IMG/VR virus record: IMGVR_UViG_3300032156_000005
Span: 1 to 64,000 of that record
Reading direction: 5' to 3' (one strand)
DNA length: 64,000 nt
DNA from: a virus
Lineage: Duplodnaviria > Heunggongvirae > Uroviricota > Caudoviricetes
Shown here: positions 1 through 64,000 of the stretch, piece after piece
Numbering within the stretch: the first letter of the stretch is position 1
How the letters are laid out: each line of letters opens with the position of its first letter
Translations under genes and position numbers: made by a program
Notes under the pieces: model-generated
Database searches by the model: none
What the model was told of the DNA's origin: nothing
Seen by the model: only the letters and a program-made list of their open reading frames with translations

Positions 1-1
1 C

Positions 2-799
2 GGTCCCAGTGGTGCGACAGGCCCCAGTGGTCCCAGTGGTGCGACAGGCCCCAGTGGTCCTTCAGGTCCAGAGGGTGCGACAGGCCCCAGTGGTCCTTCA
101 GGTCCCAGTGGTCCTTCAGGTCCAACTGGCCCCAGCGGTCCCAGTGGTGCGACAGGCCCTAGTGGTCCTTCAGGTCCAGATGGTGCGACAGGTCCTAGTG
201 GTCCTTCAGGTCCAGAGGGTGCGACAGGCCCAACTGGCCCCAGTGGTCCAGAGGGTGCGACAGGCCCAACTGGCCCCAGCGGTCCCAGTGGTGCGACAGG
301 CCCTAGTGGTCCTTCAGGTCCAGATGGTGCGACAGGCCCAACTGGCCCTAGCGGCCCAACTGGCCCTAGCGGTCCTAGTGGTCCTAGTGGTCCTAGTGGT
401 CCTGATGGTGGATTCGTCACGCAGACCAGCGGTGAGGCTAACGGCATCATAATCGGAACCCCCGTCTACTCTTCGGCTGCCGATACCGTCAAGAAGGGTA
501 AGGCTGACGCCGAGGGGACGGTTGAACTGATCGGTCTAGCTCAAGCCACAATCGTGACTACTGGAACTGGCTATATCCAGACATCGGGCGTTATGACGGC
601 TACCACCGCTCAGTGGGACGCTGTTGCTGGAACTTCTGGAGGATTAGCGTACGGTGTCGTGTACTATCTTGATCCAGCGACGGTTGGAAAAATCACAGCG
701 ACGGCACCAACGACAGTTGGCCAGTACGTCGTGCGCGTTGGATTGGCAATCAGTACGACAAAATTACTCATTGGAATAGCTCCACCCATATTGCTTTAG
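2..799 (+). CDS. Collagen-like repeat tail fibre protein (5' partial; Gly-X-Y triple-helix repeats followed by a non-repeat C-terminal domain)
   Basis: Frame 2 from nt 2 translates as [19 protein letters not shown]... (uninterrupted G-X-Y triplets for ~135 codons) and runs without a stop into the track ORF 554..799 (same frame, stop at 797-799). The track ORF 9..452 is the wrong frame of the same DNA. Confidence 0.75.
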
Positions 800-806
800 G
801 ATTATT

Positions 807-3083
807 ATGGCTATCAAGAAACCACTCGTACTGACTAATGGAAAAGTTCGGCAGATACAGACTCCAGATACGATATATGATCCAGCTTGGGTCGATATTA
901 ACCGTTGCGGTTTTCTTGATATTGCCAGATTGAATACGACCATAGCGTTCGATGGAACCGATCTATTTACGCTCGGGACGGTTGCGGCTACATGGGAGTA
1001 TTACCGCGCTGGCGTAAGATACACGATTACAGGTTCCAAGACGAAAACAGTTGCTGCACCGATGGTCGATGGAAAGTTGTATTATATCTACATCGACTCA
1101 ACTGATGGCGAACTACTGTCTTCAACGTCAGCGTGGGATCTCATTGACGAGAAGATCCCAGTTGCTACTCTCTATTGGGATTCGACGCAGACGCCGAAGT
1201 ATTTCCTAGCAGACGAGAGGCATACTTGTCTTATCGACAGACGAAATCACCACACAGAACACTTCACGACTGGTACGGTGATGAAGACGGTGGGCGCGTT
1301 GACTGGCATGACTGTCGGGTCTGACGTTAATGCGAACAAGACATTCAAGATTGCTGACTCAACATTGATTGATGAAGACTTGATCGAAGCAATAGCTGAA
1401 CTCGCACAGCCAAATGGAACCGATGCAAACTATCTTTGTTTGTATCGTACTGCTGCATCCACATGGAAGTGGAAGATGTCGAATATGCCCTTCGTGTACA
1501 ACGTAGGCAATACGAACAACTGGATTCAGTACGACAACGCTGGAACTATGACGGATCTTACTGGTGGATCTGGTGGAAACAAGAGATTCGTAAATACATT
1601 CTTGTGCTTTTCCAATATCGGTGGAGTTGCGAGGCACTTTATCATTCCAGGAAGGAATGTGTACACGACACTTAACGACGCGCAGACAAGTATGCCGGAT
1701 CTGTACACGTTCAACGGATTCATTTGTTCTGAATTCAATATCGCATATCGTCTTACGTGGTCAACCGAGACTGCAACATCTCAAGGACAATGTACCCTCG
1801 CTGCAACGCCAACCAGGATTAACGTTCCCGCTATTTTCACTTCTGCTTCAGCAATTTCTATTCTTCATAATTCATTGAGTGGACTTCAGGGCGGTGACGG
1901 ACTTAATCAATTCTACCATTTGAACTCTGCTGACCATACGGCGCTCACTGGCGGCGGTAGTGTTAAGGGTCTGACGGCAGATAGAGTCACGCTAGGGGCG
2001 ACGGCTACTACGTTGAAGGATTCAGCTAATCTAACATTCGATGGAACTAATGCTCTTAGTATAGGCGGTCTACCTGCGCTTCGCGTAGTAGCAGCAAGCA
2101 GCATATTCTATATCGCAACAACCGGAAGTGACACTACCGGCGACGGCTCGTCGGGTACTCCGTGGTTGACTCTCGGTAAAGCACTGAGTTATCTAGCAGA
2201 TAAGTGGCTAGCGGGCACAGTCACTATTCAATTTGGGGATGGAACGCATACGCAGGCCGCAGTGACTGTCAATCATCCACAAGGGGTGCTATTAACGATT
2301 AAAGGAACGAATACCTACGCTAAGACAATGAGTAGCGTTCAGAGTAGTTCAGGTGGGTCGGCAGCTTGGTCTGTTATTATAAACCTGAATAACGTGACAA
2401 ACATTGCCGCTAATGACTACGTTTTGATCTCCGCCGCCTCCGGTGGAACTCTTCCGACTTACATTTGTGGCTGCCATAAAGTCACAAATGTTGACTCTGG
2501 AAATAGCAGAATAACGATAACGAGCAAGCATCTGAACGCAACACCACCGAGTGGTGCAGTTGCGGCTACCGTCATAGTAGTTAAGACCATACTTAATATA
2601 AATGGAAATGCTGGAATCACTGTCACATCTAAACTCGGTAGTATAGCTTCATTGGTGATAGCCGGTGGTGGAGGAGGGTGGGCAAGCACTTCGTCGTATT
2701 GCTTAGTGTCTAGTGGGTCAATCAGCCTTGGATTGTATCTAGGACTAGCAGGCGCAGCGTATGCATTATTGACATTCGATGGGAATTTTCTCGGATTTTC
2801 AGTAGTTTACATGTCAGATTTCGCAATTGGCGCACAATCAAGCTATGGAAATACCATCATATGCCAGTACGCTATTGCGACTGGCTGTACGCACGCTGGT
2901 TTTTCAGCATGGGGTGGTACAGTAGACGCCTATGGAGCGATTGCAACTGGAAACGGGAATGGATTCTATGCTGTTGACAATGGAACCATGAGGGCTGGAG
3001 CGGCTACTTCAACCGGAAATACCACAGCGTATTCCCCCCTAGTCAATACCGAAGGAAACAATTACGCAGTTATCGCACAATAA
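807..3083 (+). CDS. Large tail fibre / tail spike-like protein (758 aa)
   Basis: Long ORF directly downstream of the collagen-like fibre gene. It is Gly/Thr/Ser/Ala-rich with beta-rich repetitive segments (e.g. ...GTNALSIGG..., ...ITVTSKLGS...) typical of fibre/spike receptor-binding proteins. No catalytic motif recognised. Confidence 0.5.
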   Translation: MAIKKPLVLTNGKVRQIQTPDTIYDPAWVDINRCGFLDIARLNTTIAFDGTDLFTLGTVAATWEYYRAGVRYTITGSKTKTVAAPMVDGKLYYIYIDSTDGELLSSTSAWDLIDEKIPVATLYWDSTQTPKYFLADERHTCLIDRRNHHTEHFTTGTVMKTVGALTGMTVGSDVNANKTFKIADSTLIDEDLIEAIAELAQPNGTDANYLCLYRTAASTWKWKMSNMPFVYNVGNTNNWIQYDNAGTMTDLTGGSGGNKRFVNTFLCFSNIGGVARHFIIPGRNVYTTLNDAQTSMPDLYTFNGFICSEFNIAYRLTWSTETATSQGQCTLAATPTRINVPAIFTSASAISILHNSLSGLQGGDGLNQFYHLNSADHTALTGGGSVKGLTADRVTLGATATTLKDSANLTFDGTNALSIGGLPALRVVAASSIFYIATTGSDTTGDGSSGTPWLTLGKALSYLADKWLAGTVTIQFGDGTHTQAAVTVNHPQGVLLTIKGTNTYAKTMSSVQSSSGGSAAWSVIINLNNVTNIAANDYVLISAASGGTLPTYICGCHKVTNVDSGNSRITITSKHLNATPPSGAVAATVIVVKTILNINGNAGITVTSKLGSIASLVIAGGGGGWASTSSYCLVSSGSISLGLYLGLAGAAYALLTFDGNFLGFSVVYMSDFAIGAQSSYGNTIICQYAIATGCTHAGFSAWGGTVDAYGAIATGNGNGFYAVDNGTMRAGAATSTGNTTAYSPLVNTEGNNYAVIAQ

Positions 3084-3385
3084 TGAAACTAATAATCAAA
3101 AACGGATATGTTGTTGCTACTCACGCTGACGAGCAAAGAATCACGCAGAAAATGTATCCAGATTGTGAGATAGTTTCATACAATGGATCATTCAAGATGG
3201 GAATGGATCGGCAACTTGATCCACGTACTGAAGAAGAGAAGAAACTTGCATACAGAGACAAGCGAAGCCTGGAATATCCTTCTGTACAGGATCAATTGGA
3301 TATGATGTACCGGGACGCCGCCAATAAAACTACCAGTTGGGTTGACTCGATTACTATGATTAAAAACAAGTATCCGAAGATTTAA
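3083..3385 (+). CDS. Hypothetical protein (100 aa)
   Basis: Compact ORF, start overlapping the upstream stop (ATGA). No recognisable motif. Confidence 0.4.
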   Translation: MKLIIKNGYVVATHADEQRITQKMYPDCEIVSYNGSFKMGMDRQLDPRTEEEKKLAYRDKRSLEYPSVQDQLDMMYRDAANKTTSWVDSITMIKNKYPKI

Positions 3386-3395
3386 GGGAGAGAAA

Positions 3396-4160
3396 ATGAA
3401 GAATGTAAGTCCGTGGGTGTCTGCTACTGTACTGGCTGTTATATTAGCTTTTAGTGGCTTTACTGTTTATGAAAAATTTGTATCGCACCGTGCAAATCCG
3501 AGTGCCTACGACAATCTAACCCCCGGTCCTGTTGTGAATGCAAAGGCCGAGGTTGTAATCGAAGGTCCGACCGAAATTAAGATTGGACAATTGGCTAGAT
3601 TCGACGTCACTAAGTCAGCCGGTAAGACCTTTAAGTGGAAGGTATTACCACCAACAACAAACTTTGAAGTATATGACGACGGCCGCCGAGCAGTGTTCTC
3701 CTCAACTACAGCGGGTGATTTTACATTCATTGTGGCCTGTGCCAATGATAATGACGTAGATGTCAAGACACATATTGTTAAGGTCGGCGACGGTGGCGAA
3801 ACTCCCACCCCCGGCCCAGTAAATCCTGCTACCGGTATTGCAGGTAAGGTGGTCGAACTCAGTAAGCTGGTTAATTCTCCAAATAAAAAAGCTGAATCAG
3901 CAAAACTTGCTGCCAGTTTCACTGGGATTGCCAAGCAAATTACAGACGGTCAACTAACCACGGCCGAGCAGATAATTGAAGCACAGGCAACTGCAAATCG
4001 AGCGGCACTTGGAAATAGTCTAACAACCTGGGTCCCATTCTTAACTTCGCTACAGAAGGAAATGAAGACACAGGCTGAAGCTGGCTTACTTGTAACCGCA
4101 GAACAGCATTCTGCCCTTTGGGTACAAATTGCAACTGGATTGACTATCGTAGCAAAGTGA
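3396..4160 (+). CDS. Membrane-anchored hypothetical protein (N-terminal TM/signal anchor)
   Basis: N-terminus MKNVSPWVSATVLAVILAFSGFTVY is a hydrophobic helix. RBS-like GGGAGAG upstream. No catalytic motif recognised. Confidence 0.45.
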   Translation: MKNVSPWVSATVLAVILAFSGFTVYEKFVSHRANPSAYDNLTPGPVVNAKAEVVIEGPTEIKIGQLARFDVTKSAGKTFKWKVLPPTTNFEVYDDGRRAVFSSTTAGDFTFIVACANDNDVDVKTHIVKVGDGGETPTPGPVNPATGIAGKVVELSKLVNSPNKKAESAKLAASFTGIAKQITDGQLTTAEQIIEAQATANRAALGNSLTTWVPFLTSLQKEMKTQAEAGLLVTAEQHSALWVQIATGLTIVAK

Positions 4161-4167
4161 GACTAGC

Positions 4168-5187
4168 ATGGACCGAAGAGAGTTTATAAAACTGTCTACA
4201 TTAGCTGGTCTAGGGTTATTCGTTGGAAAAACCCTAGGCATGGAACCTAGTTCTTCGGGTTTTATGCAACTGGCGTCCGAGGATCAAACCATCTATGGTG
4301 GCTGGATTCGCAGCGAAGCTGGCCGACGTATGTTCATAAAGAATAGTCCGCGTCCATTTATGAATCAACTGGATGCCGAAATCCGTGGTACAGGCGCTGG
4401 AAAGCAGGCTTTACTTTGGCCATTCCTTGAGAAGGTAACGGGCAAGCCACTACAGCCACATAATCAGGCTATCGGTGATTGCGTTTCACATGCCTACGGT
4501 TTAGGAGTGGATATTTTAACAGCCACTCAGATTGTAAAGAGAGGTTCGCCACAACGCTGGGTCGCTGAAGCAGCAACCGAAGTCATCTATGGTGGATCTA
4601 GGATTGAAATTGGTAAAGCACTGTATAATCGATCCTTGCGTGGAGACGGTGCTGAGGGTTACTGGGCCGCAGAATTTATCAAAAAATATGGCGTTCTACT
4701 TCGCCAAAAATATCTGGGACATGACTTTACTCACTATAGTGGAGGTGTCGCTCGCTCACTAGGATACAATGGTGTTCCAGTAGAACTGGAATCATTATGT
4801 CGCATGCATCCAGTTGGCTGGTGTGCCTTAGTGAATTCGTGGGAAGAGGCGAGAGATTGTATTTATAATGGTTATCCTGTTATACTTTGTAGTACACAAG
4901 GATTTAGTACCAAACGGGGACGCGATAAGAATGGGTATCTCGCACCTAGTTTAGTACAATGGAACCATGCAATGTTACTGACAGGTATTGATGAAGCTTG
5001 CGACCGACCCGGTGGATGCATCCAAAATTCATGGGGTGATTTCATACAGGGTGGAACAAAACTCAATCAACCTGCCGGTAGTTTTTGGGCGGATGCCAGT
5101 GTCATAGATAGAATTTGTAAAGCTGGGGACAGCATCGCAATTAGTTCATACGCCGGTTATCCAAAAAGTGACTATAGTATATGGTAA
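4168..5187 (+). CDS. Tat-signal papain-like (C1 family) cysteine peptidase
   Basis: N-terminal twin-arginine motif RREFIKLSTLAGLGLFVG. Catalytic Cys context QAIGDCVSHAYG (like the QGxCGSCW block of papain-like enzymes). His block NHAMLLTGID and NSWGDFIQGG (like NSWGxxWGxxG). Confidence 0.6.
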   Translation: MDRREFIKLSTLAGLGLFVGKTLGMEPSSSGFMQLASEDQTIYGGWIRSEAGRRMFIKNSPRPFMNQLDAEIRGTGAGKQALLWPFLEKVTGKPLQPHNQAIGDCVSHAYGLGVDILTATQIVKRGSPQRWVAEAATEVIYGGSRIEIGKALYNRSLRGDGAEGYWAAEFIKKYGVLLRQKYLGHDFTHYSGGVARSLGYNGVPVELESLCRMHPVGWCALVNSWEEARDCIYNGYPVILCSTQGFSTKRGRDKNGYLAPSLVQWNHAMLLTGIDEACDRPGGCIQNSWGDFIQGGTKLNQPAGSFWADASVIDRICKAGDSIAISSYAGYPKSDYSIW

Positions 5188-5417
5188 TACTTTGGAGACG
5201 ATTAGTTGTTTGGCTTAGATCACTGTTGCTAGCTTTATTCCTAAAAAAGCCAATCCAGTGGTCAACTAAAATTGGTGAGCTATCCAGTATTATTGTTGAC
5301 ACACTAAAGAAGACCGAAGTAAAACCAATAATCGAGCCGACCAAACCATCTACTCCCGACTATGATCTAGTACCAAGACGACCTATCCGAGATTTTTTTC
5401 GCCGAATATTCAAATGA
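5181..5417 (+). CDS. Small hydrophobic protein (78 aa)
   Basis: Start overlaps the peptidase stop (ATGGTAA). Contains a hydrophobic stretch LRSLLLALFL. Coding status uncertain. Confidence 0.3.
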   Translation: MVILWRRLVVWLRSLLLALFLKKPIQWSTKIGELSSIIVDTLKKTEVKPIIEPTKPSTPDYDLVPRRPIRDFFRRIFK

Positions 5418-5677
5418 AAGTATTTTATTTCACAGCGTCATGGTGCTCTGCATGCAAAAGAATGCGGCCAGTAATCGAAAAATTAATAGACGAGGGATTT
5501 AAAATACAAATTGTTGACGCTGACAAGAATAAACTAGCATCCGAGTATAACATTACCGCACTACCTACCATCGTGGTAGTGCAAGACTCAAAAGAAGTCA
5601 AACGCTTTGTTGGCCTGACTTCAATAGACGATTTGAGATCCCAATTAAAGAAAGATTCCGATTACAGGATTTGGTGA
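5414..5677 (+). CDS. Thioredoxin/glutaredoxin-like protein
   Basis: WCSACKRM redox motif (W-C-x-x-C) near the N-terminus, then the ...ALPTIVVV... beta-strand as in the thioredoxin fold. Size 87 aa. Confidence 0.6.
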   Translation: MKVFYFTASWCSACKRMRPVIEKLIDEGFKIQIVDADKNKLASEYNITALPTIVVVQDSKEVKRFVGLTSIDDLRSQLKKDSDYRIW

Positions 5678-5680
5678 AGT

Positions 5681-5962
5681 ATGCCATTTAGAGCAATTTA
5701 TATCCGACGATTGAATGAGAGTTACAAAGCTGGGACGCTATCAAAGAAGGATTATGACATCCTACTCAATGCGTATACGCACCCACGAAGACACAACGAT
5801 CTAGGTGAAAAAATCAATCTTATGTCGGAAGTTGAGGCCCACGCCCGAAAACGAGGATGGCCTGAAATTTGGAAATGGATAAAAGAAAATTGGATGACTA
5901 TTCTGAAATTAATTTTAAGTCTGCTGCCACTATTTTTGATGGTAGACGAAAACCAATTTTAA
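5681..5962 (+). CDS. Hypothetical protein (93 aa; small terminase subunit is possible by position only)
   Basis: Immediately upstream of the large terminase gene. No motif recognised. Confidence 0.3.
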   Translation: MPFRAIYIRRLNESYKAGTLSKKDYDILLNAYTHPRRHNDLGEKINLMSEVEAHARKRGWPEIWKWIKENWMTILKLILSLLPLFLMVDENQF

Positions 5963-6029
5963 CGAGCCGAGCAGGTGGTCGCCCATGATAAATCAATGCG
6001 AATCTGTGAATTAATCGGCTCTTAAACTA

Positions 6030-7691
6030 ATGAATGACCTATCAAACACATTTAAAGAAGCACTAGCAACTGGCCTCAAAAGTCGGACACTAACTTCGTG
6101 TTCAAGATGGTCCGTTTATCGACGTGTAATGGGGGAACCATTCCCTGGGCCGTACTCCTATAAGTATCATCCTTGGGCCCGAGAGATTAGTGACTCCGTA
6201 GCTCCCTTTAATTCGACGATGAAGGGTGCTCAATTGGGAATCACAGAGGTGGCGATTAATAGAGCCTTCTATACAATCGACGTGCTTAAACGCGACGTAC
6301 TGTATGTTTTACCGACGGCGATCAATGCGGCGGATTTTTCCAAATCGAGATTCAAATCGGCCCTATTAAATAGCCCATATCTGAAGTCAATCTTCACGGA
6401 TACAAACACAATAAGTTTAAAGCAGGCCGGTGGGGTAAATCTTTATATACGTGGTAGTCGAGGCGATAGTAATTTGAAGTCTATACCAGTATCGACTTTG
6501 ATTCTAGACGAACTCGATGAAATGGATCAGGATCAAATTTGGCTGGCTCTTGAGCGGCTAAGTGGTCAACGAGAGAAGAATGTTTGGGCACTCTCCACCC
6601 CAAAGATACCAAATAAAGGAATTCATAAGCTGTACCAACAGGGTACACAAGAGCACTACATATTTAAGTGCCCCAGATGCGGACGACAGACCGAATTTAT
6701 CTGGCCTGATTGCGTGGAAATTATTGGCGAATCGGTGACTGATCCACGCTGCCTGGAATCCTATCTAAAATGTAAAGAGTGCAATGGCCGGATAGAACAA
6801 CAAGAAAAACCTGAATTTCTAGCCAATAGTATTTGGGTTCCAATGTCAAACGATTGCAATAAAGCACATCGCAGTTTTCATTTAAATCAGTTGTACTCAT
6901 ATACTGTAACGGCGGGTGAATTAGTTGTAAAACATTTTCAGGGCCTTGGTGACGAGGCGGCGGCTACCGAGTTCTTTAATTCAAAACTCGGACTTCCATA
7001 TATCGGTGACGGTGCGAAAATTACGGATGAATTAATCGACTCCTGCAAGAGGGGGCATCTCAAGGGAGACGCCCAGCCTACCACCAGTGGAAGATTAATA
7101 ACAATGGGAATCGACGTTGGGAAGACCTGTCATATTGTTATTATGGAGTGGTTTATCGAGTCAATGGGTAGAGACATTAACGTCGCCGCAACTGGTAAAC
7201 TATTATGGGAAGGAACTTTACTATCGTCAGAGTTTGAGCGATTTGACCACCTGATGCGTGAATGGCAGGTTCTTGCGTGTGTTATTGACGCCGCTCCGTA
7301 TACTACAGATGCCCGACGATTTGCACGGCGATTTCCCGGCTATGTTACTCTCTGTAATTATCGAGCAGGTAGAACAGGTAAAGAGATAACAATCGCTGAG
7401 GATGAATTGGGTACACCAACAGCTACGGTTGACCGTACAAGTTGGATGGACGCATCATTAGGTCGCTTCCACGACAAACGGATACTGTTACCACAAGATA
7501 TTAGTGTTATGTTTCGCGACCATATTAAATCCCCTGTAAGAGTCTATGAAAAAGATTCTAATAATAATTACGTCGCGAGCTACACAGATACCGGGGCGGA
7601 CCACTTTGCACACGCCTTGAATTACGCAGAGATTGCATTGCCATTAGCGTGCAGTTATGTGAACAATCAGCCGGTTAAGGCATTCCTATAA
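6030..7691 (+). CDS. terL: Terminase large subunit (GpA-like)
   Basis: 553-aa ORF at the head of the head-morphogenesis block. Walker-B-like LILDELDEMDQD, N-terminal ATPase region and C-terminal nuclease-like region. Cys clusters CPRCGRQ...CKECNG. Gene order terminase–portal–scaffold–capsid follows. Confidence 0.75.
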   Translation: MNDLSNTFKEALATGLKSRTLTSCSRWSVYRRVMGEPFPGPYSYKYHPWAREISDSVAPFNSTMKGAQLGITEVAINRAFYTIDVLKRDVLYVLPTAINAADFSKSRFKSALLNSPYLKSIFTDTNTISLKQAGGVNLYIRGSRGDSNLKSIPVSTLILDELDEMDQDQIWLALERLSGQREKNVWALSTPKIPNKGIHKLYQQGTQEHYIFKCPRCGRQTEFIWPDCVEIIGESVTDPRCLESYLKCKECNGRIEQQEKPEFLANSIWVPMSNDCNKAHRSFHLNQLYSYTVTAGELVVKHFQGLGDEAAATEFFNSKLGLPYIGDGAKITDELIDSCKRGHLKGDAQPTTSGRLITMGIDVGKTCHIVIMEWFIESMGRDINVAATGKLLWEGTLLSSEFERFDHLMREWQVLACVIDAAPYTTDARRFARRFPGYVTLCNYRAGRTGKEITIAEDELGTPTATVDRTSWMDASLGRFHDKRILLPQDISVMFRDHIKSPVRVYEKDSNNNYVASYTDTGADHFAHALNYAEIALPLACSYVNNQPVKAFL

Positions 7692-7705
7692 AAGGTGAAT
7701 AAGTA

Positions 7706-9508
7706 ATGGCATACCCCGCTAGGTCAGTTGTTGATTATCGACATCCATCATATTACCGTGATATGAATTTTTGGGACATGTGGCGGTCTACGTATAATGG
7801 CGGAGATGACTTCACCTATGCATATTTACAGAAATTCAGCACTAGAGAGAGTAACACTGATTTTAATGCCCGTAGAGCATTAACACCCTGTGCAGCCTTC
7901 GCTAAAGCGGCTGTCAATGATATCCGTAATTCAATTTTTCAACGCATGCGGGATGTTCTTCGTAAAGATGGTAGCGAGTCATATCAAAAAGCTTCAGAAG
8001 GTTTAGAGGGGGGTGTTGATCTCCGAGGATCCAACATGACCGCCTTTATGGGCTATACGGCTTTGACCGAATTACTTGTAATGGGTAGAGTGGGTGTTTA
8101 CATTGATATGCCCACCATCCAAGCAACAACACTAGCTGATACCAGAGGTGCCCGACCATATCTATACATGTATCCAGTCGAGGATATTTTATCGTGGACC
8201 ACGAGCCGTCCAGATCAAGCATCTGAATTTCAAGCCGTTTTATTACGAGATCGTGTTGTTGACTTTGGGGATTTACGAGACTACAGTTCACAGTTGCCCG
8301 TTGAACTCCCGTGTGGTAGTTATGAGCGGTATAGATTTGTCTTTTTATGCCCAATTGATGGCAAGGTAAAAGTACAGTTTTTCAATGAGCAGGGAAAACC
8401 CATTACACCAGATGGTATTGAAATGGGTGCAGTTGATCCAATTAAATTAGATCTGGATCGTATCCCATTCACAATGCTCGACATCGGTGATAGCGCATTA
8501 AAAGACGTGTGCAAGCATCAAATCGCACTCCTGAATTTAGGTTCTAGCGATGTTGCGTATGCCTTGAAAGCTAATCTTCCTTTCTACACAGAACAAAGAG
8601 ATCTACGAGCCGTTGGTGACCATTTAAAGCACGCAACGAGTTCTGACGGTACTGCGTCTTCTGGTGGACAACCAGGATCAGATAACGAACGTCAGATGGG
8701 TACTTCGCAGGGAATTTATTATGATCTTCGAGCGGATCGGCCTAATTTTATTAATCCGTCGCCAGAACCACTCGAAGTCTCAATCAAGTTACAAGAAAAA
8801 TTAGAAGATGATATCCGTAAACTAGTGAACTTAGCAGTGGCCAATAAAGTTGGAAAAGCCATTTCTGCTGAGTCCAAGGATATGGATAATCAAGGGCTAG
8901 AGGCTGGACTCTCCTTTATCGGGATGATTCTCGAAAATGGTGAGAGACGCATCGCTGACCATTGGAGTGCGTATGAAGAACGCAACCCACTTCGCCGCAA
9001 AATACCGGTTATTAAATATCCAGATCGTTATAGTCTTAAATCTGATCTCACAAGGTTAGATGAGGCCAAGAAATTAAACGATCTTATTTATTCGGTCCCC
9101 GGTCCAAAGGTGAAGCGAGAATTGTCTAAATGTATTGTAGCTTCACTTTTGGCCGGGAAAGTTTCAGTGGAGACCATGAATGAAATCATTCAGGAAATTG
9201 ATACCGTACCCTACACAACAAGTGATCCAGATGTAATCTTGAGAGCCAAGGAGCAGGGTACTTGTAGTAATGAAACGGCATGTCTTGCCTTGGGATTTAA
9301 TAGGAATGAAGCTAAGAAGGCTGAAGTTGACCAGATTGAGCGACTAACCCGTATAGCAATTTCACAGAGTAAGGGCGGCGGGGCTGCCGAAGCAAATCCC
9401 GCAGCTAGGGGTCTCCCAGATCTAGCAGTTGATCCGGACGAAGCTAAGGACGAAAAGATCGGGAAACCAAAACGCGGACCCGGCAAGGAGAATGACGATA
9501 ATGGCTAG
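7706..9508 (+). CDS. Portal protein
   Basis: 600-aa ORF directly after the large terminase, followed by scaffold and capsid genes. Acidic C-terminal tail. Assigned by position and size. Confidence 0.6.
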   Translation: MAYPARSVVDYRHPSYYRDMNFWDMWRSTYNGGDDFTYAYLQKFSTRESNTDFNARRALTPCAAFAKAAVNDIRNSIFQRMRDVLRKDGSESYQKASEGLEGGVDLRGSNMTAFMGYTALTELLVMGRVGVYIDMPTIQATTLADTRGARPYLYMYPVEDILSWTTSRPDQASEFQAVLLRDRVVDFGDLRDYSSQLPVELPCGSYERYRFVFLCPIDGKVKVQFFNEQGKPITPDGIEMGAVDPIKLDLDRIPFTMLDIGDSALKDVCKHQIALLNLGSSDVAYALKANLPFYTEQRDLRAVGDHLKHATSSDGTASSGGQPGSDNERQMGTSQGIYYDLRADRPNFINPSPEPLEVSIKLQEKLEDDIRKLVNLAVANKVGKAISAESKDMDNQGLEAGLSFIGMILENGERRIADHWSAYEERNPLRRKIPVIKYPDRYSLKSDLTRLDEAKKLNDLIYSVPGPKVKRELSKCIVASLLAGKVSVETMNEIIQEIDTVPYTTSDPDVILRAKEQGTCSNETACLALGFNRNEAKKAEVDQIERLTRIAISQSKGGGAAEANPAARGLPDLAVDPDEAKDEKIGKPKRGPGKENDDNG

Positions 9509-10022
9509 TATGTATGGATCTTTAGTTAAAGCAAACGCCTACTTTCTCACCCGCTTACATACGGACGCTTGGGATAATGAGTCTACTGTAAATCAAACAA
9601 AGGCCATGTATACGGCCACTAGGATTATTGATCGACTCAATTACAAGGGCTATAAGAATTCAGTTTATCTAGTTCTAGAAGCTGCCGAGGAATATGACGA
9701 CGTTACGCAGGCAGAGCGTAGAGCCGCCGAAATCACACAGGCATTAGAATTCCCACGTGACGCCGATACAGTAACACCAGAGGATATTGAAACCGCGTGT
9801 TTTGAGATCGCCCTAGCATTACTCGATGGCGTTGATCCGGATATTGAATTAGAGAATTTGGGTACTACTGGTCAGAATTATGGTGGAGTAAAAACCACGT
9901 ATAATAGAGACCAGCAACCTATTGAACACTTACTACATGGTGTGCCGAGTGCTATGGCTTGGAGAATCTTAAAGCCATTTCTACGCGACGGACGTGCAGT
10001 TACTACTGTGAGAGTAAATTAA
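9501..10022 (+). CDS. Hypothetical head-morphogenesis protein (174 aa)
   Basis: ATG at 9501 overlaps the portal stop (ATGGCTAG). The track ORF 9429..10022 is the same frame with an upstream in-portal start. Confidence 0.4.
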   Translation: MASMYGSLVKANAYFLTRLHTDAWDNESTVNQTKAMYTATRIIDRLNYKGYKNSVYLVLEAAEEYDDVTQAERRAAEITQALEFPRDADTVTPEDIETACFEIALALLDGVDPDIELENLGTTGQNYGGVKTTYNRDQQPIEHLLHGVPSAMAWRILKPFLRDGRAVTTVRVN

Positions 10023-10108
10023 CAACCTGGGCCTCACAGCCGGGGATACTGACCATCAAGACCTGCGGATGGCCTGTACGAAAATGCAGGGGATTTTAGG
10101 AGAATAGA

Positions 10109-10942
10109 ATGAAGTATTTACTACAAGTTTCAGTTGTTATGTGTGACGGCGACGACGCCGCTATTGTTGCTGCTGCTGACGCTGCTGCTGCTGCGGCTGC
10201 TGCTGCTGACGCTGAGGCGGCTCTAAAGGCCAAGAAGACAGAAGCTTTCACACAGGATCAGGTCAACGCCATTGTTGCGGCAGATCGTCGAAAATTGACT
10301 GATAAGTATCAGCAACTGGAAACTGCCTATAAGGACGCACTGGAAAATCAGAATCTTACAAAAGAAGCTCGGGCACAGCTTGAGTTGAAGTTGGAAGACG
10401 TCCAAAAGACATACCTGACAAAAGAAGAGACATTGCTTAACGAAAAGAAAAAGATCGAAGAGACTCTCTCCAAGGAAGCTAATTCATGGAAAGAGCAGGC
10501 CGTTCGCTGGGAAAATCAATTCAAGCAAACCTTGGTTGACCGAACTCTCCAAGACGCAGCCGTTCAATACGATGCTTATAATCCTTCGCAGATGATTTCA
10601 CTGCTACGCCCGATGACAAAGGTCACTGAAAAGACTGACGATCAGGGTAGGGGTACTGGAGCCTACGAAGTAATCGTTGACTTGGACGACATCAACGGTG
10701 AAACAGGTGCTCATCAAGTTACACGCCGAGCCCCGACAGACGCTGTTAAGCGTATGAAGGAACTACAAGATGTGTATGGTAACCTATTTAAGACCAACGT
10801 CGTCTCCGGTATCGGTGGCGGAACTGCCCCGAATACAAATGCCCCCGGCAAAATTGATCCCTCAAAGATCTCTACGGCCGAATACATGCGGCTCCGTAAA
10901 GAGAAACCAGAAGTTCTGGGTCTCAATAGGAAGCCACGTTAA
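10109..10942 (+). CDS. Scaffolding protein (Ala-rich, coiled-coil)
   Basis: Ala-run AAADAAAAAAAAADAEAALKAKK, then a long charged heptad-like coiled-coil (KLTDKYQQLETAYKDALENQ...). Located immediately upstream of the capsid gene. Confidence 0.55.
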   Translation: MKYLLQVSVVMCDGDDAAIVAAADAAAAAAAAADAEAALKAKKTEAFTQDQVNAIVAADRRKLTDKYQQLETAYKDALENQNLTKEARAQLELKLEDVQKTYLTKEETLLNEKKKIEETLSKEANSWKEQAVRWENQFKQTLVDRTLQDAAVQYDAYNPSQMISLLRPMTKVTEKTDDQGRGTGAYEVIVDLDDINGETGAHQVTRRAPTDAVKRMKELQDVYGNLFKTNVVSGIGGGTAPNTNAPGKIDPSKISTAEYMRLRKEKPEVLGLNRKPR

Positions 10943-11099
10943 TCATATTACCGGTTTAAACCGGGTTAGTTTAGTTGCAAGGATACTGACCAACCAGTGT
11001 GCAACAAAATGTTGGGAGTTTGAGACCGAATTACCCAATTATCGGAAATAAAATTGGGGTCTAAAGTTTTGTAAACAAGTCTAACAAGGAGTTTTAGTA

Positions 11100-12497
11100 A
11101 TGGATAAGTATCTATTGCAAGCGTTCGTAATGTGTTTCGAGAACGACAATGACGCGTTCGTTCCAGAGGTTTGGGCTCGTGAAGGTCTGGCCATTCTCGA
11201 AGAGAATATGGTCATGGCGGCTCTCGTCCACCGAGATTTCTCGATGGAAGTCGCTAATTTCGGTGACGTGGTTAATACCCGCCGACCCGGTGGATTCAGC
11301 ACTCGCCGAAAGGTTGACGCTGATAGCATCGATCTACAAGACGCATCCGCGACCAACGTCTCGGTGCCATTGGATCAGCATATCTACGTCAGTTTCACAA
11401 TCAAGGACGGTGAAGCCAGCAAGTCCTTCCAGGATCTGCAACAGGCTTATATTCAACCAGCCATGCAGACCGTCGCTCGGACCATTGATCGCGTTCTCTG
11501 CGGTCAGTTCCATCGCTATCTAACCAACTCGGTTGGTAAGCTAGGTGGACTATCCAGCACAACCGGTAAGACCTATCTGCTTGAGGCTCGTGAGAAGCTC
11601 AACAAGAATCTAGCGTACCCACAAGGTCGCCGATGCGTGTTGGCGCCTTCGGCTGAAACAGCCATGTTGAACACTGATATGTTCCTCAAGGCCAATGAGC
11701 GTGGTGACGGTGGACTCGCTTTGCAAGAAGCAGCCCTCGGTCGCGTTCTCGGTTTTGATACCTACATGGATCAGAATCAGCCAGGTATTTCCGCTGACGC
11801 TGACGTCATTTCTGGTACGGCCAACGGTGCTGTTCTAGCTGGTGTTGCCACCGTGGTTGCCGCCGCAGCTTTGACCAATGCCGTTAATGGTGATTATGTC
11901 ACCATCGCCGGTGACGCTCAACCCCGCTACATCAAGACGACTGCCGATACCATCACATTGGTGTTGGACGCCGCTCTAAAGTATGGCGTAGCGAATGCCG
12001 ACGCGATTACAGTGTACAAGCACTGTGACGCTGACGGTGCTCATGCGGCTGGTTATTCAAAGGGTATCACTCTTGACGGTTACACCGCCACGAAGGTCCC
12101 ACAAGTTGGTCAGTTGCTCGCCTTTGGTGAGACTGCTTCAACTCGTCATGTTTACACTATCGTTGAGGCTTACGCGAATCCCTCGAATGCCAGCCAGACG
12201 ATTGTGTGGCTTGATCGTCCACTTGCTAAGGCAATCGTGGACAACGAGAATGCGTTCCCAGGTCCTTACGGGTCCTTCAACTTCGCATTCCACCGGGACG
12301 CTCTAGCCCTTGTGACACGGCCCTTGGCCTTGCCACGTGCTGGTGGTGTTCAGTCCGGCGTTGCTAATTACAACGACGTGGCTATGCGGGTGACCATGCA
12401 GTACGACATCACCACACAGGGTACCATCGTCACGATGGATCTCTTGGCTGGTGTTGCTCTGTTGGACGCCAACCTCGGTTGTGTTCTTCTCGGCTAA
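11100..12497 (+). CDS. Major capsid protein
   Basis: 465-aa ORF after the scaffold, with strong RBS AAGGAG 8 nt upstream and a strong terminator directly downstream. Assigned by position, size and expression signals. Confidence 0.6.
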   Translation: MDKYLLQAFVMCFENDNDAFVPEVWAREGLAILEENMVMAALVHRDFSMEVANFGDVVNTRRPGGFSTRRKVDADSIDLQDASATNVSVPLDQHIYVSFTIKDGEASKSFQDLQQAYIQPAMQTVARTIDRVLCGQFHRYLTNSVGKLGGLSSTTGKTYLLEAREKLNKNLAYPQGRRCVLAPSAETAMLNTDMFLKANERGDGGLALQEAALGRVLGFDTYMDQNQPGISADADVISGTANGAVLAGVATVVAAAALTNAVNGDYVTIAGDAQPRYIKTTADTITLVLDAALKYGVANADAITVYKHCDADGAHAAGYSKGITLDGYTATKVPQVGQLLAFGETASTRHVYTIVEAYANPSNASQTIVWLDRPLAKAIVDNENAFPGPYGSFNFAFHRDALALVTRPLALPRAGGVQSGVANYNDVAMRVTMQYDITTQGTIVTMDLLAGVALLDANLGCVLLG

Positions 12498-12513
12498 GGT
12501 CGAATGTTAATTC

Positions 12514-12548
12514 CCTGGGGATCGTAGGATCCCCAGGGGTGCTTTTGA
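12514..12548 (+). terminator. Rho-independent terminator after the capsid gene
   Basis: Perfect 11-bp stem CCCTGGGGATC / GATCCCCAGGG (12514-12524 / 12529-12539), loop GTAG, followed by GTGCTTTTGAT. Confidence 0.75.
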
Positions 12549-12566
12549 TCGCGAAAGGATGCAAAT

Positions 12567-12854
12567 ATGGGACTAGAACTATTTAAAGTTATAGAATCAT
12601 TTGGTCCGGCCATTGGTCTTATAATTTTCTTCATTTGGCGAGACTGGAAACGAGAGGGCCAACTCTCTTTAAGAGTCGAGACTTTGGAGAAATACCAACG
12701 CGAAACACTTGAGAAACTGGTGGATAGAGCTACTACAGCCCTGGCACAAAGTTCCGAGTGCATTAAATGGATTGGCAGGGTTCTTGAACATCTAGTGCGA
12801 GTTTGTCCGAGAATTGTCGGGCAGGATTGTGATAAACCAGAAGGTCTACGATGA
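12567..12854 (+). CDS. Hypothetical protein (95 aa), N-terminal hydrophobic segment
   Basis: ORF after the capsid terminator. GLIIFFIW hydrophobic segment. Confidence 0.35.
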   Translation: MGLELFKVIESFGPAIGLIIFFIWRDWKREGQLSLRVETLEKYQRETLEKLVDRATTALAQSSECIKWIGRVLEHLVRVCPRIVGQDCDKPEGLR

Positions 12855-13348
12855 GTAATGTCACCAACTATAATTTGAATAGACGCATACGACAAGCTTT
12901 GTACGTATTGAAGCGTGCTTTTGGTAGCACCGTTACACTCTACAAACTAGTGGATGCTGCGACAAATTATACTACAGGTGCCAAAACATCCACTTCAGTA
13001 TCAACCAGTATCCCACGATGTATTGTACTACCAGTAAGATTACAGCGTGAAGTTATACAAGCCGTATCGCAAATTTCTGCAAATAAGACGTTTGCATACG
13101 GTGGTTCTTTTGAAAGTGGGACAAGGGAGTTTGTTATTGACGCCAGGGATCTAGCCTCTGGATACGTTATTGAACAAGACTCCTGGATCGTTTATGACGA
13201 TAAACGGTATGACATAAAGAATATTGAACAATTGGAACAACATACTGGTTGGCATATTACAGGCAAGATGATTATAGGACCAGCGATAGCTAAGTCCGCC
13301 TCTGCCACAACAGTATTGAATTTCACAGAAAGTCTTGACAATGCTTAA
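12851..13348 (+). CDS. Hypothetical head–tail joining protein (by position)
   Basis: ATGA overlap with the upstream gene. Lies between capsid and tail genes. Confidence 0.35.
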   Translation: MSNVTNYNLNRRIRQALYVLKRAFGSTVTLYKLVDAATNYTTGAKTSTSVSTSIPRCIVLPVRLQREVIQAVSQISANKTFAYGGSFESGTREFVIDARDLASGYVIEQDSWIVYDDKRYDIKNIEQLEQHTGWHITGKMIIGPAIAKSASATTVLNFTESLDNA

Positions 13349-13814
13349 TGAAAACTGGTCAAGATGGGTAATGGCTTCAGTCACTAAGTACTTTAGTGAC
13401 GAGTGTATTGCAATGCCGCTGCCATTACTGGTAGACGGTATTGACGAGCGTGAGTCTTCGATGCTTCAGTGCGATCATGCAGAGTTAAGAATAACCGGTC
13501 CATATATGACCGAACTTAGCAAGGATTATTGGAGATTGCTGGTTGACGTGAACGTCCTTGTGACTGAACTTATGGACCAGAATAATGCCTTTAAACTTCA
13601 AACTTGGTGTGGTAAATTAGCACATTCTATGAATGGTCCGATCAACATCTACAAATATGGTGGTGAAACTGGTGATGATTCGTCGTATGTTGCTTGCCTT
13701 CGCCCGCTTGTAGGCAAGATTGATCCCAATAGAACACTGTACTTCGGGCAACTTGGCAAGTCGGAAAGGTTGCGACAAGGTATGATCGACGGCCATTTTG
13801 TGGTTTATCTGTAA
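13335..13814 (+). CDS. Hypothetical head–tail joining protein (by position)
   Basis: Start overlaps the upstream gene. 159 aa. Confidence 0.35.
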   Translation: MTMLNENWSRWVMASVTKYFSDECIAMPLPLLVDGIDERESSMLQCDHAELRITGPYMTELSKDYWRLLVDVNVLVTELMDQNNAFKLQTWCGKLAHSMNGPINIYKYGGETGDDSSYVACLRPLVGKIDPNRTLYFGQLGKSERLRQGMIDGHFVVYL

Positions 13815-13862
13815 GTGGCACAGTAATTGCACTGTAGTGGTAGTATGAATATTGCCACTTGT

Positions 13863-14708
13863 ATGAATAAAAATGTCACCATTTTCTGCTACATGATTAC
13901 AAACACTAAAAATAGCAAAAAATATATTGGAATTACTAGAAGTCTAAAACAACGTTGGACGACACACTGTAATCCAAATAATCAATCAATAATCGCAAGG
14001 GCCATACGAAAATATGGCCGAGAACAATTTAGATTTAATTTAATTAGCGAGGGTGACATTGAACGTATTAAAGAAATCGAGAGGCATTTGATTTCAACCC
14101 TCGGAACAATCCGTCCAGGTGGGTACAATATTCTGGAAGGCGGAGATTTTCTATGCCAAATGCCGGGCGAGAAAAATCCACGAGCAATAGCGGTTGTCAT
14201 AAATGGAAAAAAGTACGGATGTATAAAAGCGGCTGCCGAGGATTTAGGGGTTAATCCCGAAACCTTACGTAGACATGTTCGTCTAAATGGTTCTAAATGT
14301 ACATATAAAATTTATGACTCTCAGCGGCGTGCAAAAAATAGTTCCGGAAGAAAACATACCTTTGAAACAATACAGAAATTAAAGAATAGAGTAATGCCAA
14401 AACTGGGGGAATGTTACCGAGCCAGAGAAATCATAGTCAATGGTACTAAGTATTCAAGTATTAAAGAAGCCGCTATCGCAGAGAATTTGAATTACAACAC
14501 ACTTCGATGGCGATTCAATTACACGAATAAAACAGGTAAACAACCAACCGGTAGAACTAAGGCCAAACAAGTCTTAGTACAGGGTATTGAATACAAAAGT
14601 ATAACCTCTGCGGCAAAGGCGACGGGAGTAACCCCGTCAACATTAGTGTATAGGTTTAATCAGTGGAAGAAAACCGGTGAATGGCCATCCGGTTATCAGT
14701 TTTTATAG
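13863..14708 (+). CDS. GIY-YIG homing endonuclease with three NUMOD-like DNA-binding repeats
   Basis: N-terminal VTIFCYMITN...KKYIGIT...LKQRWTTH...KYGREQFRF...GYNILEGG matches the GIY-YIG catalytic module (GIY, YIG, Arg, Glu and Asn positions). The C-terminal half has three ~45-aa repeats (INGKKYGCIKAAAEDLGVNPETLRRH / VNGTKYSSIKEAAIAENLNYNTLRWRF / VQGIEYKSITSAAKATGVTPSTLVYRF). Start chosen at the ATG just before the GIY block; in-frame ATGs at 13827/13845 are alternatives. Confidence 0.8.
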   Translation: MNKNVTIFCYMITNTKNSKKYIGITRSLKQRWTTHCNPNNQSIIARAIRKYGREQFRFNLISEGDIERIKEIERHLISTLGTIRPGGYNILEGGDFLCQMPGEKNPRAIAVVINGKKYGCIKAAAEDLGVNPETLRRHVRLNGSKCTYKIYDSQRRAKNSSGRKHTFETIQKLKNRVMPKLGECYRAREIIVNGTKYSSIKEAAIAENLNYNTLRWRFNYTNKTGKQPTGRTKAKQVLVQGIEYKSITSAAKATGVTPSTLVYRFNQWKKTGEWPSGYQFL

Positions 14709-14738
14709 AAGAGTCTCTTTTGCAAAAGGAAAATAATC

Positions 14739-15485
14739 ATGGCTCGGATCGAATTGCGGGATGCCACCATTCGTGTACTTGACGGTCTCTCAGGAACCGC
14801 CTTAGTTAATGATACGCCGGGGGTGAACGACACCAACGTAGACATTAACACAGTCAATCTTAATACGGTTGACGCAGATCTAGTACCGATTGGAGCGAGG
14901 TTCACTGTCAACACAGCGAATCACACGACAGTCCATACAGTCACAGCCCGCACACCTGCGGACGTGAATGGTGTGAGTACTAGCCCAACGACAAACATTG
15001 TATTTACGCCCGCCTGGACAGCGAATGCCCCGGCCAACGGAGCTGCAATCACATTCCAATCCAATCGTATTGATATTAAGATTGGCGAAGGAAACTTGAA
15101 GTATACCGAAAACAAGGAATACAACTACATGCTTGATCGCGGCGATCTCGATACAGTTCGAGAGGGCGACGAGAAGCCACTAGACGTAACTCTTGAATTC
15201 GTATACGAATTCGTAACAACTGGTACAAGTGAAGCGATCACACCAGTTGACGCTCTGAAGCAGCAAAATTCTGCCGACGAGTGGGTAACATCGTCTTCGG
15301 ACGCATGCGAACCGTATGCCGTAGACCTGCAAATTGAGCACGATCCACCTTGTGGAACCGCTCAGACGGAAACGACAATCCTTCCTGACTTCCGCTATGA
15401 AAAGTTGGAGTTCAGCCTCAAGGACGCGACCATTTCCGTAACAGGCAAGTGTAATGCTTCCAAGGCAACGATTACCCGTAGCTAA
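14739..15485 (+). CDS. Putative major tail (tube) protein
   Basis: 248-aa ORF with strong RBS, followed by a perfect terminator, then a chaperone-like gene pair and the tape measure gene. Assignment by gene order only. Confidence 0.35.
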   Translation: MARIELRDATIRVLDGLSGTALVNDTPGVNDTNVDINTVNLNTVDADLVPIGARFTVNTANHTTVHTVTARTPADVNGVSTSPTTNIVFTPAWTANAPANGAAITFQSNRIDIKIGEGNLKYTENKEYNYMLDRGDLDTVREGDEKPLDVTLEFVYEFVTTGTSEAITPVDALKQQNSADEWVTSSSDACEPYAVDLQIEHDPPCGTAQTETTILPDFRYEKLEFSLKDATISVTGKCNASKATITRS

Positions 15486-15497
15486 GGTTTTTAATTT

Positions 15498-15533
15498 AGT
15501 CTGAGTGCCCTCGTGGCACTCAGACTTACTTTC
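15498..15533 (+). terminator. Rho-independent terminator
   Basis: Perfect 12-bp stem AGTCTGAGTGCC / GGCACTCAGACT (15498-15509 / 15515-15526), loop CTCGT, then TACTTTC. Confidence 0.7.
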
Positions 15534-15547
15534 AAAGGGAGAAAAAC

Positions 15548-16078
15548 ATGAAGATTGGTGGACGCGTTGTATCTGGTGTAAATGAAGAAATCTTGGTACT
15601 GCCACGTGGTGATTCACCGCTGGTAATTCGTGCTAGGGCAGTTTTGGATCTAGACGAATTTGATAAGATTTGTCCCGAACCCAAGCCGCCAGGGAAGTTG
15701 ACTAAGGACGGTTGGATTCCTCAAGTTGATGACGTCAACTACAAGCAAACAATGGCACAGCAAACAGAGAAGCGAATTGCATATCTTGTTATCCGCTCTC
15801 TTGAGCCGAGTGACATTGAGTGGGAGACCGTCAAGTTGGATGATCCACGAACTTGGTTGAATTACACCAAGGATTTCAAAAATGCTGGACTCTCGACGGT
15901 TGAAATTAACCGTATTGTTCAGTGCGTCATGGCAGCGAATTCTCTGGACGAAAACAAACTAGAAGAAGCCCGAAAGGTTTTTCTACTTGGTCAACGTCCG
16001 GTACCCGCTCAATTCTCTGGTCAGACTACCGAACCGCAGAGTATTACATCTGGCGAGCCTGTAGTCGTTTCGGAGTAA
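15548..16078 (+). CDS. Putative tail assembly chaperone (G-like)
   Basis: 176-aa acidic ORF between the putative tube gene and the tape measure gene. Its 3' end overlaps a -1 frame ORF (15922..16206), the usual G/GT arrangement. Confidence 0.45.
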   Translation: MKIGGRVVSGVNEEILVLPRGDSPLVIRARAVLDLDEFDKICPEPKPPGKLTKDGWIPQVDDVNYKQTMAQQTEKRIAYLVIRSLEPSDIEWETVKLDDPRTWLNYTKDFKNAGLSTVEINRIVQCVMAANSLDENKLEEARKVFLLGQRPVPAQFSGQTTEPQSITSGEPVVVSE

Positions 16079-16206
16079 AGCCACCCGGAGTTAAAGATAC
16101 CTGGGATGATTGCGACGTATGGACTCAGTCGCTTCTCCTGGGTTTCGATCAAACTTTGGCACATGACGAAGTTGAGTTAGCCTTCAAATTGGCCGGGGGC
16201 GATTAA
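15922..16206 (+). CDS. Putative -1 frameshift extension of the tail assembly chaperone (GT-like)
   Basis: ORF in the -1 frame relative to 15548..16078, overlapping its last ~50 codons. A U-rich run GGTTTTTCT (15976-15984) lies in the overlap. No classic XXXYYYZ heptamer identified. Confidence 0.3.
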   Translation: MRHGSEFSGRKQTRRSPKGFSTWSTSGTRSILWSDYRTAEYYIWRACSRFGVKPPGVKDTWDDCDVWTQSLLLGFDQTLAHDEVELAFKLAGGD

Positions 16207-16230
16207 GCCCTCGGTCACCCTTCGGGGACG

Positions 16231-16746
16231 TTGACCATGAAAATGACTTGCCGGTATTCACTGATAAAACTCTCGGGGAATTATCAAAAAGCAGTAAATG
16301 CAGAATTGCTAAAGAGTCTAAAAGAGGCAGTGGGCCTTTGGATTCAAGCCGCCATAACTTTAATACCAGTTTGGTCTGGTGCCTCTCATGGCACCTTTGT
16401 TAAATTAGCCAGTAAGATTGGAATGACCTTCTCTCTAAGCGGAGGGGGTGGATTGCCAGGGATGCTAGGACCCGAGTATGGTGCCCAGCACAGTATGGGC
16501 ACAATTACCACCTGGGGTGGAAATTGTATTGCCGAGTATTCAACCACGCTTTGGCATCTTATTTACAACGAATATAACGACGCGAACGCGGATCCGGAAG
16601 GTGCCCATCTTTTTTCAAGGCTAGTGCATCCGGGTCCATACGACTTTCAGAATGCGGCAAACGCAACTTTTGAAGCGTACATCAAAACAATTCGATTGCC
16701 CTCACCTTGGGCATACATAACCCTCATACCACGTCAGGTATCATAA
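16231..16746 (+). CDS. Hypothetical protein (171 aa)
   Basis: ORF between the chaperone and tape measure genes. Gly-rich SGGGGLPGMLGPEYG. Overlaps the tape measure start. Confidence 0.35.
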   Translation: MTMKMTCRYSLIKLSGNYQKAVNAELLKSLKEAVGLWIQAAITLIPVWSGASHGTFVKLASKIGMTFSLSGGGGLPGMLGPEYGAQHSMGTITTWGGNCIAEYSTTLWHLIYNEYNDANADPEGAHLFSRLVHPGPYDFQNAANATFEAYIKTIRLPSPWAYITLIPRQVS

Positions 16747-19700
16747 TGGCTGAAGAGATTGTACAAAGGTTAGGGTTTGAGACCGGTGATGCTATAAGCA
16801 ACATCGACGCAATGCGATCCGCATTAGAGCGTTTGAATACTGCCGTTTCCAATTCTGCAAACTCTCTAAAAGCATTCAATACTACTGGTGGTGCGTTTGA
16901 CAAAGCGTTAAACGACCTCTCAGGTAAGATCGACGCAATGGCAAATAAAATGTCAACTGGCTTCAGTAATGTGAAGCCACCTAATTTGACATTTGACACA
17001 TCAGCCGCCCTGGGGCAGATCAATAAATTAACTGGCGCCTGGGGTAGTGCAGCCGCATCGGTACCTGAGAAACAATTTGCACAAAAGTTTGCTGCGATGC
17101 AAACTGGTTTAGCCGACTATGTAGCTAAAAATAACCTATCAAGAGATCAGGTTATCCAGGCATTTGCTGGTACACTCACAGGAAGTACACCAGCTATCAA
17201 TGGTCTCAAATCAAAGGTAGACGAACTAAAGACTGCATTTAATTCCGCTGGTGCTGAAGGACAAAGTGCAGGATCAAAAATAGGTGGCCTCTTTACTCAA
17301 ATGGGTAAGATTGTTGCCTTCCGTACTGTCATCTCCCTCCTTAATGACATGTCAACCGGCATGAAAGAGGGTGTCCAATCTGCCAGTGAGTTTTCTCTGC
17401 GCCTGGGGCAGATTTCCGCTATCACTGACGACACCACTATGTCGCTGGGGGAAATACGCACCGCCCTCATAGCCACTTCTTCCGAATTTGCCCGCCCACT
17501 AGGTGAGACTACTCTTGCCTTCTATCAGACTTTACAGAACCAAGTAGGTACTGCATCCGAATCTCTCTATGTATTTGAGCAGGCTGCTAAATTATCTGCC
17601 GCGAATGTGGCACCTCTAACGGATTCTGTTAATTTACTTACTTCAGCCTTAAAGGGGTGGGATCTAGAAATCTCTCGGGCTGGAGATCTTTCGGGTATGT
17701 TCTTCGAGGCGATCAAAATTGGCCGCATGGATGCGTCAGATTTGGCAGACGTTTTGGGCCGAATCGGACCTACTGCGCGTCAAATGGGGATCAGCGTCGA
17801 AGAGGCTATGGGTGGTGTTGCAATTATGACCCAACAGGGGACAAAAGCTAGCACAGCAATCACACAGTTGAGTGCTTTGATGACGGCTTTGATTAAGCCG
17901 ACCAAGGATTTAAAAGCCGTAATGACCCAAAAATGGGGGGTTGAAAATGCCGAACAGGCCATCGCCAAATTCGGTGGACTGATGGGGGTTATGCGACAAC
18001 TAGAGGAATTGACCGGCGGATCCTCAGACGAGATGGTCAAGTTTACTGCAAACGTCAGAGCAGTCCGAGCAGAGATGGGGTTGTTAGGGCCCAATGCGGA
18101 CGCGGCCGAAGCGGCCATCAAGAAACTGGAAGACGCGACAGTTAAAACAGCGGACGCCGCAAGTAAGATGGTACTGAGTACTCCAGGTGCCCAATACAAG
18201 AAATCCGTGGTAGATCTGGCAAATGCGTGGACGCAATTAGGTGAAAGTGTACTACCGGTAGCTACGATCTTTAATAAGTTCAAAGAGAGTTTCGTCCAGT
18301 TTATGTCAGGTACCGCTGCACAAGTTACGCTGGCAGCGGCTGCATTCTTTGGACTGGTTGTAGCCGTAAAAGCTTATGGTGGGGCAATGGGTCTCGCTAC
18401 AATAGCAACCTACAAGTGGATTGCTGCCTTAGCATTAGCGAATCCAATTGCAGCTATAATTATTGCGGCCTCAATTGGTATTGGTCTAGCGATTGAAGCT
18501 ATGGCCAATAAGAGTACAAACGATATGAAGAAATACTTCGATGAAGTAGATAAATCTGTCAAACAGCAAACTGCTACTTTTAATCAAGAGAATAATAAGC
18601 AGACTGATATTGTACTAAAAGCGGGTAAGGATCGTTTGAAAGCCGCATTAGAAATCACCTCAGAAGGGGTGAAGTTCTACAATAAGGAAGTTTTAGCTGT
18701 TAAAGCTTCCCAACAGGCCATACTCGATGTTACCAAGAAACGATTTGATGCTGTCCTAGCCGCACATCAAGCCTATATTCAAAAACTATTAAGTGCCGAG
18801 ACTGAAGGCAATCAGAAACTACTGGCAATATCTGAAAAGCGACTCACACAAAAGAACGCGTCCGAGGACAAGCAGTTTGATCTCAATACCTCCAGATGGG
18901 ACGCAGAACGTCAAGCACAACAATTTCTAACACGCGGTGATGCCCTACGCTCGGAAGGCTTAATGAAGTTATCCCGCGCCAAGACTCCAGAGGATTTATC
19001 TCGCATCGAAGAGTACTTTACTCGGGCAGAAGCCTATTATGGTAAGGCCGCATCTGGCGCTGCTACTGAACGAGAGCAAATGGCAATACGCCAAAAACAG
19101 GTCGATCTTAGTAAAGATGGACTCAAGATACTGGATAAAGAAACTGAATTAACTAAGCAAGATGTAGCCGCCTCAAGAACCAAATTAATCAATTCCCAAG
19201 AAGAGGGGAATGTACTGTCAGATAATTTGAAGAAATATGAGGAAGGCCTGAAAATGTTCGGCGGTTTGGGTAAGACTCCAAAGGATCAAGCAGCCGGACT
19301 GAAACAGATGAAAGAGGCATGGACGGAGATCATGCAGGTAATTACACAACAGGCACCCCAAGCAACAGACTTTTTGGGTGTTGAAAAGGTGCGTACAGAA
19401 TTACTTGCCCAGCTTTCAAATCTACCAAAATTAAATCTACAGGTTGAGGCCGATTTAACCCAGCTTCAGCGACAATTAGCAGCCCCAATGTCTAAGGCAA
19501 CTAGCAGACAGCAAGAAGCTATAGGTCCTGAAGGTTGGACCAATCTACCGGAAGCTGTGGCTAAGCAGTATGAGACTAGTACAAAGATTGTTGCCGAAGG
19601 AACCAAGACATTAGCCGAAGCCGCTAAACTAGGAAACTCCATACAGAAGCAAGTACAAGAGGGCACCAAGACCACGGTTGCTGGTTTTAATTTCCAAAAT

Positions 19701-20627
19701 TTCCTGGACAGTATCCGTGAAATATCCCCCCAATTAAAACCCGACATTGATGCAATCAGTTTGGGTCTGAAAAAGATAACTCGAATTGATCCGGCAGATG
19801 TCGCCACAATGACAAGGGAACTAACTACGGTTGAAATTGCACTAGAAGCTTTTAAAATAAAGGTTGGTTCAACCTTTGGTGCAGAGGAGGGTGGTTTTCT
19901 TGATACATTATTTGGGGTGTCTCCACAAGAAAGTTCAGCCCGGCAACTAATCACTCAGTTAGATGCTGTACTAAAACCAGTCCAAGAAAAATTGAAATCA
20001 ATTAAAAAACTTGATCTTGGTACTGTGGCTATTAATACATTGGAAGCCGAGGCGAAACTCAATAGCCTGGATACGCTACTTAAATCGCAGCGTGCTGGAG
20101 CCCAGACCACTCTGCCTATTATTCAAGCACTAACACCACCTGTAGTTGATTTAACTACAGTTAAAGTTCCCGCTCTCGGTAATGAATGGCAGCAAGTTGG
20201 TGTCATGGTATCCTCAGTAACTATGCTTGTGGTACAAATGGGAGACGCGGCTGTCCAACAAATACAAAAGATTGCCGCCGCCAATGCGGCAGCGGCTCAA
20301 GCAGCAAGCGGTGCTACAATGGCATCTGGTGGATTTGTCTACCGTGCGGCAGGTGGGCCAGCACCACGGTATACCGATACCATTGCAGCAATGTTGACTC
20401 CTGGAGAGGTTGTGGTTAATGCCTCAGCAGCTAGACAATTCTATCCACAACTACAAGCAATGAACGCAGGATCCACACCCATCTTCCGAGATCGCGGGGG
20501 TCCTGTCACCAATGTCGGTGATGTTAATGTCACAGTAAATGGTGGAGACACTGCACAACAGACCATTCGACAGATTGCCAGTGGTCTACAGCGTGGAATC
20601 AAACGTGGAACGATTAGATTAGGTTAG
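16707..20627 (+). CDS. Tail tape measure protein
   Basis: 1306-aa ORF with long alpha-helical/coiled-coil segments, a cluster of hydrophobic helices (~aa 540-600) and a Gly/Ala-rich C-terminus. It is the largest ORF in the tail block, in the canonical position after the chaperone genes. Confidence 0.8.
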   Translation: MGIHNPHTTSGIIMAEEIVQRLGFETGDAISNIDAMRSALERLNTAVSNSANSLKAFNTTGGAFDKALNDLSGKIDAMANKMSTGFSNVKPPNLTFDTSAALGQINKLTGAWGSAAASVPEKQFAQKFAAMQTGLADYVAKNNLSRDQVIQAFAGTLTGSTPAINGLKSKVDELKTAFNSAGAEGQSAGSKIGGLFTQMGKIVAFRTVISLLNDMSTGMKEGVQSASEFSLRLGQISAITDDTTMSLGEIRTALIATSSEFARPLGETTLAFYQTLQNQVGTASESLYVFEQAAKLSAANVAPLTDSVNLLTSALKGWDLEISRAGDLSGMFFEAIKIGRMDASDLADVLGRIGPTARQMGISVEEAMGGVAIMTQQGTKASTAITQLSALMTALIKPTKDLKAVMTQKWGVENAEQAIAKFGGLMGVMRQLEELTGGSSDEMVKFTANVRAVRAEMGLLGPNADAAEAAIKKLEDATVKTADAASKMVLSTPGAQYKKSVVDLANAWTQLGESVLPVATIFNKFKESFVQFMSGTAAQVTLAAAAFFGLVVAVKAYGGAMGLATIATYKWIAALALANPIAAIIIAASIGIGLAIEAMANKSTNDMKKYFDEVDKSVKQQTATFNQENNKQTDIVLKAGKDRLKAALEITSEGVKFYNKEVLAVKASQQAILDVTKKRFDAVLAAHQAYIQKLLSAETEGNQKLLAISEKRLTQKNASEDKQFDLNTSRWDAERQAQQFLTRGDALRSEGLMKLSRAKTPEDLSRIEEYFTRAEAYYGKAASGAATEREQMAIRQKQVDLSKDGLKILDKETELTKQDVAASRTKLINSQEEGNVLSDNLKKYEEGLKMFGGLGKTPKDQAAGLKQMKEAWTEIMQVITQQAPQATDFLGVEKVRTELLAQLSNLPKLNLQVEADLTQLQRQLAAPMSKATSRQQEAIGPEGWTNLPEAVAKQYETSTKIVAEGTKTLAEAAKLGNSIQKQVQEGTKTTVAGFNFQNFLDSIREISPQLKPDIDAISLGLKKITRIDPADVATMTRELTTVEIALEAFKIKVGSTFGAEEGGFLDTLFGVSPQESSARQLITQLDAVLKPVQEKLKSIKKLDLGTVAINTLEAEAKLNSLDTLLKSQRAGAQTTLPIIQALTPPVVDLTTVKVPALGNEWQQVGVMVSSVTMLVVQMGDAAVQQIQKIAAANAAAAQAASGATMASGGFVYRAAGGPAPRYTDTIAAMLTPGEVVVNASAARQFYPQLQAMNAGSTPIFRDRGGPVTNVGDVNVTVNGGDTAQQTIRQIASGLQRGIKRGTIRLG

Positions 20628-20700
20628 TTTTACGCGTCCCGGAAGTAAGCGGGTTCCGGCGCGAAACCAGTAACGAAACCCGCAACAAACGGAGGATCTT

Positions 20701-21192
20701 ATGGATCAAATGAAGTTTTTTGGATTGTTCGTCGCCGAACACCGGGATGCTGCTGGTAAGTTGCTTGGTCTTTATCAAGCACCTAACGCCATTGTAACAG
20801 AAGGTGTGACGCATATGATGGAGTGCGAGTTCCGAGCCGGTGCTCAAGCAAGCACGTGGTATATCGGACTCGTGGATAATAGTGGTTGGACCACATGGGC
20901 TGCCACGCATACAATGGCTGCACATGCAGGTTGGACGGAGGCTGTGCCATATTCAAATGCTACTCGTCCACAATGGACCTGTGGCGCCTCGGCTGCCCGC
21001 GCTATTACAAATGCCGCTACGGTTGATTTTACGGTGAATGCGGCTGCCACTCTAAAGGGTCTATTCATTACGAGTAACAACACGAAGAGTGGAAATACTG
21101 GAACTATGTGGTCAGAGGCGGCCTTTAGTTCGACAGTAACTGTTGCTAATGGTGACACACTTAAAGTCACCTATACCTTGAGTGTGCCTTAA
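20701..21192 (+). CDS. Tail tip / distal tail protein (by position)
   Basis: First ORF after the tape measure gene. RBS GGAGGA 7 nt upstream. Confidence 0.4.
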   Translation: MDQMKFFGLFVAEHRDAAGKLLGLYQAPNAIVTEGVTHMMECEFRAGAQASTWYIGLVDNSGWTTWAATHTMAAHAGWTEAVPYSNATRPQWTCGASAARAITNAATVDFTVNAAATLKGLFITSNNTKSGNTGTMWSEAAFSSTVTVANGDTLKVTYTLSVP

Positions 21193-21255
21193 TGAGTCTC
21201 TCCCTGGCCTTCCAGGTGCATTGCGCCTGGTTGGCTATTTTAATGAGGTGTTAAT

Positions 21256-22266
21256 ATGCTATTATGGATTGACGGCTTTGAAGGCTATAAAACAACAGGC
21301 GCTTTAACTACCGCTTTAATGCTCCGTAGGTATGCTTCGACATACGCTGCGGGTGATATTGTAGCAGGTAGAGTGTCTGGATATGCAATCAAATGGACTG
21401 GTACATCGGCTAATGTCACCACCAATAAATTGACAACTAATAATACTATCATAGTAGGTTGTGCATTTAAGTTTACTACAATGGCGGCAAATCCAATCAT
21501 GCAACTTTATGACGGTGCAACTTTGGGTATGTCAATTCGCACCGTAGTCGGCGGTGAGTTGGATGTATACCTAGGAACAACTAGACTTGCAGGAACCAGC
21601 ACACTATCTCTTGCCACTGGAGTTTGGTACTATATTGAATTCAAAGTTAAGTGTGCCAATTCAGGTGGCACCTATGAAATCAAAGTAGACAATGTGTCAG
21701 TTTTGAGTGATGGTAGCACAGATACCCAGGCTGGCGCAAATGCCTATCACGACACTGTTACGATTATAGCCGCAACGACCAACCAATATGCAGACGATTT
21801 CTATGTATGTGATTCTACTGGTAGCTTAAATAATGATTTTCTAGGCCCATGTCGTGTTATTGCGATAAGTCCTGACGGAGACAGTGCTGTAAATTGGTCC
21901 ACAGTGTATCCAGCCTTATCAGACCACCATGCGGACGTTGACGACGGGGCACTATGTGACGACGACACTACCTATGTCGAGGATAATACAACTGGACATC
22001 GTGACCTATTTGACTATGCAAACGCAACAATAGTGACAAGTATCTACGGCCTTTCGATTGAGACAACTTGTAAGGTGACAGACGTTAATGCTGTGACCCT
22101 AAAAACAGTCATCGTGTCCGGTGCGAATGAATCCACAGTCAGTGAAGCGATAAGTGCAACGGACTATCTAACAGTAAGTAAGATAAGTGAAACCGATCCA
22201 GCTACTCTGGTAGCTTGGGATGTTGCAGATATTAACACAGCACAATTTGGTATTGAGGTAGGTTAA
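21256..22266 (+). CDS. Tail tip protein (by position)
   Basis: 336-aa ORF in the tail-tip block. Confidence 0.4.
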   Translation: MLLWIDGFEGYKTTGALTTALMLRRYASTYAAGDIVAGRVSGYAIKWTGTSANVTTNKLTTNNTIIVGCAFKFTTMAANPIMQLYDGATLGMSIRTVVGGELDVYLGTTRLAGTSTLSLATGVWYYIEFKVKCANSGGTYEIKVDNVSVLSDGSTDTQAGANAYHDTVTIIAATTNQYADDFYVCDSTGSLNNDFLGPCRVIAISPDGDSAVNWSTVYPALSDHHADVDDGALCDDDTTYVEDNTTGHRDLFDYANATIVTSIYGLSIETTCKVTDVNAVTLKTVIVSGANESTVSEAISATDYLTVSKISETDPATLVAWDVADINTAQFGIEVG

Positions 22267-23714
22267 TGTCTCTTCGCACTACTAGACAGTTGATTGAAGC
22301 ATTGGGCCTTGGTGAGAGTAACTTGCGTGTTACTCGTCAGATGGTCGAAGCTCTGGGTACTGGTACTAGTCAGTTGCGTGCAACTCGGCAGATGGTCGAG
22401 ATTTTGATACCCGATCGCGTAATAACCAGAACGTGGAATGACTCGCTGGTCTTTAGCGAACTTGTCGGTCATATGGTAGACCGAAATCCCAAGGTTTATG
22501 ACACGCTATCATTCGTCGAATACATACCTACCATCTTCAATCTGGTAGTCACTGATACGTTGACATTAGTTGATGACGGTCGGCGGTCTATAATAGTTTC
22601 CGTTTCGGATACATTAGATTTAGTCGAAAATAATTATGCTCTAGCATTATTTGGTCTATACTGGCCGACCGGAGACTCTCTAGTTTTTACAGAGGGCGCG
22701 GTTATTGAAGGTCTGAGCACGCTCTCCGATAGTCTGCCCTTCGTAGAAGTTGTTAATTGGGTGGGACCACGCTATACCGATCCAATTCAAAACTATCTAA
22801 CCTTTTCTGAGATGGTCTGGAATAGTAATACCTACAGGGTATCTGTATCAGATTTATTGACACTAACATCTCAAGCTGGTCGCGTTGCTTCTGTAACAAT
22901 TTCTGATTCACTGAGTTTTAGTGACGATGGATTCCGCAATCTTCTAACCATCGACTTACTCGCATTCAACGAGGTAGTATTAAATGGCAAGGGATTACTG
23001 GTAGATAATTCTTTGAGTTTTACTCAGGTAGTGACTTTACAGGGGGGTTTCATTCGACTGATTACCGATAGTCTTAACATCGGACAGTCGGCCACACATT
23101 TTTATCTGACATCATGTATTGATAAACAATATCATCCATTTGTCGGGGAGTCCAGTATAATTGGGCAACCAACTCCGCCCAATACTGAGATTTCTCTCGC
23201 CCAGGGGCTACCAATTGGTGCTGGTTTTCAATTATCCTACCCATTGAATGGGGCGACTGACACTGTTATTCTTCGAGCACCAGAACTAGATACCCGAGAT
23301 AAGAATGCGTTTAATAGAGTAAATCGTGAGACACGAGGTGGAAGATTAGTTGTCTTTGCCGATCCAACCTGGCCGAAGGTAAATACACTATCTTGTACAT
23401 TTATTGGGTTGCTAAAAACAGAGATTGATACTCTTCAGGATTTTATTCTGAATTACATCGGGGAAGAAATACAAGTTATTGATTGGGACGGGCGCATTTG
23501 GGAGGGGGTTGTTCTTAAACCAAATGACCCTGCCACCTGCGATGGCAAGGACCGATGGAGTGTAGGATTTGAGTTTGAGGGTACACTAAAAGAAAACTAT
23601 ACACCAGGATTACCATTGATCTTTACGGATACAGCTAGTAATATTGTGCTGAGATGTCCACAAGCAACCAGTCTATTAGTATTTGTACAAGACGCAGCCT
23701 ATAGGTTAAATTAA
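22266..23714 (+). CDS. Tail tip protein with N-terminal ~18-aa tandem repeats
   Basis: N-terminus TTRQLIEALGLGESNLRV / TRQMVEALGTGTSQLRA / TRQMVEIL is encoded by ~51-54-bp tandem DNA repeats (22278-22415). ATGA overlap with the upstream gene. Confidence 0.4.
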   Translation: MSLRTTRQLIEALGLGESNLRVTRQMVEALGTGTSQLRATRQMVEILIPDRVITRTWNDSLVFSELVGHMVDRNPKVYDTLSFVEYIPTIFNLVVTDTLTLVDDGRRSIIVSVSDTLDLVENNYALALFGLYWPTGDSLVFTEGAVIEGLSTLSDSLPFVEVVNWVGPRYTDPIQNYLTFSEMVWNSNTYRVSVSDLLTLTSQAGRVASVTISDSLSFSDDGFRNLLTIDLLAFNEVVLNGKGLLVDNSLSFTQVVTLQGGFIRLITDSLNIGQSATHFYLTSCIDKQYHPFVGESSIIGQPTPPNTEISLAQGLPIGAGFQLSYPLNGATDTVILRAPELDTRDKNAFNRVNRETRGGRLVVFADPTWPKVNTLSCTFIGLLKTEIDTLQDFILNYIGEEIQVIDWDGRIWEGVVLKPNDPATCDGKDRWSVGFEFEGTLKENYTPGLPLIFTDTASNIVLRCPQATSLLVFVQDAAYRLN

Positions 23715-24097
23715 TGTTCCGAATCGAAGCACCGTATCCCAATAGTCAGACAACTACAATTCTACCCAGTCCAAGTTGGGGTGACGTGTATGAACCGACG
23801 GCTACGGTTAAAGCACTTAGGGCTATGGATGGAACCCTCTATACATACACCCAGTCTAAAAATAAACGTCGAAAATGCCACTGGGATTTTAAGTTGGCAA
23901 GAGATAAGGCCCTGGAATTGAAAGCCTTTCTCTCCTGTTACTATGGTACTAAGATTAAAGTCACCGACCATGATCTAGTTGTTTGGTTCGGCTATTTTCA
24001 GAATAATCCTTTTGAGTTTGCTGGTGCGGGTAGAGCCCCATCATTTCCGGGCGGAGAGATTGTAGATATTTCAATTGATTTCGAGGAATGTGACTAA
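23714..24097 (+). CDS. Tail tip protein (127 aa, by position)
   Basis: Overlapping start/stop with neighbours within the tail-tip operon. Confidence 0.4.
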   Translation: MFRIEAPYPNSQTTTILPSPSWGDVYEPTATVKALRAMDGTLYTYTQSKNKRRKCHWDFKLARDKALELKAFLSCYYGTKIKVTDHDLVVWFGYFQNNPFEFAGAGRAPSFPGGEIVDISIDFEECD

Positions 24098-27000
24098 TGA
24101 GAACAATACCTGCTACAGTATTACCGTATCTACAACGTCAATATGGAACGGAACCCATATTCATAGTTGAAGTCGCATGGTCGGGTGACTCTGGAAATAG
24201 AGTAGCGTATTCCGATCAGAAAATTTCCGGTGGGGATTATCCATGTCCAACATTAGTTGAACTCTCTAATTTTGATACCAGTTTGAAACTACAGGGATCG
24301 AACGATTCACAAAATACTTCCGTCACCTTAGACGACACTGACGGGAGTCTACGAACATTCCTTGATACGCAGGATATACAAAAATGTCCTTGTTGGATCT
24401 ATCTAACCTTCAAAGGTCTACCAGCCACTGAACGAATACTCTTATTCAGTGGAGAGGTCAGCAGTCCGATAAATTGGGACGAGGGTACGAGAACACTACA
24501 GTTTGATATTGTTACTCGATCCACTGATACCGATGTTGCCTTTTCAATGGAGGAGGGGGATTTTCCCAACGTGCCGGAAGATGCGATGGGTAAAGTTTGG
24601 CCGCTAATATTTGGCACCGTCTGCCACATGCAAGCAGTACAAGTCCGATCACCTAGAAAGGGTTATCTTGCACGTGGTGAGGGCATCCACGACTTCACAA
24701 TCGAGCCACGAATCTGTCAAGCCCACTTCTTACAATGTCGTAGTGCCGTCATCAACTCTCAAGAAGTTGACAATCCTGATTTTACACGTTATCATCCGTG
24801 GCAATGTTCGGATCATACTGATTGTACATATACTCAGGGGGTGGGGATTGATTGTACTACTATAACTTGTGACCGGACTGTTACGACAGATTTATTTTTC
24901 GGGGAACAAGTAAATGCGGAAGAACCCGAAAAAATGACCCAAGAAACATGGGGTCCAGATCCAGATTGCGTGGAAGAGAGATTCATTACTATATGCGAAT
25001 TGGAAGATTCTCTGGAGAAACAAAAAGCGTATGAGCATTCCACTATTACAATCACTGGTGGGGATAAATTTCCACAGGGGCGCGCAGTCACTATCGATAT
25101 AGAGGGTGCGAAATTTATTGGCGTATTTTCTGGCGAGTCTTTTGCTATCGTCGATAGAAAGCATCCAGAGTATGATACCACCGATTTAATTCAATGCCAC
25201 GCAGTCTCCACTATCTGGAGTGGATATTATGAATTGGTACATTGGAATAGTACATGGATTCCGACGGTAGATTTTCAAACATGGTATGTACCTCAAGTCT
25301 ATCATCACGACGAAGTATGTACAGAGACTCCGCAATGGGTATCGGTAGCGAAGGATGGGGTTGAATCGTCACAAGAGGCGTTGGCCGAAATGCCTACTGG
25401 ATCCTTTTGTTGGCTACCGGCTGGTGCTGAAGTTTTTCTAGAAGAAGAAACTGAAATCCTGTATATTGTAAGTTTGATACCTGGAACCGTTAATAATGTG
25501 GCGGCGTATAAGAAACAGGAAACGACTAATAGAGAACTCCTGATGACCGTTCCTACGGACCTATACACAGTGTATGAGACGGATTATACTGGGTATACGG
25601 TTGTTGAAATAGGATTTGACATGCCTCTCAGTAAAATTGACGACACATGGCAGGATGACATCTATGTATCGTTCACGTCTGATATTGGACCTAATCCAAT
25701 AGATATTATTGCGTGGTTAATTCTCAAGTATACAGATTTAACATTCGACAATACCTCAAGACTCTATGTGCGTAATCGACTCACAAATTATCCTAATAAC
25801 TTCTGGGTCAAAGAAAAACTTAGCGTCCTACAGCTTATTCAAGATATTGCCTATCAATCCAGGTGTGCGATTTACATCCGTGAAGGCGTCTTATATATCA
25901 CATACCTAGCAGAAGAACCAACTTCGGTACGAACATTTACTGAATCAAATATTCTCGCAAACACATTCAAAATTAAGTTGAGTGATACAAATGATCTAGT
26001 AACAAAGTATTCGGTTGATTGGTCCTCTACTGAAGCTGGTGTTGTTTCAACGGACAGTGTAGATAATCGACTGATATTAAAATATAACGCCAATAAGTAT
26101 GGAATTAGTGAAAGTAGTACATCCTACTATACCCAGAATACTTATAGCACTATTCTAAAGTCAGCCACATTCTGGATGATTAGATCCGCAAACACATGGA
26201 AGCAGGTTGAATTTGATGCCCCGCTTACTATGTTGGATTTGGACCTATTTGACTGCGTGACTCTTAGTGTCGCTCAATTATCGAGCACCCCTATTAAAGC
26301 CATTATCACTGGTATCCAGTACAACAATAAGGAAAACTTCATACACTTTGAATGCCAAACATCCATTCGATCTGGAGAAACGACTCCCTATAAATTCTTC
26401 TGGCCCGCTGATATCGCCGCAGGAAGCCTATTTCCACCAACATCGGACGAAGCAGATGCAGGGGCTGGATATCCCTTCGTTGTTACCCCTCCAGTGGGAC
26501 ACATTCTACGAGGTGGAAACGTTGTTCTCGACGACCAGACCCATATTATACTATCCGCTGGCGACCAGTATCCCTCCGACTCAGGAGATACATTACCTAC
26601 TGCCGCATGTCGTATCTCGGATGTAATGGATATTGTTGAACCAGATCCAGTTGTCGATGCATTGGAATTGGCAAAAAAGGCGATAGCGTCCGCTAGTGGA
26701 TCCTCAAGAACTCCTCCCCCCGCAGTGGTAGGGGCGCCAATCCAATATACGTCATGCTCCGATTGCGGTGTAAGTTGTGACCACTTTACAAATATTTGTA
26801 CGTGGAAGGTGACTGTTATGTCTGTCATTTCCTACTACGAGCGCCCGTGTTCAGGTGGTCCATGCGACGGCGGTCCAATTAGTTGTGCTGGTGTTATTCG
26901 CGGCTGCTGCTATACTTTTAACAACAAAGAGGACGCTGAAATATTTAGATCTGGTAACTTGGGTGATATTATCAATGGGCTTGTTGAATGCGATGATCCA

Positions 27001-27240
27001 CGAGGACCGAGTTATCCAAAGATACTGACCCCTTCTAACATAGGCACAATATCAGTGTCGCAACTTGAAGTGAAGTATGGAAAAAATATGAACCAAACGG
27101 AACCATATGGTGGATGGGACGTAAGCAAGGAGGACGATTTATGCGGATCTCAGGCGGGTGGAATTGGATTTGGTCCTGGTGGCTCTGTAGGTAATAATTG
27201 TACTTGTACAGGAATGGGGATGATAAACGAACCATGTTAA
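24097..27240 (+). CDS. Central tail fibre / host-specificity-like protein (1047 aa) with Cys-rich C-terminus
   Basis: Largest tail-tip ORF, in the lambda gpJ-like position. C-terminal ~200 aa are Cys/Gly-rich (CSDCGVSCDH..., CSGGPCDGGPISCAG..CC). Confidence 0.5.
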   Translation: MRTIPATVLPYLQRQYGTEPIFIVEVAWSGDSGNRVAYSDQKISGGDYPCPTLVELSNFDTSLKLQGSNDSQNTSVTLDDTDGSLRTFLDTQDIQKCPCWIYLTFKGLPATERILLFSGEVSSPINWDEGTRTLQFDIVTRSTDTDVAFSMEEGDFPNVPEDAMGKVWPLIFGTVCHMQAVQVRSPRKGYLARGEGIHDFTIEPRICQAHFLQCRSAVINSQEVDNPDFTRYHPWQCSDHTDCTYTQGVGIDCTTITCDRTVTTDLFFGEQVNAEEPEKMTQETWGPDPDCVEERFITICELEDSLEKQKAYEHSTITITGGDKFPQGRAVTIDIEGAKFIGVFSGESFAIVDRKHPEYDTTDLIQCHAVSTIWSGYYELVHWNSTWIPTVDFQTWYVPQVYHHDEVCTETPQWVSVAKDGVESSQEALAEMPTGSFCWLPAGAEVFLEEETEILYIVSLIPGTVNNVAAYKKQETTNRELLMTVPTDLYTVYETDYTGYTVVEIGFDMPLSKIDDTWQDDIYVSFTSDIGPNPIDIIAWLILKYTDLTFDNTSRLYVRNRLTNYPNNFWVKEKLSVLQLIQDIAYQSRCAIYIREGVLYITYLAEEPTSVRTFTESNILANTFKIKLSDTNDLVTKYSVDWSSTEAGVVSTDSVDNRLILKYNANKYGISESSTSYYTQNTYSTILKSATFWMIRSANTWKQVEFDAPLTMLDLDLFDCVTLSVAQLSSTPIKAIITGIQYNNKENFIHFECQTSIRSGETTPYKFFWPADIAAGSLFPPTSDEADAGAGYPFVVTPPVGHILRGGNVVLDDQTHIILSAGDQYPSDSGDTLPTAACRISDVMDIVEPDPVVDALELAKKAIASASGSSRTPPPAVVGAPIQYTSCSDCGVSCDHFTNICTWKVTVMSVISYYERPCSGGPCDGGPISCAGVIRGCCYTFNNKEDAEIFRSGNLGDIINGLVECDDPRGPSYPKILTPSNIGTISVSQLEVKYGKNMNQTEPYGGWDVSKEDDLCGSQAGGIGFGPGGSVGNNCTCTGMGMINEPC

Positions 27241-27575
27241 GTTGTAAATTTCAATCTGCAATACTCGATATAAATGAGCAGCAAAATTATTTAAGCTGCT
27301 ATAATCAAAACCAGAAACAAAGATTTGGGTCCTTAGTGAATTCCCATATCTGCAAACTTTGTCCATTACAAGAGATCCATGATATGCATCGAATGGACGA
27401 ACGAGAGCATACAAAAAGATCTGCCGATTTAGTGAACACTATTTTCTCTACTTCCTGTTCACGGTGTCACGTGTACCGGGAGTCCGATGACAATTGTCAG
27501 ATTATCCATAACTCAAAGACTGTACATGAAATGATCGAAGACTCCACTCGTCATTGTCCGAGGCATCTATGGTAG
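27234..27575 (+). CDS. Cys/His-rich small protein, paralogue A (ends HCPRHLW)
   Basis: ATG overlaps the stop of the upstream gene. Multiple Cys/His pairs (CKLC, CSRCH, HCPRH). Confidence 0.4.
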   Translation: MLSCKFQSAILDINEQQNYLSCYNQNQKQRFGSLVNSHICKLCPLQEIHDMHRMDEREHTKRSADLVNTIFSTSCSRCHVYRESDDNCQIIHNSKTVHEMIEDSTRHCPRHLW

Positions 27576-28273
27576 ATTGTACAAAATGTCAGAAAATTAT
27601 TCGCCGTGAAGCCGATGGCACTAAATCGGAAAAAACTCGGTGTATAAACGGATTAACTCAAACATTTAGACAGACTGTGACTCAAGAGTCCTGTGACACT
27701 TGTGCTTTAAAACAGATATGGGATTGTCAATGTGTACTAAATCCACCTAAACTCCCGATATATCAGCAACCGGCATTAGGCTGCGATGGGGAGATTATAT
27801 ACTCGAATGGAGAGCCACCTTGTCCGTATGGGTATACACCGACAGACAATTCTCTGGTATTTATACCAAAGTGGCCAGCCTGTTCGTATTTGGAATTCTC
27901 CAATGAACTACATGATGATGGATCGTTGAGGATTAAAGCCCGGTGTGCCATTACAAAGAAACTAATGGATCCAGATACCTGTATGAGTTGTAATGGTGAC
28001 ATTACTTCGATTACACCAAAACAATATCCCGCCATAGCGGAAGAATTAACAACGTATATTAAAGCAGTTAAAGGGTGGATTTTCGCAGGTCGACCGACTC
28101 GAACAGACGAGGAAATCGCGGAGATCCACTCTAAGTATTGTACTCAGTGTGACTGGTATGATCCCGAGCAGACAAGATGCAAAGGATGTGGCTGCGCAAC
28201 TAAGGCAGCGGGTGCAGCACTACTGAATAAGATAAAAATGGGTACTCAGCATTGTCCCAAACAACTGTGGTGA
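27569..28273 (+). CDS. Cys-rich protein, paralogue B (ends HCPKQLW)
   Basis: ATGGTAG overlap with paralogue A. 20 Cys, including CTKCQ, CDTC, CMSCNG, CTQCDW, CKGCGC. Confidence 0.4.
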   Translation: MVDCTKCQKIIRREADGTKSEKTRCINGLTQTFRQTVTQESCDTCALKQIWDCQCVLNPPKLPIYQQPALGCDGEIIYSNGEPPCPYGYTPTDNSLVFIPKWPACSYLEFSNELHDDGSLRIKARCAITKKLMDPDTCMSCNGDITSITPKQYPAIAEELTTYIKAVKGWIFAGRPTRTDEEIAEIHSKYCTQCDWYDPEQTRCKGCGCATKAAGAALLNKIKMGTQHCPKQLW

Positions 28274-28276
28274 TTT

Positions 28277-28834
28277 ATGGGTTTCTCATGGCTTTCTGAT
28301 ATCTTTAATGCCCTGCTTAAATTTATACCGAGACCAATTATTGTACGCGCTACACATGGTGGAGTCAAATGGAGATTTGGAAAATGGGTCTGTGAATTAA
28401 AACCTGGATGGCATTGGATATGGCCACTAACAACCGACCATGAGATCATTGTCACAGCCCGCCAGACTAATCATCAACCTGGACAAGCGCTCACCACAAA
28501 GGACAAGAAGCAAGTAGTGGTAAGCGTGTTGGTTGTCTTCTCGGTGAAGGATATCATTAAGGCAATTGGTGAGCAGAATTGGGACGTCGGTACAACAGTA
28601 AATGATATTTCCCAGGCTGCGGTTGTTGACGTTATTACCAAGTGGAATCTAGACGAACTAATGGAGCATGCGTCAGATAAGGTACGAGATGATTTGACGG
28701 ACGAAGTACGTAAACAACTGCGACAGTTTGGAGTTTATGTTCATAAAGTTGCATTAACTGAACTCTCGCTGTGCAGAGTTTTTAAGATTATCAGTAAGGG
28801 TGAGGCCCCGACCTTCAATGTTGAAGGTGTCTAA
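28277..28834 (+). CDS. SPFH/band-7 (stomatin/prohibitin-like) domain protein
   Basis: Pattern ...TKDKKQVVVSVLVVFSVKDIIKAI...VNDISQAAVVDVITKWNLDELMEH...VRDDLTDEVRKQL... resembles the SPFH core: antiparallel beta region, then a helix with conserved Leu/Asp/Glu/Arg spacing. Confidence 0.4.
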   Translation: MGFSWLSDIFNALLKFIPRPIIVRATHGGVKWRFGKWVCELKPGWHWIWPLTTDHEIIVTARQTNHQPGQALTTKDKKQVVVSVLVVFSVKDIIKAIGEQNWDVGTTVNDISQAAVVDVITKWNLDELMEHASDKVRDDLTDEVRKQLRQFGVYVHKVALTELSLCRVFKIISKGEAPTFNVEGV

Positions 28835-28842
28835 ATAAAAAA

Positions 28843-28869
28843 CGATAGCACACTTTAGGTGTACTATCG
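28843..28869. terminator. Bidirectional terminator between convergent genes
   Basis: Stem CGATAGCACAC / GTGTACTATCG (one mismatch), loop TTTAG. A-run upstream (AAATAAAAAA) and T-rich downstream on the opposite strand. Confidence 0.55.
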
Positions 28870-28908
28870 CTACTAATTTCTTTTAACATAGCCCCTAGTG
28901 GGCTATTT

Positions 28909-29520
28909 CTATATCATCATCAATGTCTTGTACACCTTTGCTTCTGCCAATGCATCAGCCAGGGCGTCGTGGGCATTAATTACTGGTATGTGAAGCTGTT
29001 TACACATAGCCGATAGACCTACCGTAGGGAAGGGAATCTGCTCCCCATGAAAATGGGCCCTATCATTTATTGACACGGCAAAAAGCATGGAATCTCTTGG
29101 ATGTGGATGAAAAAACTGATTGAAACTTTCCATACCCAACCATGCCTTTAGGAACCCAGCTTCAAATGCCCAGTTGTGTGCCAATGGAACAAGTGATTTA
29201 CGAAAAGGTAATTCAAGTCGTTGAAACCACTCATCAAATAAGTCAGCCACACGCTCTTGACTAACACCTTCTTTTGCCAGTTTGAATATGTCAATACCGT
29301 GGATTATCGTAGCTTCCTTTTCAGCACGCTCAGGATACATTGGTGCGATTTTCCAGTAAAAAGGATGCACGTCCTCTAATGGTTCCATGTCGCTATTAAG
29401 TGGTTGTACCGCTATCTGAATAATCTCATGATATCCTGGCATAGTGCCAGTAGTCTCAACGTCCACTGCCGCTAGTAGGTTGTGGTTAATGTTTACTAGA
29501 CTGTTGTAGGTCCTAGGCAT
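28909..29520 (-). CDS. DnaQ-like 3'-5' exonuclease (DEDDh family)
   Basis: Exo I AAVDVETTG, Exo II HNWAFEAGFL, Exo III HDALADALAEAK. Confidence 0.7.
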   Translation of the reverse strand: MPRTYNSLVNINHNLLAAVDVETTGTMPGYHEIIQIAVQPLNSDMEPLEDVHPFYWKIAPMYPERAEKEATIIHGIDIFKLAKEGVSQERVADLFDEWFQRLELPFRKSLVPLAHNWAFEAGFLKAWLGMESFNQFFHPHPRDSMLFAVSINDRAHFHGEQIPFPTVGLSAMCKQLHIPVINAHDALADALAEAKVYKTLMMI

Positions 29521-29999
29521 TAGCGACTCCTCTTCTTCGCTGGCTTCTTCGCTGGCTTCTTCGCTGGCTTCTTCGCTGGCTTCTTCGCTGGCTTCTTCGC
29601 TGGCTCAGTTGGCTGAATGTTGTATGGGTTATCCTGAATCTCCAGTGGATTATTGGGCATGTTATTTAATGACTCGGGTAACAATCCCTCTTTAATCATT
29701 TCTTCCGTCTCAAAGTAGCAGGCAAGATTCCACAAGGCTGCTACCAGATGTGGCTCATCACGATGCCCAATTAGATGCTTACCAGCATGCCTGATAGCAC
29801 TATCGATGTAACACCGTAGATCAATTCCCTTTCTCCAATTATCAGGTCCATATTTGGTGGCACCGTCCTCAAAGTGTTGTGCTAAACGGATCAGTGATCG
29901 CATAGGCAGCAGATCCATTCGCCCCTTGCCTGATGCACAATCTCGCACGGCCCCGGTAGAAAATTGTCTACGTGTTCCAGAATCCTTTAATGTGGCCAT
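29520..29999 (-). CDS. dATP/dGTP diphosphohydrolase-like N-terminal domain protein with C-terminal (PAKK)6 basic tail
   Basis: Motifs SGKGRMDLLP...GATKYGPDNWRKG...RHAGKHLIG.RDEPHLVAALWNLACYFE match, from memory, the phage dNTP-diphosphohydrolase N-domain pattern. C-terminus PAKKPAKKPAKKPAKKPAKKPAKK. Confidence 0.45.
   Translation of the reverse strand: MATLKDSGTRRQFSTGAVRDCASGKGRMDLLPMRSLIRLAQHFEDGATKYGPDNWRKGIDLRCYIDSAIRHAGKHLIGHRDEPHLVAALWNLACYFETEEMIKEGLLPESLNNMPNNPLEIQDNPYNIQPTEPAKKPAKKPAKKPAKKPAKKPAKKRSR
29532..29603 (-). repeat. Perfect 12-bp x 6 tandem repeat (CTTCTTCGCTGG) encoding (PAKK)6
   Basis: Six identical head-to-tail copies between 29532 and 29603. Confidence 0.9.
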
Positions 30000-30013
30000 T
30001 ATTTTCTCCTTTA

Positions 30014-30736
30014 TTAGTCAATCTCGATTATTTGTTGAACTTCTGGCTTATAGTAATCAGCTTTAGCTACGAGCATCCGTAAATTATGGGTTACTTGTAC
30101 GTCTCCACCTAAATGTGTATGTCCACATAGAATCGTGATATTACAATTTGGACGATGGTTCGCGTATTCTAGTAATAGATCTCCAACTGCCTTACAAGAA
30201 AAATAGGGTTGGTAGTCTGGGTCGTTCATAGCAAAAGGTGGAACATGTGTAGCGACAATAACATTAGGAAACTTACAGGCTAGATCAAGTAGTGGTCGTA
30301 GCATCTTGGCTGCATCGTCGCCCAAACTGTAGAGTTTGGATCTCAAATCACTGCGTCCACGCAGTTCAGCGATGAAATTCCAATCGTTTAGGTATACATT
30401 CGAGGTATCTGTATTGCCATACCTGCAATCACCCCAGCCATCGACTCCAATCAAAGCAGTTTTATTCGTTAGTTGGACTAGGGCAGTTGACAAATAACCA
30501 GAATGCTTTGCAGCTAATTCACGGCTGGCTTCAATTGACCCGTGATAAGAATCATGGTTTCCTAACACAAAATAAGTATTAGTATGCAAGTCGGCTAAGA
30601 CTTCTTCTAGAATATGGGCGTCTGCAAGATCACCAGTTATGATAAGGGCATCCGCGTCCACGGAGTTTAAAAAATCTGTCCTTTGCTGCTTAGTCACAAA
30701 ATTAAAGTGCAAATCACTTGCCCATGCTATTTTCAT
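30014..30736 (-). CDS. Calcineurin-like metallophosphoesterase
   Basis: Motifs ASDLH (D-x-H), ITGDLAD (GD), LGNHD (GNH[DE]), ATHVPP and CGHTHLG (GH-x-H). Start at the second in-frame Met (MKIAWASDLHF), which avoids overlap with the small upstream ORF. Confidence 0.7.
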   Translation of the reverse strand: MKIAWASDLHFNFVTKQQRTDFLNSVDADALIITGDLADAHILEEVLADLHTNTYFVLGNHDSYHGSIEASRELAAKHSGYLSTALVQLTNKTALIGVDGWGDCRYGNTDTSNVYLNDWNFIAELRGRSDLRSKLYSLGDDAAKMLRPLLDLACKFPNVIVATHVPPFAMNDPDYQPYFSCKAVGDLLLEYANHRPNCNITILCGHTHLGGDVQVTHNLRMLVAKADYYKPEVQQIIEID

Positions 30737-30746
30737 TCTAGTCTTT

Positions 30747-30908
30747 CTAAACAGAGTAAATCTCTTCCCGCTCTTCAATCGTCATATACTCGCCCCCATG
30801 CATTCGGGCGAATTTAATGGGATCCCGTTTAAAATCACCAGTCCACTGTATCTCCGCAACTGGAAAATCATACTCAGCATCTCGATAAATGGTGATAATG
30901 TATTCCAT
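30747..30908 (-). CDS. Small hypothetical protein (53 aa)
   Basis: ORF MEYIITIYRDAEYDFPVAEIQWTGDFKRDPIKFARMHGGEYMTIEEREEIYSV filling the gap between the primase-helicase and phosphoesterase genes on the same strand. Below the track's 60-aa cut-off. Confidence 0.25.
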   Translation of the reverse strand: MEYIITIYRDAEYDFPVAEIQWTGDFKRDPIKFARMHGGEYMTIEEREEIYSV

Positions 30909-30909
30909 A

Positions 30910-33627
30910 TTAAACCTCTAGTTTCAAGTAACCATGACTGATAACAAACTTGCATCCAGGTCCAGCTTCATCTGTCAGGGAAATATTTCCGATAAATTTC
31001 TTATTCCCCTTAAACTTACCAGTAGGAAATTGAGGCGGCAAATGACTTAAAACCGATGATCTATTCCAGAAGTTCCCCTCGGTGGATGGCAGTTGTACCA
31101 AAAACTGTTCCATGAATTCATCCAAGGAGATTAACAGGCCGGGCACTTCAAAGCAACACTCGTCAATAAAGGTCTCCAGCGAATTCTTGTTAGCGTCAAT
31201 TAACTGTTCCTTACTCGCTGTCCCAACAATTGGCAGACGTAGGCGATGCTCCACGTCTGGAAGTTGTAGGTTCATAAGCGTATACATGAAATATGGCGCT
31301 TCCTCTTTGAGTTTTTCAATGAGTGTGCGGTTAGGTATTTCCTGTACTAGATGGTCAACGTAAATCATCGTTACTCGTGTGTCACCTGAAAATACAGGAC
31401 AACTGTCTCGATTATTTGAGCATTGAATCCAGTGTGTGGTATTTGGTTGCACACATACCTGTTTGTATTTTGCGTGAATGGCAATAGTATCGGCAGTCAC
31501 AAGATCCTTAATCTTGTTATAGACTGCCGTCGCATTCTGTGCAATATTCTTTTCTTCCACCACACATAATACTGCGCCAGCTAGCTCGCCATTAAAATCA
31601 CCCGAGTTGGTCAAGGCACCATCTGCCCGCATAACCCCACCTTCCATCAAGGTTTGTATAGCTTGATGTAGAATGGTTTTTCCGGTATTTTGATTACCCC
31701 ATAGGTATAAATACGGCAGATGCTCAAATGGCTCCCGGATCATTAAAGCGATCCATCGCTGTAAATAGTCCTTACCAGTGCAAATACCGTTCCGTTGTGC
31801 CCATGCTAATTCGCGTAAATTCGCTGTAAGGTCCGCCCCTGTATGCTCTAATATCATATCCCAGTGCGGATGTGGAGAGTCTCCAGGTTCATAAGGTTCT
31901 GGTTTGTACTTGAGTTTTGGCGCTTTTAGATTCCACTGACGATCCCCAGGGAACTCGTCTTGGAAGGGCACGTGAGTGATTGTCCACGCTTTAGATAATG
32001 CCTCACCCAATACAACCTCGGCATTTTCCTCATATCCAGCGGCCTTTAGACGCGATCTAGCGTCGTCCTTTGAAGTGAATACCCAACACCCCTTCTCATG
32101 CCAGTAAGCCCAGCCAGAGGTATTATTGTCAGAGGAAATCAGACATCGAATATACTTGTCTACTTCCTCAAATTCTACATTCACCTCACCACGTAATCTA
32201 GTATCAATATTGTAGATCCGGAAGAACTTTCCCTTCTTTTGGAGCCACCCATCAGGTTCAGTTTTATCCTCAGAGTGTTTCACAATCTCAACAAGCAACT
32301 TACCCCCCTTATAGGGCTGTAAACGCACCTGTCTATCTTCTAGCTCTTCAGGTATTTCAATCCCATGACCCATTGACTTAATGGCCGCAATAGCAGTTTG
32401 TGCGTCAGGAAAGGTATAGCCGCCGCCTTTGATGTCGTCTTCAAGACCATCAAAGGCTGCGGCTGCTCCATCTAATGAAAGTGGCTTGTTATAAAAACAA
32501 TAGGTCCAACCGCTCTTATCCAGTTTCCATGTCTCGTGTTCCGTAGCCCCCTTGCCAAATCGACAAGCACGGAATGCGCCATTTTCCATTGGGAACAAAA
32601 AACAATTTGGCTTCCCAGGATCACGCCCCTCTGCGAGAGTATCAAAAGCCCCAAGTATTGGGGCGTCGGATTTTGCACGCTCTTCAAACAGGAGTTTCAA
32701 CGCTTTAGTATGCGTTTGAAGAAGATGATGGTCAGAGATCCATACTGTAGTAAATGTATTGTATTGCTGTAATTCTGCAATTATTCTTTTATGTGCGTCA
32801 TCTAGTGGCGTGTTTCGCTGTGCAGCAGCTTTACCAGCGACAACCTCTTGGTCCTCTTCATCAATCCCTTCGATACGGATTTTGGACCGCTTGCATGACG
32901 CTACATCAATATAAGCCTTCCAATTCTCAGGGGGAATAAAATATGATCGACCACCGTCTGAATCCACATTATCTTTTAAGGTCACAAAACCTTGGTTCTC
33001 TACGGTAGTCCGCTTGGAATAGACCCACATATTCCCACCACCAACGTCCATACTGGCCTCAAAATTGAATTCAACCCTTCGGCTGATTTCTTTCAAACAG
33101 GCCAGAGCCAGTGCAGCGTGCTCTGTATGGTTGTCTGTAGGTGGCAGGTCTTCTGGATCAAACTCCAGATAGAAATGCAATCCACTACCACTGGTGCTCT
33201 TTAAAACTAGTGCCTCGGGGATCTCCATCAATTTTGTCAGAACAGTATTTAACTGTTCCTTGTCTATCCCAACACCTTTGGCATGTGATGTAATTGAATC
33301 GAAGTCAAAACCACACCGCACAGAGCGTCTATGACGCCAATCCCATCCAGTCAAACCAATTGAATCCACGTGACGATCAAGTGGATACCGTAATTCATGG
33401 TCATTATCGATTGGATCGGTATTTGCTTGTTTTGGTATCCTAATATTATACCAATCATAGCTGAAACTATTTGATGTATACACACCATTCTTTCCAGCTA
33501 CGGGTTCTCCTGTACCTTGTGATACAAGTACTTGAACCTCCATATCTGGATTATACCACGAGGCAACTCGTGGGTTATTATGTGATACCAGATTAAAGTA
33601 TGCAAGAAGTTGTTCAGTGGCTTTCAT
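30910..33627 (-). CDS. Bifunctional primase-polymerase (AEP family) / SF3 (D5-like) helicase
   Basis: N-terminal AEP motifs CGFDFDS (DxD) and STSGSGLHFYLEF (sGxGxHxY). C-terminal Walker A LWGNQNTGKT and Walker B VLCVVEE. Matches P4-alpha/D5-like primase-helicases. Confidence 0.8.
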   Translation of the reverse strand: MKATEQLLAYFNLVSHNNPRVASWYNPDMEVQVLVSQGTGEPVAGKNGVYTSNSFSYDWYNIRIPKQANTDPIDNDHELRYPLDRHVDSIGLTGWDWRHRRSVRCGFDFDSITSHAKGVGIDKEQLNTVLTKLMEIPEALVLKSTSGSGLHFYLEFDPEDLPPTDNHTEHAALALACLKEISRRVEFNFEASMDVGGGNMWVYSKRTTVENQGFVTLKDNVDSDGGRSYFIPPENWKAYIDVASCKRSKIRIEGIDEEDQEVVAGKAAAQRNTPLDDAHKRIIAELQQYNTFTTVWISDHHLLQTHTKALKLLFEERAKSDAPILGAFDTLAEGRDPGKPNCFLFPMENGAFRACRFGKGATEHETWKLDKSGWTYCFYNKPLSLDGAAAAFDGLEDDIKGGGYTFPDAQTAIAAIKSMGHGIEIPEELEDRQVRLQPYKGGKLLVEIVKHSEDKTEPDGWLQKKGKFFRIYNIDTRLRGEVNVEFEEVDKYIRCLISSDNNTSGWAYWHEKGCWVFTSKDDARSRLKAAGYEENAEVVLGEALSKAWTITHVPFQDEFPGDRQWNLKAPKLKYKPEPYEPGDSPHPHWDMILEHTGADLTANLRELAWAQRNGICTGKDYLQRWIALMIREPFEHLPYLYLWGNQNTGKTILHQAIQTLMEGGVMRADGALTNSGDFNGELAGAVLCVVEEKNIAQNATAVYNKIKDLVTADTIAIHAKYKQVCVQPNTTHWIQCSNNRDSCPVFSGDTRVTMIYVDHLVQEIPNRTLIEKLKEEAPYFMYTLMNLQLPDVEHRLRLPIVGTASKEQLIDANKNSLETFIDECCFEVPGLLISLDEFMEQFLVQLPSTEGNFWNRSSVLSHLPPQFPTGKFKGNKKFIGNISLTDEAGPGCKFVISHGYLKLEV

Positions 33628-33660
33628 GTATTATCCTCGTGACAATTTTACTCTAACAGG

Positions 33661-34320
33661 ATAGACGGGGATTGGGGGATAAAAGCACGTAAAAAATATT
33701 GAACTTAACAATTGAAATGAACATCGGTCGAATTGAAATTAACATTTGGCGATTTTTGTCTTTTTTAGTAACTTGATTTTATGTAAGTTGTTTGCTTATA
33801 AGTAGTTAGAATAAAAACATATCCCATAATTTCTTTTTTAGCAAAGTGGATATTTTTAAGTGTTCATTTCAATTGACGTAACTCCTCGACATCAAATAAG
33901 TTGCGAGATGTGTAAAAGTGACTTAGATTAAAAACACCCCCTTTTATTTCCGATTCAAAAATCAAAGACTTCTCTTAGACAGAAAACACACTTACTATTT
34001 TCCTGACCCTTGTACCCCTAAATAGGAAAAAGAAATAAAAGGTAGTGTTTTTAATCTAAGTCATTTTTACTCATCTCGTAACTTATTTGATGCCTAGGAG
34101 TTACGTCAATTGAAATGAACACTTAAAAATATCCACTTTGCTAAAAAGAAATTCTGTGGTATGTTTTTATTCTAACTACTTATAAGCAAACAACTTACAT
34201 AAAATCAAATTACTAAAAAAAATAAAAATCGCCAAATGTTAATTTCAATTCGACCGATGTTCATTTCAATTGTTAAGTTCAATATTTTTTACGTGCTTTT
34301 AACCCCTAATCCCCGTCTAT
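33661..34320. repeat. ~660-bp near-perfect inverted repeat (palindrome) with six 15-bp iteron-like motifs; candidate replication origin / partition site
   Basis: 33661-33800 is the reverse complement of 34181-34320 (~97% identity), and arm identity decays towards an ~82-bp unique centre (33951-34032). Motif CAATTGAAATGAACA (or GAATTGAAATTAACA) sits at 33709, 33730 and 33861 (inverted), and mirrored at 34107, 34237 and 34258. It lies between the divergent primase-helicase and ParB-like genes. Confidence 0.85.
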
Positions 34321-34340
34321 ACCAACAGAGGATTCTTTCT

Positions 34341-34628
34341 ATGCTAGGAACACCACGACTATTAGATAATGGATACATCATCTACCCACAGAGAGGTAGT
34401 GTCATACCTCCATGCCCCGAGGGTTATCGCAGACAATCGGAACGAGGGCCAGGGGCTTGGATATTTGTACCACTATGGAAATTATGTGAATTTCGTAGTA
34501 AAGTACTAAGGCGTAGAGAGGATTGTAATTGCGAAATAATAGTACATATTTGTGGTCATACTCTATATCAAGGCTCTGAATTAACAGCCGAACAATGTGA
34601 AGCCTGCAACTTATGTCCGAAAAGCTAG
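34341..34628 (+). CDS. Small Cys-rich protein (95 aa)
   Basis: ATG at 34341 preceded by GAGG 8 nt upstream. Cys motifs CPEGY, C-x-C (DCNCE), CGH, CEACNLC. The track ORF 34236..34628 extends upstream into the palindrome arm and is probably too long. Confidence 0.3.
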   Translation: MLGTPRLLDNGYIIYPQRGSVIPPCPEGYRRQSERGPGAWIFVPLWKLCEFRSKVLRRREDCNCEIIVHICGHTLYQGSELTAEQCEACNLCPKS

Positions 34629-35590
34629 CCAATATTGACGTTAAACTATTGATGCCGTCATTTGTACTACTGCGACTGGTGGATAAGACGTCACTAGATT
34701 ATATCGAAATGCGGGATTCAATAGCTGCACACGGATTTTTCGGCTCCATTTGTGTCCGTGTTTCTATACGACACCCTGGAAAATATGAGGTAATCAATGG
34801 CCTACATCGTTACTGTTGTGCTCTCGACTGCGGACTCGAGACTGTCCCATGTATCATCAAAGAGGCGACAGACGCTGAGGTAAAAAACTGGCAAGTGCAG
34901 GCGAATTTAATACGCCGAGAGACTACAAATGCGGAGTATGCGGCACGATTAAAGATGCTTTTTGTTGAAAATCCTGAACTCACACTGGAGGTTCTATCAG
35001 TCGAATTACATTGTCGCCCGCAGAAATTACAAGATATCTTGAGGTTAAATCGACTCATTCCCGAGGCAAAAAAACACCTTGACGTAGGCAATCTTCCATT
35101 GACATCCGCATATTCACTGTGCAGATTACCAAAACAATTGCAAGAAGACCTAGTGGATAAGGCACTATCACTGAGTGCGCGGGAGTTTGTACAACTCTCT
35201 AACGGATACAGTAAGGCGTTTAGAGAGGCAATTTATGACGGAAAATTCAGTAAATATCTTCAAAGTGACACACCTCCACAACCCCATCTTCGGTCTTTTG
35301 CGGACGTTAGAAATGAATACAATCGGCCACTCAACGGGGAATTAATTCTAAAAGACCTAAAAAATTCTACTCCAATTGATATTTGGCTGGCATCTTTGGC
35401 ATGGGTTTTGCACTTAGATGCAGAGTCTATCCGCAAGACACGAGAATTGGCAGTTAAACGGGCCGAGACAGAAAAGGATAGCATAGTACGTAGGGTACAG
35501 AATCGAGCCGAATGTGCCACAATAAGGCAAGCAGCCAAGAAAATGGGAATTGACCCTAGCGATCAGGTAATGATCGAGGGTATGACGTAA
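34613..35590 (+). CDS. ParB-like N-terminal domain protein
   Basis: KYEVINGLHRYCCALDCGL matches the ParB/sulfiredoxin GxxR arginine-finger box. An upstream Glu/Asp-containing box lies in DYIEMRDSIAAHGF. Confidence 0.55.
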   Translation: MSEKLANIDVKLLMPSFVLLRLVDKTSLDYIEMRDSIAAHGFFGSICVRVSIRHPGKYEVINGLHRYCCALDCGLETVPCIIKEATDAEVKNWQVQANLIRRETTNAEYAARLKMLFVENPELTLEVLSVELHCRPQKLQDILRLNRLIPEAKKHLDVGNLPLTSAYSLCRLPKQLQEDLVDKALSLSAREFVQLSNGYSKAFREAIYDGKFSKYLQSDTPPQPHLRSFADVRNEYNRPLNGELILKDLKNSTPIDIWLASLAWVLHLDAESIRKTRELAVKRAETEKDSIVRRVQNRAECATIRQAAKKMGIDPSDQVMIEGMT

Positions 35591-35628
35591 GTTGTTTTTA
35601 GTTTTTCACCTATTTAAGGAGTTAGAGT

Positions 35629-36363
35629 ATGAAGAGTTCACTGGTCACCGTTAATCTTGAGAATCTACCCGCCGTCGGCTATAATGCCGCCAGCGACCTG
35701 CTCAGTGATTTGACCAAGAGTAATGAGTATCTAAACCGTGTCCAGTTGTACACCAAGGGTGCTGCAATTGACAAGGGTCTGATTCCACCTGGACACTACG
35801 GTGTGCCAGATGGGGACGACAACATCAAGGGACTTGGTGTGGAGATTGATATTCTGCCACTATGTTGCCGCCCGAAGGCTTTGGATCTCCGTGATAAGGA
35901 CACAATTGTAACAAATTATGACCCCACCTCGGATACCTTTAAGACAATCAAGGAACTAGGTTCTACGCAGAATTCTGGTTGCATGTATGGTCTTACCTTC
36001 CTTATTTTCGAGCGTAGCACAGGACAATTTTATGAACTATTCTGTGGCACGAAATCGATGCGAACAGAATCGAATAAGATTGCAGACTTTTTGTCTTTGA
36101 CAGAAAAGGACGCTGCATATCTCGAAGAGAAGAAGGGAATTCATACGGATCCACATGGTCCGCTTCCCTGCACGTTGAAGGCTAAGTATGTGACGAAGCA
36201 TAACTATGGCTGGCATGTGCCAGTCTGTGTTAAGTGTTCGACACCATTTAGTAATCTACCCCCTATTGATAGGATTCAAGCCGAGGTGGAAAAGTTTATG
36301 GGACTAAAAAATACGGAGATTGAGAAGGTCGAAGAGACCTCCACTCCGAAGCGGGCACGATAG
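35629..36363 (+). CDS. Hypothetical protein (244 aa)
   Basis: Strong RBS AAGGAG 8 nt upstream. Followed by a strong terminator. No recognised motif. Confidence 0.4.
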   Translation: MKSSLVTVNLENLPAVGYNAASDLLSDLTKSNEYLNRVQLYTKGAAIDKGLIPPGHYGVPDGDDNIKGLGVEIDILPLCCRPKALDLRDKDTIVTNYDPTSDTFKTIKELGSTQNSGCMYGLTFLIFERSTGQFYELFCGTKSMRTESNKIADFLSLTEKDAAYLEEKKGIHTDPHGPLPCTLKAKYVTKHNYGWHVPVCVKCSTPFSNLPPIDRIQAEVEKFMGLKNTEIEKVEETSTPKRAR

Positions 36364-36371
36364 TCGTTTTC

Positions 36372-36420
36372 CAAAGTCGGGAGTGGTCATAAATAGATCA
36401 CTCCCGACTTTGGTTCTTTT
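36372..36420 (+). terminator. Rho-independent terminator
   Basis: Perfect 14-bp stem CAAAGTCGGGAGTG / CACTCCCGACTTTG (36372-36385 / 36399-36412) followed by GTTCTTTT. Confidence 0.75.
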
Positions 36421-36438
36421 ATTTCAAGGAGTTTCATT

Positions 36439-36609
36439 ATGGTTCTAGCGTTAGTTTCGTATTATTTGGGTGGCGTTACAGTGGCACTTTTCACGGAACA
36501 AATGGGTGATGGTATTCAAGTGTCCGATGTACTGGCGGCAGCCACATGGCCACTCAGCACAATCGCATATGTTGTTGAATACATCAAAGGTTGGAGGGCC
36601 GGTGTGTGA
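36439..36609 (+). CDS. Small membrane protein (56 aa)
   Basis: RBS AAGGAG. MVLALVSYYLGGVTVALF... has two hydrophobic helices. Below the track cut-off. Confidence 0.3.
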   Translation: MVLALVSYYLGGVTVALFTEQMGDGIQVSDVLAAATWPLSTIAYVVEYIKGWRAGV

Positions 36610-36785
36610 AATATCTAGTCCGTTGGGTACATGACCTTGGATTATTTGGTGCTGGACTCTGGGCGGGTGGCGTGTCAGTTATACTGACCGAGTTTCATGC
36701 CCAATGGGGTAGTATCCCTAACCAAGCAGATTGGTTGTTGTCTGTAGCATGCTGGCCGTGGTATCTTGCATGTTATTGGTGGTAA
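36606..36785 (+). CDS. Small membrane protein (59 aa; GTG start, or TTG at 36591 as in the track)
   Basis: GTGA overlap with the upstream small ORF. Trp-rich hydrophobic helices (GLFGAGLWAGGVSVIL, WLLSVACWPWYLACYWW). Confidence 0.3.
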   Translation: MKYLVRWVHDLGLFGAGLWAGGVSVILTEFHAQWGSIPNQADWLLSVACWPWYLACYWW

Positions 36786-36789
36786 ATAA

Positions 36790-36862
36790 AAGCAGGGTGG
36801 AGTAGTTGGTAACTCGATTGGCTCATAACCAATAGATCGTCGGTTCAAGTCCGGCCCCTGCC
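36790..36862 (+). tRNA. tRNA with CAU anticodon (Met / fMet-like / possibly Ile2-lysidine)
   Basis: Manual cloverleaf fold. Acceptor 36790-36796 pairs with 36855-36861 (6 bp plus an A1·C72 mismatch). U8, D-stem GAGU/ACUC, D-loop AGUUGGUA with G18G19. Anticodon stem AUUGG/CCAAU, loop CUCAUAA. 5-nt variable loop. T-stem GUCGG/CCGGC, T-loop UUCAAGU. Discriminator A. No encoded CCA. Confidence 0.8.
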
Positions 36863-36910
36863 ACTATGGACGTACCGTTCTTTTGTCACGGTAACTTTTA
36901 GGGGGTAAGT

Positions 36911-37366
36911 ATGTCGGAGCGTTTTTATACAATTGGTGGCTACTTGCTATTTATCACGATAGCTTCAGTGGTAATTGGTATTGGCACATATTTGTACAGC
37001 GGTATAGCTGAAACATCCCAAGTATGTCCTGTGGTGACACTACGGGCGTGGGTTGAATTAGAGCCGCTCCCGGCGAGGGCATACTTGATTATTAATCTGA
37101 AGCCTGGATATACGATTGACGATTTAGCAGCCAGTGAGCCATTTCGTACGCGAATTGAGGATATTTTAACTGACGATTGTAACTATACTTCGGAGGACGG
37201 AGTCTGGAATTTAGTTGCAAAGCATGGTGACTTTACCATCTATTGCCTACCAATTAAAGTAATCACCAACGATAAACCAGTAAAGATTACCGGACAAATA
37301 CGAGTTACCCTCTACACCTCAGAAGAATGTTTTCCACCAGAGTGGTTGGATTTTGAGACACTATGA
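36911..37366 (+). CDS. Membrane-anchored hypothetical protein (151 aa)
   Basis: N-terminal TM helix YLLFITIASVVIGIGTYLY. Follows the tRNA and a short hairpin. Confidence 0.4.
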   Translation: MSERFYTIGGYLLFITIASVVIGIGTYLYSGIAETSQVCPVVTLRAWVELEPLPARAYLIINLKPGYTIDDLAASEPFRTRIEDILTDDCNYTSEDGVWNLVAKHGDFTIYCLPIKVITNDKPVKITGQIRVTLYTSEECFPPEWLDFETL

Positions 37367-37590
37367 CACTGGGATGGCTTGGTAATATACTAATTTTGAT
37401 GTCGCTCTGGAAGACTGGATGTAAAAAGAAATCCGGTTGGATCTGGAGTTTTGCGGGTAATATAGTATGGATAGCATACGCCACTCAATTAAGAATGTGG
37501 GATATGTTTTTTGTTGACGCAATTTGTATAGGCGTAGCAATTTACAATTATATTAAATGGAGATCCGATGACAATAAACGAATTGATTAA
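37363..37590 (+). CDS. Small membrane protein (75 aa)
   Basis: Two Trp-rich hydrophobic helices. ATGA overlap with the upstream gene. Confidence 0.35.
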   Translation: MTLGWLGNILILMSLWKTGCKKKSGWIWSFAGNIVWIAYATQLRMWDMFFVDAICIGVAIYNYIKWRSDDNKRID

Positions 37591-37903
37591 CGAATCACAT
37601 CAAACCGCAATTGACAAAGGTTGGTGGGTCAATACAGACCGAAATTTTGGCGAACTCCTCATGCTCATGGTGGGTGAATTATCAGAGGCGATGGAAGAAT
37701 ATAGGAAGCACGGTACAGACGTCTTAAACATGCTGTACACAAAAGATGGAAAACCCGAAGGGATTGCGGTTGAATTCGCCGACGTACTAATTCGTATGGC
37801 CGATACGTGTGCTCACTACCACATTCCACTGGACGAGGCACTACGCATCAAGTTGGAATTCAATAAGACACGATCATATAGGCATGGGGGTAAGTTAGCT
37901 TGA
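37568..37903 (+). CDS. MazG-like nucleoside triphosphate pyrophosphohydrolase
   Basis: All-alpha NTP-PPase signature: LMLMVGELSEAMEEYRK (E-x-x-E-x-x-E) and EGIAVEFADVLIRMADT (E-x-x-D second metal-binding helix). Confidence 0.65.
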   Translation: MTINELINESHQTAIDKGWWVNTDRNFGELLMLMVGELSEAMEEYRKHGTDVLNMLYTKDGKPEGIAVEFADVLIRMADTCAHYHIPLDEALRIKLEFNKTRSYRHGGKLA

Positions 37904-38094
37904 ACGCCAAACAAATTGAGAATTGTATTGACGAACTAAACTCAGTGCTTAGAAAATATGACTCGCACATTGAGGAAGATTATGGGGAGATTTCCCTTGA
38001 TCGTGGGTACACTCCACTCATAGCGGGGATTCATTTTAGTAAGAATATGCCCTTACTAGAAGAAGTTATACACACAACTCTATGGTTATACTAG
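37900..38094 (+). CDS. Hypothetical protein (64 aa)
   Basis: Overlapping start with the MazG-like gene. No motif. Confidence 0.3.
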   Translation: MNAKQIENCIDELNSVLRKYDSHIEEDYGEISLDRGYTPLIAGIHFSKNMPLLEEVIHTTLWLY

Positions 38095-38095
38095 T

Positions 38096-38599
38096 ATGAT
38101 ACCTAGTGCAATTCTAATACTTCAGCCGCAGTTACATCAAGGTCTCTACCTAACTCTCTGTTCGGAGATGCTGGGGCGATCCCCCTCCCGATCTGCCGAT
38201 ACGGCGGGTCTATCTGGACTGCCACATCTTCTATCCACTATTGCTGCATTTGGTGGTGGGGCCGAGACAGATGCATACGATCTTCTTTCTTTTGGATTCC
38301 TAATTGCCGCCGACGAACGGGATATTCCAGAAATTTTAGAGGTGGCATCTGGCATGCCATTTGCACTGACAGATACTATTCTACGTGGTACGCAGTCTGT
38401 TATTATAACTGGAACACTTCGGCACTGGATATTGGCGGTATCGAAGGGATGCCGACAGGATCAAACAACAACGGTACGGACTTGCTATGACAAAATATAC
38501 ACAAATTTCTGCCAGCAGGGATTATCGCTAGCTTTTAACGTAACAAAAAGAGATCTACCCGACCATACATTTTATTTAACCCATGAAAAGAGGAGCTAA
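38096..38599 (+). CDS. Hypothetical protein (167 aa)
   Basis: ORF in the accessory block. No motif recognised. Confidence 0.35.
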   Translation: MIPSAILILQPQLHQGLYLTLCSEMLGRSPSRSADTAGLSGLPHLLSTIAAFGGGAETDAYDLLSFGFLIAADERDIPEILEVASGMPFALTDTILRGTQSVIITGTLRHWILAVSKGCRQDQTTTVRTCYDKIYTNFCQQGLSLAFNVTKRDLPDHTFYLTHEKRS

Positions 38600-38601
38600 G
38601 T

Positions 38602-38772
38602 ATGTTGGATTTTAATGAATGGGACGACGAAGACTACGAACGAGAAATCGGATATGATGACGAGTACGAGGATGACGATTGGGATCCCGATTTAGACGAA
38701 GACCTAGAGCCATTTATGGGTGGGGACGAAAAGTGGTATGATGACGACGAGGACGATTGGGACGACGACTAA
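38602..38772 (+). CDS. Hyper-acidic 56-aa protein (candidate DNA mimic)
   Basis: RBS AGGAG 7 nt upstream. MLDFNEWDDEDYEREIGYDDEYEDDDWDPDLDEDLEPFMGGDEKWYDDDEDDWDDD: ~60% Asp/Glu with interspersed Trp/Tyr, no basic residues beyond R/K x3. Confidence 0.4.
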   Translation: MLDFNEWDDEDYEREIGYDDEYEDDDWDPDLDEDLEPFMGGDEKWYDDDEDDWDDD

Positions 38773-38818
38773 GTCGATGTGTATCTTTACTCTATAACTA
38801 TTTTCCATTGGACATTAC

Positions 38819-41590
38819 ATGATACCCTTAAATACGCCCACCACCATCAAGTTGGAAACAACGACCCAATCAGGGGCTCGTGTTAGGGTTCCAGCTACAA
38901 TCTTGGCCACTGACGCCAGGATTGAATTCTTAAAATCCCCCTTCTCTTTGAAGGACGAGATTAAGGCAATGAAGCATGCCGAGTGGCAGGGGTACAAGGA
39001 TCCACCAAGGAAAATTTGGACAGTAGAAAACTGTCAACGTAATTGGTTTCAATTACAGGTCATGATGGGGGAAAATCCCTACGAATGGTTTGATCGTCCA
39101 CTCCAGCATTTCAAATATGATCGCCCTCTGATGGGTCACCAGTTTGATATGTCGGACGCTGGACTCACATACCATTATCAACTCTTCGGAGCAGAAATGG
39201 GCTGCATTGCCGGGGACGCTATTGTTCACGTAAACCGTGCTGGTAGGGGATTTGCGTTTTGTTTGAGTGAACTTTGTTATAAATTCCACGGTGGTCGGAG
39301 TAGCGGCACGACGATGCGTTCCGACACCCGCGGTAGGTCATGGGATCTGAGTATTCCAACCTATGTCCAAGGATTTAAGGGCGACCGAATTGGACTAGTT
39401 AAGATACAGGATGTATTGTATAAGGGGCGGAGAGAGGTTGTTCGCGTGACTTTGGAGACAAAATCACTGACACTGACTCCAGATCACGAGGTCTGCATAG
39501 GAGCCTTTAGGTATGGTAAGTTTAAACCAGTTCAGGATCTAGTAATTGGTGACCGTGTTATGGTACGACTTGATGATGGAGTATCCGATGAGGTTAATAG
39601 CGAGGTACAGGCACTCCCGAGTACGCTAGTAAAGACAACAACGCGTGGTATGGGTTACTGGCTAGATAAAGATGGATATATACGTATCGGCGGTCTAAAG
39701 GGTCATCCACGTTGGGGTGCCCACGGAGTCTACGAGCATCTTCTAGTAATGGAAGATTTGCTTGGCCGACCTGTGCAGATTGGCGAAGAGGTTCACCATA
39801 AGAATAAACAGCGATGGGATAATCGTCCGTCGAATTTAATTTTGTGTGCGACTAAAACAGACCACATGGCATTGCATCAAAATTACAAGAATTTAAAATG
39901 TGGGTGTTATGTGTTTGAATGTGTCACCGGCATTAAAGACGCCGGGTCGATTGATGTCTATGATATCCAATGTGAGGGTCCATACCACAACTTTGCCGCT
40001 AATGATATAATTGTCCATAACTGCGGCAAAACTTTGTCAGCCATTGAAACGATGGAGAAGTCAGGTAAAAAGAAGTGGTGGTGGGTAGGTCCTAGATCTG
40101 GACTCTATGCAATCGAGCGCGAATTTAAGAAATGGGAAATCAGTCCCAACCTTGAAGTGGAGTTAATGACCTACGAGGGTCTGGTAAAACGCATGGGAAT
40201 GTGGAAGTCAGGCGACCCCGCTCCAATGGGTATTGTCTTCGACGAAATCAGCAGGTGTAAAACTGCCAAGACGCAACGAACACAAGCCGCCCAGGCTATT
40301 GCAGACGGTGTCCGTGCTGATTGGGGTCTAGAAGGTTACGTCCTTGGCATGTCTGGCACCCCATCCCCCAAGTCACCTGTGGATTGGTGGGCGCCGACGG
40401 AGATCATTTGGCCTGGATTTTTACGCGAGGGGGATTCTAATGCGTTCAAATTTAGACTTGGGATTCACAAAAAAGAAGAGAGTGCTATGGGTAATGCCTT
40501 CTGGCAACTCGTGGACTGGAGAGACGACGAACGAAAATGTGATGTTTGCGGAGAATTTAAGGAAGAGGGTATGCATTCATGTCGTATCGGCACGGATTTG
40601 AATGGGACGGAATCGGACATTCATGATTTTAAAGCCAGCATAAATGAGGTGGCATACCTTAATGAGCGACTAAAGGGGTTGGTCATCGTGAAGCTGAAAA
40701 AGGACTGCCTCGATCTGCCAGAGAAACAGTATCGACAGGTATTCTGTAAACCATCACCAGCAACCGTCCGAGTTGCTGAAGCCTTGATGAAATCGGCACC
40801 AAATACCATTACTGGTCTAACTCGTCTTCGTGAATTGAGCGACGGGTTTCAGTATAGGGACAAGGTCGTTGGTAAGGAAACTTGTCCAATATGCAAGGGC
40901 ACTTGTTTGAATACTTACTGGGTAGATCCAGAAGATTCTGAGCGTGCTTTTACTATGACCGATATGTTAGACGCAGAGTATGTATCTACATTGATTCAAA
41001 CTGAGATGCCATGTGTATCATGTAATGGCACGGGCGAAGTCGCTAAGATCGAGCGTCAAGTGAAAGAAGTACCGTGTCCCAAGGAAGCGGAGTTAATTAA
41101 TCTCCTAGACGAAAACGAAGAGACTGGCAGGTTGGTTGTATTCGCTGGTTTCACTGGTTCGATTGACAGAGTGACCAACGTATGTATGAAGCAGGGTTGG
41201 GACGTGATTAGGGTTGATGGACGTGGTTGGTTGACTTTTAAGGCTGACGGAGAAACAACAGCCGAAGCGCCATTGGATTATTGGGCTGACGTTGTGAATC
41301 ACCCACGAGTAGTATTTGTTGCACATCCGAAGTCTGGCGGTATGGCCCTGACATTGACCGAAAGTAGAATGATCTGTTTCTACTCGAATGACTACAATCC
41401 AGAATCCCGAAGTCAGGCCGAGGATCGTATACATCGTCCTGGAATGGATATTAATCGTGGAGCAACAATAGTTGACTTGTTACATTTACCCACCGATTTA
41501 AAGGTGCTGGAGATACTGAAAGCTAATAGGCGTCTAGAACTAATGTCTCTCGGCGAATTTCAGGGCTGCTTTCAAGATGTCGAAGCATAG
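38819..41590 (+). CDS. SNF2/DEAD-like helicase interrupted by an intein in the Walker A motif
   Basis: Exteins give Walker A FGAEMG|CGKT and a DExx-like FDEISRC. Helicase C-terminal motif VI is QAEDRIHRPGMDI, preceded by ...VVFAGFTGSIDRV.... Cys4 clusters CPICKGTC...CVSCNGTG. The intein occupies 39203..40021. Confidence 0.7.
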   Translation: MIPLNTPTTIKLETTTQSGARVRVPATILATDARIEFLKSPFSLKDEIKAMKHAEWQGYKDPPRKIWTVENCQRNWFQLQVMMGENPYEWFDRPLQHFKYDRPLMGHQFDMSDAGLTYHYQLFGAEMGCIAGDAIVHVNRAGRGFAFCLSELCYKFHGGRSSGTTMRSDTRGRSWDLSIPTYVQGFKGDRIGLVKIQDVLYKGRREVVRVTLETKSLTLTPDHEVCIGAFRYGKFKPVQDLVIGDRVMVRLDDGVSDEVNSEVQALPSTLVKTTTRGMGYWLDKDGYIRIGGLKGHPRWGAHGVYEHLLVMEDLLGRPVQIGEEVHHKNKQRWDNRPSNLILCATKTDHMALHQNYKNLKCGCYVFECVTGIKDAGSIDVYDIQCEGPYHNFAANDIIVHNCGKTLSAIETMEKSGKKKWWWVGPRSGLYAIEREFKKWEISPNLEVELMTYEGLVKRMGMWKSGDPAPMGIVFDEISRCKTAKTQRTQAAQAIADGVRADWGLEGYVLGMSGTPSPKSPVDWWAPTEIIWPGFLREGDSNAFKFRLGIHKKEESAMGNAFWQLVDWRDDERKCDVCGEFKEEGMHSCRIGTDLNGTESDIHDFKASINEVAYLNERLKGLVIVKLKKDCLDLPEKQYRQVFCKPSPATVRVAEALMKSAPNTITGLTRLRELSDGFQYRDKVVGKETCPICKGTCLNTYWVDPEDSERAFTMTDMLDAEYVSTLIQTEMPCVSCNGTGEVAKIERQVKEVPCPKEAELINLLDENEETGRLVVFAGFTGSIDRVTNVCMKQGWDVIRVDGRGWLTFKADGETTAEAPLDYWADVVNHPRVVFVAHPKSGGMALTLTESRMICFYSNDYNPESRSQAEDRIHRPGMDINRGATIVDLLHLPTDLKVLEILKANRRLELMSLGEFQGCFQDVEA
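39203..40021 (+). mobile_element. Intein (273 aa) with HNH homing-endonuclease domain, inserted in the helicase P-loop
   Basis: Starts Cys (CIAGDAIVHVNRAG, block A) and ends ...NDIIVHN followed by +1 Cys (CGKT). The internal HNH motif is EEVHHKNKQRWDNRPSNLILCATKTDHMALH. Removing it restores the contiguous P-loop GAEMGCGKT. Confidence 0.75.
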
Positions 41591-41746
41591 AAGACTAATA
41601 ATCAAAGCAGTAAGTTGGGAGACTATCTCTCTGGCACTAACAGCGATGGTTTCTTACCCATTCACTGAAAGCGTTTGTACTAGCATTGAATTAGCTGGAT
41701 ATTGTTTTGTTGTTAAAATTGTATTTTACTACCTACATGAGCAGTT

Positions 41747-42286
41747 ATGGGTTTAACCTTCTTTACGTCTGATCTACATCTTGGTCACGGTAATATACTC
41801 AAGCATCAGCCCGTTAGAGCCATTGAATTTGGCGACATAGATACGATGGACACCCATCTTATTGATTCGATCAATAAGACGGTGTCTAAAAATGATGAAT
41901 TATGGATCCTAGGAGACTTCGCGTGGAAGGCGAGCCGTTACGGACATTATCGGCAACGCTTGAAGGTCCGTAAGTTGCATGTTGTAATGGGGAATCACGA
42001 TTCGTCGTCGTTACGGATTCACGTGTCATCCTTGAATGATATGGTTTGTCATAAATTCGACGGAATTAAGTTCCACTTAACCCATTATCCTATGCTATCT
42101 TGGAGTTCCAGTAATCATGGCTCTATTCATTTATACGGGCACTGTCATGGAACGGTGGAAAATCGATTGCGTGGGAGATCTATGGACGTGGGTATTGACA
42201 ACGCACGTAAGTTATTAGGTGCATGGCGTCCATTTTCAATTAATGAAGTATTAGGATTATTGAATGTTGACATTGGGAATAGTTAG
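41747..42286 (+). CDS. Calcineurin-like metallophosphoesterase (179 aa)
   Basis: Motifs TSDLHLGH, ILGDF, MGNHD, HLTHYP, YGHCHG. Confidence 0.65.
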   Translation: MGLTFFTSDLHLGHGNILKHQPVRAIEFGDIDTMDTHLIDSINKTVSKNDELWILGDFAWKASRYGHYRQRLKVRKLHVVMGNHDSSSLRIHVSSLNDMVCHKFDGIKFHLTHYPMLSWSSSNHGSIHLYGHCHGTVENRLRGRSMDVGIDNARKLLGAWRPFSINEVLGLLNVDIGNS

Positions 42287-42977
42287 ATTATTGATCGACG
42301 ACGTACTACCTACGCTTTCTAGTAAAGAGTCCGTAGTATGTTTATCCCGTAGTGGAATAGTCCCATGTGACTTCAAGGCTATTACTGACTACATGCAAGA
42401 GACTGGTTATCCACCGACACCTGGACCATACTCAGGAAAAGAGATGTTCCTGGATTTGGGATTTAATACGTATGACGACATAGACTTCGTACCGGACGAA
42501 GGCGTGTCGATTGTACACGATATGAACACACCCTATTGTGGTGACGAATACAGTCTCGTATTTGAATGCGGTACAATGGAGCATATCTTTGATACTGCTC
42601 AAGTGTTTAAGAATACAATTAATCTGTGTGAAGTTGGTGGGACAGTCTGCCATATATCTCCACTGACGTGGTTGAATCATGGTTTCTATAACTTTTCATT
42701 AACACTATTTTACGATGTCTATCGAAACAATGGTTTTGACGACTTCAAATTTTGGTTGATAAACTGGCCTAGGAATTATGGACAAGTGGGCTCCTCAAAG
42801 GCCATGAAGATTGATTTCACACCAACTCAAATTTTACCACCAATTGGTTCTGATTTTTTGATGGTCGCTTTTACGGCACGAAAATCGCATAAGTGTGATT
42901 TTAAGATTCCAATACAAGCGGCCTATGACCCCAGCCTCGCATTAAATACTCCACTACGAAAGCATACAAATGAATAG
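42264..42977 (+). CDS. Putative class I SAM-dependent methyltransferase
   Basis: Motif I-like MFLDLGF, acidic motif II DFVPDEG, motif III region YSLVFECGTMEHIFD, then NLCEVGGTV (L..GG). The true start may be the internal Met near 42393. Confidence 0.45.
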   Translation: MLTLGIVRLLIDDVLPTLSSKESVVCLSRSGIVPCDFKAITDYMQETGYPPTPGPYSGKEMFLDLGFNTYDDIDFVPDEGVSIVHDMNTPYCGDEYSLVFECGTMEHIFDTAQVFKNTINLCEVGGTVCHISPLTWLNHGFYNFSLTLFYDVYRNNGFDDFKFWLINWPRNYGQVGSSKAMKIDFTPTQILPPIGSDFLMVAFTARKSHKCDFKIPIQAAYDPSLALNTPLRKHTNE

Positions 42978-44139
42978 ATGTTTAGCTTGCGGACACTTAG
43001 TTTCACGCCAATTATTCAATCCAGGTCCACAACCGTTATCGGCGTTGAATTTACCTCGGAGCGAGTCTGAAGCAGTGGATGCCAACAGATTTCCAATGAA
43101 CTTTCGATGCTGTGGAATCTGTGGCCATGTGTGGAACACTGACTTCGAGTACACTAAAGTACCCTATGCGGGGGACTCAAATCTCATGTATAACAGCGGT
43201 GCGTTGTGGCAAGACCACATGCAAATGCTGGTGAGTAAGTTAGCTGAGAACAAGGCTATGTGGGTTAAGAATCCAGTTATTGATATTGGTTGTGGCGATG
43301 GGCAATTTCTTTCGTTACTACTCAAAGCAGTACCCGAAGCAAAGTGTGTGGGCTTTGAACCGGGTATTGATGGTACTAAAATTACCGAGTTTGAATGTGT
43401 ACAGGATTACTTTCGACCAGAGCGAGATATTGCGGCAAGACAACCATCGTTACTTATTTGTCGCCACGTCTTAGAACATATCGCGGACCCACGTGATTTT
43501 ATTGCCTCTGTTGCATACTGGTGTGGACAATGTTCCGTTGCGACCGTGTTTTTAGCTGAAGTTCCATGTTGCGAAAAGGCATTGGAGTCGGGGAGAGTGT
43601 CGGACTTTTTATACGAACATGTTTCCAACTTTACACTGAACAGTCTATATGCGATGTTTGGCACTTCTGGTTTTAAGTTGCTTGAAACTTCACGTTTATA
43701 CGGGGACGAAGTGGTCGTTGGATTTTTCCAGCCGCATGAGGAAGCTTTGAAACAGAATCATCGGTCAATGCTTAAATTCTCGACTTACGTGCAGGACTCA
43801 AGAACAAATATCCAATTGAAGCAATCTAATTTGGATGGCGATGTTGTTCTATGGGGTGGCACTGGAAAGAGCGCAGCATTTTTGAATATGTTCGGATTCG
43901 ATGCAGATCGCTTTCCTGTGGTGGTCGATTCAGATCCACTAAAAGTAGGTAGGTATGTTCCAGGAACGGGGCAGAGGATTGATTCACCAGATAGTTTGGT
44001 AGGACGAACACCAACTATCATTATTACAACTGCATGGCGTGCTAATGACATCTATGCAGAGATCAATCGCCGTGGCATTAGATACAAGAGTCTATTAGTT
44101 CTTAAAGACGGAGACTTGAATGAGTATACCCAATCTTGA
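42970..44139 (+). CDS. Zinc-ribbon C-methyltransferase-like SAM methyltransferase (TylCIII/NovU-type architecture)
   Basis: N-terminal C-x-x-C...C-x-x-C zinc ribbon (CLACGH...CCGICGH), SAM motif I VIDIGCGDGQFLSLL, then a C-terminal extra domain (~120 aa). The arrangement is as in NDP-sugar C-methyltransferases. Confidence 0.55.
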   Translation: MNRCLACGHLVSRQLFNPGPQPLSALNLPRSESEAVDANRFPMNFRCCGICGHVWNTDFEYTKVPYAGDSNLMYNSGALWQDHMQMLVSKLAENKAMWVKNPVIDIGCGDGQFLSLLLKAVPEAKCVGFEPGIDGTKITEFECVQDYFRPERDIAARQPSLLICRHVLEHIADPRDFIASVAYWCGQCSVATVFLAEVPCCEKALESGRVSDFLYEHVSNFTLNSLYAMFGTSGFKLLETSRLYGDEVVVGFFQPHEEALKQNHRSMLKFSTYVQDSRTNIQLKQSNLDGDVVLWGGTGKSAAFLNMFGFDADRFPVVVDSDPLKVGRYVPGTGQRIDSPDSLVGRTPTIIITTAWRANDIYAEINRRGIRYKSLLVLKDGDLNEYTQS

Positions 44140-45877
44140 TTTGTATGACTGCCTAGCCCTACTAAAGAGGCAAGACTACCTAAAATTAACTCAAAATTTG
44201 ATCGAGGTAGTTAAACATTTTAACCTTGTCTGTTATACGCAGCTAAGTCGAGCAGAGCGCGTTAATTTAGACGATTGTATGTCTACATTTTTCTTTATTT
44301 TTTCTCATCCCAGTTTTCAAATACCTGCTGATTACGCGAAGGTATTTGTTAATATAAATCATGTCATTTCAAATATGGCAATGATGTCGTCAGTTGGTTC
44401 AACGCTTCCGGCATTAAATCGAGTAGCCCTACAGGATAATAACTACGTAAAGCTTCTAACATTATCAACCTGTCAGACACCACTCGATGTGAATTTTAAC
44501 GACCTGTTTACTCCTAATGCGGAGTTGACTTCGGTTTGGTGGTTGAATTATCAGACGTCAGCAGCGGGCACGCTTACCAAGGAAGTACACGATCGAGTAG
44601 TTTCCCATCTTCAGAGTATGCCAGAGAAGTTTGTATTGTCGGATTTTCGCACGGCACCACTTTATTTTCAAAGTACCTACTACTCTCCTGAAACTGATTA
44701 TATCATTAAAACAGAGTTGAATCGTCAAGTACGATCCAAGTTGTCCAGTGCAAAGATACAAACAATAAATCCTAAGAGAGTGGCCATTATTACTGATAGA
44801 TGGCAACCCACCACAGCGGTATATAAGAGTTGTTATCATCAAATTGAAGCGTTATCGAACAAGTATGACCTAACTTTGGTTTATTTTTCAGAGGACAGAG
44901 AATCAAAGATTGATAGGGGGCTCTTCAAAGAAACTAAGCGAGTTTACTTGGAGCCAGATATGAAGCGATTAAATTTCTCTGAGATCAAGCATAACGATTT
45001 TAAGTTTGCATACTTCCCAGATATCGGCATGAATTACGAGTCGGTTTGTCTGTCAAATATGCAAGTTGCACCAATCATGGCCACGGGTTACGGCCATCCA
45101 GTTAGTACCTTTGGTAGTAAGATTGACTATTTTATTGGTGGTATGGACGCTGAAGTGCCAGAACTCGCCGAGAAGAATTACAGTGAGAGACTAGTGCTTA
45201 TACCTGGAATTGGGGCTCATCCGGTCTTTCCAAACTACGTGCGAAAAAACCCCACCCCGTCTAAATTTATTATCAACTGTTGTTGGACTGCTCCAAAGAT
45301 TAACTACCCAATGCTAGAAGCATTGAAAGAAATCAAGTCGCGGGCTTCCAAGCCAGTGCATTTTCAGTTTTTCCCGTCCTGGACGGTTAGCCGATACCAG
45401 TCCGCATTACCATTTCTAACTGGAATGGACAAGGTATTTGAAGGAAATTCGACGGTATATTTTGACACTCCCTACCAACAATACCTGGAGTTGTTGGAAC
45501 AAGGTCGATTTTCACTAGACTCGTATCCGTTTGGGGGTTATAACACGGTTGTGGACTCATTGTTTGTCGGATGCCCAGTTGTAACGATTGAAGGGTCTAG
45601 ATTCTTTAATAGGGCATCATCTGCGTTAATGCGTAAGGTTGGATTACCTGATCTGATAACAACGAGCGTTGAAGAGTACATTGGACTGGCTGTTGAACTA
45701 ATTGACAATAGCCAAGAATTAGATAGTCTACGATCCGTAATAGGTAGTACGGATTTAAAGAGCCTGTTAGTGGACAACAATGAACCTATTTCATTCGCAA
45801 ATGCCATTGAGTATCTCGTAGATACCCACATCGAATTGAAGGCTTCGGGGAGTCGAAAACCGATAATCTTGGCATGA
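44120..45877 (+). CDS. GT41-family (O-GlcNAc-transferase-like) glycosyltransferase
   Basis: C-terminal catalytic region FDTPYQQYLELLEQGRFSLDSYPFGGYNTVVDSLFVGCPVVTIEGSRFFNRASSALMRKVGLPDLITTSVEEYIGLAVELIDNSQELDSLR aligns by eye with the OGT block [49 protein letters not shown]. Confidence 0.55.
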   Translation: MSIPNLDLYDCLALLKRQDYLKLTQNLIEVVKHFNLVCYTQLSRAERVNLDDCMSTFFFIFSHPSFQIPADYAKVFVNINHVISNMAMMSSVGSTLPALNRVALQDNNYVKLLTLSTCQTPLDVNFNDLFTPNAELTSVWWLNYQTSAAGTLTKEVHDRVVSHLQSMPEKFVLSDFRTAPLYFQSTYYSPETDYIIKTELNRQVRSKLSSAKIQTINPKRVAIITDRWQPTTAVYKSCYHQIEALSNKYDLTLVYFSEDRESKIDRGLFKETKRVYLEPDMKRLNFSEIKHNDFKFAYFPDIGMNYESVCLSNMQVAPIMATGYGHPVSTFGSKIDYFIGGMDAEVPELAEKNYSERLVLIPGIGAHPVFPNYVRKNPTPSKFIINCCWTAPKINYPMLEALKEIKSRASKPVHFQFFPSWTVSRYQSALPFLTGMDKVFEGNSTVYFDTPYQQYLELLEQGRFSLDSYPFGGYNTVVDSLFVGCPVVTIEGSRFFNRASSALMRKVGLPDLITTSVEEYIGLAVELIDNSQELDSLRSVIGSTDLKSLLVDNNEPISFANAIEYLVDTHIELKASGSRKPIILA

Positions 45878-45899
45878 AAATTGCACTGTAAGGAAAATC

Positions 45900-46946
45900 A
45901 TGAGTGAACTACAAATAACCGCTGTTACAATCGACGAAGTTATACCACATCCAAATGCCGATAGACTAGATCTATTACGCATTGGAGCCTACACTGTCTG
46001 TGAGACACGTGGCAAGTATAAGGCTGGGGATATTGTGGCCCATTTTCCTCCAGACATCCTATTGCCTAACATCACGGCCAAGCAGCTTGGAGTTGAGAAC
46101 TACCTTAAAGACGCCATCTATCCAGGGGATACCTATAAGAGTAAGTGTCGTGTCGCGGCTATTAGATTGCGTGGTTGTGCCTCATTTGGATTCGTAGTTC
46201 AAACACGATGGGCCGCTGTTCAGAACGATGATTTAATGGCTCGTTTTCATGGCGTTAAATATGAGGCCCCCGAACCCACATGGTATAAGCAAGGCGAGTG
46301 CGCAAGCGGTGATACCCGATTCCACAAGTATACGGACATTGAAAATTATAGAACGTCTAAGTATACCTGCGCCATTCCGACTGGAACTCCGGTACGGCTC
46401 ACGGAAAAGCTACACGGCGCGAACTCAAGGGTGGGTATCATTGATGGCGAGTTTATGTGTGGATCTCACAATTGCTGCAAAAAGGAATCTGTAGATTCAC
46501 TTTGGTGGGCACCACTTACACGCGACATGCGTGACATGCTTCACTGTATCGCCGAGGACGGTAAGAATGTGATTGCATTCGGAGAAATCTTTGGTTCCAG
46601 GGTTCAGTTTATGGACTATGGTATCATCGGTAATTGTGGCTATCGTCTATTTGATATTTCCGTGGATGGAAATTATCTCGATTGGGATATGGTGAAGTAT
46701 TACGCTACGCGGTTCTGCATCCCATTGGTACCGTTACTTTATACCGGTGAATTTACACATGGAATAGTAGATCAGCATGTTGATGGTCCAACGACTATGG
46801 GAGAAGTACACTCCGCATTCAAGGGGCGTGAAGGCATTGTAATCACGCCACTTACGGAAACATTCAGCCCGCGTCTTGATGGTCGTATGATTCTAAAGGC
46901 ATTGTCGGTAGATTACCTGGAACAACGAAAGAGTGATAGCCATTAA
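45900..46946 (+). CDS. RNA ligase (Rnl2-like nucleotidyltransferase with N-terminal extra domain)
   Basis: Motif I LTEKLHGANSRVGII matches the lysine-adenylate motif of T4 Rnl2 (EKIHGTN). Downstream nucleotidyltransferase motifs (FGEIFG..., LFDISVDG) and an N-terminal ~150-aa domain are present. Confidence 0.65.
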   Translation: MSELQITAVTIDEVIPHPNADRLDLLRIGAYTVCETRGKYKAGDIVAHFPPDILLPNITAKQLGVENYLKDAIYPGDTYKSKCRVAAIRLRGCASFGFVVQTRWAAVQNDDLMARFHGVKYEAPEPTWYKQGECASGDTRFHKYTDIENYRTSKYTCAIPTGTPVRLTEKLHGANSRVGIIDGEFMCGSHNCCKKESVDSLWWAPLTRDMRDMLHCIAEDGKNVIAFGEIFGSRVQFMDYGIIGNCGYRLFDISVDGNYLDWDMVKYYATRFCIPLVPLLYTGEFTHGIVDQHVDGPTTMGEVHSAFKGREGIVITPLTETFSPRLDGRMILKALSVDYLEQRKSDSH

Positions 46947-47232
46947 TAAAAATACGATCGAAAAATTTATCGCTAATTATCAGGGTGGCAACTTAGCTTC
47001 CGCTTTGGCCGCCTTCCTGTCTAAAGCGGCATCAATTCAGCAGGAACGTATGCGTCTAGACCAAGAATTTGGTAAGATACAGGAGGAGTTTCGAGCTAAT
47101 AAAGTATGCTGGGAACGTAAGGTACAGAATTTTCAACGGGGATGTTCACACGCCGAAGTGCGTTATATTCCCGATCCCGCTGGTGGATCCGACTCTTACA
47201 ATCAATGTCAATTTTGTGGTAAGGAATTCTAA
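46933..47232 (+). CDS. Hypothetical protein with C-terminal zinc ribbon (99 aa)
   Basis: C-x-H...C-x-x-C (CSHAEV...CQFCGKEF) at the C-terminus. Confidence 0.35.
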   Translation: MIAINKNTIEKFIANYQGGNLASALAAFLSKAASIQQERMRLDQEFGKIQEEFRANKVCWERKVQNFQRGCSHAEVRYIPDPAGGSDSYNQCQFCGKEF

Positions 47233-48549
47233 ATGAAGTTAAACTCTAAGAAGGCGACCGAGATCAAAACCTTGCTGGCCTTGGGTGGCCGATCACAAAA
47301 GGACATCGCTAAAAAATTTGGCGTTAGTCGGTCTATTGTTTCAGATATTGCTACGGGCAGGGCTTGGAAACAATCCTCTGGTAGTGCGCCAGCTAAATGT
47401 GCTGGTGGCCAATCAAAGGCGTCGGTCAACTACGACCCCACAGATGCCCGAATCTTAGAACTAGGGTCAGAAGTCCTACATCTACGGGATGAGCGTAGCA
47501 CGCTACAACGACAGGTTAAGGCCATGTCCAAGACTCATGGCCTATTTAAAGCCGTCGCGAATGAAATGGAATCGATAGTAGTGCCTCTAACTTCTCTGCC
47601 TTCTTATCCGATTACCATGGGACTGAACTCGAAACAAATCGATGAACATCTAGTGATGCACATTAGTGACGGACATCATGACCAAATTGTGCGTCCGGAA
47701 GAATGTGGCGGCTTGGAACGCTATGACTTTAAAATCAGTGCTCGTAGGGCTGAAGTCTACGTAGATACTGTCCTAGATTGGTCGCAACAAACATTGTCTC
47801 CGCAATTTAATTTCAAGTCCCTAACAGTGCTGGCGTATGGCGACCATACCTCCGGTGAAATTCATGGTAGTATGCAGCGATCTTATTTCCGAAATATGTT
47901 TAAGAACTCTGCCGCTATCGGTCAACTTCATGCTTTAATGTATCGGGATCTCGCCCCTTATTTTGAGACAGTCAATATTGTTTATGTTCCTGGAAATCAT
48001 GGTCGGAGATCTATTAAGAAGGACTATCACGGGGCACAGGACAATTGGGATTATTTAGTTGCGGACACGGCTCGACAGTATTGTCGTGATATCGAGAATC
48101 TCAATTTTGTTATACCTGATTCGTGGGCTATTAATTTGGATATCGGCGGTGTTGGATTTAGTTGCTTCCACGGGGACGACATTCGTAGTAATCTTGGTGT
48201 GCCGTGGTATGGCATGGAACGGAGACAGAATCGAATAACTGCTTTGACTTCAATGCAGGGCGGTAATCGCGTGCGGTATCTATGTTGTGGGCATTTTCAT
48301 CGGCCTGCGACACTGGCTCAATTTGATGGCGAACTAATTATTAATGGCCCGTGGGTGGCAACGGACGCATACGCCTTCAACGCTCTTGGTGCATATACCG
48401 AACCGTCACAAATGTTACATGGTGTCAGTGAAAAGTATGGTGTTACTTGGAGGTTACCAGTTAAACTAAAGACAGACAATGAGCATCTAGGTCCACAACG
48501 GTATAAGATTCCACTGATGTCGGAGGTTGGATATGACTCGAACCTGTGA
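47233..48549 (+). CDS. HTH + calcineurin-like metallophosphoesterase (polynucleotide 2',3'-phosphatase candidate)
   Basis: N-terminal HTH IAKKFGVSRSIVSDIATGRAW. Phosphoesterase motifs LAYGDHTSGEIHG (GD-H), YVPGNHGRRS (GNH), CGHFHRP (GH-x-H). Lies between the RNA ligase and a P-loop kinase. Confidence 0.55.
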   Translation: MKLNSKKATEIKTLLALGGRSQKDIAKKFGVSRSIVSDIATGRAWKQSSGSAPAKCAGGQSKASVNYDPTDARILELGSEVLHLRDERSTLQRQVKAMSKTHGLFKAVANEMESIVVPLTSLPSYPITMGLNSKQIDEHLVMHISDGHHDQIVRPEECGGLERYDFKISARRAEVYVDTVLDWSQQTLSPQFNFKSLTVLAYGDHTSGEIHGSMQRSYFRNMFKNSAAIGQLHALMYRDLAPYFETVNIVYVPGNHGRRSIKKDYHGAQDNWDYLVADTARQYCRDIENLNFVIPDSWAINLDIGGVGFSCFHGDDIRSNLGVPWYGMERRQNRITALTSMQGGNRVRYLCCGHFHRPATLAQFDGELIINGPWVATDAYAFNALGAYTEPSQMLHGVSEKYGVTWRLPVKLKTDNEHLGPQRYKIPLMSEVGYDSNL

Positions 48550-48862
48550 TTTAGAGTATCAGACCATTAGTAGTGGAAATACTCTTATTCTAATGCACGG
48601 GTTGCCCCGTTCTGGAAAGTCAACTTGGGCACGGCAACAAGGATTTCCAGTCGTAGACACGGACGCTATAAGACTGTCTAAGACCGGGCAACGATGGTAC
48701 GGACCAACCGAGCATGAAATAGCCCCCTTTGCGCTCACAATGATTCGTGCATTATTTGTAGCGGGGCATAAAACAGTAATACTAGATTCCAATGCATACC
48801 TACGAAAAGAACGAGATTTTTTTTCGATGCTCCAGCGATATTCTGTGGGCTCGGTATGTTAA
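48527..48862 (+). pseudogene. P-loop polynucleotide-kinase-like protein, frameshifted at a T8 tract (continues in +1 frame to 48998)
   Basis: Walker A MHGLPRSGKST, then VVDTD. The ORF ends 13 codons after a T8 run (48817-48824). The +1 frame ORF 48792..48998 continues from the T-run (…FFRCSSDILWARYVKLINTP…), giving a ~157-aa kinase-sized product if joined. Confidence 0.5.
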
Positions 48863-49061
48863 ACTGATTAACACACCAATAGAAACTTGCAAGTTGCGTG
48901 CAGAAGCCACATATCCGGATTTGGTTCCTATTATTGACTGGTTTGTAGAAAATCATCAGTTGATTGAATATGACGAGGATATTAAGACATGGATCTAAAC
49001 TACCATACACATGGAGTTACCATAATGCCAGACTTTATTTCTGCACTAGATTTCTTAGGAA

Positions 49062-49988
49062 TTGAAAAGGACCCTGAAGATGACGCTGAATGACCAGTTA
49101 TTACAGCAAGCAGAGAAGCAGGTTGAGGGTTCCGACGCACTTGTAAAGTGTACAGCAGTGTGCTCAAAACTGATGCAGGCGCTTCCACGTATCTTTCCAG
49201 AACCAGATGAACTCTACTCTCGTCCGGATTTTGAGTATGATGCTGCATTGATCTATAATCTCCGGAAGGGCGAAAGGGGCGAATCACTCCGAATGATTCT
49301 TAGTGTCACTTTTGCTGCGACCGAGTGGGAGGGAGAAAAGGATGGAGATTTCTTTAATCTACGAGTTCTAGTAAAGATTGACGGACTCTCTCTGCTCCTT
49401 AAAATAATTGGTGCCGATCCAACAGAGTATAAATTAAGTAGTCCACGGCAGATAGGACTTAAATTAATAGGAACTCTTGTCTGTACTAAGTTTGTTCCGT
49501 GGGAGATCACTCGTCCAGACGTGACACCAGCAATCTTACTCGAATCGTGCGTCCGGTCAAATGTTGGCTCCTACGTAGCCTCCAGACAATCTCAAATTCT
49601 AAGTGAACTTGCAGTGGTGCTACCGACGTTACCTCAAGCTGATGAAGTTTCGGCCGCATTGGGGCTAAACTATGACGCTGATATCACTTATATACAGGAT
49701 CCTTACGGTAAAAAACGGCAGTATTTAGATAAGCATCTAGGATACCGTGGTTGGGCGGCGACTGTTGATAAAAAGACAGCGGATTTTAGCCTGCATACTA
49801 TCCTCGATATCAAGAGTAAACTGGGTACAATACGATTACGTGTGACTATTTTCTCAGCCTGTCAGTATCGAGAGCAGTTATTTCTTGTTGCTGACTTGCC
49901 TTCAATGTTAATATACCGAGCCTCACGTGAAACCGATGAGGATTACACAAAAGTTTTACAGCAGTTTGAGGGAAAATATGACGATTGA
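49062..49988 (+). CDS. Hypothetical protein (308 aa)
   Basis: ORF with no recognised motif. Confidence 0.4.
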   Translation: MKRTLKMTLNDQLLQQAEKQVEGSDALVKCTAVCSKLMQALPRIFPEPDELYSRPDFEYDAALIYNLRKGERGESLRMILSVTFAATEWEGEKDGDFFNLRVLVKIDGLSLLLKIIGADPTEYKLSSPRQIGLKLIGTLVCTKFVPWEITRPDVTPAILLESCVRSNVGSYVASRQSQILSELAVVLPTLPQADEVSAALGLNYDADITYIQDPYGKKRQYLDKHLGYRGWAATVDKKTADFSLHTILDIKSKLGTIRLRVTIFSACQYREQLFLVADLPSMLIYRASRETDEDYTKVLQQFEGKYDD

Positions 49989-50493
49989 CGAGGTGGCTCT
50001 GTATCTGAAAGACAAACATAACCTACTAGAAGAGGCACTTGCCCTCGAATCCCTAGCCCCACGTAGGCGTAGTATACACCACATGTCACTGCGAGAAATC
50101 GGTGGCCTAATCGGAAAATCTTATGATTGGGTTCGACGCCGATTAGCCTTACGTAAGTTACCGCCTGAGATACAGAAAGCAGCCGAAGAGGGTATTTTTA
50201 CAGCAACCGATTTACAGGTCGTAACGACTTTACCCAAGGCTAAGTGGAATAGTACAGCCAGAAGGGTAATGCGAGAAAAGAAGGCAGGTAAAAAAGTAGG
50301 TATCGCCGACTTACATAAACGAACCACCCGACAGACACCACAACGTATGACTCAGATGCTTGTCTACCTGAGTAATAAGGAGATTGGCGGATTAGTGCCA
50401 CGAATGGTGGCGTGGTGTATGGGTGTTATCGACGATAAGGAAATATACTCTGATATTAAAGAGTTTTTAGGAGACCAGGATGCAGAAGACTAG
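49978..50493 (+). CDS. HTH DNA-binding protein (171 aa)
   Basis: HTH-like MSLREIGGLIGKSYDWVRRRLALRKL. ATG overlaps the upstream stop. Confidence 0.35.
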   Translation: MTIDEVALYLKDKHNLLEEALALESLAPRRRSIHHMSLREIGGLIGKSYDWVRRRLALRKLPPEIQKAAEEGIFTATDLQVVTTLPKAKWNSTARRVMREKKAGKKVGIADLHKRTTRQTPQRMTQMLVYLSNKEIGGLVPRMVAWCMGVIDDKEIYSDIKEFLGDQDAED

Positions 50494-50842
50494 AACAAAT
50501 CCAACCCCCGAAGAGTTAAGTAAATATGACGCTGAGGGCACTGTAACCCCGTCTAAACTCGTTAAAGGAACCAAGTTATTTATTGAGACCAATGCACGTA
50601 TTTTTGAGTTTCAGACGCTTGGTAACGATAAGGCTATGGTTAGAAGTACAGGTACCGACTTTAAGAAGGACACATTATGCCGAATTGTCGGAAGTTTAGA
50701 CAAGGATGGTATGGTATTTGCAGATAGAGTAGTACGAGAGAAGCACCTGATTATTTCGTTGCCCAAGGGGCGACATGTAACGGGCTTGATAAGGGCGGCG
50801 AGTTTACAAGGTGCTGGCTGGTCGTATGAAATGTGGAAATAA
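50480..50842 (+). CDS. Hypothetical protein (120 aa)
   Basis: Overlapping start. No motif. Confidence 0.35.
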   Translation: MQKTRTNPTPEELSKYDAEGTVTPSKLVKGTKLFIETNARIFEFQTLGNDKAMVRSTGTDFKKDTLCRIVGSLDKDGMVFADRVVREKHLIISLPKGRHVTGLIRAASLQGAGWSYEMWK

Positions 50843-50947
50843 ATGAAGAAATACGAAAATCAAACAAGTCGAGTTATATCTTAGCTGATAAATATGGTGT
50901 TCACTTTAGCACGATTGGTTACATAAAGAGACGAAGGTTGTGGGCAC

Positions 50948-53335
50948 ATGTCAAATAGTCAACTTATATTTTGTGATCTTGAGACCTGCGGCCTACACTC
51001 GATGGGTGTTTTATTGCAGTGGGCTGAAGGCGACGGCCCCATCCACCTATGGGAGATCTGGAAGGAGCCGGTTCAGCGAACCCTCGATCTACTTGAATAT
51101 ATAACCAAGCATGAAATAGTTGGATTTAATCTTGTTTTTGATTGGTATCATATCTCGAAATTATATACCATTTGGTCCCTGCTTCCTCGTGATTGGATCC
51201 CCGAACAGCATATTGAGGAAATTGCCCAACTAGAGCCGCAAGGTATGGACGGCCCCTGTTTGAAGCCTGTGGCAGCCTGCGACCTACTTCTACACTCACG
51301 GAAGGGCCCCTACCAGTCTTTAATGGCCCGCGAGGACATACGCATTAGACGCGTTCCTACGTCCCTTGCTTACGCCTTAGCCCAGGAACTCGAAAAGATA
51401 ATCGAGTTCGATGGCATCTATTTTGCCAAGACAGTGGATAAAACCGCCCCTCGCTGGAAGGTCTTTGATATTGTTTCAAAGAAGGGTATTGTTAATCAGG
51501 ATTTTAAGGACGTTGTACTCAAGTTTCACGCGGCTGGTGGTCTCAAGTTCCTAGCTGAATACGCCCTAAAGATGCCTCCTAAGTACCACTATGCCGACGT
51601 CGAATTGGATTCGAGTTGGAGGCCATACGAACTAGGATATGCTCCAACAGCATTGGCAGTCGCCAAAGCACCAGATTGGGAGTGTTATAATACAGATGGA
51701 AAGCTGATCGGAATGGCGTGGCCAGCCTTAATCCGGGAGCATATTCGGCACTGGCACGAGAGTGAGCCAGCACGTGAGTATGCGAGGGCCGACGTTGTCT
51801 ACACCAGATTATTGTGGGAACACTTTGGTAAGCCTGAAGCTGGTGATACAGACAGTGAATTGGCCTGTATGGTTGCAGCGGTTCGCTGGCACGGTTTTAC
51901 AATCGATGAGCCAGGTATCGAGGACCTACTTCAGCACGCTGTATCTGTTGTTGCACAATCTCCCGTAAATATCAATCAACCTCCCGCTGTACGTCGATAT
52001 CTATCGGAATGTATGGATGAGATGGAGCAATTGATAATTGAAGAAAGCACCAAAAAACAAAACATCGAACAGATTGCAACATGGACAATTGAAGAGGAGG
52101 AACCTTGCACCAAATGTGAGGGTGAGGATCCGAGATGTATACGTTGCAATGGTACTGGAAGACTATTTAAGGGGGCACACCCCGCCGCTGTTCGGGCAGT
52201 AGAATTGTTAGCTGTTAAAGAAGCTTCAAAGGAAGTCGAACTATACACTAAATTATTACGTGCTGGCAGGTTGCATGCAAGTTTCAAAGTGATTGGTACA
52301 CTTTCTTCACGCATGTCTGGTGGAGACGGATTAAATGCGCAAGGTATTAAGCACGCTAAAAACGTTCGTAAAATGTTTCCACTCGCTTGGGACGGGATGG
52401 TACTCTGTGGTGGAGACTTCGACAGTTTTGAAGTGACGATTGCAGACGCAGTCTTCGACGATCCTGGCTTGAGACAGACGCTTTTAGATGGCAAGAAGAT
52501 CCATGCGATTCTTGGTGTAGAATTATACCCAGGAATGACATACCAAGAGATTGTTGATTCTGATGGTGCCGTAACCCCACTGGTGGATTATTATACCAGA
52601 TCCAAACAAGGAATGTTCGGATTCATGTACGGTGGAGATCACTCAACCTGGAATAAGCGCCTGAATATACCAGAGGAGCAAGCGCGGAAAGCCTATGATA
52701 AGTGGTGTGCTAAGTATCCTGGTATTGGCAAATCTCGTATGCGTATCTATGACGATTTTTGCTCGATGCGTCAGCCAGCGGGAATCGGTAAACAAGTAGT
52801 CTGGAAAGAGCCAAAGGATTACGTGGAATCATTCCTCGGATTCCGAAGGTACTACACCTTAGAGAATCGTATCTGTAAAGCTTTATTTGGACTGGCTAAT
52901 AAACCACCTGCGGCATGGCATAATGCGAAAATTCGTGTCGTGAGGCGAGATCGACTTCAGTTGCCTGTTGGAGCAACTCAGAGCGCTTTATATGGTGCAG
53001 CATTTCAGATTCAAGCCGCAAATATGCGTGCAGGCAATAATCATTTGATACAATCGCCAGGGGCCGAAATCACTAAACAGGTTCAAAGACGGATCTGGGA
53101 TTTGCAGCCATCAGGTGTGAATGAGTGGTATGTCGCACCTTTTAATATACATGACGAAATTAACTGTGTGACACGACCAGAATCAGTGGATGCAGTCGCC
53201 CAAGTAGTCCAAGAAACAGTAGAATCCTACCGCCCTCAAGTTCCACTTATTGGTATGAAGTGGGTGAAGGAAATGACAAGCTGGGCGGAAAAGAAATCTG
53301 GTGCCGACATGGTACATATAACATGGAAAAAATAA
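50948..53335 (+). CDS. DNA polymerase I-like (family A) with 3'-5' proofreading exonuclease
   Basis: Exo I IFCDLETCGL (D-x-E). Pol motif A CGGDFDSFEVTIA (cf. DYSQIELR), motif C NIHDEINCV (HDE), O-helix-like KQGMFGFMYGG. Confidence 0.8.
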   Translation: MSNSQLIFCDLETCGLHSMGVLLQWAEGDGPIHLWEIWKEPVQRTLDLLEYITKHEIVGFNLVFDWYHISKLYTIWSLLPRDWIPEQHIEEIAQLEPQGMDGPCLKPVAACDLLLHSRKGPYQSLMAREDIRIRRVPTSLAYALAQELEKIIEFDGIYFAKTVDKTAPRWKVFDIVSKKGIVNQDFKDVVLKFHAAGGLKFLAEYALKMPPKYHYADVELDSSWRPYELGYAPTALAVAKAPDWECYNTDGKLIGMAWPALIREHIRHWHESEPAREYARADVVYTRLLWEHFGKPEAGDTDSELACMVAAVRWHGFTIDEPGIEDLLQHAVSVVAQSPVNINQPPAVRRYLSECMDEMEQLIIEESTKKQNIEQIATWTIEEEEPCTKCEGEDPRCIRCNGTGRLFKGAHPAAVRAVELLAVKEASKEVELYTKLLRAGRLHASFKVIGTLSSRMSGGDGLNAQGIKHAKNVRKMFPLAWDGMVLCGGDFDSFEVTIADAVFDDPGLRQTLLDGKKIHAILGVELYPGMTYQEIVDSDGAVTPLVDYYTRSKQGMFGFMYGGDHSTWNKRLNIPEEQARKAYDKWCAKYPGIGKSRMRIYDDFCSMRQPAGIGKQVVWKEPKDYVESFLGFRRYYTLENRICKALFGLANKPPAAWHNAKIRVVRRDRLQLPVGATQSALYGAAFQIQAANMRAGNNHLIQSPGAEITKQVQRRIWDLQPSGVNEWYVAPFNIHDEINCVTRPESVDAVAQVVQETVESYRPQVPLIGMKWVKEMTSWAEKKSGADMVHITWKK

Positions 53336-53790
53336 ACACGCCTAAAAAACTAGATGTCTCCTTGGTTAATGTGGACTCTTTTTGGTCCAAAGTAGCCAGA
53401 GGCCCTAAGAATGAATGCTGGCTTTGGGAGGGTACTCGCCATACTGCCGACCATTATGGCCAATTTCAAGTCGGGTCTAGGCGTGTATTAGCCCATCGAG
53501 TCGCCTATCAATTAGTACACGGGCCAACTAATAAACAAGTTTGTCATGCTTGTGACGTCACACTTTGTTGTAATCCAAGTCATTTATTTGAAGGATCCCA
53601 AGGAGACAATATACTTGATATGGTGCAAAAGGGCCGGGGATCCACCCAAAAATTAACCCCTGTCGAAGTGAAGTGCATACGAATCTTGGTCGAAAATAAA
53701 ATCTCTAAGACAGCTATCGGTAAAATTTTTGCCATAAGTAAATCGACAATCCAGCATATAATTAAGGGTCGATCTTGGAAATGGTTATAA
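53323..53790 (+). CDS. HNH homing endonuclease (HNH_3-like)
   Basis: ECWLWEGTRHTADHYGQFQVGSRRVLAHRVAYQLVHG...VCHACDVTLCCNPSHLFEGSQGDN is the classic HNH_3 pattern (G.R..AHR...H.CD...C.NP.HL...N). ATG overlaps the polymerase stop. Confidence 0.7.
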   Translation: MEKINTPKKLDVSLVNVDSFWSKVARGPKNECWLWEGTRHTADHYGQFQVGSRRVLAHRVAYQLVHGPTNKQVCHACDVTLCCNPSHLFEGSQGDNILDMVQKGRGSTQKLTPVEVKCIRILVENKISKTAIGKIFAISKSTIQHIIKGRSWKWL

Positions 53791-53866
53791 GATTTAGATC
53801 GCGGTGAACTAAAAATGTTTAAGGTCAAAAGCGTAATTTTGAGGTTCCGTTCTCGGGAGGAATAGT

Positions 53867-54073
53867 ATGAGATATGCAGTAGGAACAGACGTAACGACGG
53901 TTTATGAAAACGCTACCGAGGTAACTGCTACCTTCAGCGAGATGTCACCGGCAGTATTTAAGTTGCTGGTGGCCACATTAAATGTGGCTAAATTAGTTGC
54001 TGGCGAGGATTATAAGCTAGAAACATACCATAAATTCAACGAAGTTTTAGTTGGGGATACGAATCAATGGTAG
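53867..54073 (+). CDS. Hypothetical protein (68 aa)
   Basis: RBS GGGAGGAA upstream. No motif. Confidence 0.3.
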   Translation: MRYAVGTDVTTVYENATEVTATFSEMSPAVFKLLVATLNVAKLVAGEDYKLETYHKFNEVLVGDTNQW

Positions 54074-54267
54074 ATCACATCTGTGAAAATTGTACCTATT
54101 ATAATCCACAGGGGTGGCATATCTGTGAGTGCCCTAAGATGATCTACGGATACTACGGTCAAATACCTCTGCCGGACGCCGTATTAGTTGAGGATGACGA
54201 AGGTTGGGGGATGAAGCCTGGACCTAAATTTGGTTGTATACATTGGGGTGAAAATGGGACTGTATAA
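54067..54267 (+). CDS. Small Cys-rich protein (66 aa)
   Basis: CENC...CEC plus CIHWGENG, a zinc-ribbon-like arrangement. Confidence 0.3.
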   Translation: MVDHICENCTYYNPQGWHICECPKMIYGYYGQIPLPDAVLVEDDEGWGMKPGPKFGCIHWGENGTV

Positions 54268-54589
54268 TCTAGTTATAAATCACATGGCCGACAATGTGAA
54301 TTTTACACGCTTACTTGCATTACTTATCCACAGTAATAAAGTGGATGATATTGCATTTCCTCGGGATAAGTTGATTGGTGATCTCGATGAATTTCGACCG
54401 GGGGATCGAATTAAGATAACCTGGATGGATCCTTATCGCACACAATCGGGATTCTTATTTTCACTTCCTGGATTACCAGACGAACTTGTTGTTCAAATAC
54501 CGGAGAATGAAGACGACCCTGAAACACAGAGTTGGTATGTCTTCAAACATTTAGCAATCACCGCCTATCTAATCGAGAGGGATCTATGA
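54230..54589 (+). CDS. Hypothetical protein (119 aa)
   Basis: ORF with no recognised motif. Confidence 0.3.
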   Translation: MVVYIGVKMGLYNLVINHMADNVNFTRLLALLIHSNKVDDIAFPRDKLIGDLDEFRPGDRIKITWMDPYRTQSGFLFSLPGLPDELVVQIPENEDDPETQSWYVFKHLAITAYLIERDL

Positions 54590-54716
54590 GCGAAGTCGCG
54601 GAATATAAAATCATGTATGAACTCACTACTAGACAGATTCGGGCACTGGCTAGTCAACAAAATATGGACGGCTGGGACACGGCCGATATTGCAAATCTAA
54701 AACGAAAGCTATTAGT

Positions 54717-56396
54717 ATGCGAACCGGTTCTCGAATTATTGGAGCAAGACGAATGAGATTTCATCTATTTGGGTTAGCGAACATCCCAACGTGTAAAGAG
54801 AATACCTATGAACCCATGACTCCACTGGTTTGGAACATGGCTAAGATGCTACATGACCACGGCCATCACGTCATCTTCTATGGTGCCGAGGGGAGTAATC
54901 CACCTTGTAGCGAGCTAGTAAATATCGTTCCAAAGGATTTGTTACCTGATCCCGCTATTGGAAATCACGGTGTACCCATGGCAGCATGGAAAAACGACGG
55001 CGGCAGCCCTTCCTGGCAGTCTTTCATAAATACTGGACGACTGGAATTGCGTAAACGCTACCAGACGGGTGATATTTCACTCATTAGTTTTGGTCAGTAC
55101 CAAAGATTCGTGGCAGAGGAATCAAAACTCGCTTGTGAATTCATGTGCGGATACTCAGGTATTTTTAGTTACCATAAGGTTTTTCCATCTAGTGCTTGGA
55201 TGCATTATCTATATGGTGAACTCAAAATGGAACGAAACCCCACTTGGACTGATTGTGTCATCCCACATTACCTGGATCTAAGTGACTTCAGATACCAAGA
55301 GGAAAAGGGCGACTATCTTCTATGTCTGGGTCGAATCGATCGAGATAAGGGCACAGACATCGCCATCGACATCGCAAATAGGAGTGGCTCCAAGATCATC
55401 GTTGCCGGTGTCGATATGGTAACGCACGATATTCCGGATTGGATTAAACAAATGCCGGGTAACGTAGAATTTGTTGGCTACGTGGATACAAAGCGAAGAC
55501 TCGAACTATTACGTGGTGCCAAGGCATTATTGCATCCATGTAGGTGGTTGGAGCCATTTGGGATGGTTTTAATTGAATCGTTGGCTTGTGGCACGCCGAT
55601 TATTGCTAGTGACTGGGGTGCCCTACCTGAGATTATTGAAGAGGGTAAGACTGGTTTTTGTTGCCGGGATATGTCTGAGTTTATACAGGCCGTAAAGAAT
55701 GTGTCATACTTAAATCCGCGTGATTGCCGTATTTCCGCCGAACGGGATTATGGGCTGGAGATTGCGTATACAAGGTATATGAAGTACTTTACGCGACTTG
55801 CCAAACTACTGGGAGGTGGCTGGTATGAGACCAGAGGTATCTGGCGTGGACCAGATGTTGTTGGGCGGGTACGCCGACTACAACCGACTGATAAACCACT
55901 ACGAGGGGCAGAGATCGGTGTTGATCGCGGTGCTTTGTCAGGGTATCTCATGTCTGAACTACCTAATCTCAATTTGTTATTGGTTGATACCTGGAGTACC
56001 TTCGCAGACGATTCAGGGTACACAAAATCTGGTGATCTTGTAACCCAACGAACACAAGAACAGCGGGATGCTGATCTGTTTGAAACTATGCGTGTCACTC
56101 CTCGTGATCGTTCTTGTATCTGTAGAATGACATCCGCCGAAGCTTCTGAAAAGGTTTTAGACGGATCGCTTGATTTTGTATTCATTGACGCAGACCATAG
56201 TTATGAGGGTGCCAAATCTGATATACAGTTATGGGCCTCTAAGATACGAGATGGTGGCATTCTTTGCGGGCATGACTTCGGTATGGAAACGTGGTTCCCT
56301 GACTGGGGTGTTACAAAGGCGGTTACTGAGTACGCGGAAAGCGTTGGTAAAACTGTTGAGTTGGGTTCTGATTGGACATGGTTTATCCAGGTGTAA
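54717..56396 (+). CDS. Glycosyltransferase (GT-B, GT1/GT4-like) fused to a class I SAM-dependent methyltransferase
   Basis: GT signature EPFGMVLIESLACGTPIIASDWGALPEIIEEGKTGF (E-x7-E motif). The C-terminal ~190 aa carry MTase motifs GAEIGVDRGALSGYL (motif I-like) and LDFVFIDADHSYEGAKSD (TylF/macrocin-O-MTase-like FIDADH). Confidence 0.6.
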   Translation: MRTGSRIIGARRMRFHLFGLANIPTCKENTYEPMTPLVWNMAKMLHDHGHHVIFYGAEGSNPPCSELVNIVPKDLLPDPAIGNHGVPMAAWKNDGGSPSWQSFINTGRLELRKRYQTGDISLISFGQYQRFVAEESKLACEFMCGYSGIFSYHKVFPSSAWMHYLYGELKMERNPTWTDCVIPHYLDLSDFRYQEEKGDYLLCLGRIDRDKGTDIAIDIANRSGSKIIVAGVDMVTHDIPDWIKQMPGNVEFVGYVDTKRRLELLRGAKALLHPCRWLEPFGMVLIESLACGTPIIASDWGALPEIIEEGKTGFCCRDMSEFIQAVKNVSYLNPRDCRISAERDYGLEIAYTRYMKYFTRLAKLLGGGWYETRGIWRGPDVVGRVRRLQPTDKPLRGAEIGVDRGALSGYLMSELPNLNLLLVDTWSTFADDSGYTKSGDLVTQRTQEQRDADLFETMRVTPRDRSCICRMTSAEASEKVLDGSLDFVFIDADHSYEGAKSDIQLWASKIRDGGILCGHDFGMETWFPDWGVTKAVTEYAESVGKTVELGSDWTWFIQV

Positions 56397-56397
56397 A

Positions 56398-56676
56398 ATG
56401 GGAATCAAACAGGGTATCTATGACTCGACGCTAGACGCTATTATGGTGTCCTTTCAGAAAATACCCGACTATTTAGAGTACATGAATTTTTCGTCCATAC
56501 TATTGGAACGACTATTCAACAGTGCCTACGAGAGCGGATTTTCAGAGGAATTTCAATTACAACTGAGTCAACTATTTCTAGATGAAATACAGCGACAGCA
56601 GTTACAATTGTTAGACTTACGCCAGAATACTAAGAAAGATATTGAGTATCTAAAGTTTGTAGGGGAAAATCTTTAA
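56398..56676 (+). CDS. Hypothetical protein (92 aa)
   Basis: ATG 2 nt after the GT-MTase stop. The track ORF 56170.. is the same frame extended upstream. Confidence 0.3.
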   Translation: MGIKQGIYDSTLDAIMVSFQKIPDYLEYMNFSSILLERLFNSAYESGFSEEFQLQLSQLFLDEIQRQQLQLLDLRQNTKKDIEYLKFVGENL

Positions 56677-57083
56677 TGGATAAACCAAGGATACGCAAAC
56701 AACATGGGCCTGAATACGGAATACAACGTGAGGTTGTACGTTTTCTACGCCTGCGCGGCTGGTGGGTGGAGCGTTTAATTGGTATGGCTTGGCAATCCGG
56801 ATTATCGGATCTCTTAATTTGTCATAGACATTATGGTGTTAGACTTTTGGAGATTAAACAACAAGAGCACTTCAAATTTACACGAGCCCAGAAAGCCAAG
56901 TTTCCAAGACTGATGGAAAATGGTGGCGGGGTTTGGATTATGACTGAGGCTTCTGAGGAACAGTATCAAAGACTATTTAAGGGGCCCAATCTCTGGGACT
57001 ACCTAAAACCTGAAGAATGCCTGACATACGATGAGCAAGTAGACGATTGGCTAGAAGATATAACTAACGAAGAAGAGGATTAA
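56676..57083 (+). CDS. VRR-NUC domain nuclease (PD-(D/E)xK)
   Basis: Pattern EYGIQREVVRFLRLRGWWVERL...GLSDLLICHRHYGVRLLEIKQ fits the VRR-NUC core (E...D...E-x-K). Confidence 0.5.
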   Translation: MDKPRIRKQHGPEYGIQREVVRFLRLRGWWVERLIGMAWQSGLSDLLICHRHYGVRLLEIKQQEHFKFTRAQKAKFPRLMENGGGVWIMTEASEEQYQRLFKGPNLWDYLKPEECLTYDEQVDDWLEDITNEEED

Positions 57084-57085
57084 TT

Positions 57086-57259
57086 ATGCCAGTAAAACAA
57101 GTGGTCGTCAGCGGAAAGCCAGCATATCGTTGGGGCGAGCACGGTAAAGCTTATACTTACACGCCAGGAAACGCTACCAGCCGAGAGCGTGCTAAAAAGA
57201 AGGCAATAAATCAGGGTCTAGCAGTGGCACGCGCCACTGGAACCAAGCCAGAACTATGA
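57086..57259 (+). CDS. Small basic protein (57 aa)
   Basis: ORF MPVKQVVVSGKPAYRWGEHGKAYTYTPGNATSRERAKKKAINQGLAVARATGTKPEL. Below the track cut-off. Confidence 0.3.
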   Translation: MPVKQVVVSGKPAYRWGEHGKAYTYTPGNATSRERAKKKAINQGLAVARATGTKPEL

Positions 57260-57744
57260 TAATCCCTATAACAAACAAGTGGTCTTGTATGGCAGCGTCA
57301 TTTTCAATGGCGTTGGGCATACCATTTGCTGTATTCATTAAAGAGATCGGGCACGATGGAAGTCAACCTTTTTTCGCAGACGAACAGTTTCATAGGGGAT
57401 TTCACATTCAGGAGTGTATTGACGTTTGTTTAAAACATGAATTCTCTTGCACAGAAATTCAAGCCTATTTTGGTTCTACACCCTTCTTTGGCTCGAAAGA
57501 AACTATTCCAGTTTACTCACAAGAGGCATGTGCTAAACGGTTTGAAGACTATCTACATTCCACATTTAGAGGGGTTCTTGGTGGTATGGTTATGCGTACC
57601 AATAATCTAACTGTTGGGCACGCGGTATGCTGGGATAGTAAACTTATACACGACCCTCGCGGTAGATCATACAGTTTTGAGGCTGCGAAATTAAACAACT
57701 TTTATCCACAGACACTTTGGATTCTCACTAAGACGGAGCAATAA
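57256..57744 (+). CDS. Hypothetical protein, possible C39-like cysteine peptidase fold
   Basis: Candidate Cys box KWSCMAASFSMALG and His box VGHAVCWDSKLIHDP. Weak. Confidence 0.3.
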   Translation: MIIPITNKWSCMAASFSMALGIPFAVFIKEIGHDGSQPFFADEQFHRGFHIQECIDVCLKHEFSCTEIQAYFGSTPFFGSKETIPVYSQEACAKRFEDYLHSTFRGVLGGMVMRTNNLTVGHAVCWDSKLIHDPRGRSYSFEAAKLNNFYPQTLWILTKTEQ

Positions 57745-58401
57745 ATGCCGAAACGAAGTTGGAAACTTGATGATCCATTGTTTGAATCCCTGCCAAAATA
57801 CGATAAAGATCGCACGCAAGAATTACTAGACTTGATTCAGTCCAATAAGGACACACCAAAAGACGAATTAATACTCCAGCTTCTAGCATTATGCAAGATA
57901 ATTTTACAGAGATTTTTGCGTGGTAATCATGCTATTAAACGGAATCTCCCTGATATAATTGGTATTCTTATGTTGCGTACTTGTGCTTGGGTTGACACCT
58001 TAAAGCATGGGCCGAAAAATAATGTAAAATCCCCGAGTTATTATTGGCAGCTAGTAAAGAATGAAATTAATGATTTTAAACTGGATGGTACTAACCCTAA
58101 TGTCTCTGGTGCTTGGTTGTGTAGGCAAGCAAGACACGGTAAATTACAACCTCAGCAGGTTTATTTGAAAGAGGATCTATTACAGATAAATCCAACTGAG
58201 ACTTTAGAGCTAGAAGATATACTAATCACACTGGCTGAAACGGAACAGGAACGTGGTGTTGTTATCCTGCGATTTAACGGATACACGGATGCCGAAATTG
58301 CAACCCAGTTTAATACAACCAGACGGTGCATTCAACTTATTCGAGCAGGCTTAGAATCTAGGTACGATCACTATTTACAGAGGAACAACCAATGCGTCTA
58401 G
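57745..58401 (+). CDS. Sigma-70 region-4-like transcription factor (putative phage sigma factor)
   Basis: C-terminal QERGVVILRFNGYTDAEIATQFNTTRRCIQLIRAGLESR resembles sigma-70 region 4 / LuxR-type HTH. Confidence 0.45.
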   Translation: MPKRSWKLDDPLFESLPKYDKDRTQELLDLIQSNKDTPKDELILQLLALCKIILQRFLRGNHAIKRNLPDIIGILMLRTCAWVDTLKHGPKNNVKSPSYYWQLVKNEINDFKLDGTNPNVSGAWLCRQARHGKLQPQQVYLKEDLLQINPTETLELEDILITLAETEQERGVVILRFNGYTDAEIATQFNTTRRCIQLIRAGLESRYDHYLQRNNQCV

Positions 58402-58859
58402 TATTTACTTGTGCTGCAATTATCCTAGCGGTAGCATATTTTACCAGTAGCCAGGACCGAATTTTACAGGAACAACAGACCTCTATTGCAGTCACAGAAG
58501 TCTTATTGTCTACTGAAAAGAGACTAACCAAAACCGAAGATAAGCTTGTTGAATGCGTAGACTATGTGAATCAACTGCGTGCAACAAACGCACTTCAAGA
58601 GACGGTAGTAGAAAATACGGCAGCGACCGTAAAGGAATTAACTGATGATAACGCTGAATTACAGAAAGAATTGGACTCCGTTTCTACTAAATTTTCAACC
58701 GCATGGTCGCAGTTAATCAAGACTCAGACCGATGTTAAGTCCCTAAATGACAAGATTCAAAAGTTGACAGCCGAGAATACCAAGTTGACAGCCGAGAATA
58801 CCAAGTTGACAGCCGAGAATATCCAGCTAAGAAAAGACGCGAATCGCAAGAGTCGCTAA
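58392..58859 (+). CDS. Membrane-anchored coiled-coil protein with (KLTAENT)x3 tandem repeats
   Basis: N-terminal TM CAAIILAVAYFT, then a long coiled-coil. Ends KLTAENTKLTAENTKLTAENIQLRKD, encoded by a 21-bp x3 DNA repeat (58761-58823). Confidence 0.4.
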   Translation: MRLVFTCAAIILAVAYFTSSQDRILQEQQTSIAVTEVLLSTEKRLTKTEDKLVECVDYVNQLRATNALQETVVENTAATVKELTDDNAELQKELDSVSTKFSTAWSQLIKTQTDVKSLNDKIQKLTAENTKLTAENTKLTAENIQLRKDANRKSR

Positions 58860-58893
58860 TACCACTAGAACTAAATTTAAGTAAGGAAAATTA

Positions 58894-60933
58894 ATGCCTA
58901 ATAAGCCTTCATTCGCTCAAACAATAATGGATCGAACCTATTCTCACTATTTAGAGGACGAGAATAGGCTTGAAACCTGGGAAGAGATTGCCACCAGAGT
59001 AACAAAAAATGTTATGAAGTCCGTTGGTGTCAATATGCGACAAAAACTCGCACAGGATATTCAACGGTTCATTGCTGAGAAAAAATTGATCCCAGGTGGT
59101 CGATACTTGTATGCCTCTGGTAATACTCGGCATCAAATTAACAATTGTCTGGCTCTAAAAGTCTATGACAGTCGTGAAGGTTGGTCCGAACTCTTGTCCA
59201 AGGCCAGCATGGGTCTAATGACAGGCGCAGGTATTGGTGTGGACTATAGTGATATTCGCTGCGAAGGTTCCCCAATTCGTAAGACAGGTGGAGTCGCGAC
59301 TGGCCCCATCTCTCTCATGCAAATTGTTAATGAGTGTGGTAGGGGGATAATCCAAGGCGGAAATCGTAGGTCGGCGTTATGGGCGGGACTTCGTTGGAAT
59401 CACCCAGATATCCATAAGTTCATTCGTATTAAAAACTGGCCGTCTGAAATACAGTCTTTAAAGGCAAAAGACTATAGTTTTCCAGCGGTTTTAGATATGA
59501 CTAATATCAGTGTTCAGTTGGACGATGATTTCTTTGAAGCCTACCAAGACGACGAACATTCGCAACATGCTTTGGCTCATGGTGTTTATTGGGCCTGCAT
59601 AGAACAAATGCTAAAAACGGGGGAACCAGGATTTTCCATTGACGCTGGAAAAAACGCTGGAGAGACTTTGCGAAATGCACCAGTGAGCGCTGATACGCAT
59701 GTTTTGACAGACGCGGGATATACTAAAGTCAAGGATATCATTGGCATACCAGTAACACTATGGACTGGAAAACAGTGGGCTAAGAATGTTATCTTTGAAT
59801 GTACTGGAATCAATGTCCAGACGCTAAAAGTAAAGATGTCGAATGATCGAGAGATAAACGCGGATCCTAGTCATGAATTTGTTGTACAGCTTGGCCTCGG
59901 ATTGACGATCAAAATACCGGCTAGGGATCTAAAAATTGGTCAGGTATTAAAGTCGGACGACAATGTCACAGTGTTATCGGTAGAACCAGACCGCATCGAA
60001 GACGTATACTGTTGTAATGTAAACTGTCCAGAGCATACATTCGTAGCAGAGGGTGTGGTTATTTCAAATTGCGGTGAATTATCTGCAAAAGAATCTGACG
60101 AACCTTGTAATTTAGCCAGCATCAATCTTTCAAAGGTAGAGAGCCTGGAAGAACTTAAACAGATCGTTGACGTAGCAACCGCCCTCTTACTGGCGGGTTC
60201 CGTATACTCGGACGTGCCATATAGTGATGTGGATAAGATGCGAACAAAGAACAGGCGACTTGGTTTGGGTCTTATGGGCGTACACGAATGGTTACTTATG
60301 CGAGGTAAACCCTATGGACCTGACGAGGAATTGGGGCAGTGGCTTTCTCATTATGCTAAGTCTGGCAAGTATGCAAATAAGTGGGCGGATGAGTGGGGAC
60401 TCTCGCGTCCGAAGAAGACTCGTGCAGTTGCCCCTACCGGGACGACCAGCATCGTAGCAGAAACTACAGGCGGTATTGAACCCATTTTCTGTGTGTCCTA
60501 CAAGCGACGATATCTAAAGGGCGATCAACAGTGTTATCAGTATGTAGTTGATCCATGTGCAAAGCGTTTAATCGAGGGAGGCATAAAGCCAGAATTGATC
60601 GAGGACGCCTACACACTTGCACAAGATGTTGAGAAGCGTGTTGCATTCCAAGCCTGGGTTCAAAACTACGTGGATCATTGTATTAGTAGTACAATCAACT
60701 TGCCAGCATACGGATCCGAGTTAAATAACTCGAATTTAATCCGACCCTTTGGTTCTATGCTAATGCGATATCTACCTCAATTACGTGGGATTACTTGTTA
60801 CCCAGATGGTAGTAGATCTGGTCAGCCGTTGTCACCTGTTCCTTATGAAGAGGCCACGAAGCATGAAGGGGTGGAAATGGTGGAAGAGTCCATGAATATT
60901 TGTAGTCTGAGAGGTGGTAGCTGTGGAGATTAA
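58894..60933 (+). CDS. Ribonucleotide reductase, class II-like, with intein-like insertion at the catalytic Cys
   Basis: Active-site motifs ...N|CGELSAKESDEPCNLASINL (N-x-C-G-E then C-N-L-x-S-I-N 12 aa later, class II spacing). N-terminal allosteric region PGGRYLYASGN. C-terminal redox pair CSLRGGSCGD. No NrdB gene nearby. Confidence 0.6.
   Translation: MPNKPSFAQTIMDRTYSHYLEDENRLETWEEIATRVTKNVMKSVGVNMRQKLAQDIQRFIAEKKLIPGGRYLYASGNTRHQINNCLALKVYDSREGWSELLSKASMGLMTGAGIGVDYSDIRCEGSPIRKTGGVATGPISLMQIVNECGRGIIQGGNRRSALWAGLRWNHPDIHKFIRIKNWPSEIQSLKAKDYSFPAVLDMTNISVQLDDDFFEAYQDDEHSQHALAHGVYWACIEQMLKTGEPGFSIDAGKNAGETLRNAPVSADTHVLTDAGYTKVKDIIGIPVTLWTGKQWAKNVIFECTGINVQTLKVKMSNDREINADPSHEFVVQLGLGLTIKIPARDLKIGQVLKSDDNVTVLSVEPDRIEDVYCCNVNCPEHTFVAEGVVISNCGELSAKESDEPCNLASINLSKVESLEELKQIVDVATALLLAGSVYSDVPYSDVDKMRTKNRRLGLGLMGVHEWLLMRGKPYGPDEELGQWLSHYAKSGKYANKWADEWGLSRPKKTRAVAPTGTTSIVAETTGGIEPIFCVSYKRRYLKGDQQCYQYVVDPCAKRLIEGGIKPELIEDAYTLAQDVEKRVAFQAWVQNYVDHCISSTINLPAYGSELNNSNLIRPFGSMLMRYLPQLRGITCYPDGSRSGQPLSPVPYEEATKHEGVEMVEESMNICSLRGGSCGD
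59677..60069 (+). mobile_element. Mini-intein-like Hint domain (~130 aa) immediately upstream of the RNR catalytic Cys
   Basis: Block A-like ADTHVLTDAGYTKVKDIIG, block B-like INADPSHEFVV, block F/G-like IEDVYCCNVNCPEHTFVAEGVVISN followed by +1 Cys (CGE). The N-terminal junction is non-canonical (no Cys/Ser at the expected position 1; RNAPVSADT), so the left boundary is approximate. Confidence 0.5.
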
Positions 60934-61414
60934 GAATTTAATGCGGCAGGCATACCTCTATGGAGACTGGTTCAGTGTTGACAAGAGCACACATCTGGGT
61001 GCAATACTCGTCGATGACACGGGTAAAATGCGTGCAATGGGGGTAAATACATTCACGGACGACACCCAAAAGGAAGTGGAAGCTAATTATTTCAGGCCGC
61101 GTAAATACCAAGTTACCGAGCATGCGGAACGTTCAGCCATCTACTATGCAGCTAGGAATGGCATAGCAACGCGTGGATTGACACTCATTTGCCCGTGGGC
61201 ATCGTGCCCAGATTGTGCCAGGGCTGCGGTTATGGCCGGTATCAAGGAAGTGATTGGGCATAAACAGGCATTTGATAGGACGCCAGATCGGTGGAAAGAC
61301 GAGATCAATGTAGGTTTCGAGATCCTAAAGGGTGGTGGTGTAACATACACCTTCTACGATGGTAAAATCGGGGACGTAGAGAATCTATTTAATGGGGAGA
61401 TTTGGCATCCATGA
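60914..61414 (+). CDS. dCMP deaminase
   Basis: Zinc-binding motifs HAERSAI (H-A-E) and CPWASCPDCARA (PC-x-x-C) of the cytidine/dCMP deaminase family. Confidence 0.8.
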   Translation: MVAVEIKNLMRQAYLYGDWFSVDKSTHLGAILVDDTGKMRAMGVNTFTDDTQKEVEANYFRPRKYQVTEHAERSAIYYAARNGIATRGLTLICPWASCPDCARAAVMAGIKEVIGHKQAFDRTPDRWKDEINVGFEILKGGGVTYTFYDGKIGDVENLFNGEIWHP

Positions 61415-62082
61415 TAACAGTAGTCGAGCCACGTTTTTATTGGCCAGAAACAACACGCTTTGATGGCATCTTGCAACATATCGAACGCTGTGGACGCACA
61501 TGCTATAGGTCAGAATCTCGGATCACTGAGGATTCATCCGAGAGATTTGTTAAAATGATTCGACAATCAGGGCATGAAAGTGTCCTGGAGCATGTATCTT
61601 TAACTGCGATTGTTGTTTGTAGTCGGGCCTGTTCGCACCAACTTGTTAGGCACAGGATAGCTGCGTACTCTCAGGAGTCGATGCGGTTCTGTAACTATGG
61701 TAAGTCAGAGAGTTTGCAGGTTGTTTGTCCTCCAAGTATTGGACTATCACCACGAGACTATAGCATCGATGATACTGATTATTTGTTTGCAAGTGATATG
61801 ATTAATTATCGACAATTTTGCTGGCTAAATCTACGAGAAACAGAATACGCAGAATATCTTAGCGAACTTAAAGAGGGCATCTTACCAGAGGATGCCCGGT
61901 ATAATTTACCAAATGCAACCAAGACAGAACTTGCCACAACCTTTGATCTGCGTCAGTGGCGACATGTCTTTAAGGAGCGTGCCTTGAATAAACACGCACA
62001 ATGGGAAATTCGCAACATCTTCTCTGGTATTCTTGCAGATCTAAAGACACGGATTCCTGTTGTTTTTGACGATTTGGCATAA
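61402..62082 (+). CDS. thyX: Flavin-dependent thymidylate synthase ThyX
   Basis: ThyX signature RHRIAAYSQESMR (R-H-R-x7-S-x-R). Confidence 0.85.
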   Translation: MASMITVVEPRFYWPETTRFDGILQHIERCGRTCYRSESRITEDSSERFVKMIRQSGHESVLEHVSLTAIVVCSRACSHQLVRHRIAAYSQESMRFCNYGKSESLQVVCPPSIGLSPRDYSIDDTDYLFASDMINYRQFCWLNLRETEYAEYLSELKEGILPEDARYNLPNATKTELATTFDLRQWRHVFKERALNKHAQWEIRNIFSGILADLKTRIPVVFDDLA

Positions 62083-62102
62083 TACTTGCTATTAAGAGAG
62101 CC

Positions 62103-63188
62103 ATGAAAAGACGAGAATTTTTAATGCAGGCCCACAAATACAACGCAGTAAAATGCGATGTTTCTGGGCATTATATCTCTGAAAAGTTAGACGGAAGCCG
62201 ATGTTTTTGGGATGGAGGGATCAGCCGTGGGCTACCAACCGAAACAATACCTTGGGCCAATATCTTGGACCCAAAAACAGGTTTAAAGAAGTCTAAAATT
62301 AAACCCATTGCATCGGGTTTATGGTCCCGGTATGGTAATCCAATTATAGCCCCAGATTGGTGGTTGAATCAATTGCCATGCATTCCGTTGGATGGCGAGT
62401 TGTGGGCGGGTCGTGGAAAGTTCCAACTATGCCGTTCTATCTGTGCTAAAGATGTGCCCGTCTCCAGTGAATGGGCTCTATTAGACTATGCCATAATCGA
62501 CAGTCCTCCATTTTCAGCCGTCTTTATGGATGGCCGAATCAACTGCCCCAATTTTAGGCACGAAATTAACCTGGACTGTGTTTCTAAGTGGCTAGCCTCG
62601 CGTGATAGTCTCTTGCATGATTACAAATTCCTACCACTCGGTATGATTTTTGAACAGACTATGGCACTTCTACAGCAATCTGTCCCATCAGAAGGCAAAA
62701 TCTATCTACTGAAACAGAAGATTCTACCCGTGTCGAATGCCGCTGAAGCAGTTGAAAAAGAACTCGAACGGGTTCTCGATTTGGGTGGGGAAGGTGTGGT
62801 AATCCGGGATCCAACGAGTTCATGGATGCCCCAGCGACTGCACACGGTGCTTAAATACAAGCCATATTCTGACGCTGAAGGTACGATTATAGGATTTACC
62901 AGTGGTAGGGAGACTGAGAGGGGCTCTAAGCATCTAGGTAAGATCGGTGCCCTCATTCTAGACTACAAGGGTAAGAGGCTGGAGCTATCAGGCTTAACGG
63001 ACGAAGAACGGGAGTTTGCTGACAAGGATCAATTTTTCGCCACCTGTAATCCAGGTAAGGTCATGCCCGCTGGGACCTATGGAAAGCACTTCCAACTAGG
63101 CCAAACGATCACATTTAAGTACCGAGAATTATCAAATGACGGCGTTCCAAAGGAAGCCAGATACTTTAGACCACGGGATGAGGAATAA
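62103..63188 (+). CDS. ATP-dependent DNA ligase (small phage-type)
   Basis: Motif I YISEKLDGSRCFW (K-x-D-G-x-R adenylation lysine). Downstream nucleotidyltransferase/OB region with EGVVIRD (motif IV-like) and LKYKP (motif V-like). Confidence 0.7.
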   Translation: MKRREFLMQAHKYNAVKCDVSGHYISEKLDGSRCFWDGGISRGLPTETIPWANILDPKTGLKKSKIKPIASGLWSRYGNPIIAPDWWLNQLPCIPLDGELWAGRGKFQLCRSICAKDVPVSSEWALLDYAIIDSPPFSAVFMDGRINCPNFRHEINLDCVSKWLASRDSLLHDYKFLPLGMIFEQTMALLQQSVPSEGKIYLLKQKILPVSNAAEAVEKELERVLDLGGEGVVIRDPTSSWMPQRLHTVLKYKPYSDAEGTIIGFTSGRETERGSKHLGKIGALILDYKGKRLELSGLTDEEREFADKDQFFATCNPGKVMPAGTYGKHFQLGQTITFKYRELSNDGVPKEARYFRPRDEE

Positions 63189-63189
63189 T

Positions 63190-64000
63190 ATGAGAAAACC
63201 TGCGTACCTATCGCCCAGCCAACTGGGCCTCTTTGAAAGCAACCGTGAGGAATACTATCTAAAGCATCTGGCAGAGGTTCGTGCGCCCAAGATTCCGCAA
63301 GCCAACTATATGAGTGTGGGTAGTGCATTCGATGCGTATGTCAAGTCAGCCCTACATGAATCGTTATTTGGCAAGGCTAATGACCCTAGGTTTGAGTTCA
63401 CTACCTTGTTTGAGACACAGGTGGAAGCCCACAACCGCGATTGGGCCCTTGGGGCTGGATTACATGCATTTGAGTCCTACAAGATTTCAGGAGCATACGA
63501 CGAACTACTGGCATTGCTACGTCAGAGTAAGTGTGCTCCACAGTTTGAGTTTACAATTGATGGAACAATTGAAAACGTACCCCTGTTGGGAAAACCTGAC
63601 TTGCGGTTTATCCATTCTGGCGGTGCCCACATAATTCTAGATTGGAAAGTTAGCGGATTTTGTTCAAAATCAGCAACAAGCCCGTGTAAAGATTATAGGA
63701 TGGTACGCGACGGGTGGGTGGGAAAGCAGTCCCGTGGTGTTAATTTAGCACACAAGGGGTATATTCCAATCGAGTGGAAGGGCATCGAGATTCACGGAGG
63801 TTGGTTAGAGAATGCCAATATGGATTGGGCTGACCAGCTTTCTATTTATTCATGGATGCTTGGAGAGCCAGTCGGATGCGAGAACGTGATTGTTTGCATC
63901 GATCAGATTGTGGCCAAACCAAATGAACCATATCCGCTGTTGCGAGTGGCTAACCATCGTTCAAGGATTTCATCGAGCTACCAACGGACAGTCATGGAAC
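63190..64000 (+). CDS. RecB-family PD-(D/E)xK nuclease (3' partial, runs off window)
   Basis: Open frame from ATG 63190 to the window end with no stop. Motifs GSAFDAYV (motif I-like), DLRF...ILDWKVS (D...D/E-x-K), QLSIYSWML (Q-h-x-x-Y) and downstream Cys (CENVIVC). Not in the track because no stop lies inside the window. Confidence 0.55.
   Translation, partial: MRKPAYLSPSQLGLFESNREEYYLKHLAEVRAPKIPQANYMSVGSAFDAYVKSALHESLFGKANDPRFEFTTLFETQVEAHNRDWALGAGLHAFESYKISGAYDELLALLRQSKCAPQFEFTIDGTIENVPLLGKPDLRFIHSGGAHIILDWKVSGFCSKSATSPCKDYRMVRDGWVGKQSRGVNLAHKGYIPIEWKGIEIHGGWLENANMDWADQLSIYSWMLGEPVGCENVIVCIDQIVAKPNEPYPLLRVANHRSRISSSYQRTVME

Follow-up and report, generated by a model that had tools for sequence, protein, structure and literature searches.

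Several described systems resemble parts of the locus considered here. Among phages, the account of Freeman 2023 given in PMC11600133 describes cluster O mycobacteriophages in which an O-methyltransferase followed by three glycosyltransferases leads to modification of the capsid and tail tube. In bacteria, flagellin glycosylation islands of enterobacteria are predicted to be marked by GT41 glycosyltransferases with methyltransferase domains (De Maayer & Cowan 2016, PMC4875605), and the HMW1C-like NGTs (ApNGT, AaNGT), built of an all-alpha domain and a GT-B region, act in the cytoplasm on large exported surface proteins (PMC10507012). The NDP-hexose C3-methyltransferases TylC3, TcaB9, MtmC, and KijD1 share three domains (with a zinc-binding Cys4 site, a GCGDG motif, an E-H dyad in 'YEH', and a C-terminal nucleotide-sugar domain) and are partnered with natural-product glycosyltransferases of family GT1. 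We found no earlier report in the literature of a GT41/NGT-like enzyme or TylC3-type C-methyltransferase pair in a virus. A preliminary description of the present locus had held its module to be undescribed in phages; this stands for the GT41/TylC3-type pair, but not for virion-modifying modules of methyltransferase plus glycosyltransferase in general, to judge from the summary of the cluster O mycobacteriophages in PMC11600133 (citing Freeman 2023).

The window (the whole 64,000-nucleotide stretch of phage DNA that was analysed) contains a three-gene cluster, proposed in the preliminary description at 42264-45877. The genes are real and the coordinates exact: the three ORFs in Table 1, which by ORF reading lie on one strand and overlap successively by 8 nt and 20 nt, coincide fully with the gene calls publicly available for the contig. 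The cassette is located in a replication and nucleotide-metabolism module, between a helicase gene on one side and an exonuclease-like gene and DNA polymerase on the other, and its core pair of genes is an insertion in the early/replication module of the phage, whose genome is at least as long as the assembled contig (121.5 kb). The neighbouring metallophosphoesterase, also correctly recognized at the outset, is a flank of this insertion and no partner of the cassette; in the related phage L128, which lacks the cassette, it directly adjoins the RNA ligase gene.

Table 1. Genes and sequence features of the cassette and its surroundings, in window coordinates.
Feature	Coordinates	Strand	Evidence
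Metallophosphoesterase (PdeM-like), left flank, outside cassette	41747..42286	+	phrog_547 4e-42; TIGR04123 4e-8
Divergent class I methyltransferase-fold protein, 237 aa, accessory	42264..42977	+	homologues; AlphaFold/Foldseek
C-methyltransferase-like protein, 389 aa, core gene 1	42970..44139	+	Methyltransf_23, Methyltransf_14, weak Methyltransf_13
Overlap junction of methyltransferase and GT41 genes	44110..44139	+	sequence reading
GT41 protein glycosyltransferase (predicted), HMW1C/NGT-type, 585 aa, core gene 2	44120..45877	+	PF13844, NF049992, AlphaFold/Foldseek
RNA ligase (DRB0094 type), right flank, outside cassette	45900..46946	+	PF09414 1.7e-19; TIGR02306 7e-30
GT4 (Glycos_transf_1)-Methyltransf_24 fusion	54717..56396	+	Pfam; phrog_3408 3e-60

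The functional unit within this cluster is the C-methyltransferase/GT41 pair, which is inherited all-or-none. A survey that used the neighbouring exonuclease-like gene as its anchor found both core genes at 32 of 61 related phage loci, neither at 29, and one alone at none. Conversely, when phage loci are found through GT41, the methyltransferase lies just upstream in all 29, with an overlap of 4-32 nt in most related loci; at two loci (L108 and L109), a second GT41 copy stands between the two genes. Identity among the phage GT41 proteins ranges from 32 to 76%, roughly tracking the phage backbone. In the window itself, a GGAG ribosome-binding site (44110-44113) precedes the GT41 ATG (44120) by 6 nt and falls within the 3'-terminal part of the methyltransferase gene, the stop codon of which is at 44137-44139; this placement within the overlapping gene implies translational coupling of GT41 to the methyltransferase.

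The first core gene is predicted to encode a TylC3/TcaB9/MtmC-type sugar C-methyltransferase at full length, with a zinc ribbon, a SAM domain, and a C-terminal NDP-sugar domain, as the preliminary description had proposed in naming a TylCIII/NovU architecture. In Pfam, the 389-aa protein hits Methyltransf_23 (6e-14) and Methyltransf_14 (PF08484; 5e-11, 43.1 bits, above the cut-off of 23.5), and it has a weak, sub-threshold match of 17 bits to the Methyltransf_13 zinc ribbon (PF08421). It aligns over its full length with MtmC, TcaB9, and KijD1 (family profile against MtmC 4rv9, 8.9e-30; TcaB9, 2.9e-22), at approximately 20-25% identity. Four cysteines (C4, C7, C48, C51), G107 and G109 of the GCGDG motif, H170, and H217 are invariant in the family, and E216 is nearly so; conservation extends to the C-terminal NDP-sugar domain. 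E216/H217 ('LYEHVSNF') and H170 align with E224/H225 and His181 of TcaB9 ('YDEH' and 'CH'), in a register confirmed by the sequence of the Y222F mutant, 4e2x; we take these TcaB9 residues to be active-site residues, roles that mutant PDB entries back only indirectly. Unlike its characterized relatives, the phage enzyme is partnered with a protein glycosyltransferase and lies outside any deoxysugar pathway, because neither the window nor related loci yielded a gene for a dehydratase, aminotransferase, or reductase; its substrate would therefore have to come from the host.

Our analysis of the second core gene supports part of the preliminary assignment, which was to an OGT-like GT41 enzyme. Membership in GT41 holds: Glyco_transf_41 (PF13844) scores 39.3 bits, above the cut-off of 25, and the same match is precomputed on homologues. 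The profile resemblance over the whole length is instead to HMW1C/NGT proteins. A family profile aligns with AaNGT over residues 17-600, nearly the whole chain (8.5e-56), and NCBIfam NF049992 (HMW1C/NGT) matches at 1.4e-40 with 139.5 bits, far under its cut-off of 1000. An AlphaFold model (pLDDT 93.7), all-helical over residues 8-207, retrieves NGT, OGT, and SPINDLY in Foldseek, with TM scores of 0.78-0.82 to ApNGT/AaNGT versus 0.5-0.6 to OGT/SPINDLY; the latter can be aligned over the C-terminal part alone, from approximately residue 320, and the Pfam search found no TPR families in the 585-aa protein. An OGT-like enzyme was rejected on these TM scores and the lack of TPR repeats, and the model points to a GT41 protein with an HMW1C/NGT-like fold, combining an all-alpha domain with GT-B.

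At approximately 20% identity to the NGTs, which transfer glucose from UDP-Glc to Asn, the phage protein shares their donor side and lacks their acceptor-reading residues. K393 and N475 are invariant and correspond to the nucleotide-sugar-binding residues Lys440 (Lys441 in ApNGT) and Asn520 of AaNGT. In contrast, Arg177, His214, and Asp215, by which NGTs recognize the sequon's +2 Ser/Thr, and Gln468, also acceptor-reading (PMC10507012), are not kept: the profile alignment places Ser, Ala, and Pro ('RTAPLYF') and Trp ('FFPSWTV'), respectively, in the phage protein. The phage enzyme further differs from the NGTs in being phage-encoded and in having a C-methyltransferase partner rather than an HMW1-type adhesin or two-partner secretion partner; no sequon-rich adhesin gene lies near it in the window.

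A clue to what the pair may modify comes from its cellular homologues. The 11 best non-phage genome matches all belong to Planctomycetota or unclassified MAGs, and in nine of them GT41 adjoins flagellins of 900-1069 aa and/or fliD-fliS. Bacterial counterparts of the two phage genes are located between the flagellin gene and fliD-fliS, these flagellar-locus GT41 proteins are usually accompanied by the same methyltransferase, and in a neighbour-joining tree they sit beside the phage proteins. More broadly, at 67 of 80 genome loci of bacterial homologues, there is no methyltransferase and no flagellar neighbour within 10 kb. The flagellar setting of the homologues, the main clue to emerge here, was absent from the preliminary description. 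Sequons do not mark these flagellins, which hold 3-11 N-x-S/T sites, fewer than the 9-17 expected. In Sulfurimonas, the methyltransferase/GT41 pair follows a 963-aa Thr/Asp-rich repeat protein with 17 sequons against 12.3 expected (p = 0.095). The two halves of the GT-B catalytic region share 44-59% (first) and 40-45% (second) identity between the phage and flagellar-locus GT41 proteins, whereas the all-alpha acceptor-binding domain shares only 19-30%, so the acceptor may have changed.

Both described flagellin systems offer partial parallels. The Enterobacteriaceae islands share with the phage locus a GT41 and a SAM methyltransferase; compared by description, however, these are predictions involving SPINDLY/COG3914-type fusions (PMC4875605), whereas the phage has two separate, overlapping genes, a TylC3-type methyltransferase with an NDP-sugar domain, and no flagellar gene in its window. 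FlmG/Maf resemble the bacterial homologues in logic only, as soluble enzymes with an N-terminal acceptor-binding domain and GT-B that modify flagellin before export; FlmG relies on a TPR domain, and the sugar it transfers is pseudaminic or legionaminic acid (bioRxiv 10.1101/2022.03.25.485807).

The other two sugar-related genes noted in the preliminary description turn out to be accessory rather than members of the module. The 237-aa protein had been called a class I methyltransferase, which holds as a fold assignment, although the canonical GxGxG motif is absent: queried alone, the protein matches no family, but 32 of 36 homologues (among 61 found) give a weak match to Methyltransf_12, and class I SAM methyltransferases are the sole Foldseek matches of its AlphaFold model (pLDDT 88.6), at a low TM of approximately 0.4. 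Its gene occurs in only a few relatives and at a different position in two of them (L002 and L010), and it is linked to glycan genes elsewhere, as in Desulfatibacillum, where a homologue adjoins a GT2-Methyltransf_24 fusion. A second gene for sugar handling, the downstream fusion, is inherited separately from the core pair: it shares 37% identity with the 'group 1 glycosyl transferase' of cyanophage ACG-2014f and occurs at 72% identity in two phages (L157 and L174) that lack the cassette. Its glycosyltransferase and methyltransferase parts are as first described (Glycos_transf_1, 4e-22; Methyltransf_24, 1.5e-13), but Pfam lists no TylF family for it at E <= 0.01. Among the other profiles proposed in the preliminary description for checking its assignments, Glyco_transf_41, Methyltransf_14, and Glycos_transf_1 all match and Methyltransf_13 does so weakly.

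Taken together, the enzyme families, the fold, the donor-side and catalytic residues, the coupling, the co-inheritance, and the placement of the cellular homologues in flagellar loci make it reasonably probable that the core pair is a two-gene, translationally coupled cytoplasmic cassette that puts a C-methylated sugar on protein. The general idea of synthesis and transfer of a methylated sugar, already put forward in the preliminary description, is upheld, as are the enzyme families; the substrate chemistry and the acceptor we infer. With SAM, the TylC3/TcaB9-type enzyme would add a C-methyl branch to an NDP-4-keto(-6-deoxy)hexose of host origin; the window yielded no NDP-sugar dehydratase or reductase. 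Before GT41 uses the product, either a host enzyme or the methyltransferase might reduce its 4-keto group; MtmC is bifunctional in this way, carrying out both methylation and 4-keto reduction. The NGT-fold GT41 would then act in the cytoplasm, as NGTs do (PMC10507012), and transfer the methylated sugar to protein, probably onto Ser/Thr of a large, Thr-rich, surface-destined protein and not onto Asn of an N-x-S/T sequon. In this phage, glycans may also be extended or methylated further by the 237-aa protein and the GT4-Methyltransf_24 fusion. We tentatively name an exported host filament protein, flagellin, as the single most likely acceptor. Points against this reading are the lack of flagellar genes and of NDP-sugar dehydratase or reductase genes, the low identity of the acceptor-binding domain to that of the flagellar-locus homologues, the many bacterial loci with no methyltransferase or flagellar neighbour, and the absence of an evident gain from modifying flagellin in a lytic cycle.

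Virion surface proteins are about as likely an acceptor as host flagellin or another surface filament, and taken singly somewhat unlikely; here the proteins decorated would be those of the phage capsid, tail, or fibres, and particle stability, adhesion, or recognition would be altered. The precedent is that of the cluster O/F mycobacteriophages (Freeman et al. 2023, as cited in PMC11600133), which likewise place a methyltransferase ahead of one or more glycosyltransferase genes, outside the structural module. As far as that summary goes, those genes, which have been shown to modify proteins, encode an O-methyltransferase, whereas the present cassette encodes a C-methyltransferase. Retention of the cassette through deep phage divergence, the strong divergence of the GT41 acceptor-binding domain from bacterial homologues, and the presence in the window of several Ser/Thr-rich virion proteins (e.g., 807-3083 and 21256-22266) would all fit a virion target. 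However, a tblastn search of 50,697 phage records revealed no glycosyltransferase with sequence homology to the phage GT41, those of the mycobacteriophages included; the capsid and tail proteins in the window show neither the Ser/Thr-rich C-terminal tails of the mycobacteriophage module nor a significant sequon excess; the MCP is constant in length (455-470 aa) over 80 relatives; and the cassette is missing from half of the lineage (29 of 61 loci).

A host polysaccharide, lipid-linked glycan, or small molecule, such as a C-methyl sugar on LPS, capsule, or a metabolite, is an improbable acceptor. By the names of their PDB entries, TylC3-type methyltransferases are best known from deoxysugar pathways for natural products and O-antigens, the phage also has a GT4-methyltransferase fusion of a kind typical in glycan assembly, and GT2 and GT4 genes occur at some bacterial loci with the pair; nevertheless, the characterized GT41 members (OGT, SPINDLY, and NGT) all act on proteins, judging from names, structures, and PMC10507012. 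The phage GT41, as modelled, is soluble with the acceptor-groove architecture of NGT, and its nearest cellular homologues lie in flagellar rather than polysaccharide loci. DNA hypermodification, with a modified base glycosylated and the methyltransferases acting on DNA or nucleotides, was among the targets first suggested and would fit the position of the cassette near the helicase, exonuclease-like, and DNA polymerase genes and a nearby gene for a MazZ-like dATP/dGTP diphosphohydrolase, but is highly unlikely because GT41 enzymes act on proteins (we know of none that acts on DNA, and the NGT fold is unlike known DNA glucosyltransferases) and because the phage encodes ThyX and dCMP deaminase, making canonical dTMP, with no hydroxymethylase found; moreover, the same pair stands beside flagellin genes in bacteria, and half of otherwise similar phages do without it.

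The cassette thus adds a GT41 and C-methyltransferase pair to the known phage modules of methyltransferase plus glycosyltransferase. If a host filament is indeed the acceptor, the infected cell would have its surface or receptor converted.

The functional unit of the cluster is a pair of adjacent genes encoding a sugar C-methyltransferase and a GT41-family glycosyltransferase. Among the phage-like loci found via the GT41 protein (called as such by common helicase, exonuclease-like, polymerase, or RNA ligase genes), the methyltransferase gene lies immediately 5′ of the GT41 gene in 29 of 29, at GT41 identities of 32–76%, and an overlap of 4–32 nt between the two ORFs is seen at most of these loci. 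In an independent survey, anchored on the neighboring exonuclease-like gene and covering the 61 loci with sufficient upstream sequence, both genes were present at 32 loci, neither at 29, and one alone at 0. This both-or-neither pattern marks the pair as an accessory cassette with all-or-none inheritance. Rosetta-stone fusions of the two enzymes were absent among the best 120 methyltransferase homologues, all of which are approximately 370–460 aa long. One phage clade (loci L108 and L109, 8157-11773) has two tandem GT41 paralogues 3′ of the C-methyltransferase.

The two ORFs of the pair and the 237-aa ORF preceding them lie exactly where the preliminary description had placed them (see table), and the gene calls of a public contig that includes the window (ENA ERZ27248148 k141_3988739, 121.5 kb) agree exactly. 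A GGAG is located 6 nt 5′ of the GT41 ATG, within the 3′ end of the methyltransferase gene, and a scan of the block for promoters and terminators returned no sites above shuffled background (in fact, fewer than in shuffled sequence), which is weakly suggestive of a single transcription unit. Together with the overlaps between the ORFs, these observations make co-transcription of the three genes probable, and the methyltransferase and GT41 genes are probably translationally coupled.

Coordinates of the cassette, its flanks, and other features of the window
Feature	Position	Strand	Remarks
dATP/dGTP diphosphohydrolase-like ORF	29520-29999	-	PF18909 (N-terminal domain), 7e-19
Single tRNA-Met (CAT)	36791-36864	+	
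SNF2-type helicase with probable intein	38819-41590	+	923 aa versus 646-652 aa in relatives
PdeM-like metallophosphoesterase	41747-42286		Left flank
237-aa protein ORF	42264-42977	+	Co-directional; 8-nt overlap with next ORF
389-aa methyltransferase ORF	42970-44139	+	20-nt overlap with GT41 ORF
585-aa GT41 ORF	44120-45877	+	Third of three co-directional ORFs
DRB0094-type RNA ligase	45900-46946		Right flank
Free-standing HNH_3 endonuclease ORF	53260-53790	+	Overlaps 3′ end of DNA polymerase A gene
GT4 (Glycos_transf_1) fused to Methyltransf_24	54717-56396	+	
ECF-type sigma factor-like ORF	57745-58401	+	PF07638, 7.8e-5

The 389-aa protein matches both Methyltransf_23 and the C-methyltransferase C-terminal domain Methyltransf_14 over threshold, with a weak match to the Methyltransf_13 zinc ribbon, and, for a profile built from 27 orthologues, the alignment to sugar C3-methyltransferases of solved structure runs from end to end (E-values of 8.9e-30 for MtmC, 2.9e-22 for TcaB9, and 5.6e-22 for KijD1). 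Family and structural profile matches thus agree with its initial identification as a zinc-ribbon C-methyltransferase with a GCGDG motif and a C-terminal domain. The four zinc cysteines, the GCGDG SAM motif, His170, and His217 are invariant across the orthologues, and Glu216 (of the Glu216–His217 pair in 'LYEHVSNF') is nearly so. In an alignment whose register is confirmed by the Y222F mutant chain of TcaB9, His170 and Glu216–His217 of the phage protein correspond to TcaB9 His181 and Glu224–His225, which we take, from the TcaB9 literature, to be catalytic residues. The conserved C-terminal domain (WGGTGK...VDSD...VPGTG) is the counterpart of the nucleotide-sugar-binding domain of these enzymes, which argues for methylation of an NDP-sugar prior to transfer.

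The 585-aa protein had been described as an OGT-like GT41 glycosyltransferase; the family assignment holds (Pfam GT41, 39.3 bits versus a cut-off of 25), but the likeness to OGT and SPINDLY is confined to the C-terminal lobe, whereas the full length matches HMW1C-like N-glycosyltransferases (NGTs). NCBIfam NF049992 (HMW1C-like) matches residues 74–557 at 1.4e-40, with a score far below the equivalog cut-off; the AaNGT profile match (8.5e-56) spans chain residues 17–600; and an AlphaFold model (pLDDT 93.7) superposes with TM scores of 0.78–0.82 on ApNGT and AaNGT versus 0.5–0.6 on OGT and SPINDLY. The donor-side residues K393 and N475 are invariant. In AaNGT, recognition of the N-x-S/T sequon at its +2 Ser/Thr is the task of Arg177, His214, and Asp215 (PMC10507012); profile alignment places Ser, Ala, and Pro at these positions in the phage enzyme, and Trp at that of Gln468. 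Because the sequon-reading residues are absent and the NCBIfam score falls below the cut-off, the protein has NGT architecture yet is not classifiable as an NGT. The reading of a true NGT was dropped, the giant flagellins described below being sequon-poor and the virion proteins having no significant sequon excess.

The 237-aa protein, initially read as a class I methyltransferase, has no family match alone, and 32 of its 36 homologues match Methyltransf_12 weakly. Its model (pLDDT 88.6) retrieves class I SAM methyltransferases only, at modest TM, in favor of that reading, but the glycine-rich motif I is absent from the family. Few relatives have such a gene, and its genomic position is sometimes different. 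The glycosyltransferase–methyltransferase fusion was borne out by matches to both Glycos_transf_1 and Methyltransf_24; the GT4 portion shares 37% identity with an uncharacterized glycosyltransferase from T4-like cyanophages, and the fusion also occurs, at 72% identity, in cassette-free phages. In Desulfatibacillum aliphaticivorans (locus L193, 5694-10127), a homologue of the 237-aa gene lies between a Glyco_trans_1_2 gene and a GT2–Methyltransf_24 fusion, an arrangement that mirrors the phage GT4–Methyltransf_24 fusion. The metallophosphoesterase, earlier named as lying next to the cluster, is a flank only: in L128, a relative lacking the cassette, it directly abuts the RNA ligase, and it is thus a neighbor of the insertion and no partner of the cassette. 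The phosphoesterase and ligase look like a nucleic-acid repair pair split by the insertion.

When 185,579 species genomes were scanned, the matches recovered were mostly from Planctomycetota MAGs; many such 'genome' matches may be mis-binned phage contigs, and loci were counted as bacterial only if they were without phage backbone genes. In 9 of the 11 best non-phage matches, the GT41 gene adjoins a flagellin gene of giant size (900–1069 aa) and/or fliD-fliS (assigned from precomputed Pfam matches and tblastn), and 7 of these 9 flagellar loci have the same methyltransferase type within approximately 2 kb of GT41. The giant flagellins match Flagellin_N and Flagellin_C over threshold. Contigs of 4.2 and 7.5 Mb carry some of the flagellar loci, which are therefore chromosomal. 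Giant flagellins adjoin GT41, with or without the methyltransferase, at L015 (4994-8191), L016 (1830-5039), L017 (5977-8772), L018, L022, L024, and L029. In a neighbor-joining tree (crude, and without bootstrap support), the flagellar-locus GT41s adjoin three phage clades, and a large clade without a methyltransferase or flagellar neighbor stands apart from the flagellar-locus proteins. Giant flagellins are already known (PMC6248924), as is the association of GT41 with methyltransferases as a prediction for flagella: in enterobacteria, flagellin glycosylation islands are predicted to be characterized by GT41 enzymes that carry methyltransferase domains (PMC4875605).

Other bacterial settings vary the arrangement. 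The order radical-SAM, C-methyltransferase, GT41, GT41 recurs at L019 (5456-13578) and L196 (9096-14784), and at L019 two sulfotransferases and a flagellin lie close by, which points to protein glycans of a more elaborate and possibly sulfated kind. In the cultured Sulfurimonas hongkongensis (GCA_000445475.1; L195, 5446-12963), a phage-type integrase and a 963-aa repeat protein are followed by the pair; the repeat protein has Thr/Asp-rich repeats that are RTX-like by eye and no Pfam match, and the locus may be a mobile element with both the enzyme pair and its substrate. A neighboring large Thr-rich exported surface protein is a common theme of the pair's settings.

From homology and gene context, we infer a cytoplasmic protein-glycosylation cassette, in which the methyltransferase would make a C-methyl branched sugar nucleotide from an NDP-4-keto sugar of the host, for transfer of the branched sugar to protein by the GT41 enzyme. 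O-linkage seems more likely than sequon N-linkage, because the sequon-reading residues are missing and because the neighboring flagellins are sequon-poor (3–11 observed versus 9–17 expected from composition in the Planctomycetota giant flagellins) yet 10–12% Thr. No dehydratase or reductase gene was found beside the pair in the window or related loci, and the GT41 donors known to us are UDP- or GDP-sugars, both weak points of the proposed mechanism.

The window is clearly tailed-phage DNA, with genes for a large terminase, portal, major head protein, and tape measure; the replication and nucleotide genes comprise a primase, SNF2-type helicase, DNA polymerase A, and ligase, and also a class II RNR, dCMP deaminase, and ThyX. 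Its virion proteins include the MCP (11100-12497) and the products of 807-3083, 12851-13348, 14739-15485, 21256-22266, and 24097-27240. There is no cultured relative; neither megablast of the region nor tblastn of the GT41 protein found a match in 50,697 phage records, and the DNA polymerase is approximately 25% identical to that of the Thermus phage P23-45 group. PADLOC returned no match to any defense system. Residues ~201–401 of the helicase match Intein_splicing (31 bits, below cut-off) and HNH_3, and this insert is probably an intein carrying a homing endonuclease; the free-standing HNH_3 ORF is probably a homing endonuclease as well. The PF18909 match is presumably MazZ-like, a type known from phages whose genomes contain 2-aminoadenine, and the annotated ORFs of the window include no PurZ-like gene. 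The closest cellular homologues of the cassette belong to Planctomycetota, and PF07638 is an ECF-sigma family that we take to be planctomycete-typical; together, these give a weak hint of a Planctomycetota host.

As to the target, host flagellin (or another exported filament) and the phage's own virion proteins are about equally supported. It is possible, although less likely than not, that a cassette for flagellin glycosylation was acquired by a widespread uncultured lineage of large phages, which during infection uses it to re-decorate the flagellar filament of the host or some other exported filament or adhesin. The context of the closest cellular homologues, the only direct evidence, favors such a host target, as do the accessory distribution and early-gene location of the cassette. 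Glycosylation of virion proteins has a precedent in known phage methyltransferase-plus-glycosyltransferase modules for protein glycosylation, which the cassette resembles, such as those of cluster O mycobacteriophages (PMC11600133, citing Freeman et al. 2023). The cassette has also been kept vertically in phages over a long time, and its acceptor-binding domain is strongly diverged, at 19–30% identity to the flagellar-locus homologues (versus 44–59% and 40–45% in the first and second halves of the GT-B catalytic region). Against a virion target, however, Ser/Thr-rich terminal tails and clear sequon excess are both absent from the capsid and tail proteins of the window, and the 80 relatives retrieved, a set without cassette-negative contigs, have major capsid proteins of constant length. 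DNA hypermodification, raised initially as a target, is unlikely, given that ThyX and dCMP deaminase make canonical dTMP, that no hydroxymethylase was found in the window, and that we know of no characterized GT41 enzyme that acts on DNA.

Since methyltransferase-plus-glycosyltransferase phage modules are known, the original claim that this combination is undescribed in phages is only partly right: a full-text literature search found no HMW1C-like or GT41 enzyme tied to phages, and no description of phage-encoded flagellin glycosylation. C-methyltransferase-like ORFs in the phage collection reach approximately 20% identity only, and are carried by a few 635–735-kb uncultured phages, a short metagenomic phage record, and cyanophage S-SKS1.

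If the cassette does re-decorate a host filament, it would be a protein-level analogue of O-antigen seroconversion, altering a motility organelle and phage receptor; the GT41/NGT fold would gain its first viral member, and no protein glycan built from a C-methylated sugar would precede this one. An active cassette would widen the range of soluble NGT-fold GT41 enzymes to include viruses and an acceptor logic not based on sequons; NGTs are in demand for glycoengineering in the cytoplasm. The cassette also suggests that branched C-methyl sugars, to our knowledge so far mainly from antibiotics and O-antigens, serve in protein glycosylation. It offers a testable two-gene system for distinguishing remodeling of host flagella by phages from glycosylation of their own particles beyond actinobacteriophages, and draws attention to an unstudied conserved flagellin-modification pair beside the giant flagellins of Planctomycetota; its importance would be greater if flagellar remodeling or a C-methyl-sugar protein glycan were confirmed.

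Follow-up and report, generated by a model that had tools for sequence, protein, structure and literature searches.

We analysed a 64,000-nucleotide stretch of DNA from an uncultured phage (the window), in which region 45900-48998 carries genes for an RNA ligase and a frameshifted kinase that flank a conserved, DNA-nuclease-like gene (Table 1). From ligase to kinase the genes are co-directional with stops and starts that overlap or abut, and no promoter or terminator signal rises above shuffled expectation in this interval. The original prediction saw here three consecutive genes of a split RNA repair pathway, and all the motifs it drew on (EKLHGAN, GDH, GNH, GHFH, GLPRSGKST) were found where it placed them. 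Profile searches bore out the identities of the RNA ligase (RNA_ligase, PF09414, 1.7e-19, residues 164-334) and the polynucleotide kinase (AAA_33, 5.8e-7), which are encoded within 3 kb, while the direct Pfam match of the phosphoesterase domain is weak (Metallophos_2, E = 0.023). Consecutive the three genes are not, as a 99-aa ORF sits between ligase and phosphoesterase and the kinase is split over two frames. This ORF, whose start overlaps the ligase stop and whose end abuts the phosphoesterase start, matched no Pfam, PHROG or NCBIfam family; it is kept in the same place, at 28-51% identity, in four related loci (L001, L002, L003, L005) and was not found in two others (L004, L007).

Table 1. 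Features of the ligase-to-kinase region and context genes in the window.
Feature	Position	Strand	Basis or remark
179-aa metallophosphoesterase (context, outside the set)	41747-42286	+	phrog_547 3.7e-42
389-aa methyltransferase (context)	42970-44139	+	sugar C-methyltransferase architecture
585-aa GT41/NGT-like glycosyltransferase (context)	44120-45877	+	
Predicted Rnl5-type (DraRnl/NgrRnl-like) ATP-dependent RNA ligase, 348 aa	45900-46946	+	Pfam, NCBIfam, PDB matches
Ligase OB domain	residues ~1-125		followed by C-terminal nucleotidyltransferase domain
99-aa ORF	46933-47232	+	C-terminal Cys/His cluster (CSH...CQFC)
HTH-coiled-coil-metallophosphoesterase, 438 aa	47233-48549	+	
Phosphoesterase HTH	residues 1-46 (47233-47370)		
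Phosphoesterase long helices	residues 72-113		
Phosphoesterase domain	residues ~139-411		
Predicted T4-Pnk-like 5'-OH polynucleotide kinase gene, 5' part	48533-48862	+	AAA_33 5.8e-7
T8 homopolymer, site of kinase frame break	48817-48824	+	sequence
Kinase gene, 3' part, +1 frame (listed ORF 48792-48998)	48825-48998	+	tblastn, fused AAA_33 match
Separate ATP-dependent DNA ligase (context)	62103-63188	+	phrog_114 1e-27

Judged by its sequence, the ligase is a divergent member of the Rnl5 family and not Rnl2-like as had been proposed. It matches NCBIfam TIGR02306 (RNA_lig_DRB0094) at 7e-30, spanning 8-340/341, and residues 7-344 of its 348 align to 9-338 of NgrRnl (PDB 5cot, E = 8e-7), whereas the Rnl2 profile TIGR02307 (E = 0.0025, about 27 orders of magnitude weaker) reaches residues 141-292 only and the Rnl2 structure 2hvq (E = 0.007) covers just the nucleotidyltransferase core. 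With 104.1 bits it misses the TIGR02306 equivalog cutoff of 151.15; its close homologs are named 'RNA ligase (TIGR02306 family)' by JGI. The domain order is that of Rnl5, an N-terminal OB domain (PHA02142 OB, 4.5e-4; PF21189 at 10-100) preceding the nucleotidyltransferase domain at which the protein ends with no C-terminal appendage, and we rejected an Rnl2 identity on account of this OB domain and of the missing Rnl2 C-terminal domain. The motif I lysine of EKLHGAN (residues 169-175, nt 46404-46424) is K170, invariant among 36 homologs together with E229 and E311, with K333 at least 90% conserved; the four correspond to NgrRnl K170, E227, E312 and K326 (residue roles in PMC7261155).

Rnl5 enzymes seal nicks under the direction of a template and do poorly on single-stranded RNA; breaks in stem-loops (tRNA) are the speciality of Rnl1 and Rnl4 (PMC4408790). 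The published Rnl5 enzymes require RNA on the 3'-OH side of the nick (PMC5397189, PMC4408790, PMC7261155). The sole physiological phenotype reported for any of them, that of DraRnl, is recovery from DNA damage (PMC5397189). A counter-defence against anticodon nucleases, as first envisaged for this region, is thus at odds with a ligase whose family seals duplex nicks and is not of the tRNA-loop type. Phage homologs of Rnl5 ligases have been reported before (PMC4408790). Because the window encodes a separate DNA ligase, the Rnl5 enzyme is a specialised addition and not the only ligase of the phage. The equivalent region of a related locus (L026) encodes a DNA-ligase OB domain (PF14743), and in L027 the gene directly after the phage ligase is a DEDDh RNase_T.

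The kinase gene starts at an ATG (48533) preceded by GGAGG and is spread over ORFs of 111 aa (48527-48862) and 68 aa (48792-48998) in different frames. Its 5' part holds the P-loop GLPRSGKST (48599-48625) and the D44-x-x-R47 and D85 motifs, is out of frame past T8 and stops at 48860-48862; the 3' part carries the invariant arginine (CKLRAE) of the putative lid. T8, among only four homopolymer runs of at least 7 bases in the window, is one T longer than the frame shared by all homologs would require: 34 of the 34 aligned are single-frame, and at this site they encode R-D/E-x-F with no T run. Removal of one T yields a 154-aa kinase that is colinear with the single-frame homologs, finds a continuous frame by tblastn (residues 3-151) in three related loci (L005, L006, L008) and extends the AAA_33 match to residues 18-123. 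A truncated 109-aa product is on record in three contig records (ENA, JGI, Logan). The frameshift at T8 would therefore abolish the 5'-phosphorylation step or leave little of it, unless the frame is recovered by slippage on the T run; should T8 be an artefact of assembly, the kinase is whole.

As far as its sequence can tell, this is a stand-alone 5'-OH polynucleotide kinase of the T4 Pnk type, in line with what had been predicted for the P-loop protein. The best PDB matches of the family profile are T4 Pnk (1ly1, 1.9e-11) and Pnkp1 (4xrp, 1.7e-10), with PSTK also among the best and the CthPnkp kinase (4gp7) at 2e-7. P-loop, D-x-x-R and D85 align with T4 K15/S16, D35/R38 and D85, and R122 aligns with T4 R122 and not with the T4 lid arginine R126, which contacts the NTP phosphates, in a region where the HMMER alignment is uncertain. 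All 35 sequences compared share the P-loop, R47, D85, R94 and R122, with D44 conserved to at least 90%. A fused HAD (DxDxT) 3'-phosphatase domain is absent from the 154-aa kinase, which consists of AAA_33 alone.

We assign the 438-aa protein to the binuclear metallophosphoesterases, the class predicted for it, because five motifs (D146xH148, G203-D204, G254-N255-H256, H313, G353-H354-x-H356) are invariant in 30 sequences and its predicted fold matches phosphoesterases; GDH, GNH and GHFH lie at residues 203-205, 254-256 and 353-356. Its N-terminal HTH is confirmed by HTH_3 (9.8e-5), and its PHROG match is phrog_284 (2.2e-37). The proposed kinship with bacterial Pnkp and lambda-phosphatase is contradicted by sequence, motif II and fold ranking: the predicted fold is nearest to the nucleases PolD-DP1, SbcD and Mre11, and at the sequence level no solved structure was matched. 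Compared with the lambda-phosphatase-type phosphatase module of bacterial Pnkp (CthPnkp D187, H189, D233, R237, N263, H264 and others), the protein was found to be of another type.

The phosphoesterase is a highly conserved replication-module gene (57-81% identity across the top 120 protein clusters) and independent of ligase and kinase. It follows an SNF2 helicase gene in L009-L011, short contigs on which no ligase or kinase was found, and its cultured-phage relatives have the annotation exonuclease or PolII small subunit, with RNA ligase absent from both of their contexts that were inspected. We infer that it may be a nuclease or phosphodiesterase that works on DNA during replication, recombination or the processing of ends, and the HTH points to DNA binding. 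The phosphate-binding histidine of GNH, a reported determinant of 2',3'-cyclic phosphodiesterase activity (PMC3675462), is kept, so that the protein might have an end-healing role.

Among 79 related loci, centred on the phosphoesterase and so containing it by construction, 22 have the ligase within 10 kb and 57 neither ligase nor kinase, which speaks against a dedicated split Pnkp/Rnl module for tRNA repair. Within the same distance the kinase is found in 10 of the 22 ligase-positive, and hence missing from 12, and in none of the 57 ligase-negative loci (Fisher p = 4.5e-7, phylogeny ignored), an association that could stem from shared ancestry within one clade. In this nearest clade the ligase is located 4-650 bp upstream of the phosphoesterase in 16 of the 22 loci; the kinase lies anywhere from directly behind the phosphoesterase to ~5.5 kb downstream of it or 6 kb upstream, and follows PolA in L026. 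Outside the clade, 70 of 80 kinase loci are without an Rnl5-type ligase within 10 kb (E <= 0.1), kinase neighbours are heterogeneous in 70 other phage loci (their 25 commonest families include neither ligase nor phosphatase) and both the kinase and a phosphoesterase of the 438-aa type are missing from 55 of 79 ligase loci. An unrelated phage (L098) has, in a row, RlaP, HD, Rnl5 ligase, Prim-Pol, a HAD-type NT5C gene and the kinase. Since the kinase of the present phage group is seen only near the ligase and L098 pairs the two independently, a ligase-kinase partnership is plausible.

All three proteins are thus real and of known kinds, yet a dedicated three-gene Pnkp/Rnl module they are not. 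The reading to which we incline, with somewhat more confidence than doubt, is that two accessory end-processing genes have been set around a highly conserved gene of the phage replication module. As to substrates and order of steps, we infer that the ligase would, by homology, be adenylylated on K170 and, from its sequence family, seal 3'-OH/5'-phosphate duplex nicks whose 3'-OH strand ends in ribonucleotides, with the kinase turning 5'-OH ends into the 5'-phosphate that the ligase requires. Together they might both heal and seal nicks with a 5'-OH, be it in RNA:DNA hybrids, in RNA-patched or RNA-primed DNA, or in base-paired RNA.

An unlikely alternative, to our minds, would have ligase and kinase repair RNA without the 438-aa protein, for example base-paired stretches of tRNA or rRNA that host ribonucleases have cut, 3' healing being left to the phosphoesterases at 41747-42286 or 30014-30778 or to a host enzyme. 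The window does offer three metallophosphoesterases (that at 47233-48549 included), but the two smaller ones resemble neither the L098 phosphoesterase nor Pnkp in any specific way; the one at 41747-42286 is conserved together with a helicase block and matches PdeM (TIGR04123, 4.2e-8, below cutoff) and aq_1665 (PDB 1xm7, 1.4e-6). L098 combines the ligase and kinase families with RlaP, HD and HAD in a cluster that looks like one for RNA repair, and RlaP genes are known to share operons with RNA ligases (PMC12776372), whereas no HAD, HD, 2H or RlaP gene was found among the window ORFs scanned. Some genes directly beside Rnl5 ligases in other phages, including Thg1 (2 loci) and a class II aminoacyl-tRNA synthetase (1 locus), would suit work on RNA, the DNA damage phenotype of DraRnl would not. 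The only tRNA gene in the window is one for tRNA-Met, and no tRNA-repair-specific partner was found there.

We are similarly doubtful that the region lacks any functional unity and represents accessory genes packed incidentally in a variable slot of the replication module, the kinase being a decaying pseudogene and the ligase acting alone or being dispensable. Frameshifts in the kinase, here and at a different site in L117 (= L199), and in the ligase of L122 fit such decay, as do the unfixed position of the kinase, its absence from over half of the ligase-positive loci and its mixed neighbours elsewhere. Strong conservation of catalytic residues in both families argues to the contrary, and so do the lack of any kinase in ligase-negative loci of this phage group and the independent co-occurrence in L098.

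Methylation of the repaired junction had been envisaged too, by SAM methyltransferases at 42264-44139. The ORF at 42970-44139 stands as one (Methyltransf_23 6.2e-14, Methyltransf_14 4.9e-11, Methyltransf_13 0.006), while the 237-aa ORF at 42264-42977 matched no Pfam or PHROG family. The former is no Hen1-like 2'-O-methyltransferase, given its Methyltransf_13/23/14 architecture, its GT41 neighbour (Glyco_transf_41 3.2e-10, NGTferase 1.4e-40) and a Hen1 TIGR04074 score of 12.6 bits (0.034) against a cutoff of 340.

Quite improbable is that all three proteins cooperate in a phage-specific repair of duplex nicks, acting on DNA with ribonucleotide 3' ends, for instance RNA-primed or RNA-patched phage DNA, or on damage by host nucleases whose cuts bear 5'-OH and 3'-phosphate ends. 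The division of labour would be 3'-end cleaning by the DNA-tethered phosphoesterase, 5'-OH phosphorylation by the kinase and ligation of RNA-3'-OH to 5'-phosphate DNA; if true, the Rnl5 family would thereby acquire a definite function in the replication of a phage. Equally improbable is the split Pnkp/Rnl pathway itself, in which the phosphoesterase would take off 2',3'-cyclic or 3'-phosphates, the kinase phosphorylate 5'-OH ends and the ligase reseal host tRNAs cut by anticodon nucleases: the compact gene order, the close ligase-phosphoesterase spacing, an intact binuclear site with its GNH histidine and the calcineurin-like healing enzymes proposed in a few jumbo phages (PMC7824862) agree with it, but not so the separate distribution of phosphoesterase and ligase, the un-Pnkp-like phosphoesterase with its HTH, a ligase family feeble on single-stranded RNA, the frameshifted kinase and the absence of Hen1, RtcB, HAD, HD and 2H partners among the window ORFs scanned.

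Compared with known systems, the ligase resembles DraRnl and NgrRnl in its OB-nucleotidyltransferase order, its length (348 aa versus 340-342), its full-length alignment and the retention of the lysines of motifs I and V and the glutamates of motifs III and IV. It differs in motif I, which is KxHG rather than the KxDG of NgrRnl, an enzyme that tolerates a D172A change (PMC7261155), and in the location of its gene in a replication module beside GT41 and methyltransferase genes. With T4 Pnkp the kinase shares the P-loop GxxxSGKSTWA, the Asp-x-x-Arg of D35/R38 and the D85 equivalent, but it is stand-alone, ~154 aa long, without the fused HAD 3'-phosphatase and frameshifted here. In relation to CthPnkp-Hen1 of Clostridium thermocellum, P-loop kinase, binuclear metallophosphoesterase and ATP-dependent ligase are nominally all present. 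Unlike PolD DP1, SbcD and Mre11, the phosphoesterase has an N-terminal HTH and coiled coil in place of OB or capping domains, and a scan of window ORFs showed no SbcC/Rad50 partner.

On a Deinococcus radiodurans megaplasmid, the Rnl5 ligase DR_B0094, which is radiation-induced, has a DNA-repair phenotype and is accompanied by the DEDDh-like DR_B0095, similarly has a 5'-OH polynucleotide kinase gene, DR_B0098, a few genes away (PMC5397189). That system is cellular, not viral, and its kinase gene shares another operon with LigB. The novelty of the phage arrangement is limited, in that separate phage genes for ligase, kinase and phosphoesterase have already been published for jumbo-phage RNA repair (Iyer et al. 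2021, PMC7824862), including, in a few cases, calcineurin-like or HD phosphatases (PMC7824862). The jumbo-phage systems, however, mostly combine Rnl1, Rnl2 or RtcB with HAD phosphatases, whereas the ligase here belongs with Rnl5 and the gene of the calcineurin-like protein is conserved and widespread in the absence of ligase and kinase.

Distribution across related phages sets one widely conserved gene, encoding an HTH-coiled-coil-metallophosphoesterase, apart from two accessory ones for an RNA ligase and a P-loop kinase, and so cautions against annotating the three as a unit: three adjacent 'repair-like' domains are not enough to make a module. The original prediction, which saw here a split Pnkp/Rnl-type pathway for tRNA repair, was right about the motifs: EKLHGAN, GDH/GNH/GHFH and GLPRSGKST are all found in the sequence and lie beyond chance by profile score (RNA_ligase 1.7e-19, AAA_33 5.8e-7, phrog_284 2.2e-37). 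The three genes it took to be consecutive are indeed all present, although a 99-aa ORF separates ligase from phosphoesterase. When HMMs from three sets of database hits were searched against six-frame ORFs from IMG/VR loci extended by 10-kb flanks, 79 phosphoesterase-centred loci divided into 57 with neither partner, 12 with the ligase only and ten with ligase plus kinase; kinase only was never seen (0). This association of kinase with ligase gives a Fisher p of 4.5e-7, or 7e-4 for full-flank loci only, neither value being phylogeny-corrected. Seen from the ligase (n = 79), 24 loci have the phosphoesterase, 12 the kinase and 55 neither; DNA ligase, NUDIX, NAMPT, Thg1 and tRNA synthetase genes are among its neighbours in 55 other loci. 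Seen from the kinase (n = 80), an Rnl5 ligase occurs in nine loci, eight of which also have the phosphoesterase. HMM and phmmer searches recovered no further Rnl5/Rnl2-like ligase in the kinase-centred loci (E <= 0.1) and no DNA ligase resembling that of the window around the 70 other kinase loci, where neighbours are heterogeneous and neither ligase nor phosphatase is among the 25 commonest families. Sulfotransfer_3 appears twice among kinase neighbours. Gene order varies too: the kinase may follow the phosphoesterase directly, lie 0.2-2 kb or 5.5 kb downstream of it or 6 kb upstream, or come right behind PolA; several contigs have the ligase >10 kb away from the phosphoesterase; one related locus (L007) lacks it between GT41 and phosphoesterase, and others (L009-L011) run from helicase to phosphoesterase.

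The phosphoesterase itself is a conserved gene and, from sequence comparison, not one for a Pnkp-type phosphatase. Its family gave 932 hits, the best 120 clusters being 57-81% identical, and all five metallophosphoesterase motifs are invariant across the alignment. Assignment to the bacterial Pnkp type could not be upheld: NCBIfam returned no Pnkp match, and motif II reads GDHTSG, without the GDxxxR arginine that is essential in CthPnkp (PMC3675462). Searched against PDB, the 438-aa protein and its 30-sequence profile matched nothing except the HTH, so that classification rests on an AF2 model of moderate confidence; Foldseek against BFVD yielded a wide range of phage phosphoesterases, uncharacterised and for the most part 350-500 aa long. 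Cultured-phage relatives (21-26% identity) are annotated as exonuclease, PolII small subunit or DNA repair nuclease, with no RNA ligase beside them in the two contexts inspected. Large, very conserved and uncharacterised, the family may deserve study for itself.

The ligase, first read as Rnl2-like, is of the Rnl5 type and not Rnl2. TIGR02306 (RNA_lig_DRB0094) of NCBIfam is matched along its full length with 7e-30, whereas the TIGR02307-type Rnl2 model reaches only 0.0025 and only over the nucleotidyltransferase core. Among solved structures the top match is Naegleria NgrRnl (residues 7-344 of 348 aligned), T4 Rnl2 being a marginal, partial PDB match; for the N-terminal domain the match is to the PHA02142 OB fold. 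Across 36 homologs K170, E229 and E311 are invariant and K333 nearly so; these correspond to K170, E227, E312 and K326 of NgrRnl, which are needed for activity (PMC7261155). The Rnl5 enzymes described so far work under template direction, sealing 3'-OH/5'-phosphate nicks with an RNA 3'-OH strand, and act only feebly on single-stranded RNA; it is Rnl1 and Rnl4 that are adapted to breaks in stem-loops, for example in the anticodon loop of a cut tRNA (PMC4408790). Among the ligase homologs, P0135 (507 aa) contains an intein, and one locus (L122) carries a frameshifted ligase that may reflect assembly error or accessory-gene decay.

The kinase is T4-Pnk-like, and its gene is split over two overlapping ORFs in different frames. 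Its family profile matches, in rank order, T4 Pnk (1.9e-11), Pnkp1 (1.7e-10), PSTK and the CthPnkp kinase domain (2e-7). The P-loop, R47, D85, R94 and R122 are invariant and D44 nearly so, with D44/R47 and D85 aligning with T4 D35/R38 and D85. A 111-aa ORF ends 36 nt past a T8 run - one of only four homopolymer runs of at least 7 bases in the 64 kb - and a 68-aa ORF carries on in the +1 frame. Removing one T restores a 154-aa protein with a longer AAA_33 match and 57-65% identity to homologs that are in a single continuous frame at three related loci (L005, L006, L008); all 34 homologs aligned with it are single-frame (132-187 aa). A conserved recoding site (programmed frameshift) was rejected because these homologs are single-frame and have no T run at the break; slippage on the window's own T8 run may be possible, with no comparative support. 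The database entry for this kinase is a 109-aa truncation, and since the truncated product recurs on three contig records (ENA, JGI and Logan, which may share the same reads) the frameshift is probably real. Judged by its name, the contig would come from a short-read MEGAHIT assembly. Another locus (L117) has a second frameshifted kinase, broken at a different position just past the P-loop, which may likewise be an assembly error or a decaying accessory gene.

On the source contig of this uncultured phage (ena:ERZ27248148 k141_3988739, 121,510 bp) the three genes sit within a long co-directional array that runs from primase through an intein-containing SNF2 helicase, a 179-aa metallophosphoesterase, a 237-aa ORF, a 389-aa methyltransferase and a GT41 glycosyltransferase to the ligase, phosphoesterase and kinase genes, followed by a ParB-like protein, PolA, ribonucleotide reductase, dCMP deaminase, thymidylate synthase and an ATP-dependent DNA ligase. 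Their 3.1-kb region found no blastn match in 50,697 phage records; the phage has no close cultured relative. Between 41 and 51 kb, scans for promoters and terminators found fewer sites than in shuffled sequence, which leaves no basis for drawing operon boundaries. A speculated Hen1-like methylation by the upstream methyltransferases was rejected: the 389-aa protein scores 12.6 bits against a Hen1 cutoff of 340 and has instead the Zn-ribbon / Methyltransf_23 / C-methyltransferase C-terminal architecture of a sugar C-methyltransferase. The adjoining GT41 is NGT-like (NGTferase 1.4e-40), the 237-aa ORF matched no family, and the phosphoesterase-methyltransferase-GT41 block is kept down to 34-50% identity, L007 retaining it without the ligase. 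These domains suggest a pathway by which the phage glycosylates protein or some other target.

Features of the window and of compared loci
Feature	Coordinates	Strand	Remarks
DEDDh RNase_T-type exonuclease	28909-29520	-	minus-strand cluster 28909-30778, just downstream of primase gene
dATP/dGTP diphosphohydrolase-like gene	29520-29999	-	same cluster
Third metallophosphoesterase	30014-30778	-	same cluster; Metallophos 2.2e-14
tRNA-Met (CAT)	36791-36864		sole tRNA gene in window
SNF2-type helicase	38819-41590	+	~274-aa insertion (residues ~129-402), Hint + HNH signatures; alleles in L009, L011, L021, L022 are intein-free, residues up to ~128-138 joined directly to 403 onward
Conserved block	41747-45877	+	179-aa phosphoesterase (weak PdeM-like match), 237-aa orphan, 389-aa methyltransferase, 585-aa GT41 resembling UDP-glucose:protein N-glucosyltransferase
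Three-gene region	45900-48998	+	
Putative Rnl5 ligase	45900-46946	+	348 aa
HTH-metallophosphoesterase	47233-48549	+	438 aa
Predicted Pnk-type kinase	48533-48998	+	T8 run 48817-48824
GT1-type glycosyltransferase-methyltransferase fusion	54717-56396		559 aa; Methyltransf_24 (Pfam), PHROG match annotated 'DNA methyltransferase'; second glycosyltransferase of replication module
ATP-dependent DNA ligase	62103-63188	+	distinct from Rnl5-type ligase
Two adjacent ~180-aa ORFs	L022:13736-14843		~0.5 kb downstream of phosphoesterase; PRTGS / PHTAS motif, sulfotransferase-like by eye
Ligase-DEDDh pair	L027:2580-4725		RNase_T exonuclease gene directly downstream of Rnl5 ligase
RNA-repair-like cluster	L098:5333-11724		unrelated integrase-bearing phage contig
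Frameshifted kinase	L117:18093-18598		
Frameshifted ligase	L122:9983-11091		

Taken together, we lean towards a conserved DNA-directed phosphoesterase/nuclease gene, joined by an accessory Rnl5 ligase upstream and, in some genomes, by an accessory Pnk-type kinase. The ligase would seal nicks and the kinase, in about half of the ligase-adjacent genomes, would supply 5'-phosphates, a step that in this genome is probably disabled or reliant on T8 slippage. Rnl5 biochemistry and the replication-module context make nicked nucleic-acid duplexes carrying 3'-terminal ribonucleotides the likely substrate class. Within the phage clade the kinase is seen only where a ligase is nearby, and this speaks more for repair of nicked duplexes or RNA-DNA junctions than for classic tRNA repair. 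To our minds, a classic anticodon-loop repair pathway, with the 438-aa protein as its Pnkp-like phosphatase, is improbable, each piece of comparative evidence counting against it. Among window ORFs of at least 140 aa between 27.5 and 63.2 kb we found no HAD, HD, 2H, RtcB or RlaP gene.

A convincing and fuller RNA-repair-like cluster with the same ligase and kinase families is found in L098, where RlaP, HD, Rnl5 ligase, Prim-Pol, HAD-type NT5C and AAA_33 kinase genes stand in a row, with an extra phosphoesterase gene on the opposite strand. It independently supports a ligase-kinase partnership; its candidate phosphohydrolases, however, are HAD and HD proteins and not the HTH-metallophosphoesterase of the window, and a search for a phosphoesterase common to both showed no specific similarity. 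For Rnl5 ligases, whose physiological substrates are still unknown, the sole reported physiological phenotype comes from Deinococcus, where the genome is reassembled more slowly after irradiation (PMC5397189); a clade with such a ligase inside a DNA replication module, beside a separate DNA ligase, offers a usable comparative handle on these substrates. As a separate observation, the ligase-DEDDh pair of L027 parallels the D. radiodurans operon of DraRnl and DEDDh-like DR_B0095 (PMC5397189). Phage homologs of Rnl5 were already known (PMC4408790), and since phages that encode RNA ligase, Pnk kinase and phosphoesterase in separate genes, the phosphoesterase being calcineurin-like in a few cases, have been described before (PMC7824862), the arrangement reported here is of a known kind.

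Follow-up and report, generated by a model that had tools for sequence, protein, structure and literature searches.

Which chemistry, if any, removes an intein-like insertion that starts with neither Cys nor Ser from the active site of a phage ribonucleotide reductase (RNR)? The question is raised by a stretch of 64,000 nucleotides (the window) covering positions 1 to 64,000 of the Caudoviricetes record IMGVR_UViG_3300032156_000005 of IMG/VR, in which a class II-like RNR is interrupted at its catalytic cysteine. A previous interpretation made without database searches (the sequence-only reading) had placed a mini-intein-like element there and had hesitated among an Ala1-type intein, a degenerate Hint domain and a misplaced boundary. 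We consider it about 70% probable that the element is a functional mini-intein, free of endonuclease, that most likely splices in the class 3 manner and belongs to a distinct clade starting with Pro (Pro1) among the inteins of the same RNR site.

The insertion and its host gene

The precursor is encoded on the plus strand (58894-60933, 679 aa), as given by the list of open reading frames and their translation, which is exactly the one quoted in the sequence-only reading. It matches Pfam Ribonuc_red_lgC (E 6.6e-48) and NCBIfam NrdJ_Z (E 1.7e-73), and the spliced sequence of 549 aa had the B12-dependent, class II RNR (NrdJ) of Thermotoga maritima (1xjk, E 9e-35) as its best match. The genes after it code for a dCMP deaminase and ThyX; an assignment to RNR "class O" was rejected, there being no ferritin-like gene downstream. 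Around the insertion the translation reads ...GETLRNA-PVSADTHVLTDAGYTKVKDI...VYCCNVNCPEHTFVAEGVVISN-CGELSAKESDEPCNLASINL.

Among the 120 best homologues of the RNR, about 60 have a length of ca. 550 aa and an uninterrupted ...LRNACGE..., and in 49 others this sequence is interrupted by an insertion at precisely the same point. Since the intein-free homologues read ...LRNA/CGE... (the slash marks the insertion point), residue 1 of the insertion has to be Pro263 and the +1 residue the thiyl-radical cysteine, Cys393, which in the alignment matches the TNPCGE cysteine of the T. maritima enzyme. This comparison delimits, all on the plus strand, an N-extein of RNR residues 1-262 (58894-59679, ending in ...GETLRNA), a mini-intein Pro263-Asn392 of 130 aa without homing endonuclease domain (59680-60069), and a C-extein that starts with CGELSAKESDEPCNL and runs up to the stop codon (60070-60933). 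Taking out Pro263-Asn392 restores RNACGE, i.e., the N-x-C-G-E motif, so that both the alignment with intein-free homologues and the inspection of the motif after removal, which had been proposed as checks, lead to the same boundary. The element had been placed at 59677-60069, where the end is exact and the start is one codon too early, Ala262 being the last residue of the N-extein; the suspicion that the boundary was slightly off was therefore justified. Of the three residues that had been considered for position 1, only Pro263 is compatible with both the chemistry and the alleles without intein; Ala262 and Ser265 are not.

The reading frame continues through the insertion without a stop codon, and we count the G+C content of the insertion (0.42) as the same as that of the host gene (0.44 and 0.46). 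It is no chance feature. A conserved lineage-specific insertion of the RNR, present in all homologues and without a Hint fold, was rejected, given that around half of the close homologues do without it. The position is the finger loop of the phage enzyme, directly before the thiyl-radical cysteine, and we take the splitting of N-x-C-G-E at this residue as a need for splicing.

Fold and splicing blocks

An AF2 model of the intein was confident (pLDDT 92.4, pTM 0.85). The 50 best matches listed by Foldseek against the PDB were all inteins, BIL domains or hedgehog domains (best E 2.6e-7), and the top target TM-scores among these listed matches (0.79-0.81) corresponded to the class 3 inteins Msm DnaBi1 (6bs8) and Mch DnaB1 (6rix). 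With the family profile, the significant matches (E <= 1e-3) among PDB sequences were inteins only (best 2.6e-6); the same kind of search with the intein as single sequence found nothing, nor did a word-indexed search for homologues with the intein alone as query, and a full HMMER scan with the family profile was used instead. The standard domain models miss the element, with scores of 20.8 bits for Pfam Intein_splicing (PF14890, cut-off 35.8) and 20.3 bits for TIGR01445 (cut-off 24.5), so RNRs of this type are annotated without intein. An in-frame insertion with intein-free alleles is what is expected of an intein, as is a C-terminal Asn followed by Cys, Ser or Thr, here Asn392/Cys393, invariant across the family. 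Judging from the modeled fold, Pro263-Asn392 is a genuine HINT-fold mini-intein. The proposal of a mini-intein right before the radical cysteine, with a non-canonical N-terminal junction, thus agrees with both the model and the intein-free alleles.

Block A (PVSADTHVLTDAG, 59680-59718) begins with Pro1, codon CCA at 59680-59682, and position 2 of TIGR01445 falls on Val264. If the boundary were shifted and the element were an ordinary class 1 intein, Ser265 would be residue 1 and Pro-Val would stay in the RNR loop, an idea that draws on the Ser found here at position 3 of the insertion and on the Cys that some homologues have instead. We give it hardly any credit, since the block A profiles set position 1 on Pro263, position 3 varies along the family (S, A, C, V, H, T) and the product, RNAPVCGE, would have a longer N-x-C-G-E loop that is seen in no intein-free homologue.

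The core of block B is at 59863-59880 (D62-P-S-H65-E-F67), providing a DxxH motif with Asp at B:7 and His at B:10, followed by Phe at B:12. Block F (VYCCNVNCPEHTF, 60004-60042) contains Cys111 (60010-60012) at F:4 and also His119 and Phe121. Block G (GVVISN/C, 60052-60072) has Ile128 at G:5, Ser at G:6, Asn392 at G:7 (60067-60069) and Cys393 at +1 (60070-60072). The penultimate residue is Ser391 and not His, as had been noticed from the sequence, and is Ser in 47 of the 49 homologues. Block F had been described as textbook; it departs from that pattern because F:4 is Cys where standard inteins have Asp. In the alignments with the family profile Cys111 is opposite the Asp F:4 of the Mtu RecA, PolB16 and VMA inteins, and it lines up with the cysteine that is catalytic in MP-Be, Msm DnaBi1 and Mch DnaB1. 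Of the five HMMER alignments to solved inteins, the two with CDC21-1 inteins put block F two residues off. Pro1, His65 and Phe67 fall on P/A1, H65 and W67 of the same three class 3 inteins, and within block F the spacing from Cys to His (+8) and to Phe (+10) is identical to that of MP-Be. The positions of the WCT triplet are occupied here by Phe-Cys-Ile.

Conservation across the Pro1 family

The family is represented by 49 close homologues, by 32 clusters when grouped at 50% identity and by 34 loci in IMG/VR, and as far as the collected sequences indicate it is confined to metagenomic phages. A scan of GTDB genomes, limited by the search pattern, found no relative. Pro1 is present without exception (49/49 close homologues, 32/32 RNR-site clusters and 34/34 viral loci), and in the 34 viral loci it is encoded by CCT (12), CCG (11) and CCA (11), a near-equal use of three codons that indicates selection for Pro. 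Together with Cys rather than the KlbA-type Asp at F:4, this argues against the Ala1-type intein that had been one of the initial suggestions. The residues Pro1, His65, Phe67, Cys111, His119, Phe121, Asn130 (Asn392 of the precursor) and Cys+1 were invariant (46 aligned sequences; 49 homologues). At G:5 the 49 homologues have Ile (30), Val (16) or Leu (3), and B:12 is Phe in 31 of the 32 clusters and Val in one. All 32 clusters have Cys at F:4, a residue other than Thr at B:7 (D/E/S) and Asn at G:7, and in 11 of them the triplet is FCV. Most relatives still contain a LAGLIDADG homing endonuclease, and the histories of intein and extein are discordant.

The other possibility left by the sequence-only reading, a degenerate HINT domain that no longer splices and is kept in the protein, would mean that the RNR is inactive (a pseudogene in practice) or tolerates the insertion. 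The scores under the cut-offs of Pfam Intein_splicing and TIGR01445, the absence of both the N-terminal nucleophile and the penultimate His and the loss of the endonuclease could all be read in this way. We nevertheless regard it as very improbable. The insertion is directly before the radical cysteine, in the active-site loop, and the catalytic positions are invariant among sequences that are only 44-65% identical, with Pro1 held through synonymous codon turnover. Among the 49 homologues, 32 RNR-site clusters and 34 viral loci, none showed a broken signature. Besides, the AF2 model is a confident and complete HINT fold and other inteins that begin with Pro are proven splicers (PMC2807308). 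The invariance of the residues needed for splicing, Pro1 over three codons and the endonuclease kept by most relatives suggest a family that is still splicing.

A probable splicing mechanism starting at an internal cysteine

Pro1, the DxxH motif (D62, H65), Cys111 at F:4, the terminal Asn and Cys+1 reproduce, at the level of sequence, the logic of class 3 inteins, and splicing of Pro263-Asn392 probably begins with the internal cysteine. The invariant Cys F:4 and the DxxH of block B are the key feature overlooked in the first reading, and they point to this mechanism. Pro1 is also the first residue of the class 3 prototype, for which Cys F:4 is strictly required (PMC2807308). In the class 3 intein DnaBi1 the DxxH consists of Asp62 and His65 and Cys118 takes the place of Asp422 of the RecA intein (PMC6195587).

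In the scheme that we propose, the thiol of Cys111 would attack the Ala262-Pro263 peptide bond assisted by His65, Asp62 and the packing residue Phe67, so that the N-extein becomes attached to Cys111 in a branched thioester. The N-extein would then pass to Cys393, and cyclization of Asn392 would free the intein. As the penultimate residue is Ser, this step is probably aided by His119. Finally, an S-to-N acyl shift would produce the Ala262-Cys393 bond, bringing back the RNACGE motif and an active RNR of 549 aa. Every residue of the scheme is invariant and, by the alignments, occupies a position equivalent to the catalytic residues of solved class 3 inteins. Against it counts that in Mch DnaB1 the Thr at G:5 has been proposed to be part of a Cys-His-Thr triad (PMC7664689). 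Moreover, a class 1 intein into which WCT was grafted failed to splice (PMC7664689), hence Cys F:4 alone is no guarantee of the class 3 mechanism.

Ser G:6 and Cys+1 are also the combination found in class 2 (KlbA) inteins, which likewise lack an N-terminal nucleophile. An intein of this kind would splice by the direct attack of Cys393 on the Ala262-Pro263 amide, with a one-step block G branched intermediate as in KlbA, and Cys111 would be auxiliary or regulatory, e.g., a disulfide partner. The absence of the W and T that class 3 inteins have in their triplet speaks for it, and so does the presence of Cys F:4 in relatives that start with Cys, where there is no obvious need for it as nucleophile. 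Known class 2 inteins are, however, all archaeal KlbA orthologues with Ala1 and Thr B:7 that need Asp at F:4, compared with Pro1, Asp B:7 and an invariant Cys F:4 in a phage RNR here. The mini-intein Bvi IcmO, the one known member of class 3 with a natural Cys+1, offers a further argument; there the order F:4 and then +1 is obligatory, and attack on the N-terminal junction by Cys+1 is impossible once Cys F:4 is removed (PMC5222942). The strict co-occurrence of Pro1, Cys F:4 and DxxH agrees with the class 3 structures as well. We thus consider direct attack by Cys393 unlikely; identity with the Ala1, class 2 inteins was rejected on account of Pro1, Cys111 and Asp62 in a phage RNR.

Relationship with known inteins

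Class 3 inteins, which reside for the most part in helicases and terminases, are considered a single lineage with the WCT triplet as its defining trait. Its representatives in our comparison were the inteins of mycobacteriophage Bethlehem ("DnaB"/gp11, located in gp11 by a genome scan), Mycobacterium smegmatis DnaBi1 (6bs8) and M. chimaera DnaB1 (6rix). The RNR intein shares with them the lack of a nucleophile at position 1, Cys F:4, His B:10 (with the same residue number, 65), the terminal Asn, the HINT fold and the association with phages; the Pro start is shared with the prototype and the DxxH of block B with DnaBi1 and DnaB1. They differ at B:12 (Trp in class 3, Phe here), G:5 (Thr vs. Ile/Val/Leu), G:6 (His vs. 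Ser), +1 (Ser or Thr vs. Cys) and in the host protein (helicase or terminase vs. RNR). In terms of class membership, the RNR intein has no Cys, Ser or Thr at position 1, and has Cys F:4 (C2:4) and His B:10 with a residue other than Thr at B:7, but lacks Trp B:12, Thr G:5 and Ser or Thr at +1, the last being usual and not universal in class 3.

Precedents exist for some of these deviations. Bvi IcmO, like the RNR intein, has no N-terminal nucleophile and combines Cys F:4 with a natural Cys+1, a published exception to Ser or Thr at +1, although it maintains the full WCT triplet and resides in another host protein. The AceL NrdHF split intein (PDB 6zgq), from a phage-like RNR operon, has a proven class 3 mechanism, with MCT as a deviant triplet and a penultimate residue other than His; it differs in being split, in starting with Ala, in keeping Thr G:5 and in its host, the beta subunit (NrdHF). 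Hoffmann et al. (2020), who define class 3 by a Cys at C2:4 in the absence of one at position 1, list in their census seven "FCV" inteins that, going by the shared triplet, may be linked to the Pro1 RNR family. We found no paper in the literature describing class 3-type inteins in RNR alpha subunits; the type of mechanism is rare but known, and the lineage is undescribed.

The closest sequence relatives (28-35% identity) are inteins starting with Cys (Cys1) that occupy the same insertion point, N-x/C-x-E, for instance in the NrdA of Vibrio phage ICP1 and in RNRs of Corynebacterium phage Darwin and of Staphylococcus, Rheinheimera, Acinetobacter and Proteus phages. One of them, P0188, belongs to the same RNR lineage (RNA/C.../CTE). 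Most share Cys F:4, Phe or Trp at B:12 and Cys+1 with the Pro1 family, and this frequency of Cys F:4 leaves room for another role of the residue there. The Cys1 inteins have TxxH, usually Thr G:5 and Gly G:6, and often end in Gln, whereas the Pro1 family has D/E/S at B:7, I/V/L at G:5, Ser at G:6 and always Asn at the end. The division is sharp; of 81 representative inteins at this site 32 were Pro1 and 49 Cys1, and all 49 of the latter have Thr at B:7.

By hhalign the Pro1 family matched the WCT class 3 inteins with E 3e-7 and the Cys1 inteins of the RNR site with E 4e-39 (probability 99.96), and MP-Be reached only 7 bits against the family HMM. In a neighbor-joining tree the Pro1 RNR inteins formed a clade of their own, nearest to Cys1 inteins with Cys F:4, with modest support (139 of 300 bootstraps). 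Profile comparison, family HMM and tree coincide in leaving them out of the single (monophyletic) WCT lineage. From these comparisons, the Pro1 clade sits among same-site RNR inteins that start with Cys and mostly have Cys F:4, outside the classical WCT class 3 group.

Tentatively, and at somewhat less than even odds, the Pro1 RNR inteins might represent a second, independent origin of internal-cysteine splicing, from within the lineage of Cys1 inteins with Cys F:4 at the RNR site. If this is correct, the Cys1 relatives (FCT/WCT, Thr B:7) and the Pro1 clade (FC[IV], Asp/Glu B:7, Ser G:6) would be the "before" and "after" of a transition from class 1 to class 3. Attempts to engineer this transition have not succeeded (PMC7664689), for which reason others have suggested that the fold evolved convergently.

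The Pro1 RNR family is widespread in phages and keeps only the Cys of the WCT triplet. If it splices through Cys111, then W and T would be dispensable even together, and the inteins of this site would provide a natural series for how the initiating nucleophile moved. It would also add very small inteins (126-130 aa) with the unusual junction Ala/Pro...Asn/Cys to the toolbox of protein engineering. The activity of the phage RNR would depend on splicing through up to three neighboring cysteines (C111, C112 and C+1); redox control has been shown for the class 3 DnaBi1 intein, and a redox control of the dNTP supply is conceivable here, as a speculation.

An intein at the catalytic cysteine of the RNR

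The ribonucleotide reductase (RNR) gene, a 679-aa ORF by translation (58894-60933, + strand), is interrupted at its catalytic cysteine by an intein of the kind that starts with proline (Pro1) and carries an internal cysteine. About 60 of the best 120 RNR homologues are proteins of ~550 aa with an uninterrupted ...LRNACGE..., and 49 of the 120 have an insertion at the identical point, which delimits the element as Pro263-Asn392 (130 aa, nt 59680-60069). Once it is removed the N-x-C-G-E motif returns, which identifies the +1 residue as the thiyl-radical Cys. The sequence-only reading had quoted the surrounding RNR sequence exactly and placed an intein at this cysteine, as confirmed here; its end of the element was exact, while its start lay one codon too early when judged by the intein-free homologues. 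A start shifted to Ser265 is disfavored, as position 3 is variable in the family and the product would have a longer N-x-C-G-E loop. The G+C of the insertion equals that of the RNR gene.

The extein is class II-like (NCBIfam NrdJ_Z, E 1.7e-73), and the best match of the spliced sequence was the B12-dependent RNR of Thermotoga maritima (1xjk, E 9e-35), with RNACGEL opposite TNPCGEI. No ferritin-like or NrdB gene adjoins the window RNR, and a cobalamin-dependent class II enzyme thus fits better than class I or "class O". Downstream are the genes for dCMP deaminase (60914-61414), which begins with GTG and shares 20 nt with the end of the RNR gene, ThyX (61402-62082) and an ATP-dependent DNA ligase (62103-63188). 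The source is a metagenomic contig of 121.5 kb that encodes terminase, portal, major head protein, family A DNA polymerase, dCMP deaminase, ThyX and ligase. A 559-aa ORF at 54717-56396 (+ strand) combines glycosyltransferase-like (residues 11-372) and DNA methyltransferase-like (397-542) regions according to PHROGs.

The curated intein models give the element only marginal scores below their thresholds: 20.8 bits with Pfam PF14890 (cut-off 35.8) and 20.3 bits with TIGR01445 (cut-off 24.5), whose second profile position falls on Val264. This explains why the protein was recorded with an RNR domain only. A profile of nine mini-inteins searched against PDB sequences gave significant matches to inteins only (best E 2.6e-6), and the AlphaFold2 model built from 46 sequences was confident, with a pLDDT of 92.4 and a pTM of 0.85. 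The 50 best Foldseek matches listed from the PDB were inteins, BIL domains or hedgehog domains without exception, the highest target TM-scores among them (0.79-0.81) belonging to the class 3 inteins Msm DnaBi1 (6bs8) and Mch DnaB1 (6rix). Most relatives have 300-334 aa and a LAGLIDADG endonuclease (PF14528); nine, the window intein among them, are minis of 126-155 aa. The homologue with the closest extein (P0002, 87-88% identical) has a 320-aa intein only 53% identical in its splicing part, and the histories of intein and host therefore differ.

Residue signature and proposed splicing route

In the alignment of 46 sequences the invariant residues were P1, T6, G13, T29, G30, F39, T42, H65, F67, A81, L84, V109, C111, E118, H119, F121, A123, E124, G125, N130 and C+1 (intein numbering). 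In all 49 homologues the intein begins with Pro and ends with Asn, which is preceded by Ser in 47 of them and by Ala in the other 2; G:5 is I, V or L, and block F follows V-[YF]-C-[CA]-[DN]-[VT]. In alignments to solved inteins C111 falls on the Asp at F:4 in Mtu RecA, PolB16 and VMA; two CDC21-1 intein alignments were offset by two residues in the same comparison. In IMG/VR a scan turned up 34 viral loci; each has RNA/P (slashes mark splice junctions), Cys F:4 and Asn/Cys, and Pro1 is encoded by CCT (12), CCG (11) or CCA (11). This synonymous turnover, the invariance of all catalytic positions, the complete fold and the location within the active-site loop argue against a dead HINT domain. 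Neither the degenerate nor the Ala1-type element proposed earlier was upheld.

The class 3 prototype was recovered from mycobacteriophage Bethlehem gp11. This intein starts with Pro1, splices efficiently and has an absolute need for Cys F:4, His B:10 and Trp B:12 (PMC2807308). Its motifs (P-L-A-L-N-T-E-V... SASH65GW67 ... VKC320IGIDTEDH328LF330 ... ILTHN/T) resemble those of the window intein (P-V-S-A-D-T-H-V... ADPSH65EF67 ... VYC111CNVNCPEH119TF121 ... VVISN/C) in the Pro start, in a His and an aromatic residue numbered 65 and 67, and in the spacing from Cys to His (+8) and to Phe (+10); HMM and profile-profile alignments pair the corresponding residues. In class 3 inteins the N-extein is first held in a branched thioester at block F and is handed on from there to the +1 residue (PMC4031507), and the crystal structure of DnaBi1 has DxxH in block B (Asp62, His65) and Cys118 in place of RecA Asp422 (PMC6195587). 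Given these facts and the D62-P-S-H65 of the window intein, we propose a Cys111-initiated scheme, the most likely one from the residues and their positions. Cys111 would attack the Ala262-Pro263 bond, the N-extein would be transferred to Cys393, Asn392 would cyclise, probably assisted by His119 since G:6 is Ser, and an S-to-N shift would regenerate RNACGE.

Direct attack by Cys+1, as in class 2, would agree with Ser G:6 and Cys+1 but not with Pro1, Cys F:4 and Asp B:7, and the class 3 Bvi IcmO intein, in which Cys+1 is present and cannot replace Cys F:4 (PMC5222942), also speaks against it. As for the Cys111-initiated scheme, the AceL NrdHF intein shows that the class 3 mechanism tolerates a deviant triplet (MCT) and the lack of a penultimate His. 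The class 3 triplet WCT (Trp B:12, Cys F:4, Thr G:5) grafted onto a class 1 intein gave no splicing (PMC7664689), so Cys F:4 does not by itself prove the scheme.

Pro1 and Cys1 inteins at the RNR site

The largest census defines class 3 operationally by no Cys at position 1 plus Cys at C2:4, i.e., F:4 (PMC7891396). Judged on its residues, the window intein is class 3 by this definition and is not by the original signature, because W, T and the usual Ser/Thr +1 are missing and it falls outside the WCT lineage grouping. The 7 "FCV" inteins among the 1702 of that census (PMC7891396) may be members of the Pro1 RNR family. Our literature search found no paper on class 3-type inteins in RNR alpha subunits.

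A HMMER scan with the family profile over 1.84 billion representative proteins yielded 2439 hits at E <= 1e-3 (513 at <= 1e-10, 30 at <= 1e-30). Among the best 150 of them there were two groups at the RNR N-x/C-x-E site, 32 Pro1 clusters and 49 that start with Cys (Cys1). The Pro1 triplets at B:12, F:4 and G:5 were FCI (20), FCV (11) and VCI (1), with D (23), E (6) or S (3) at B:7, S (29), K (2) or A (1) at G:6 and Asn throughout at G:7. The Cys1 clusters had FCT (25), WCT (6), FCV (5), FDV (4), FYT (3) and a few others, with Thr at B:7 in 49/49, mostly Gly at G:6 and Asn or Gln at G:7. Pro1 thus strictly accompanies Cys F:4 and the loss of the TxxH threonine.

In profile-profile comparison the Pro1 family adjoins the Cys1/Cys-F:4 RNR-site inteins (probability 99.96, E 4e-39), whereas the WCT class 3 inteins are far from it (probability 93, E 3e-7); the Bethlehem intein scored 7 bits against the family HMM. 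In a neighbour-joining tree built without the two diagnostic columns, the Pro1 RNR inteins grouped in a single clade (139/300, a modest level of support) that lay closer to the Cys1/Cys-F:4 than to the Cys1/Asp-F:4 inteins. We would give a probability of roughly 0.45 to the class 3 mechanism having arisen independently among the RNR-site inteins; if true, this would be of clear interest for intein specialists.

In cultured phages the Cys1 type alone was seen, with identities of 28-35% (ICP1, Corynebacterium phage Darwin, and Staphylococcus, Rheinheimera, Acinetobacter, Proteus and Pectobacterium phages), and a pattern-limited search through GTDB, with one genome for each species, found no relative. 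The Cys1 RNR-site inteins, in cultured phages and beyond, mostly have Cys F:4 and Thr G:5 despite their Cys start. P0188 (1174 aa) shares the window RNR lineage and site (EILRNA/C...GVVTGQ/CTE) but has a Cys1 intein of FCT type, so that within a single host family the same site can hold either a Pro1 or a Cys1 intein.

Other inteins

The window RNR lineage is an intein hot-spot (homologues P0003, P0004, P0009, P0013 and P0097, 850-1180 aa), with two further sites (...HQV(x)N/C...GN/CLLL and ...GG(x)RR/C...SHN/SAIWAGL) and two or three inteins in some homologues. Another protein, P0171 (1307 aa), whose host sequence is without the RNR N-x-C-x-E motif, contains at residues about 548-678 a Pro1 intein with Cys F:4, Thr G:5, Ser G:6 and Cys+1 (SMC/PLAINTRVMT...GLITSN/CRL), which in the tree fell outside the Pro1 RNR clade. 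The phage of the window carries a second intein (39203-40021, + strand, within the ORF 38819-41590), a canonical class 1 element of 273 aa with an HNH endonuclease (CIAGDAIV... VYDIQCEGPYHNFAANDIIVHN/CGKT; Pfam Intein_splicing E 2.3e-7, HNH_3 E 7e-8) that interrupts the Walker A motif (AEMG/.../CGKT) of a SNF2-like helicase.
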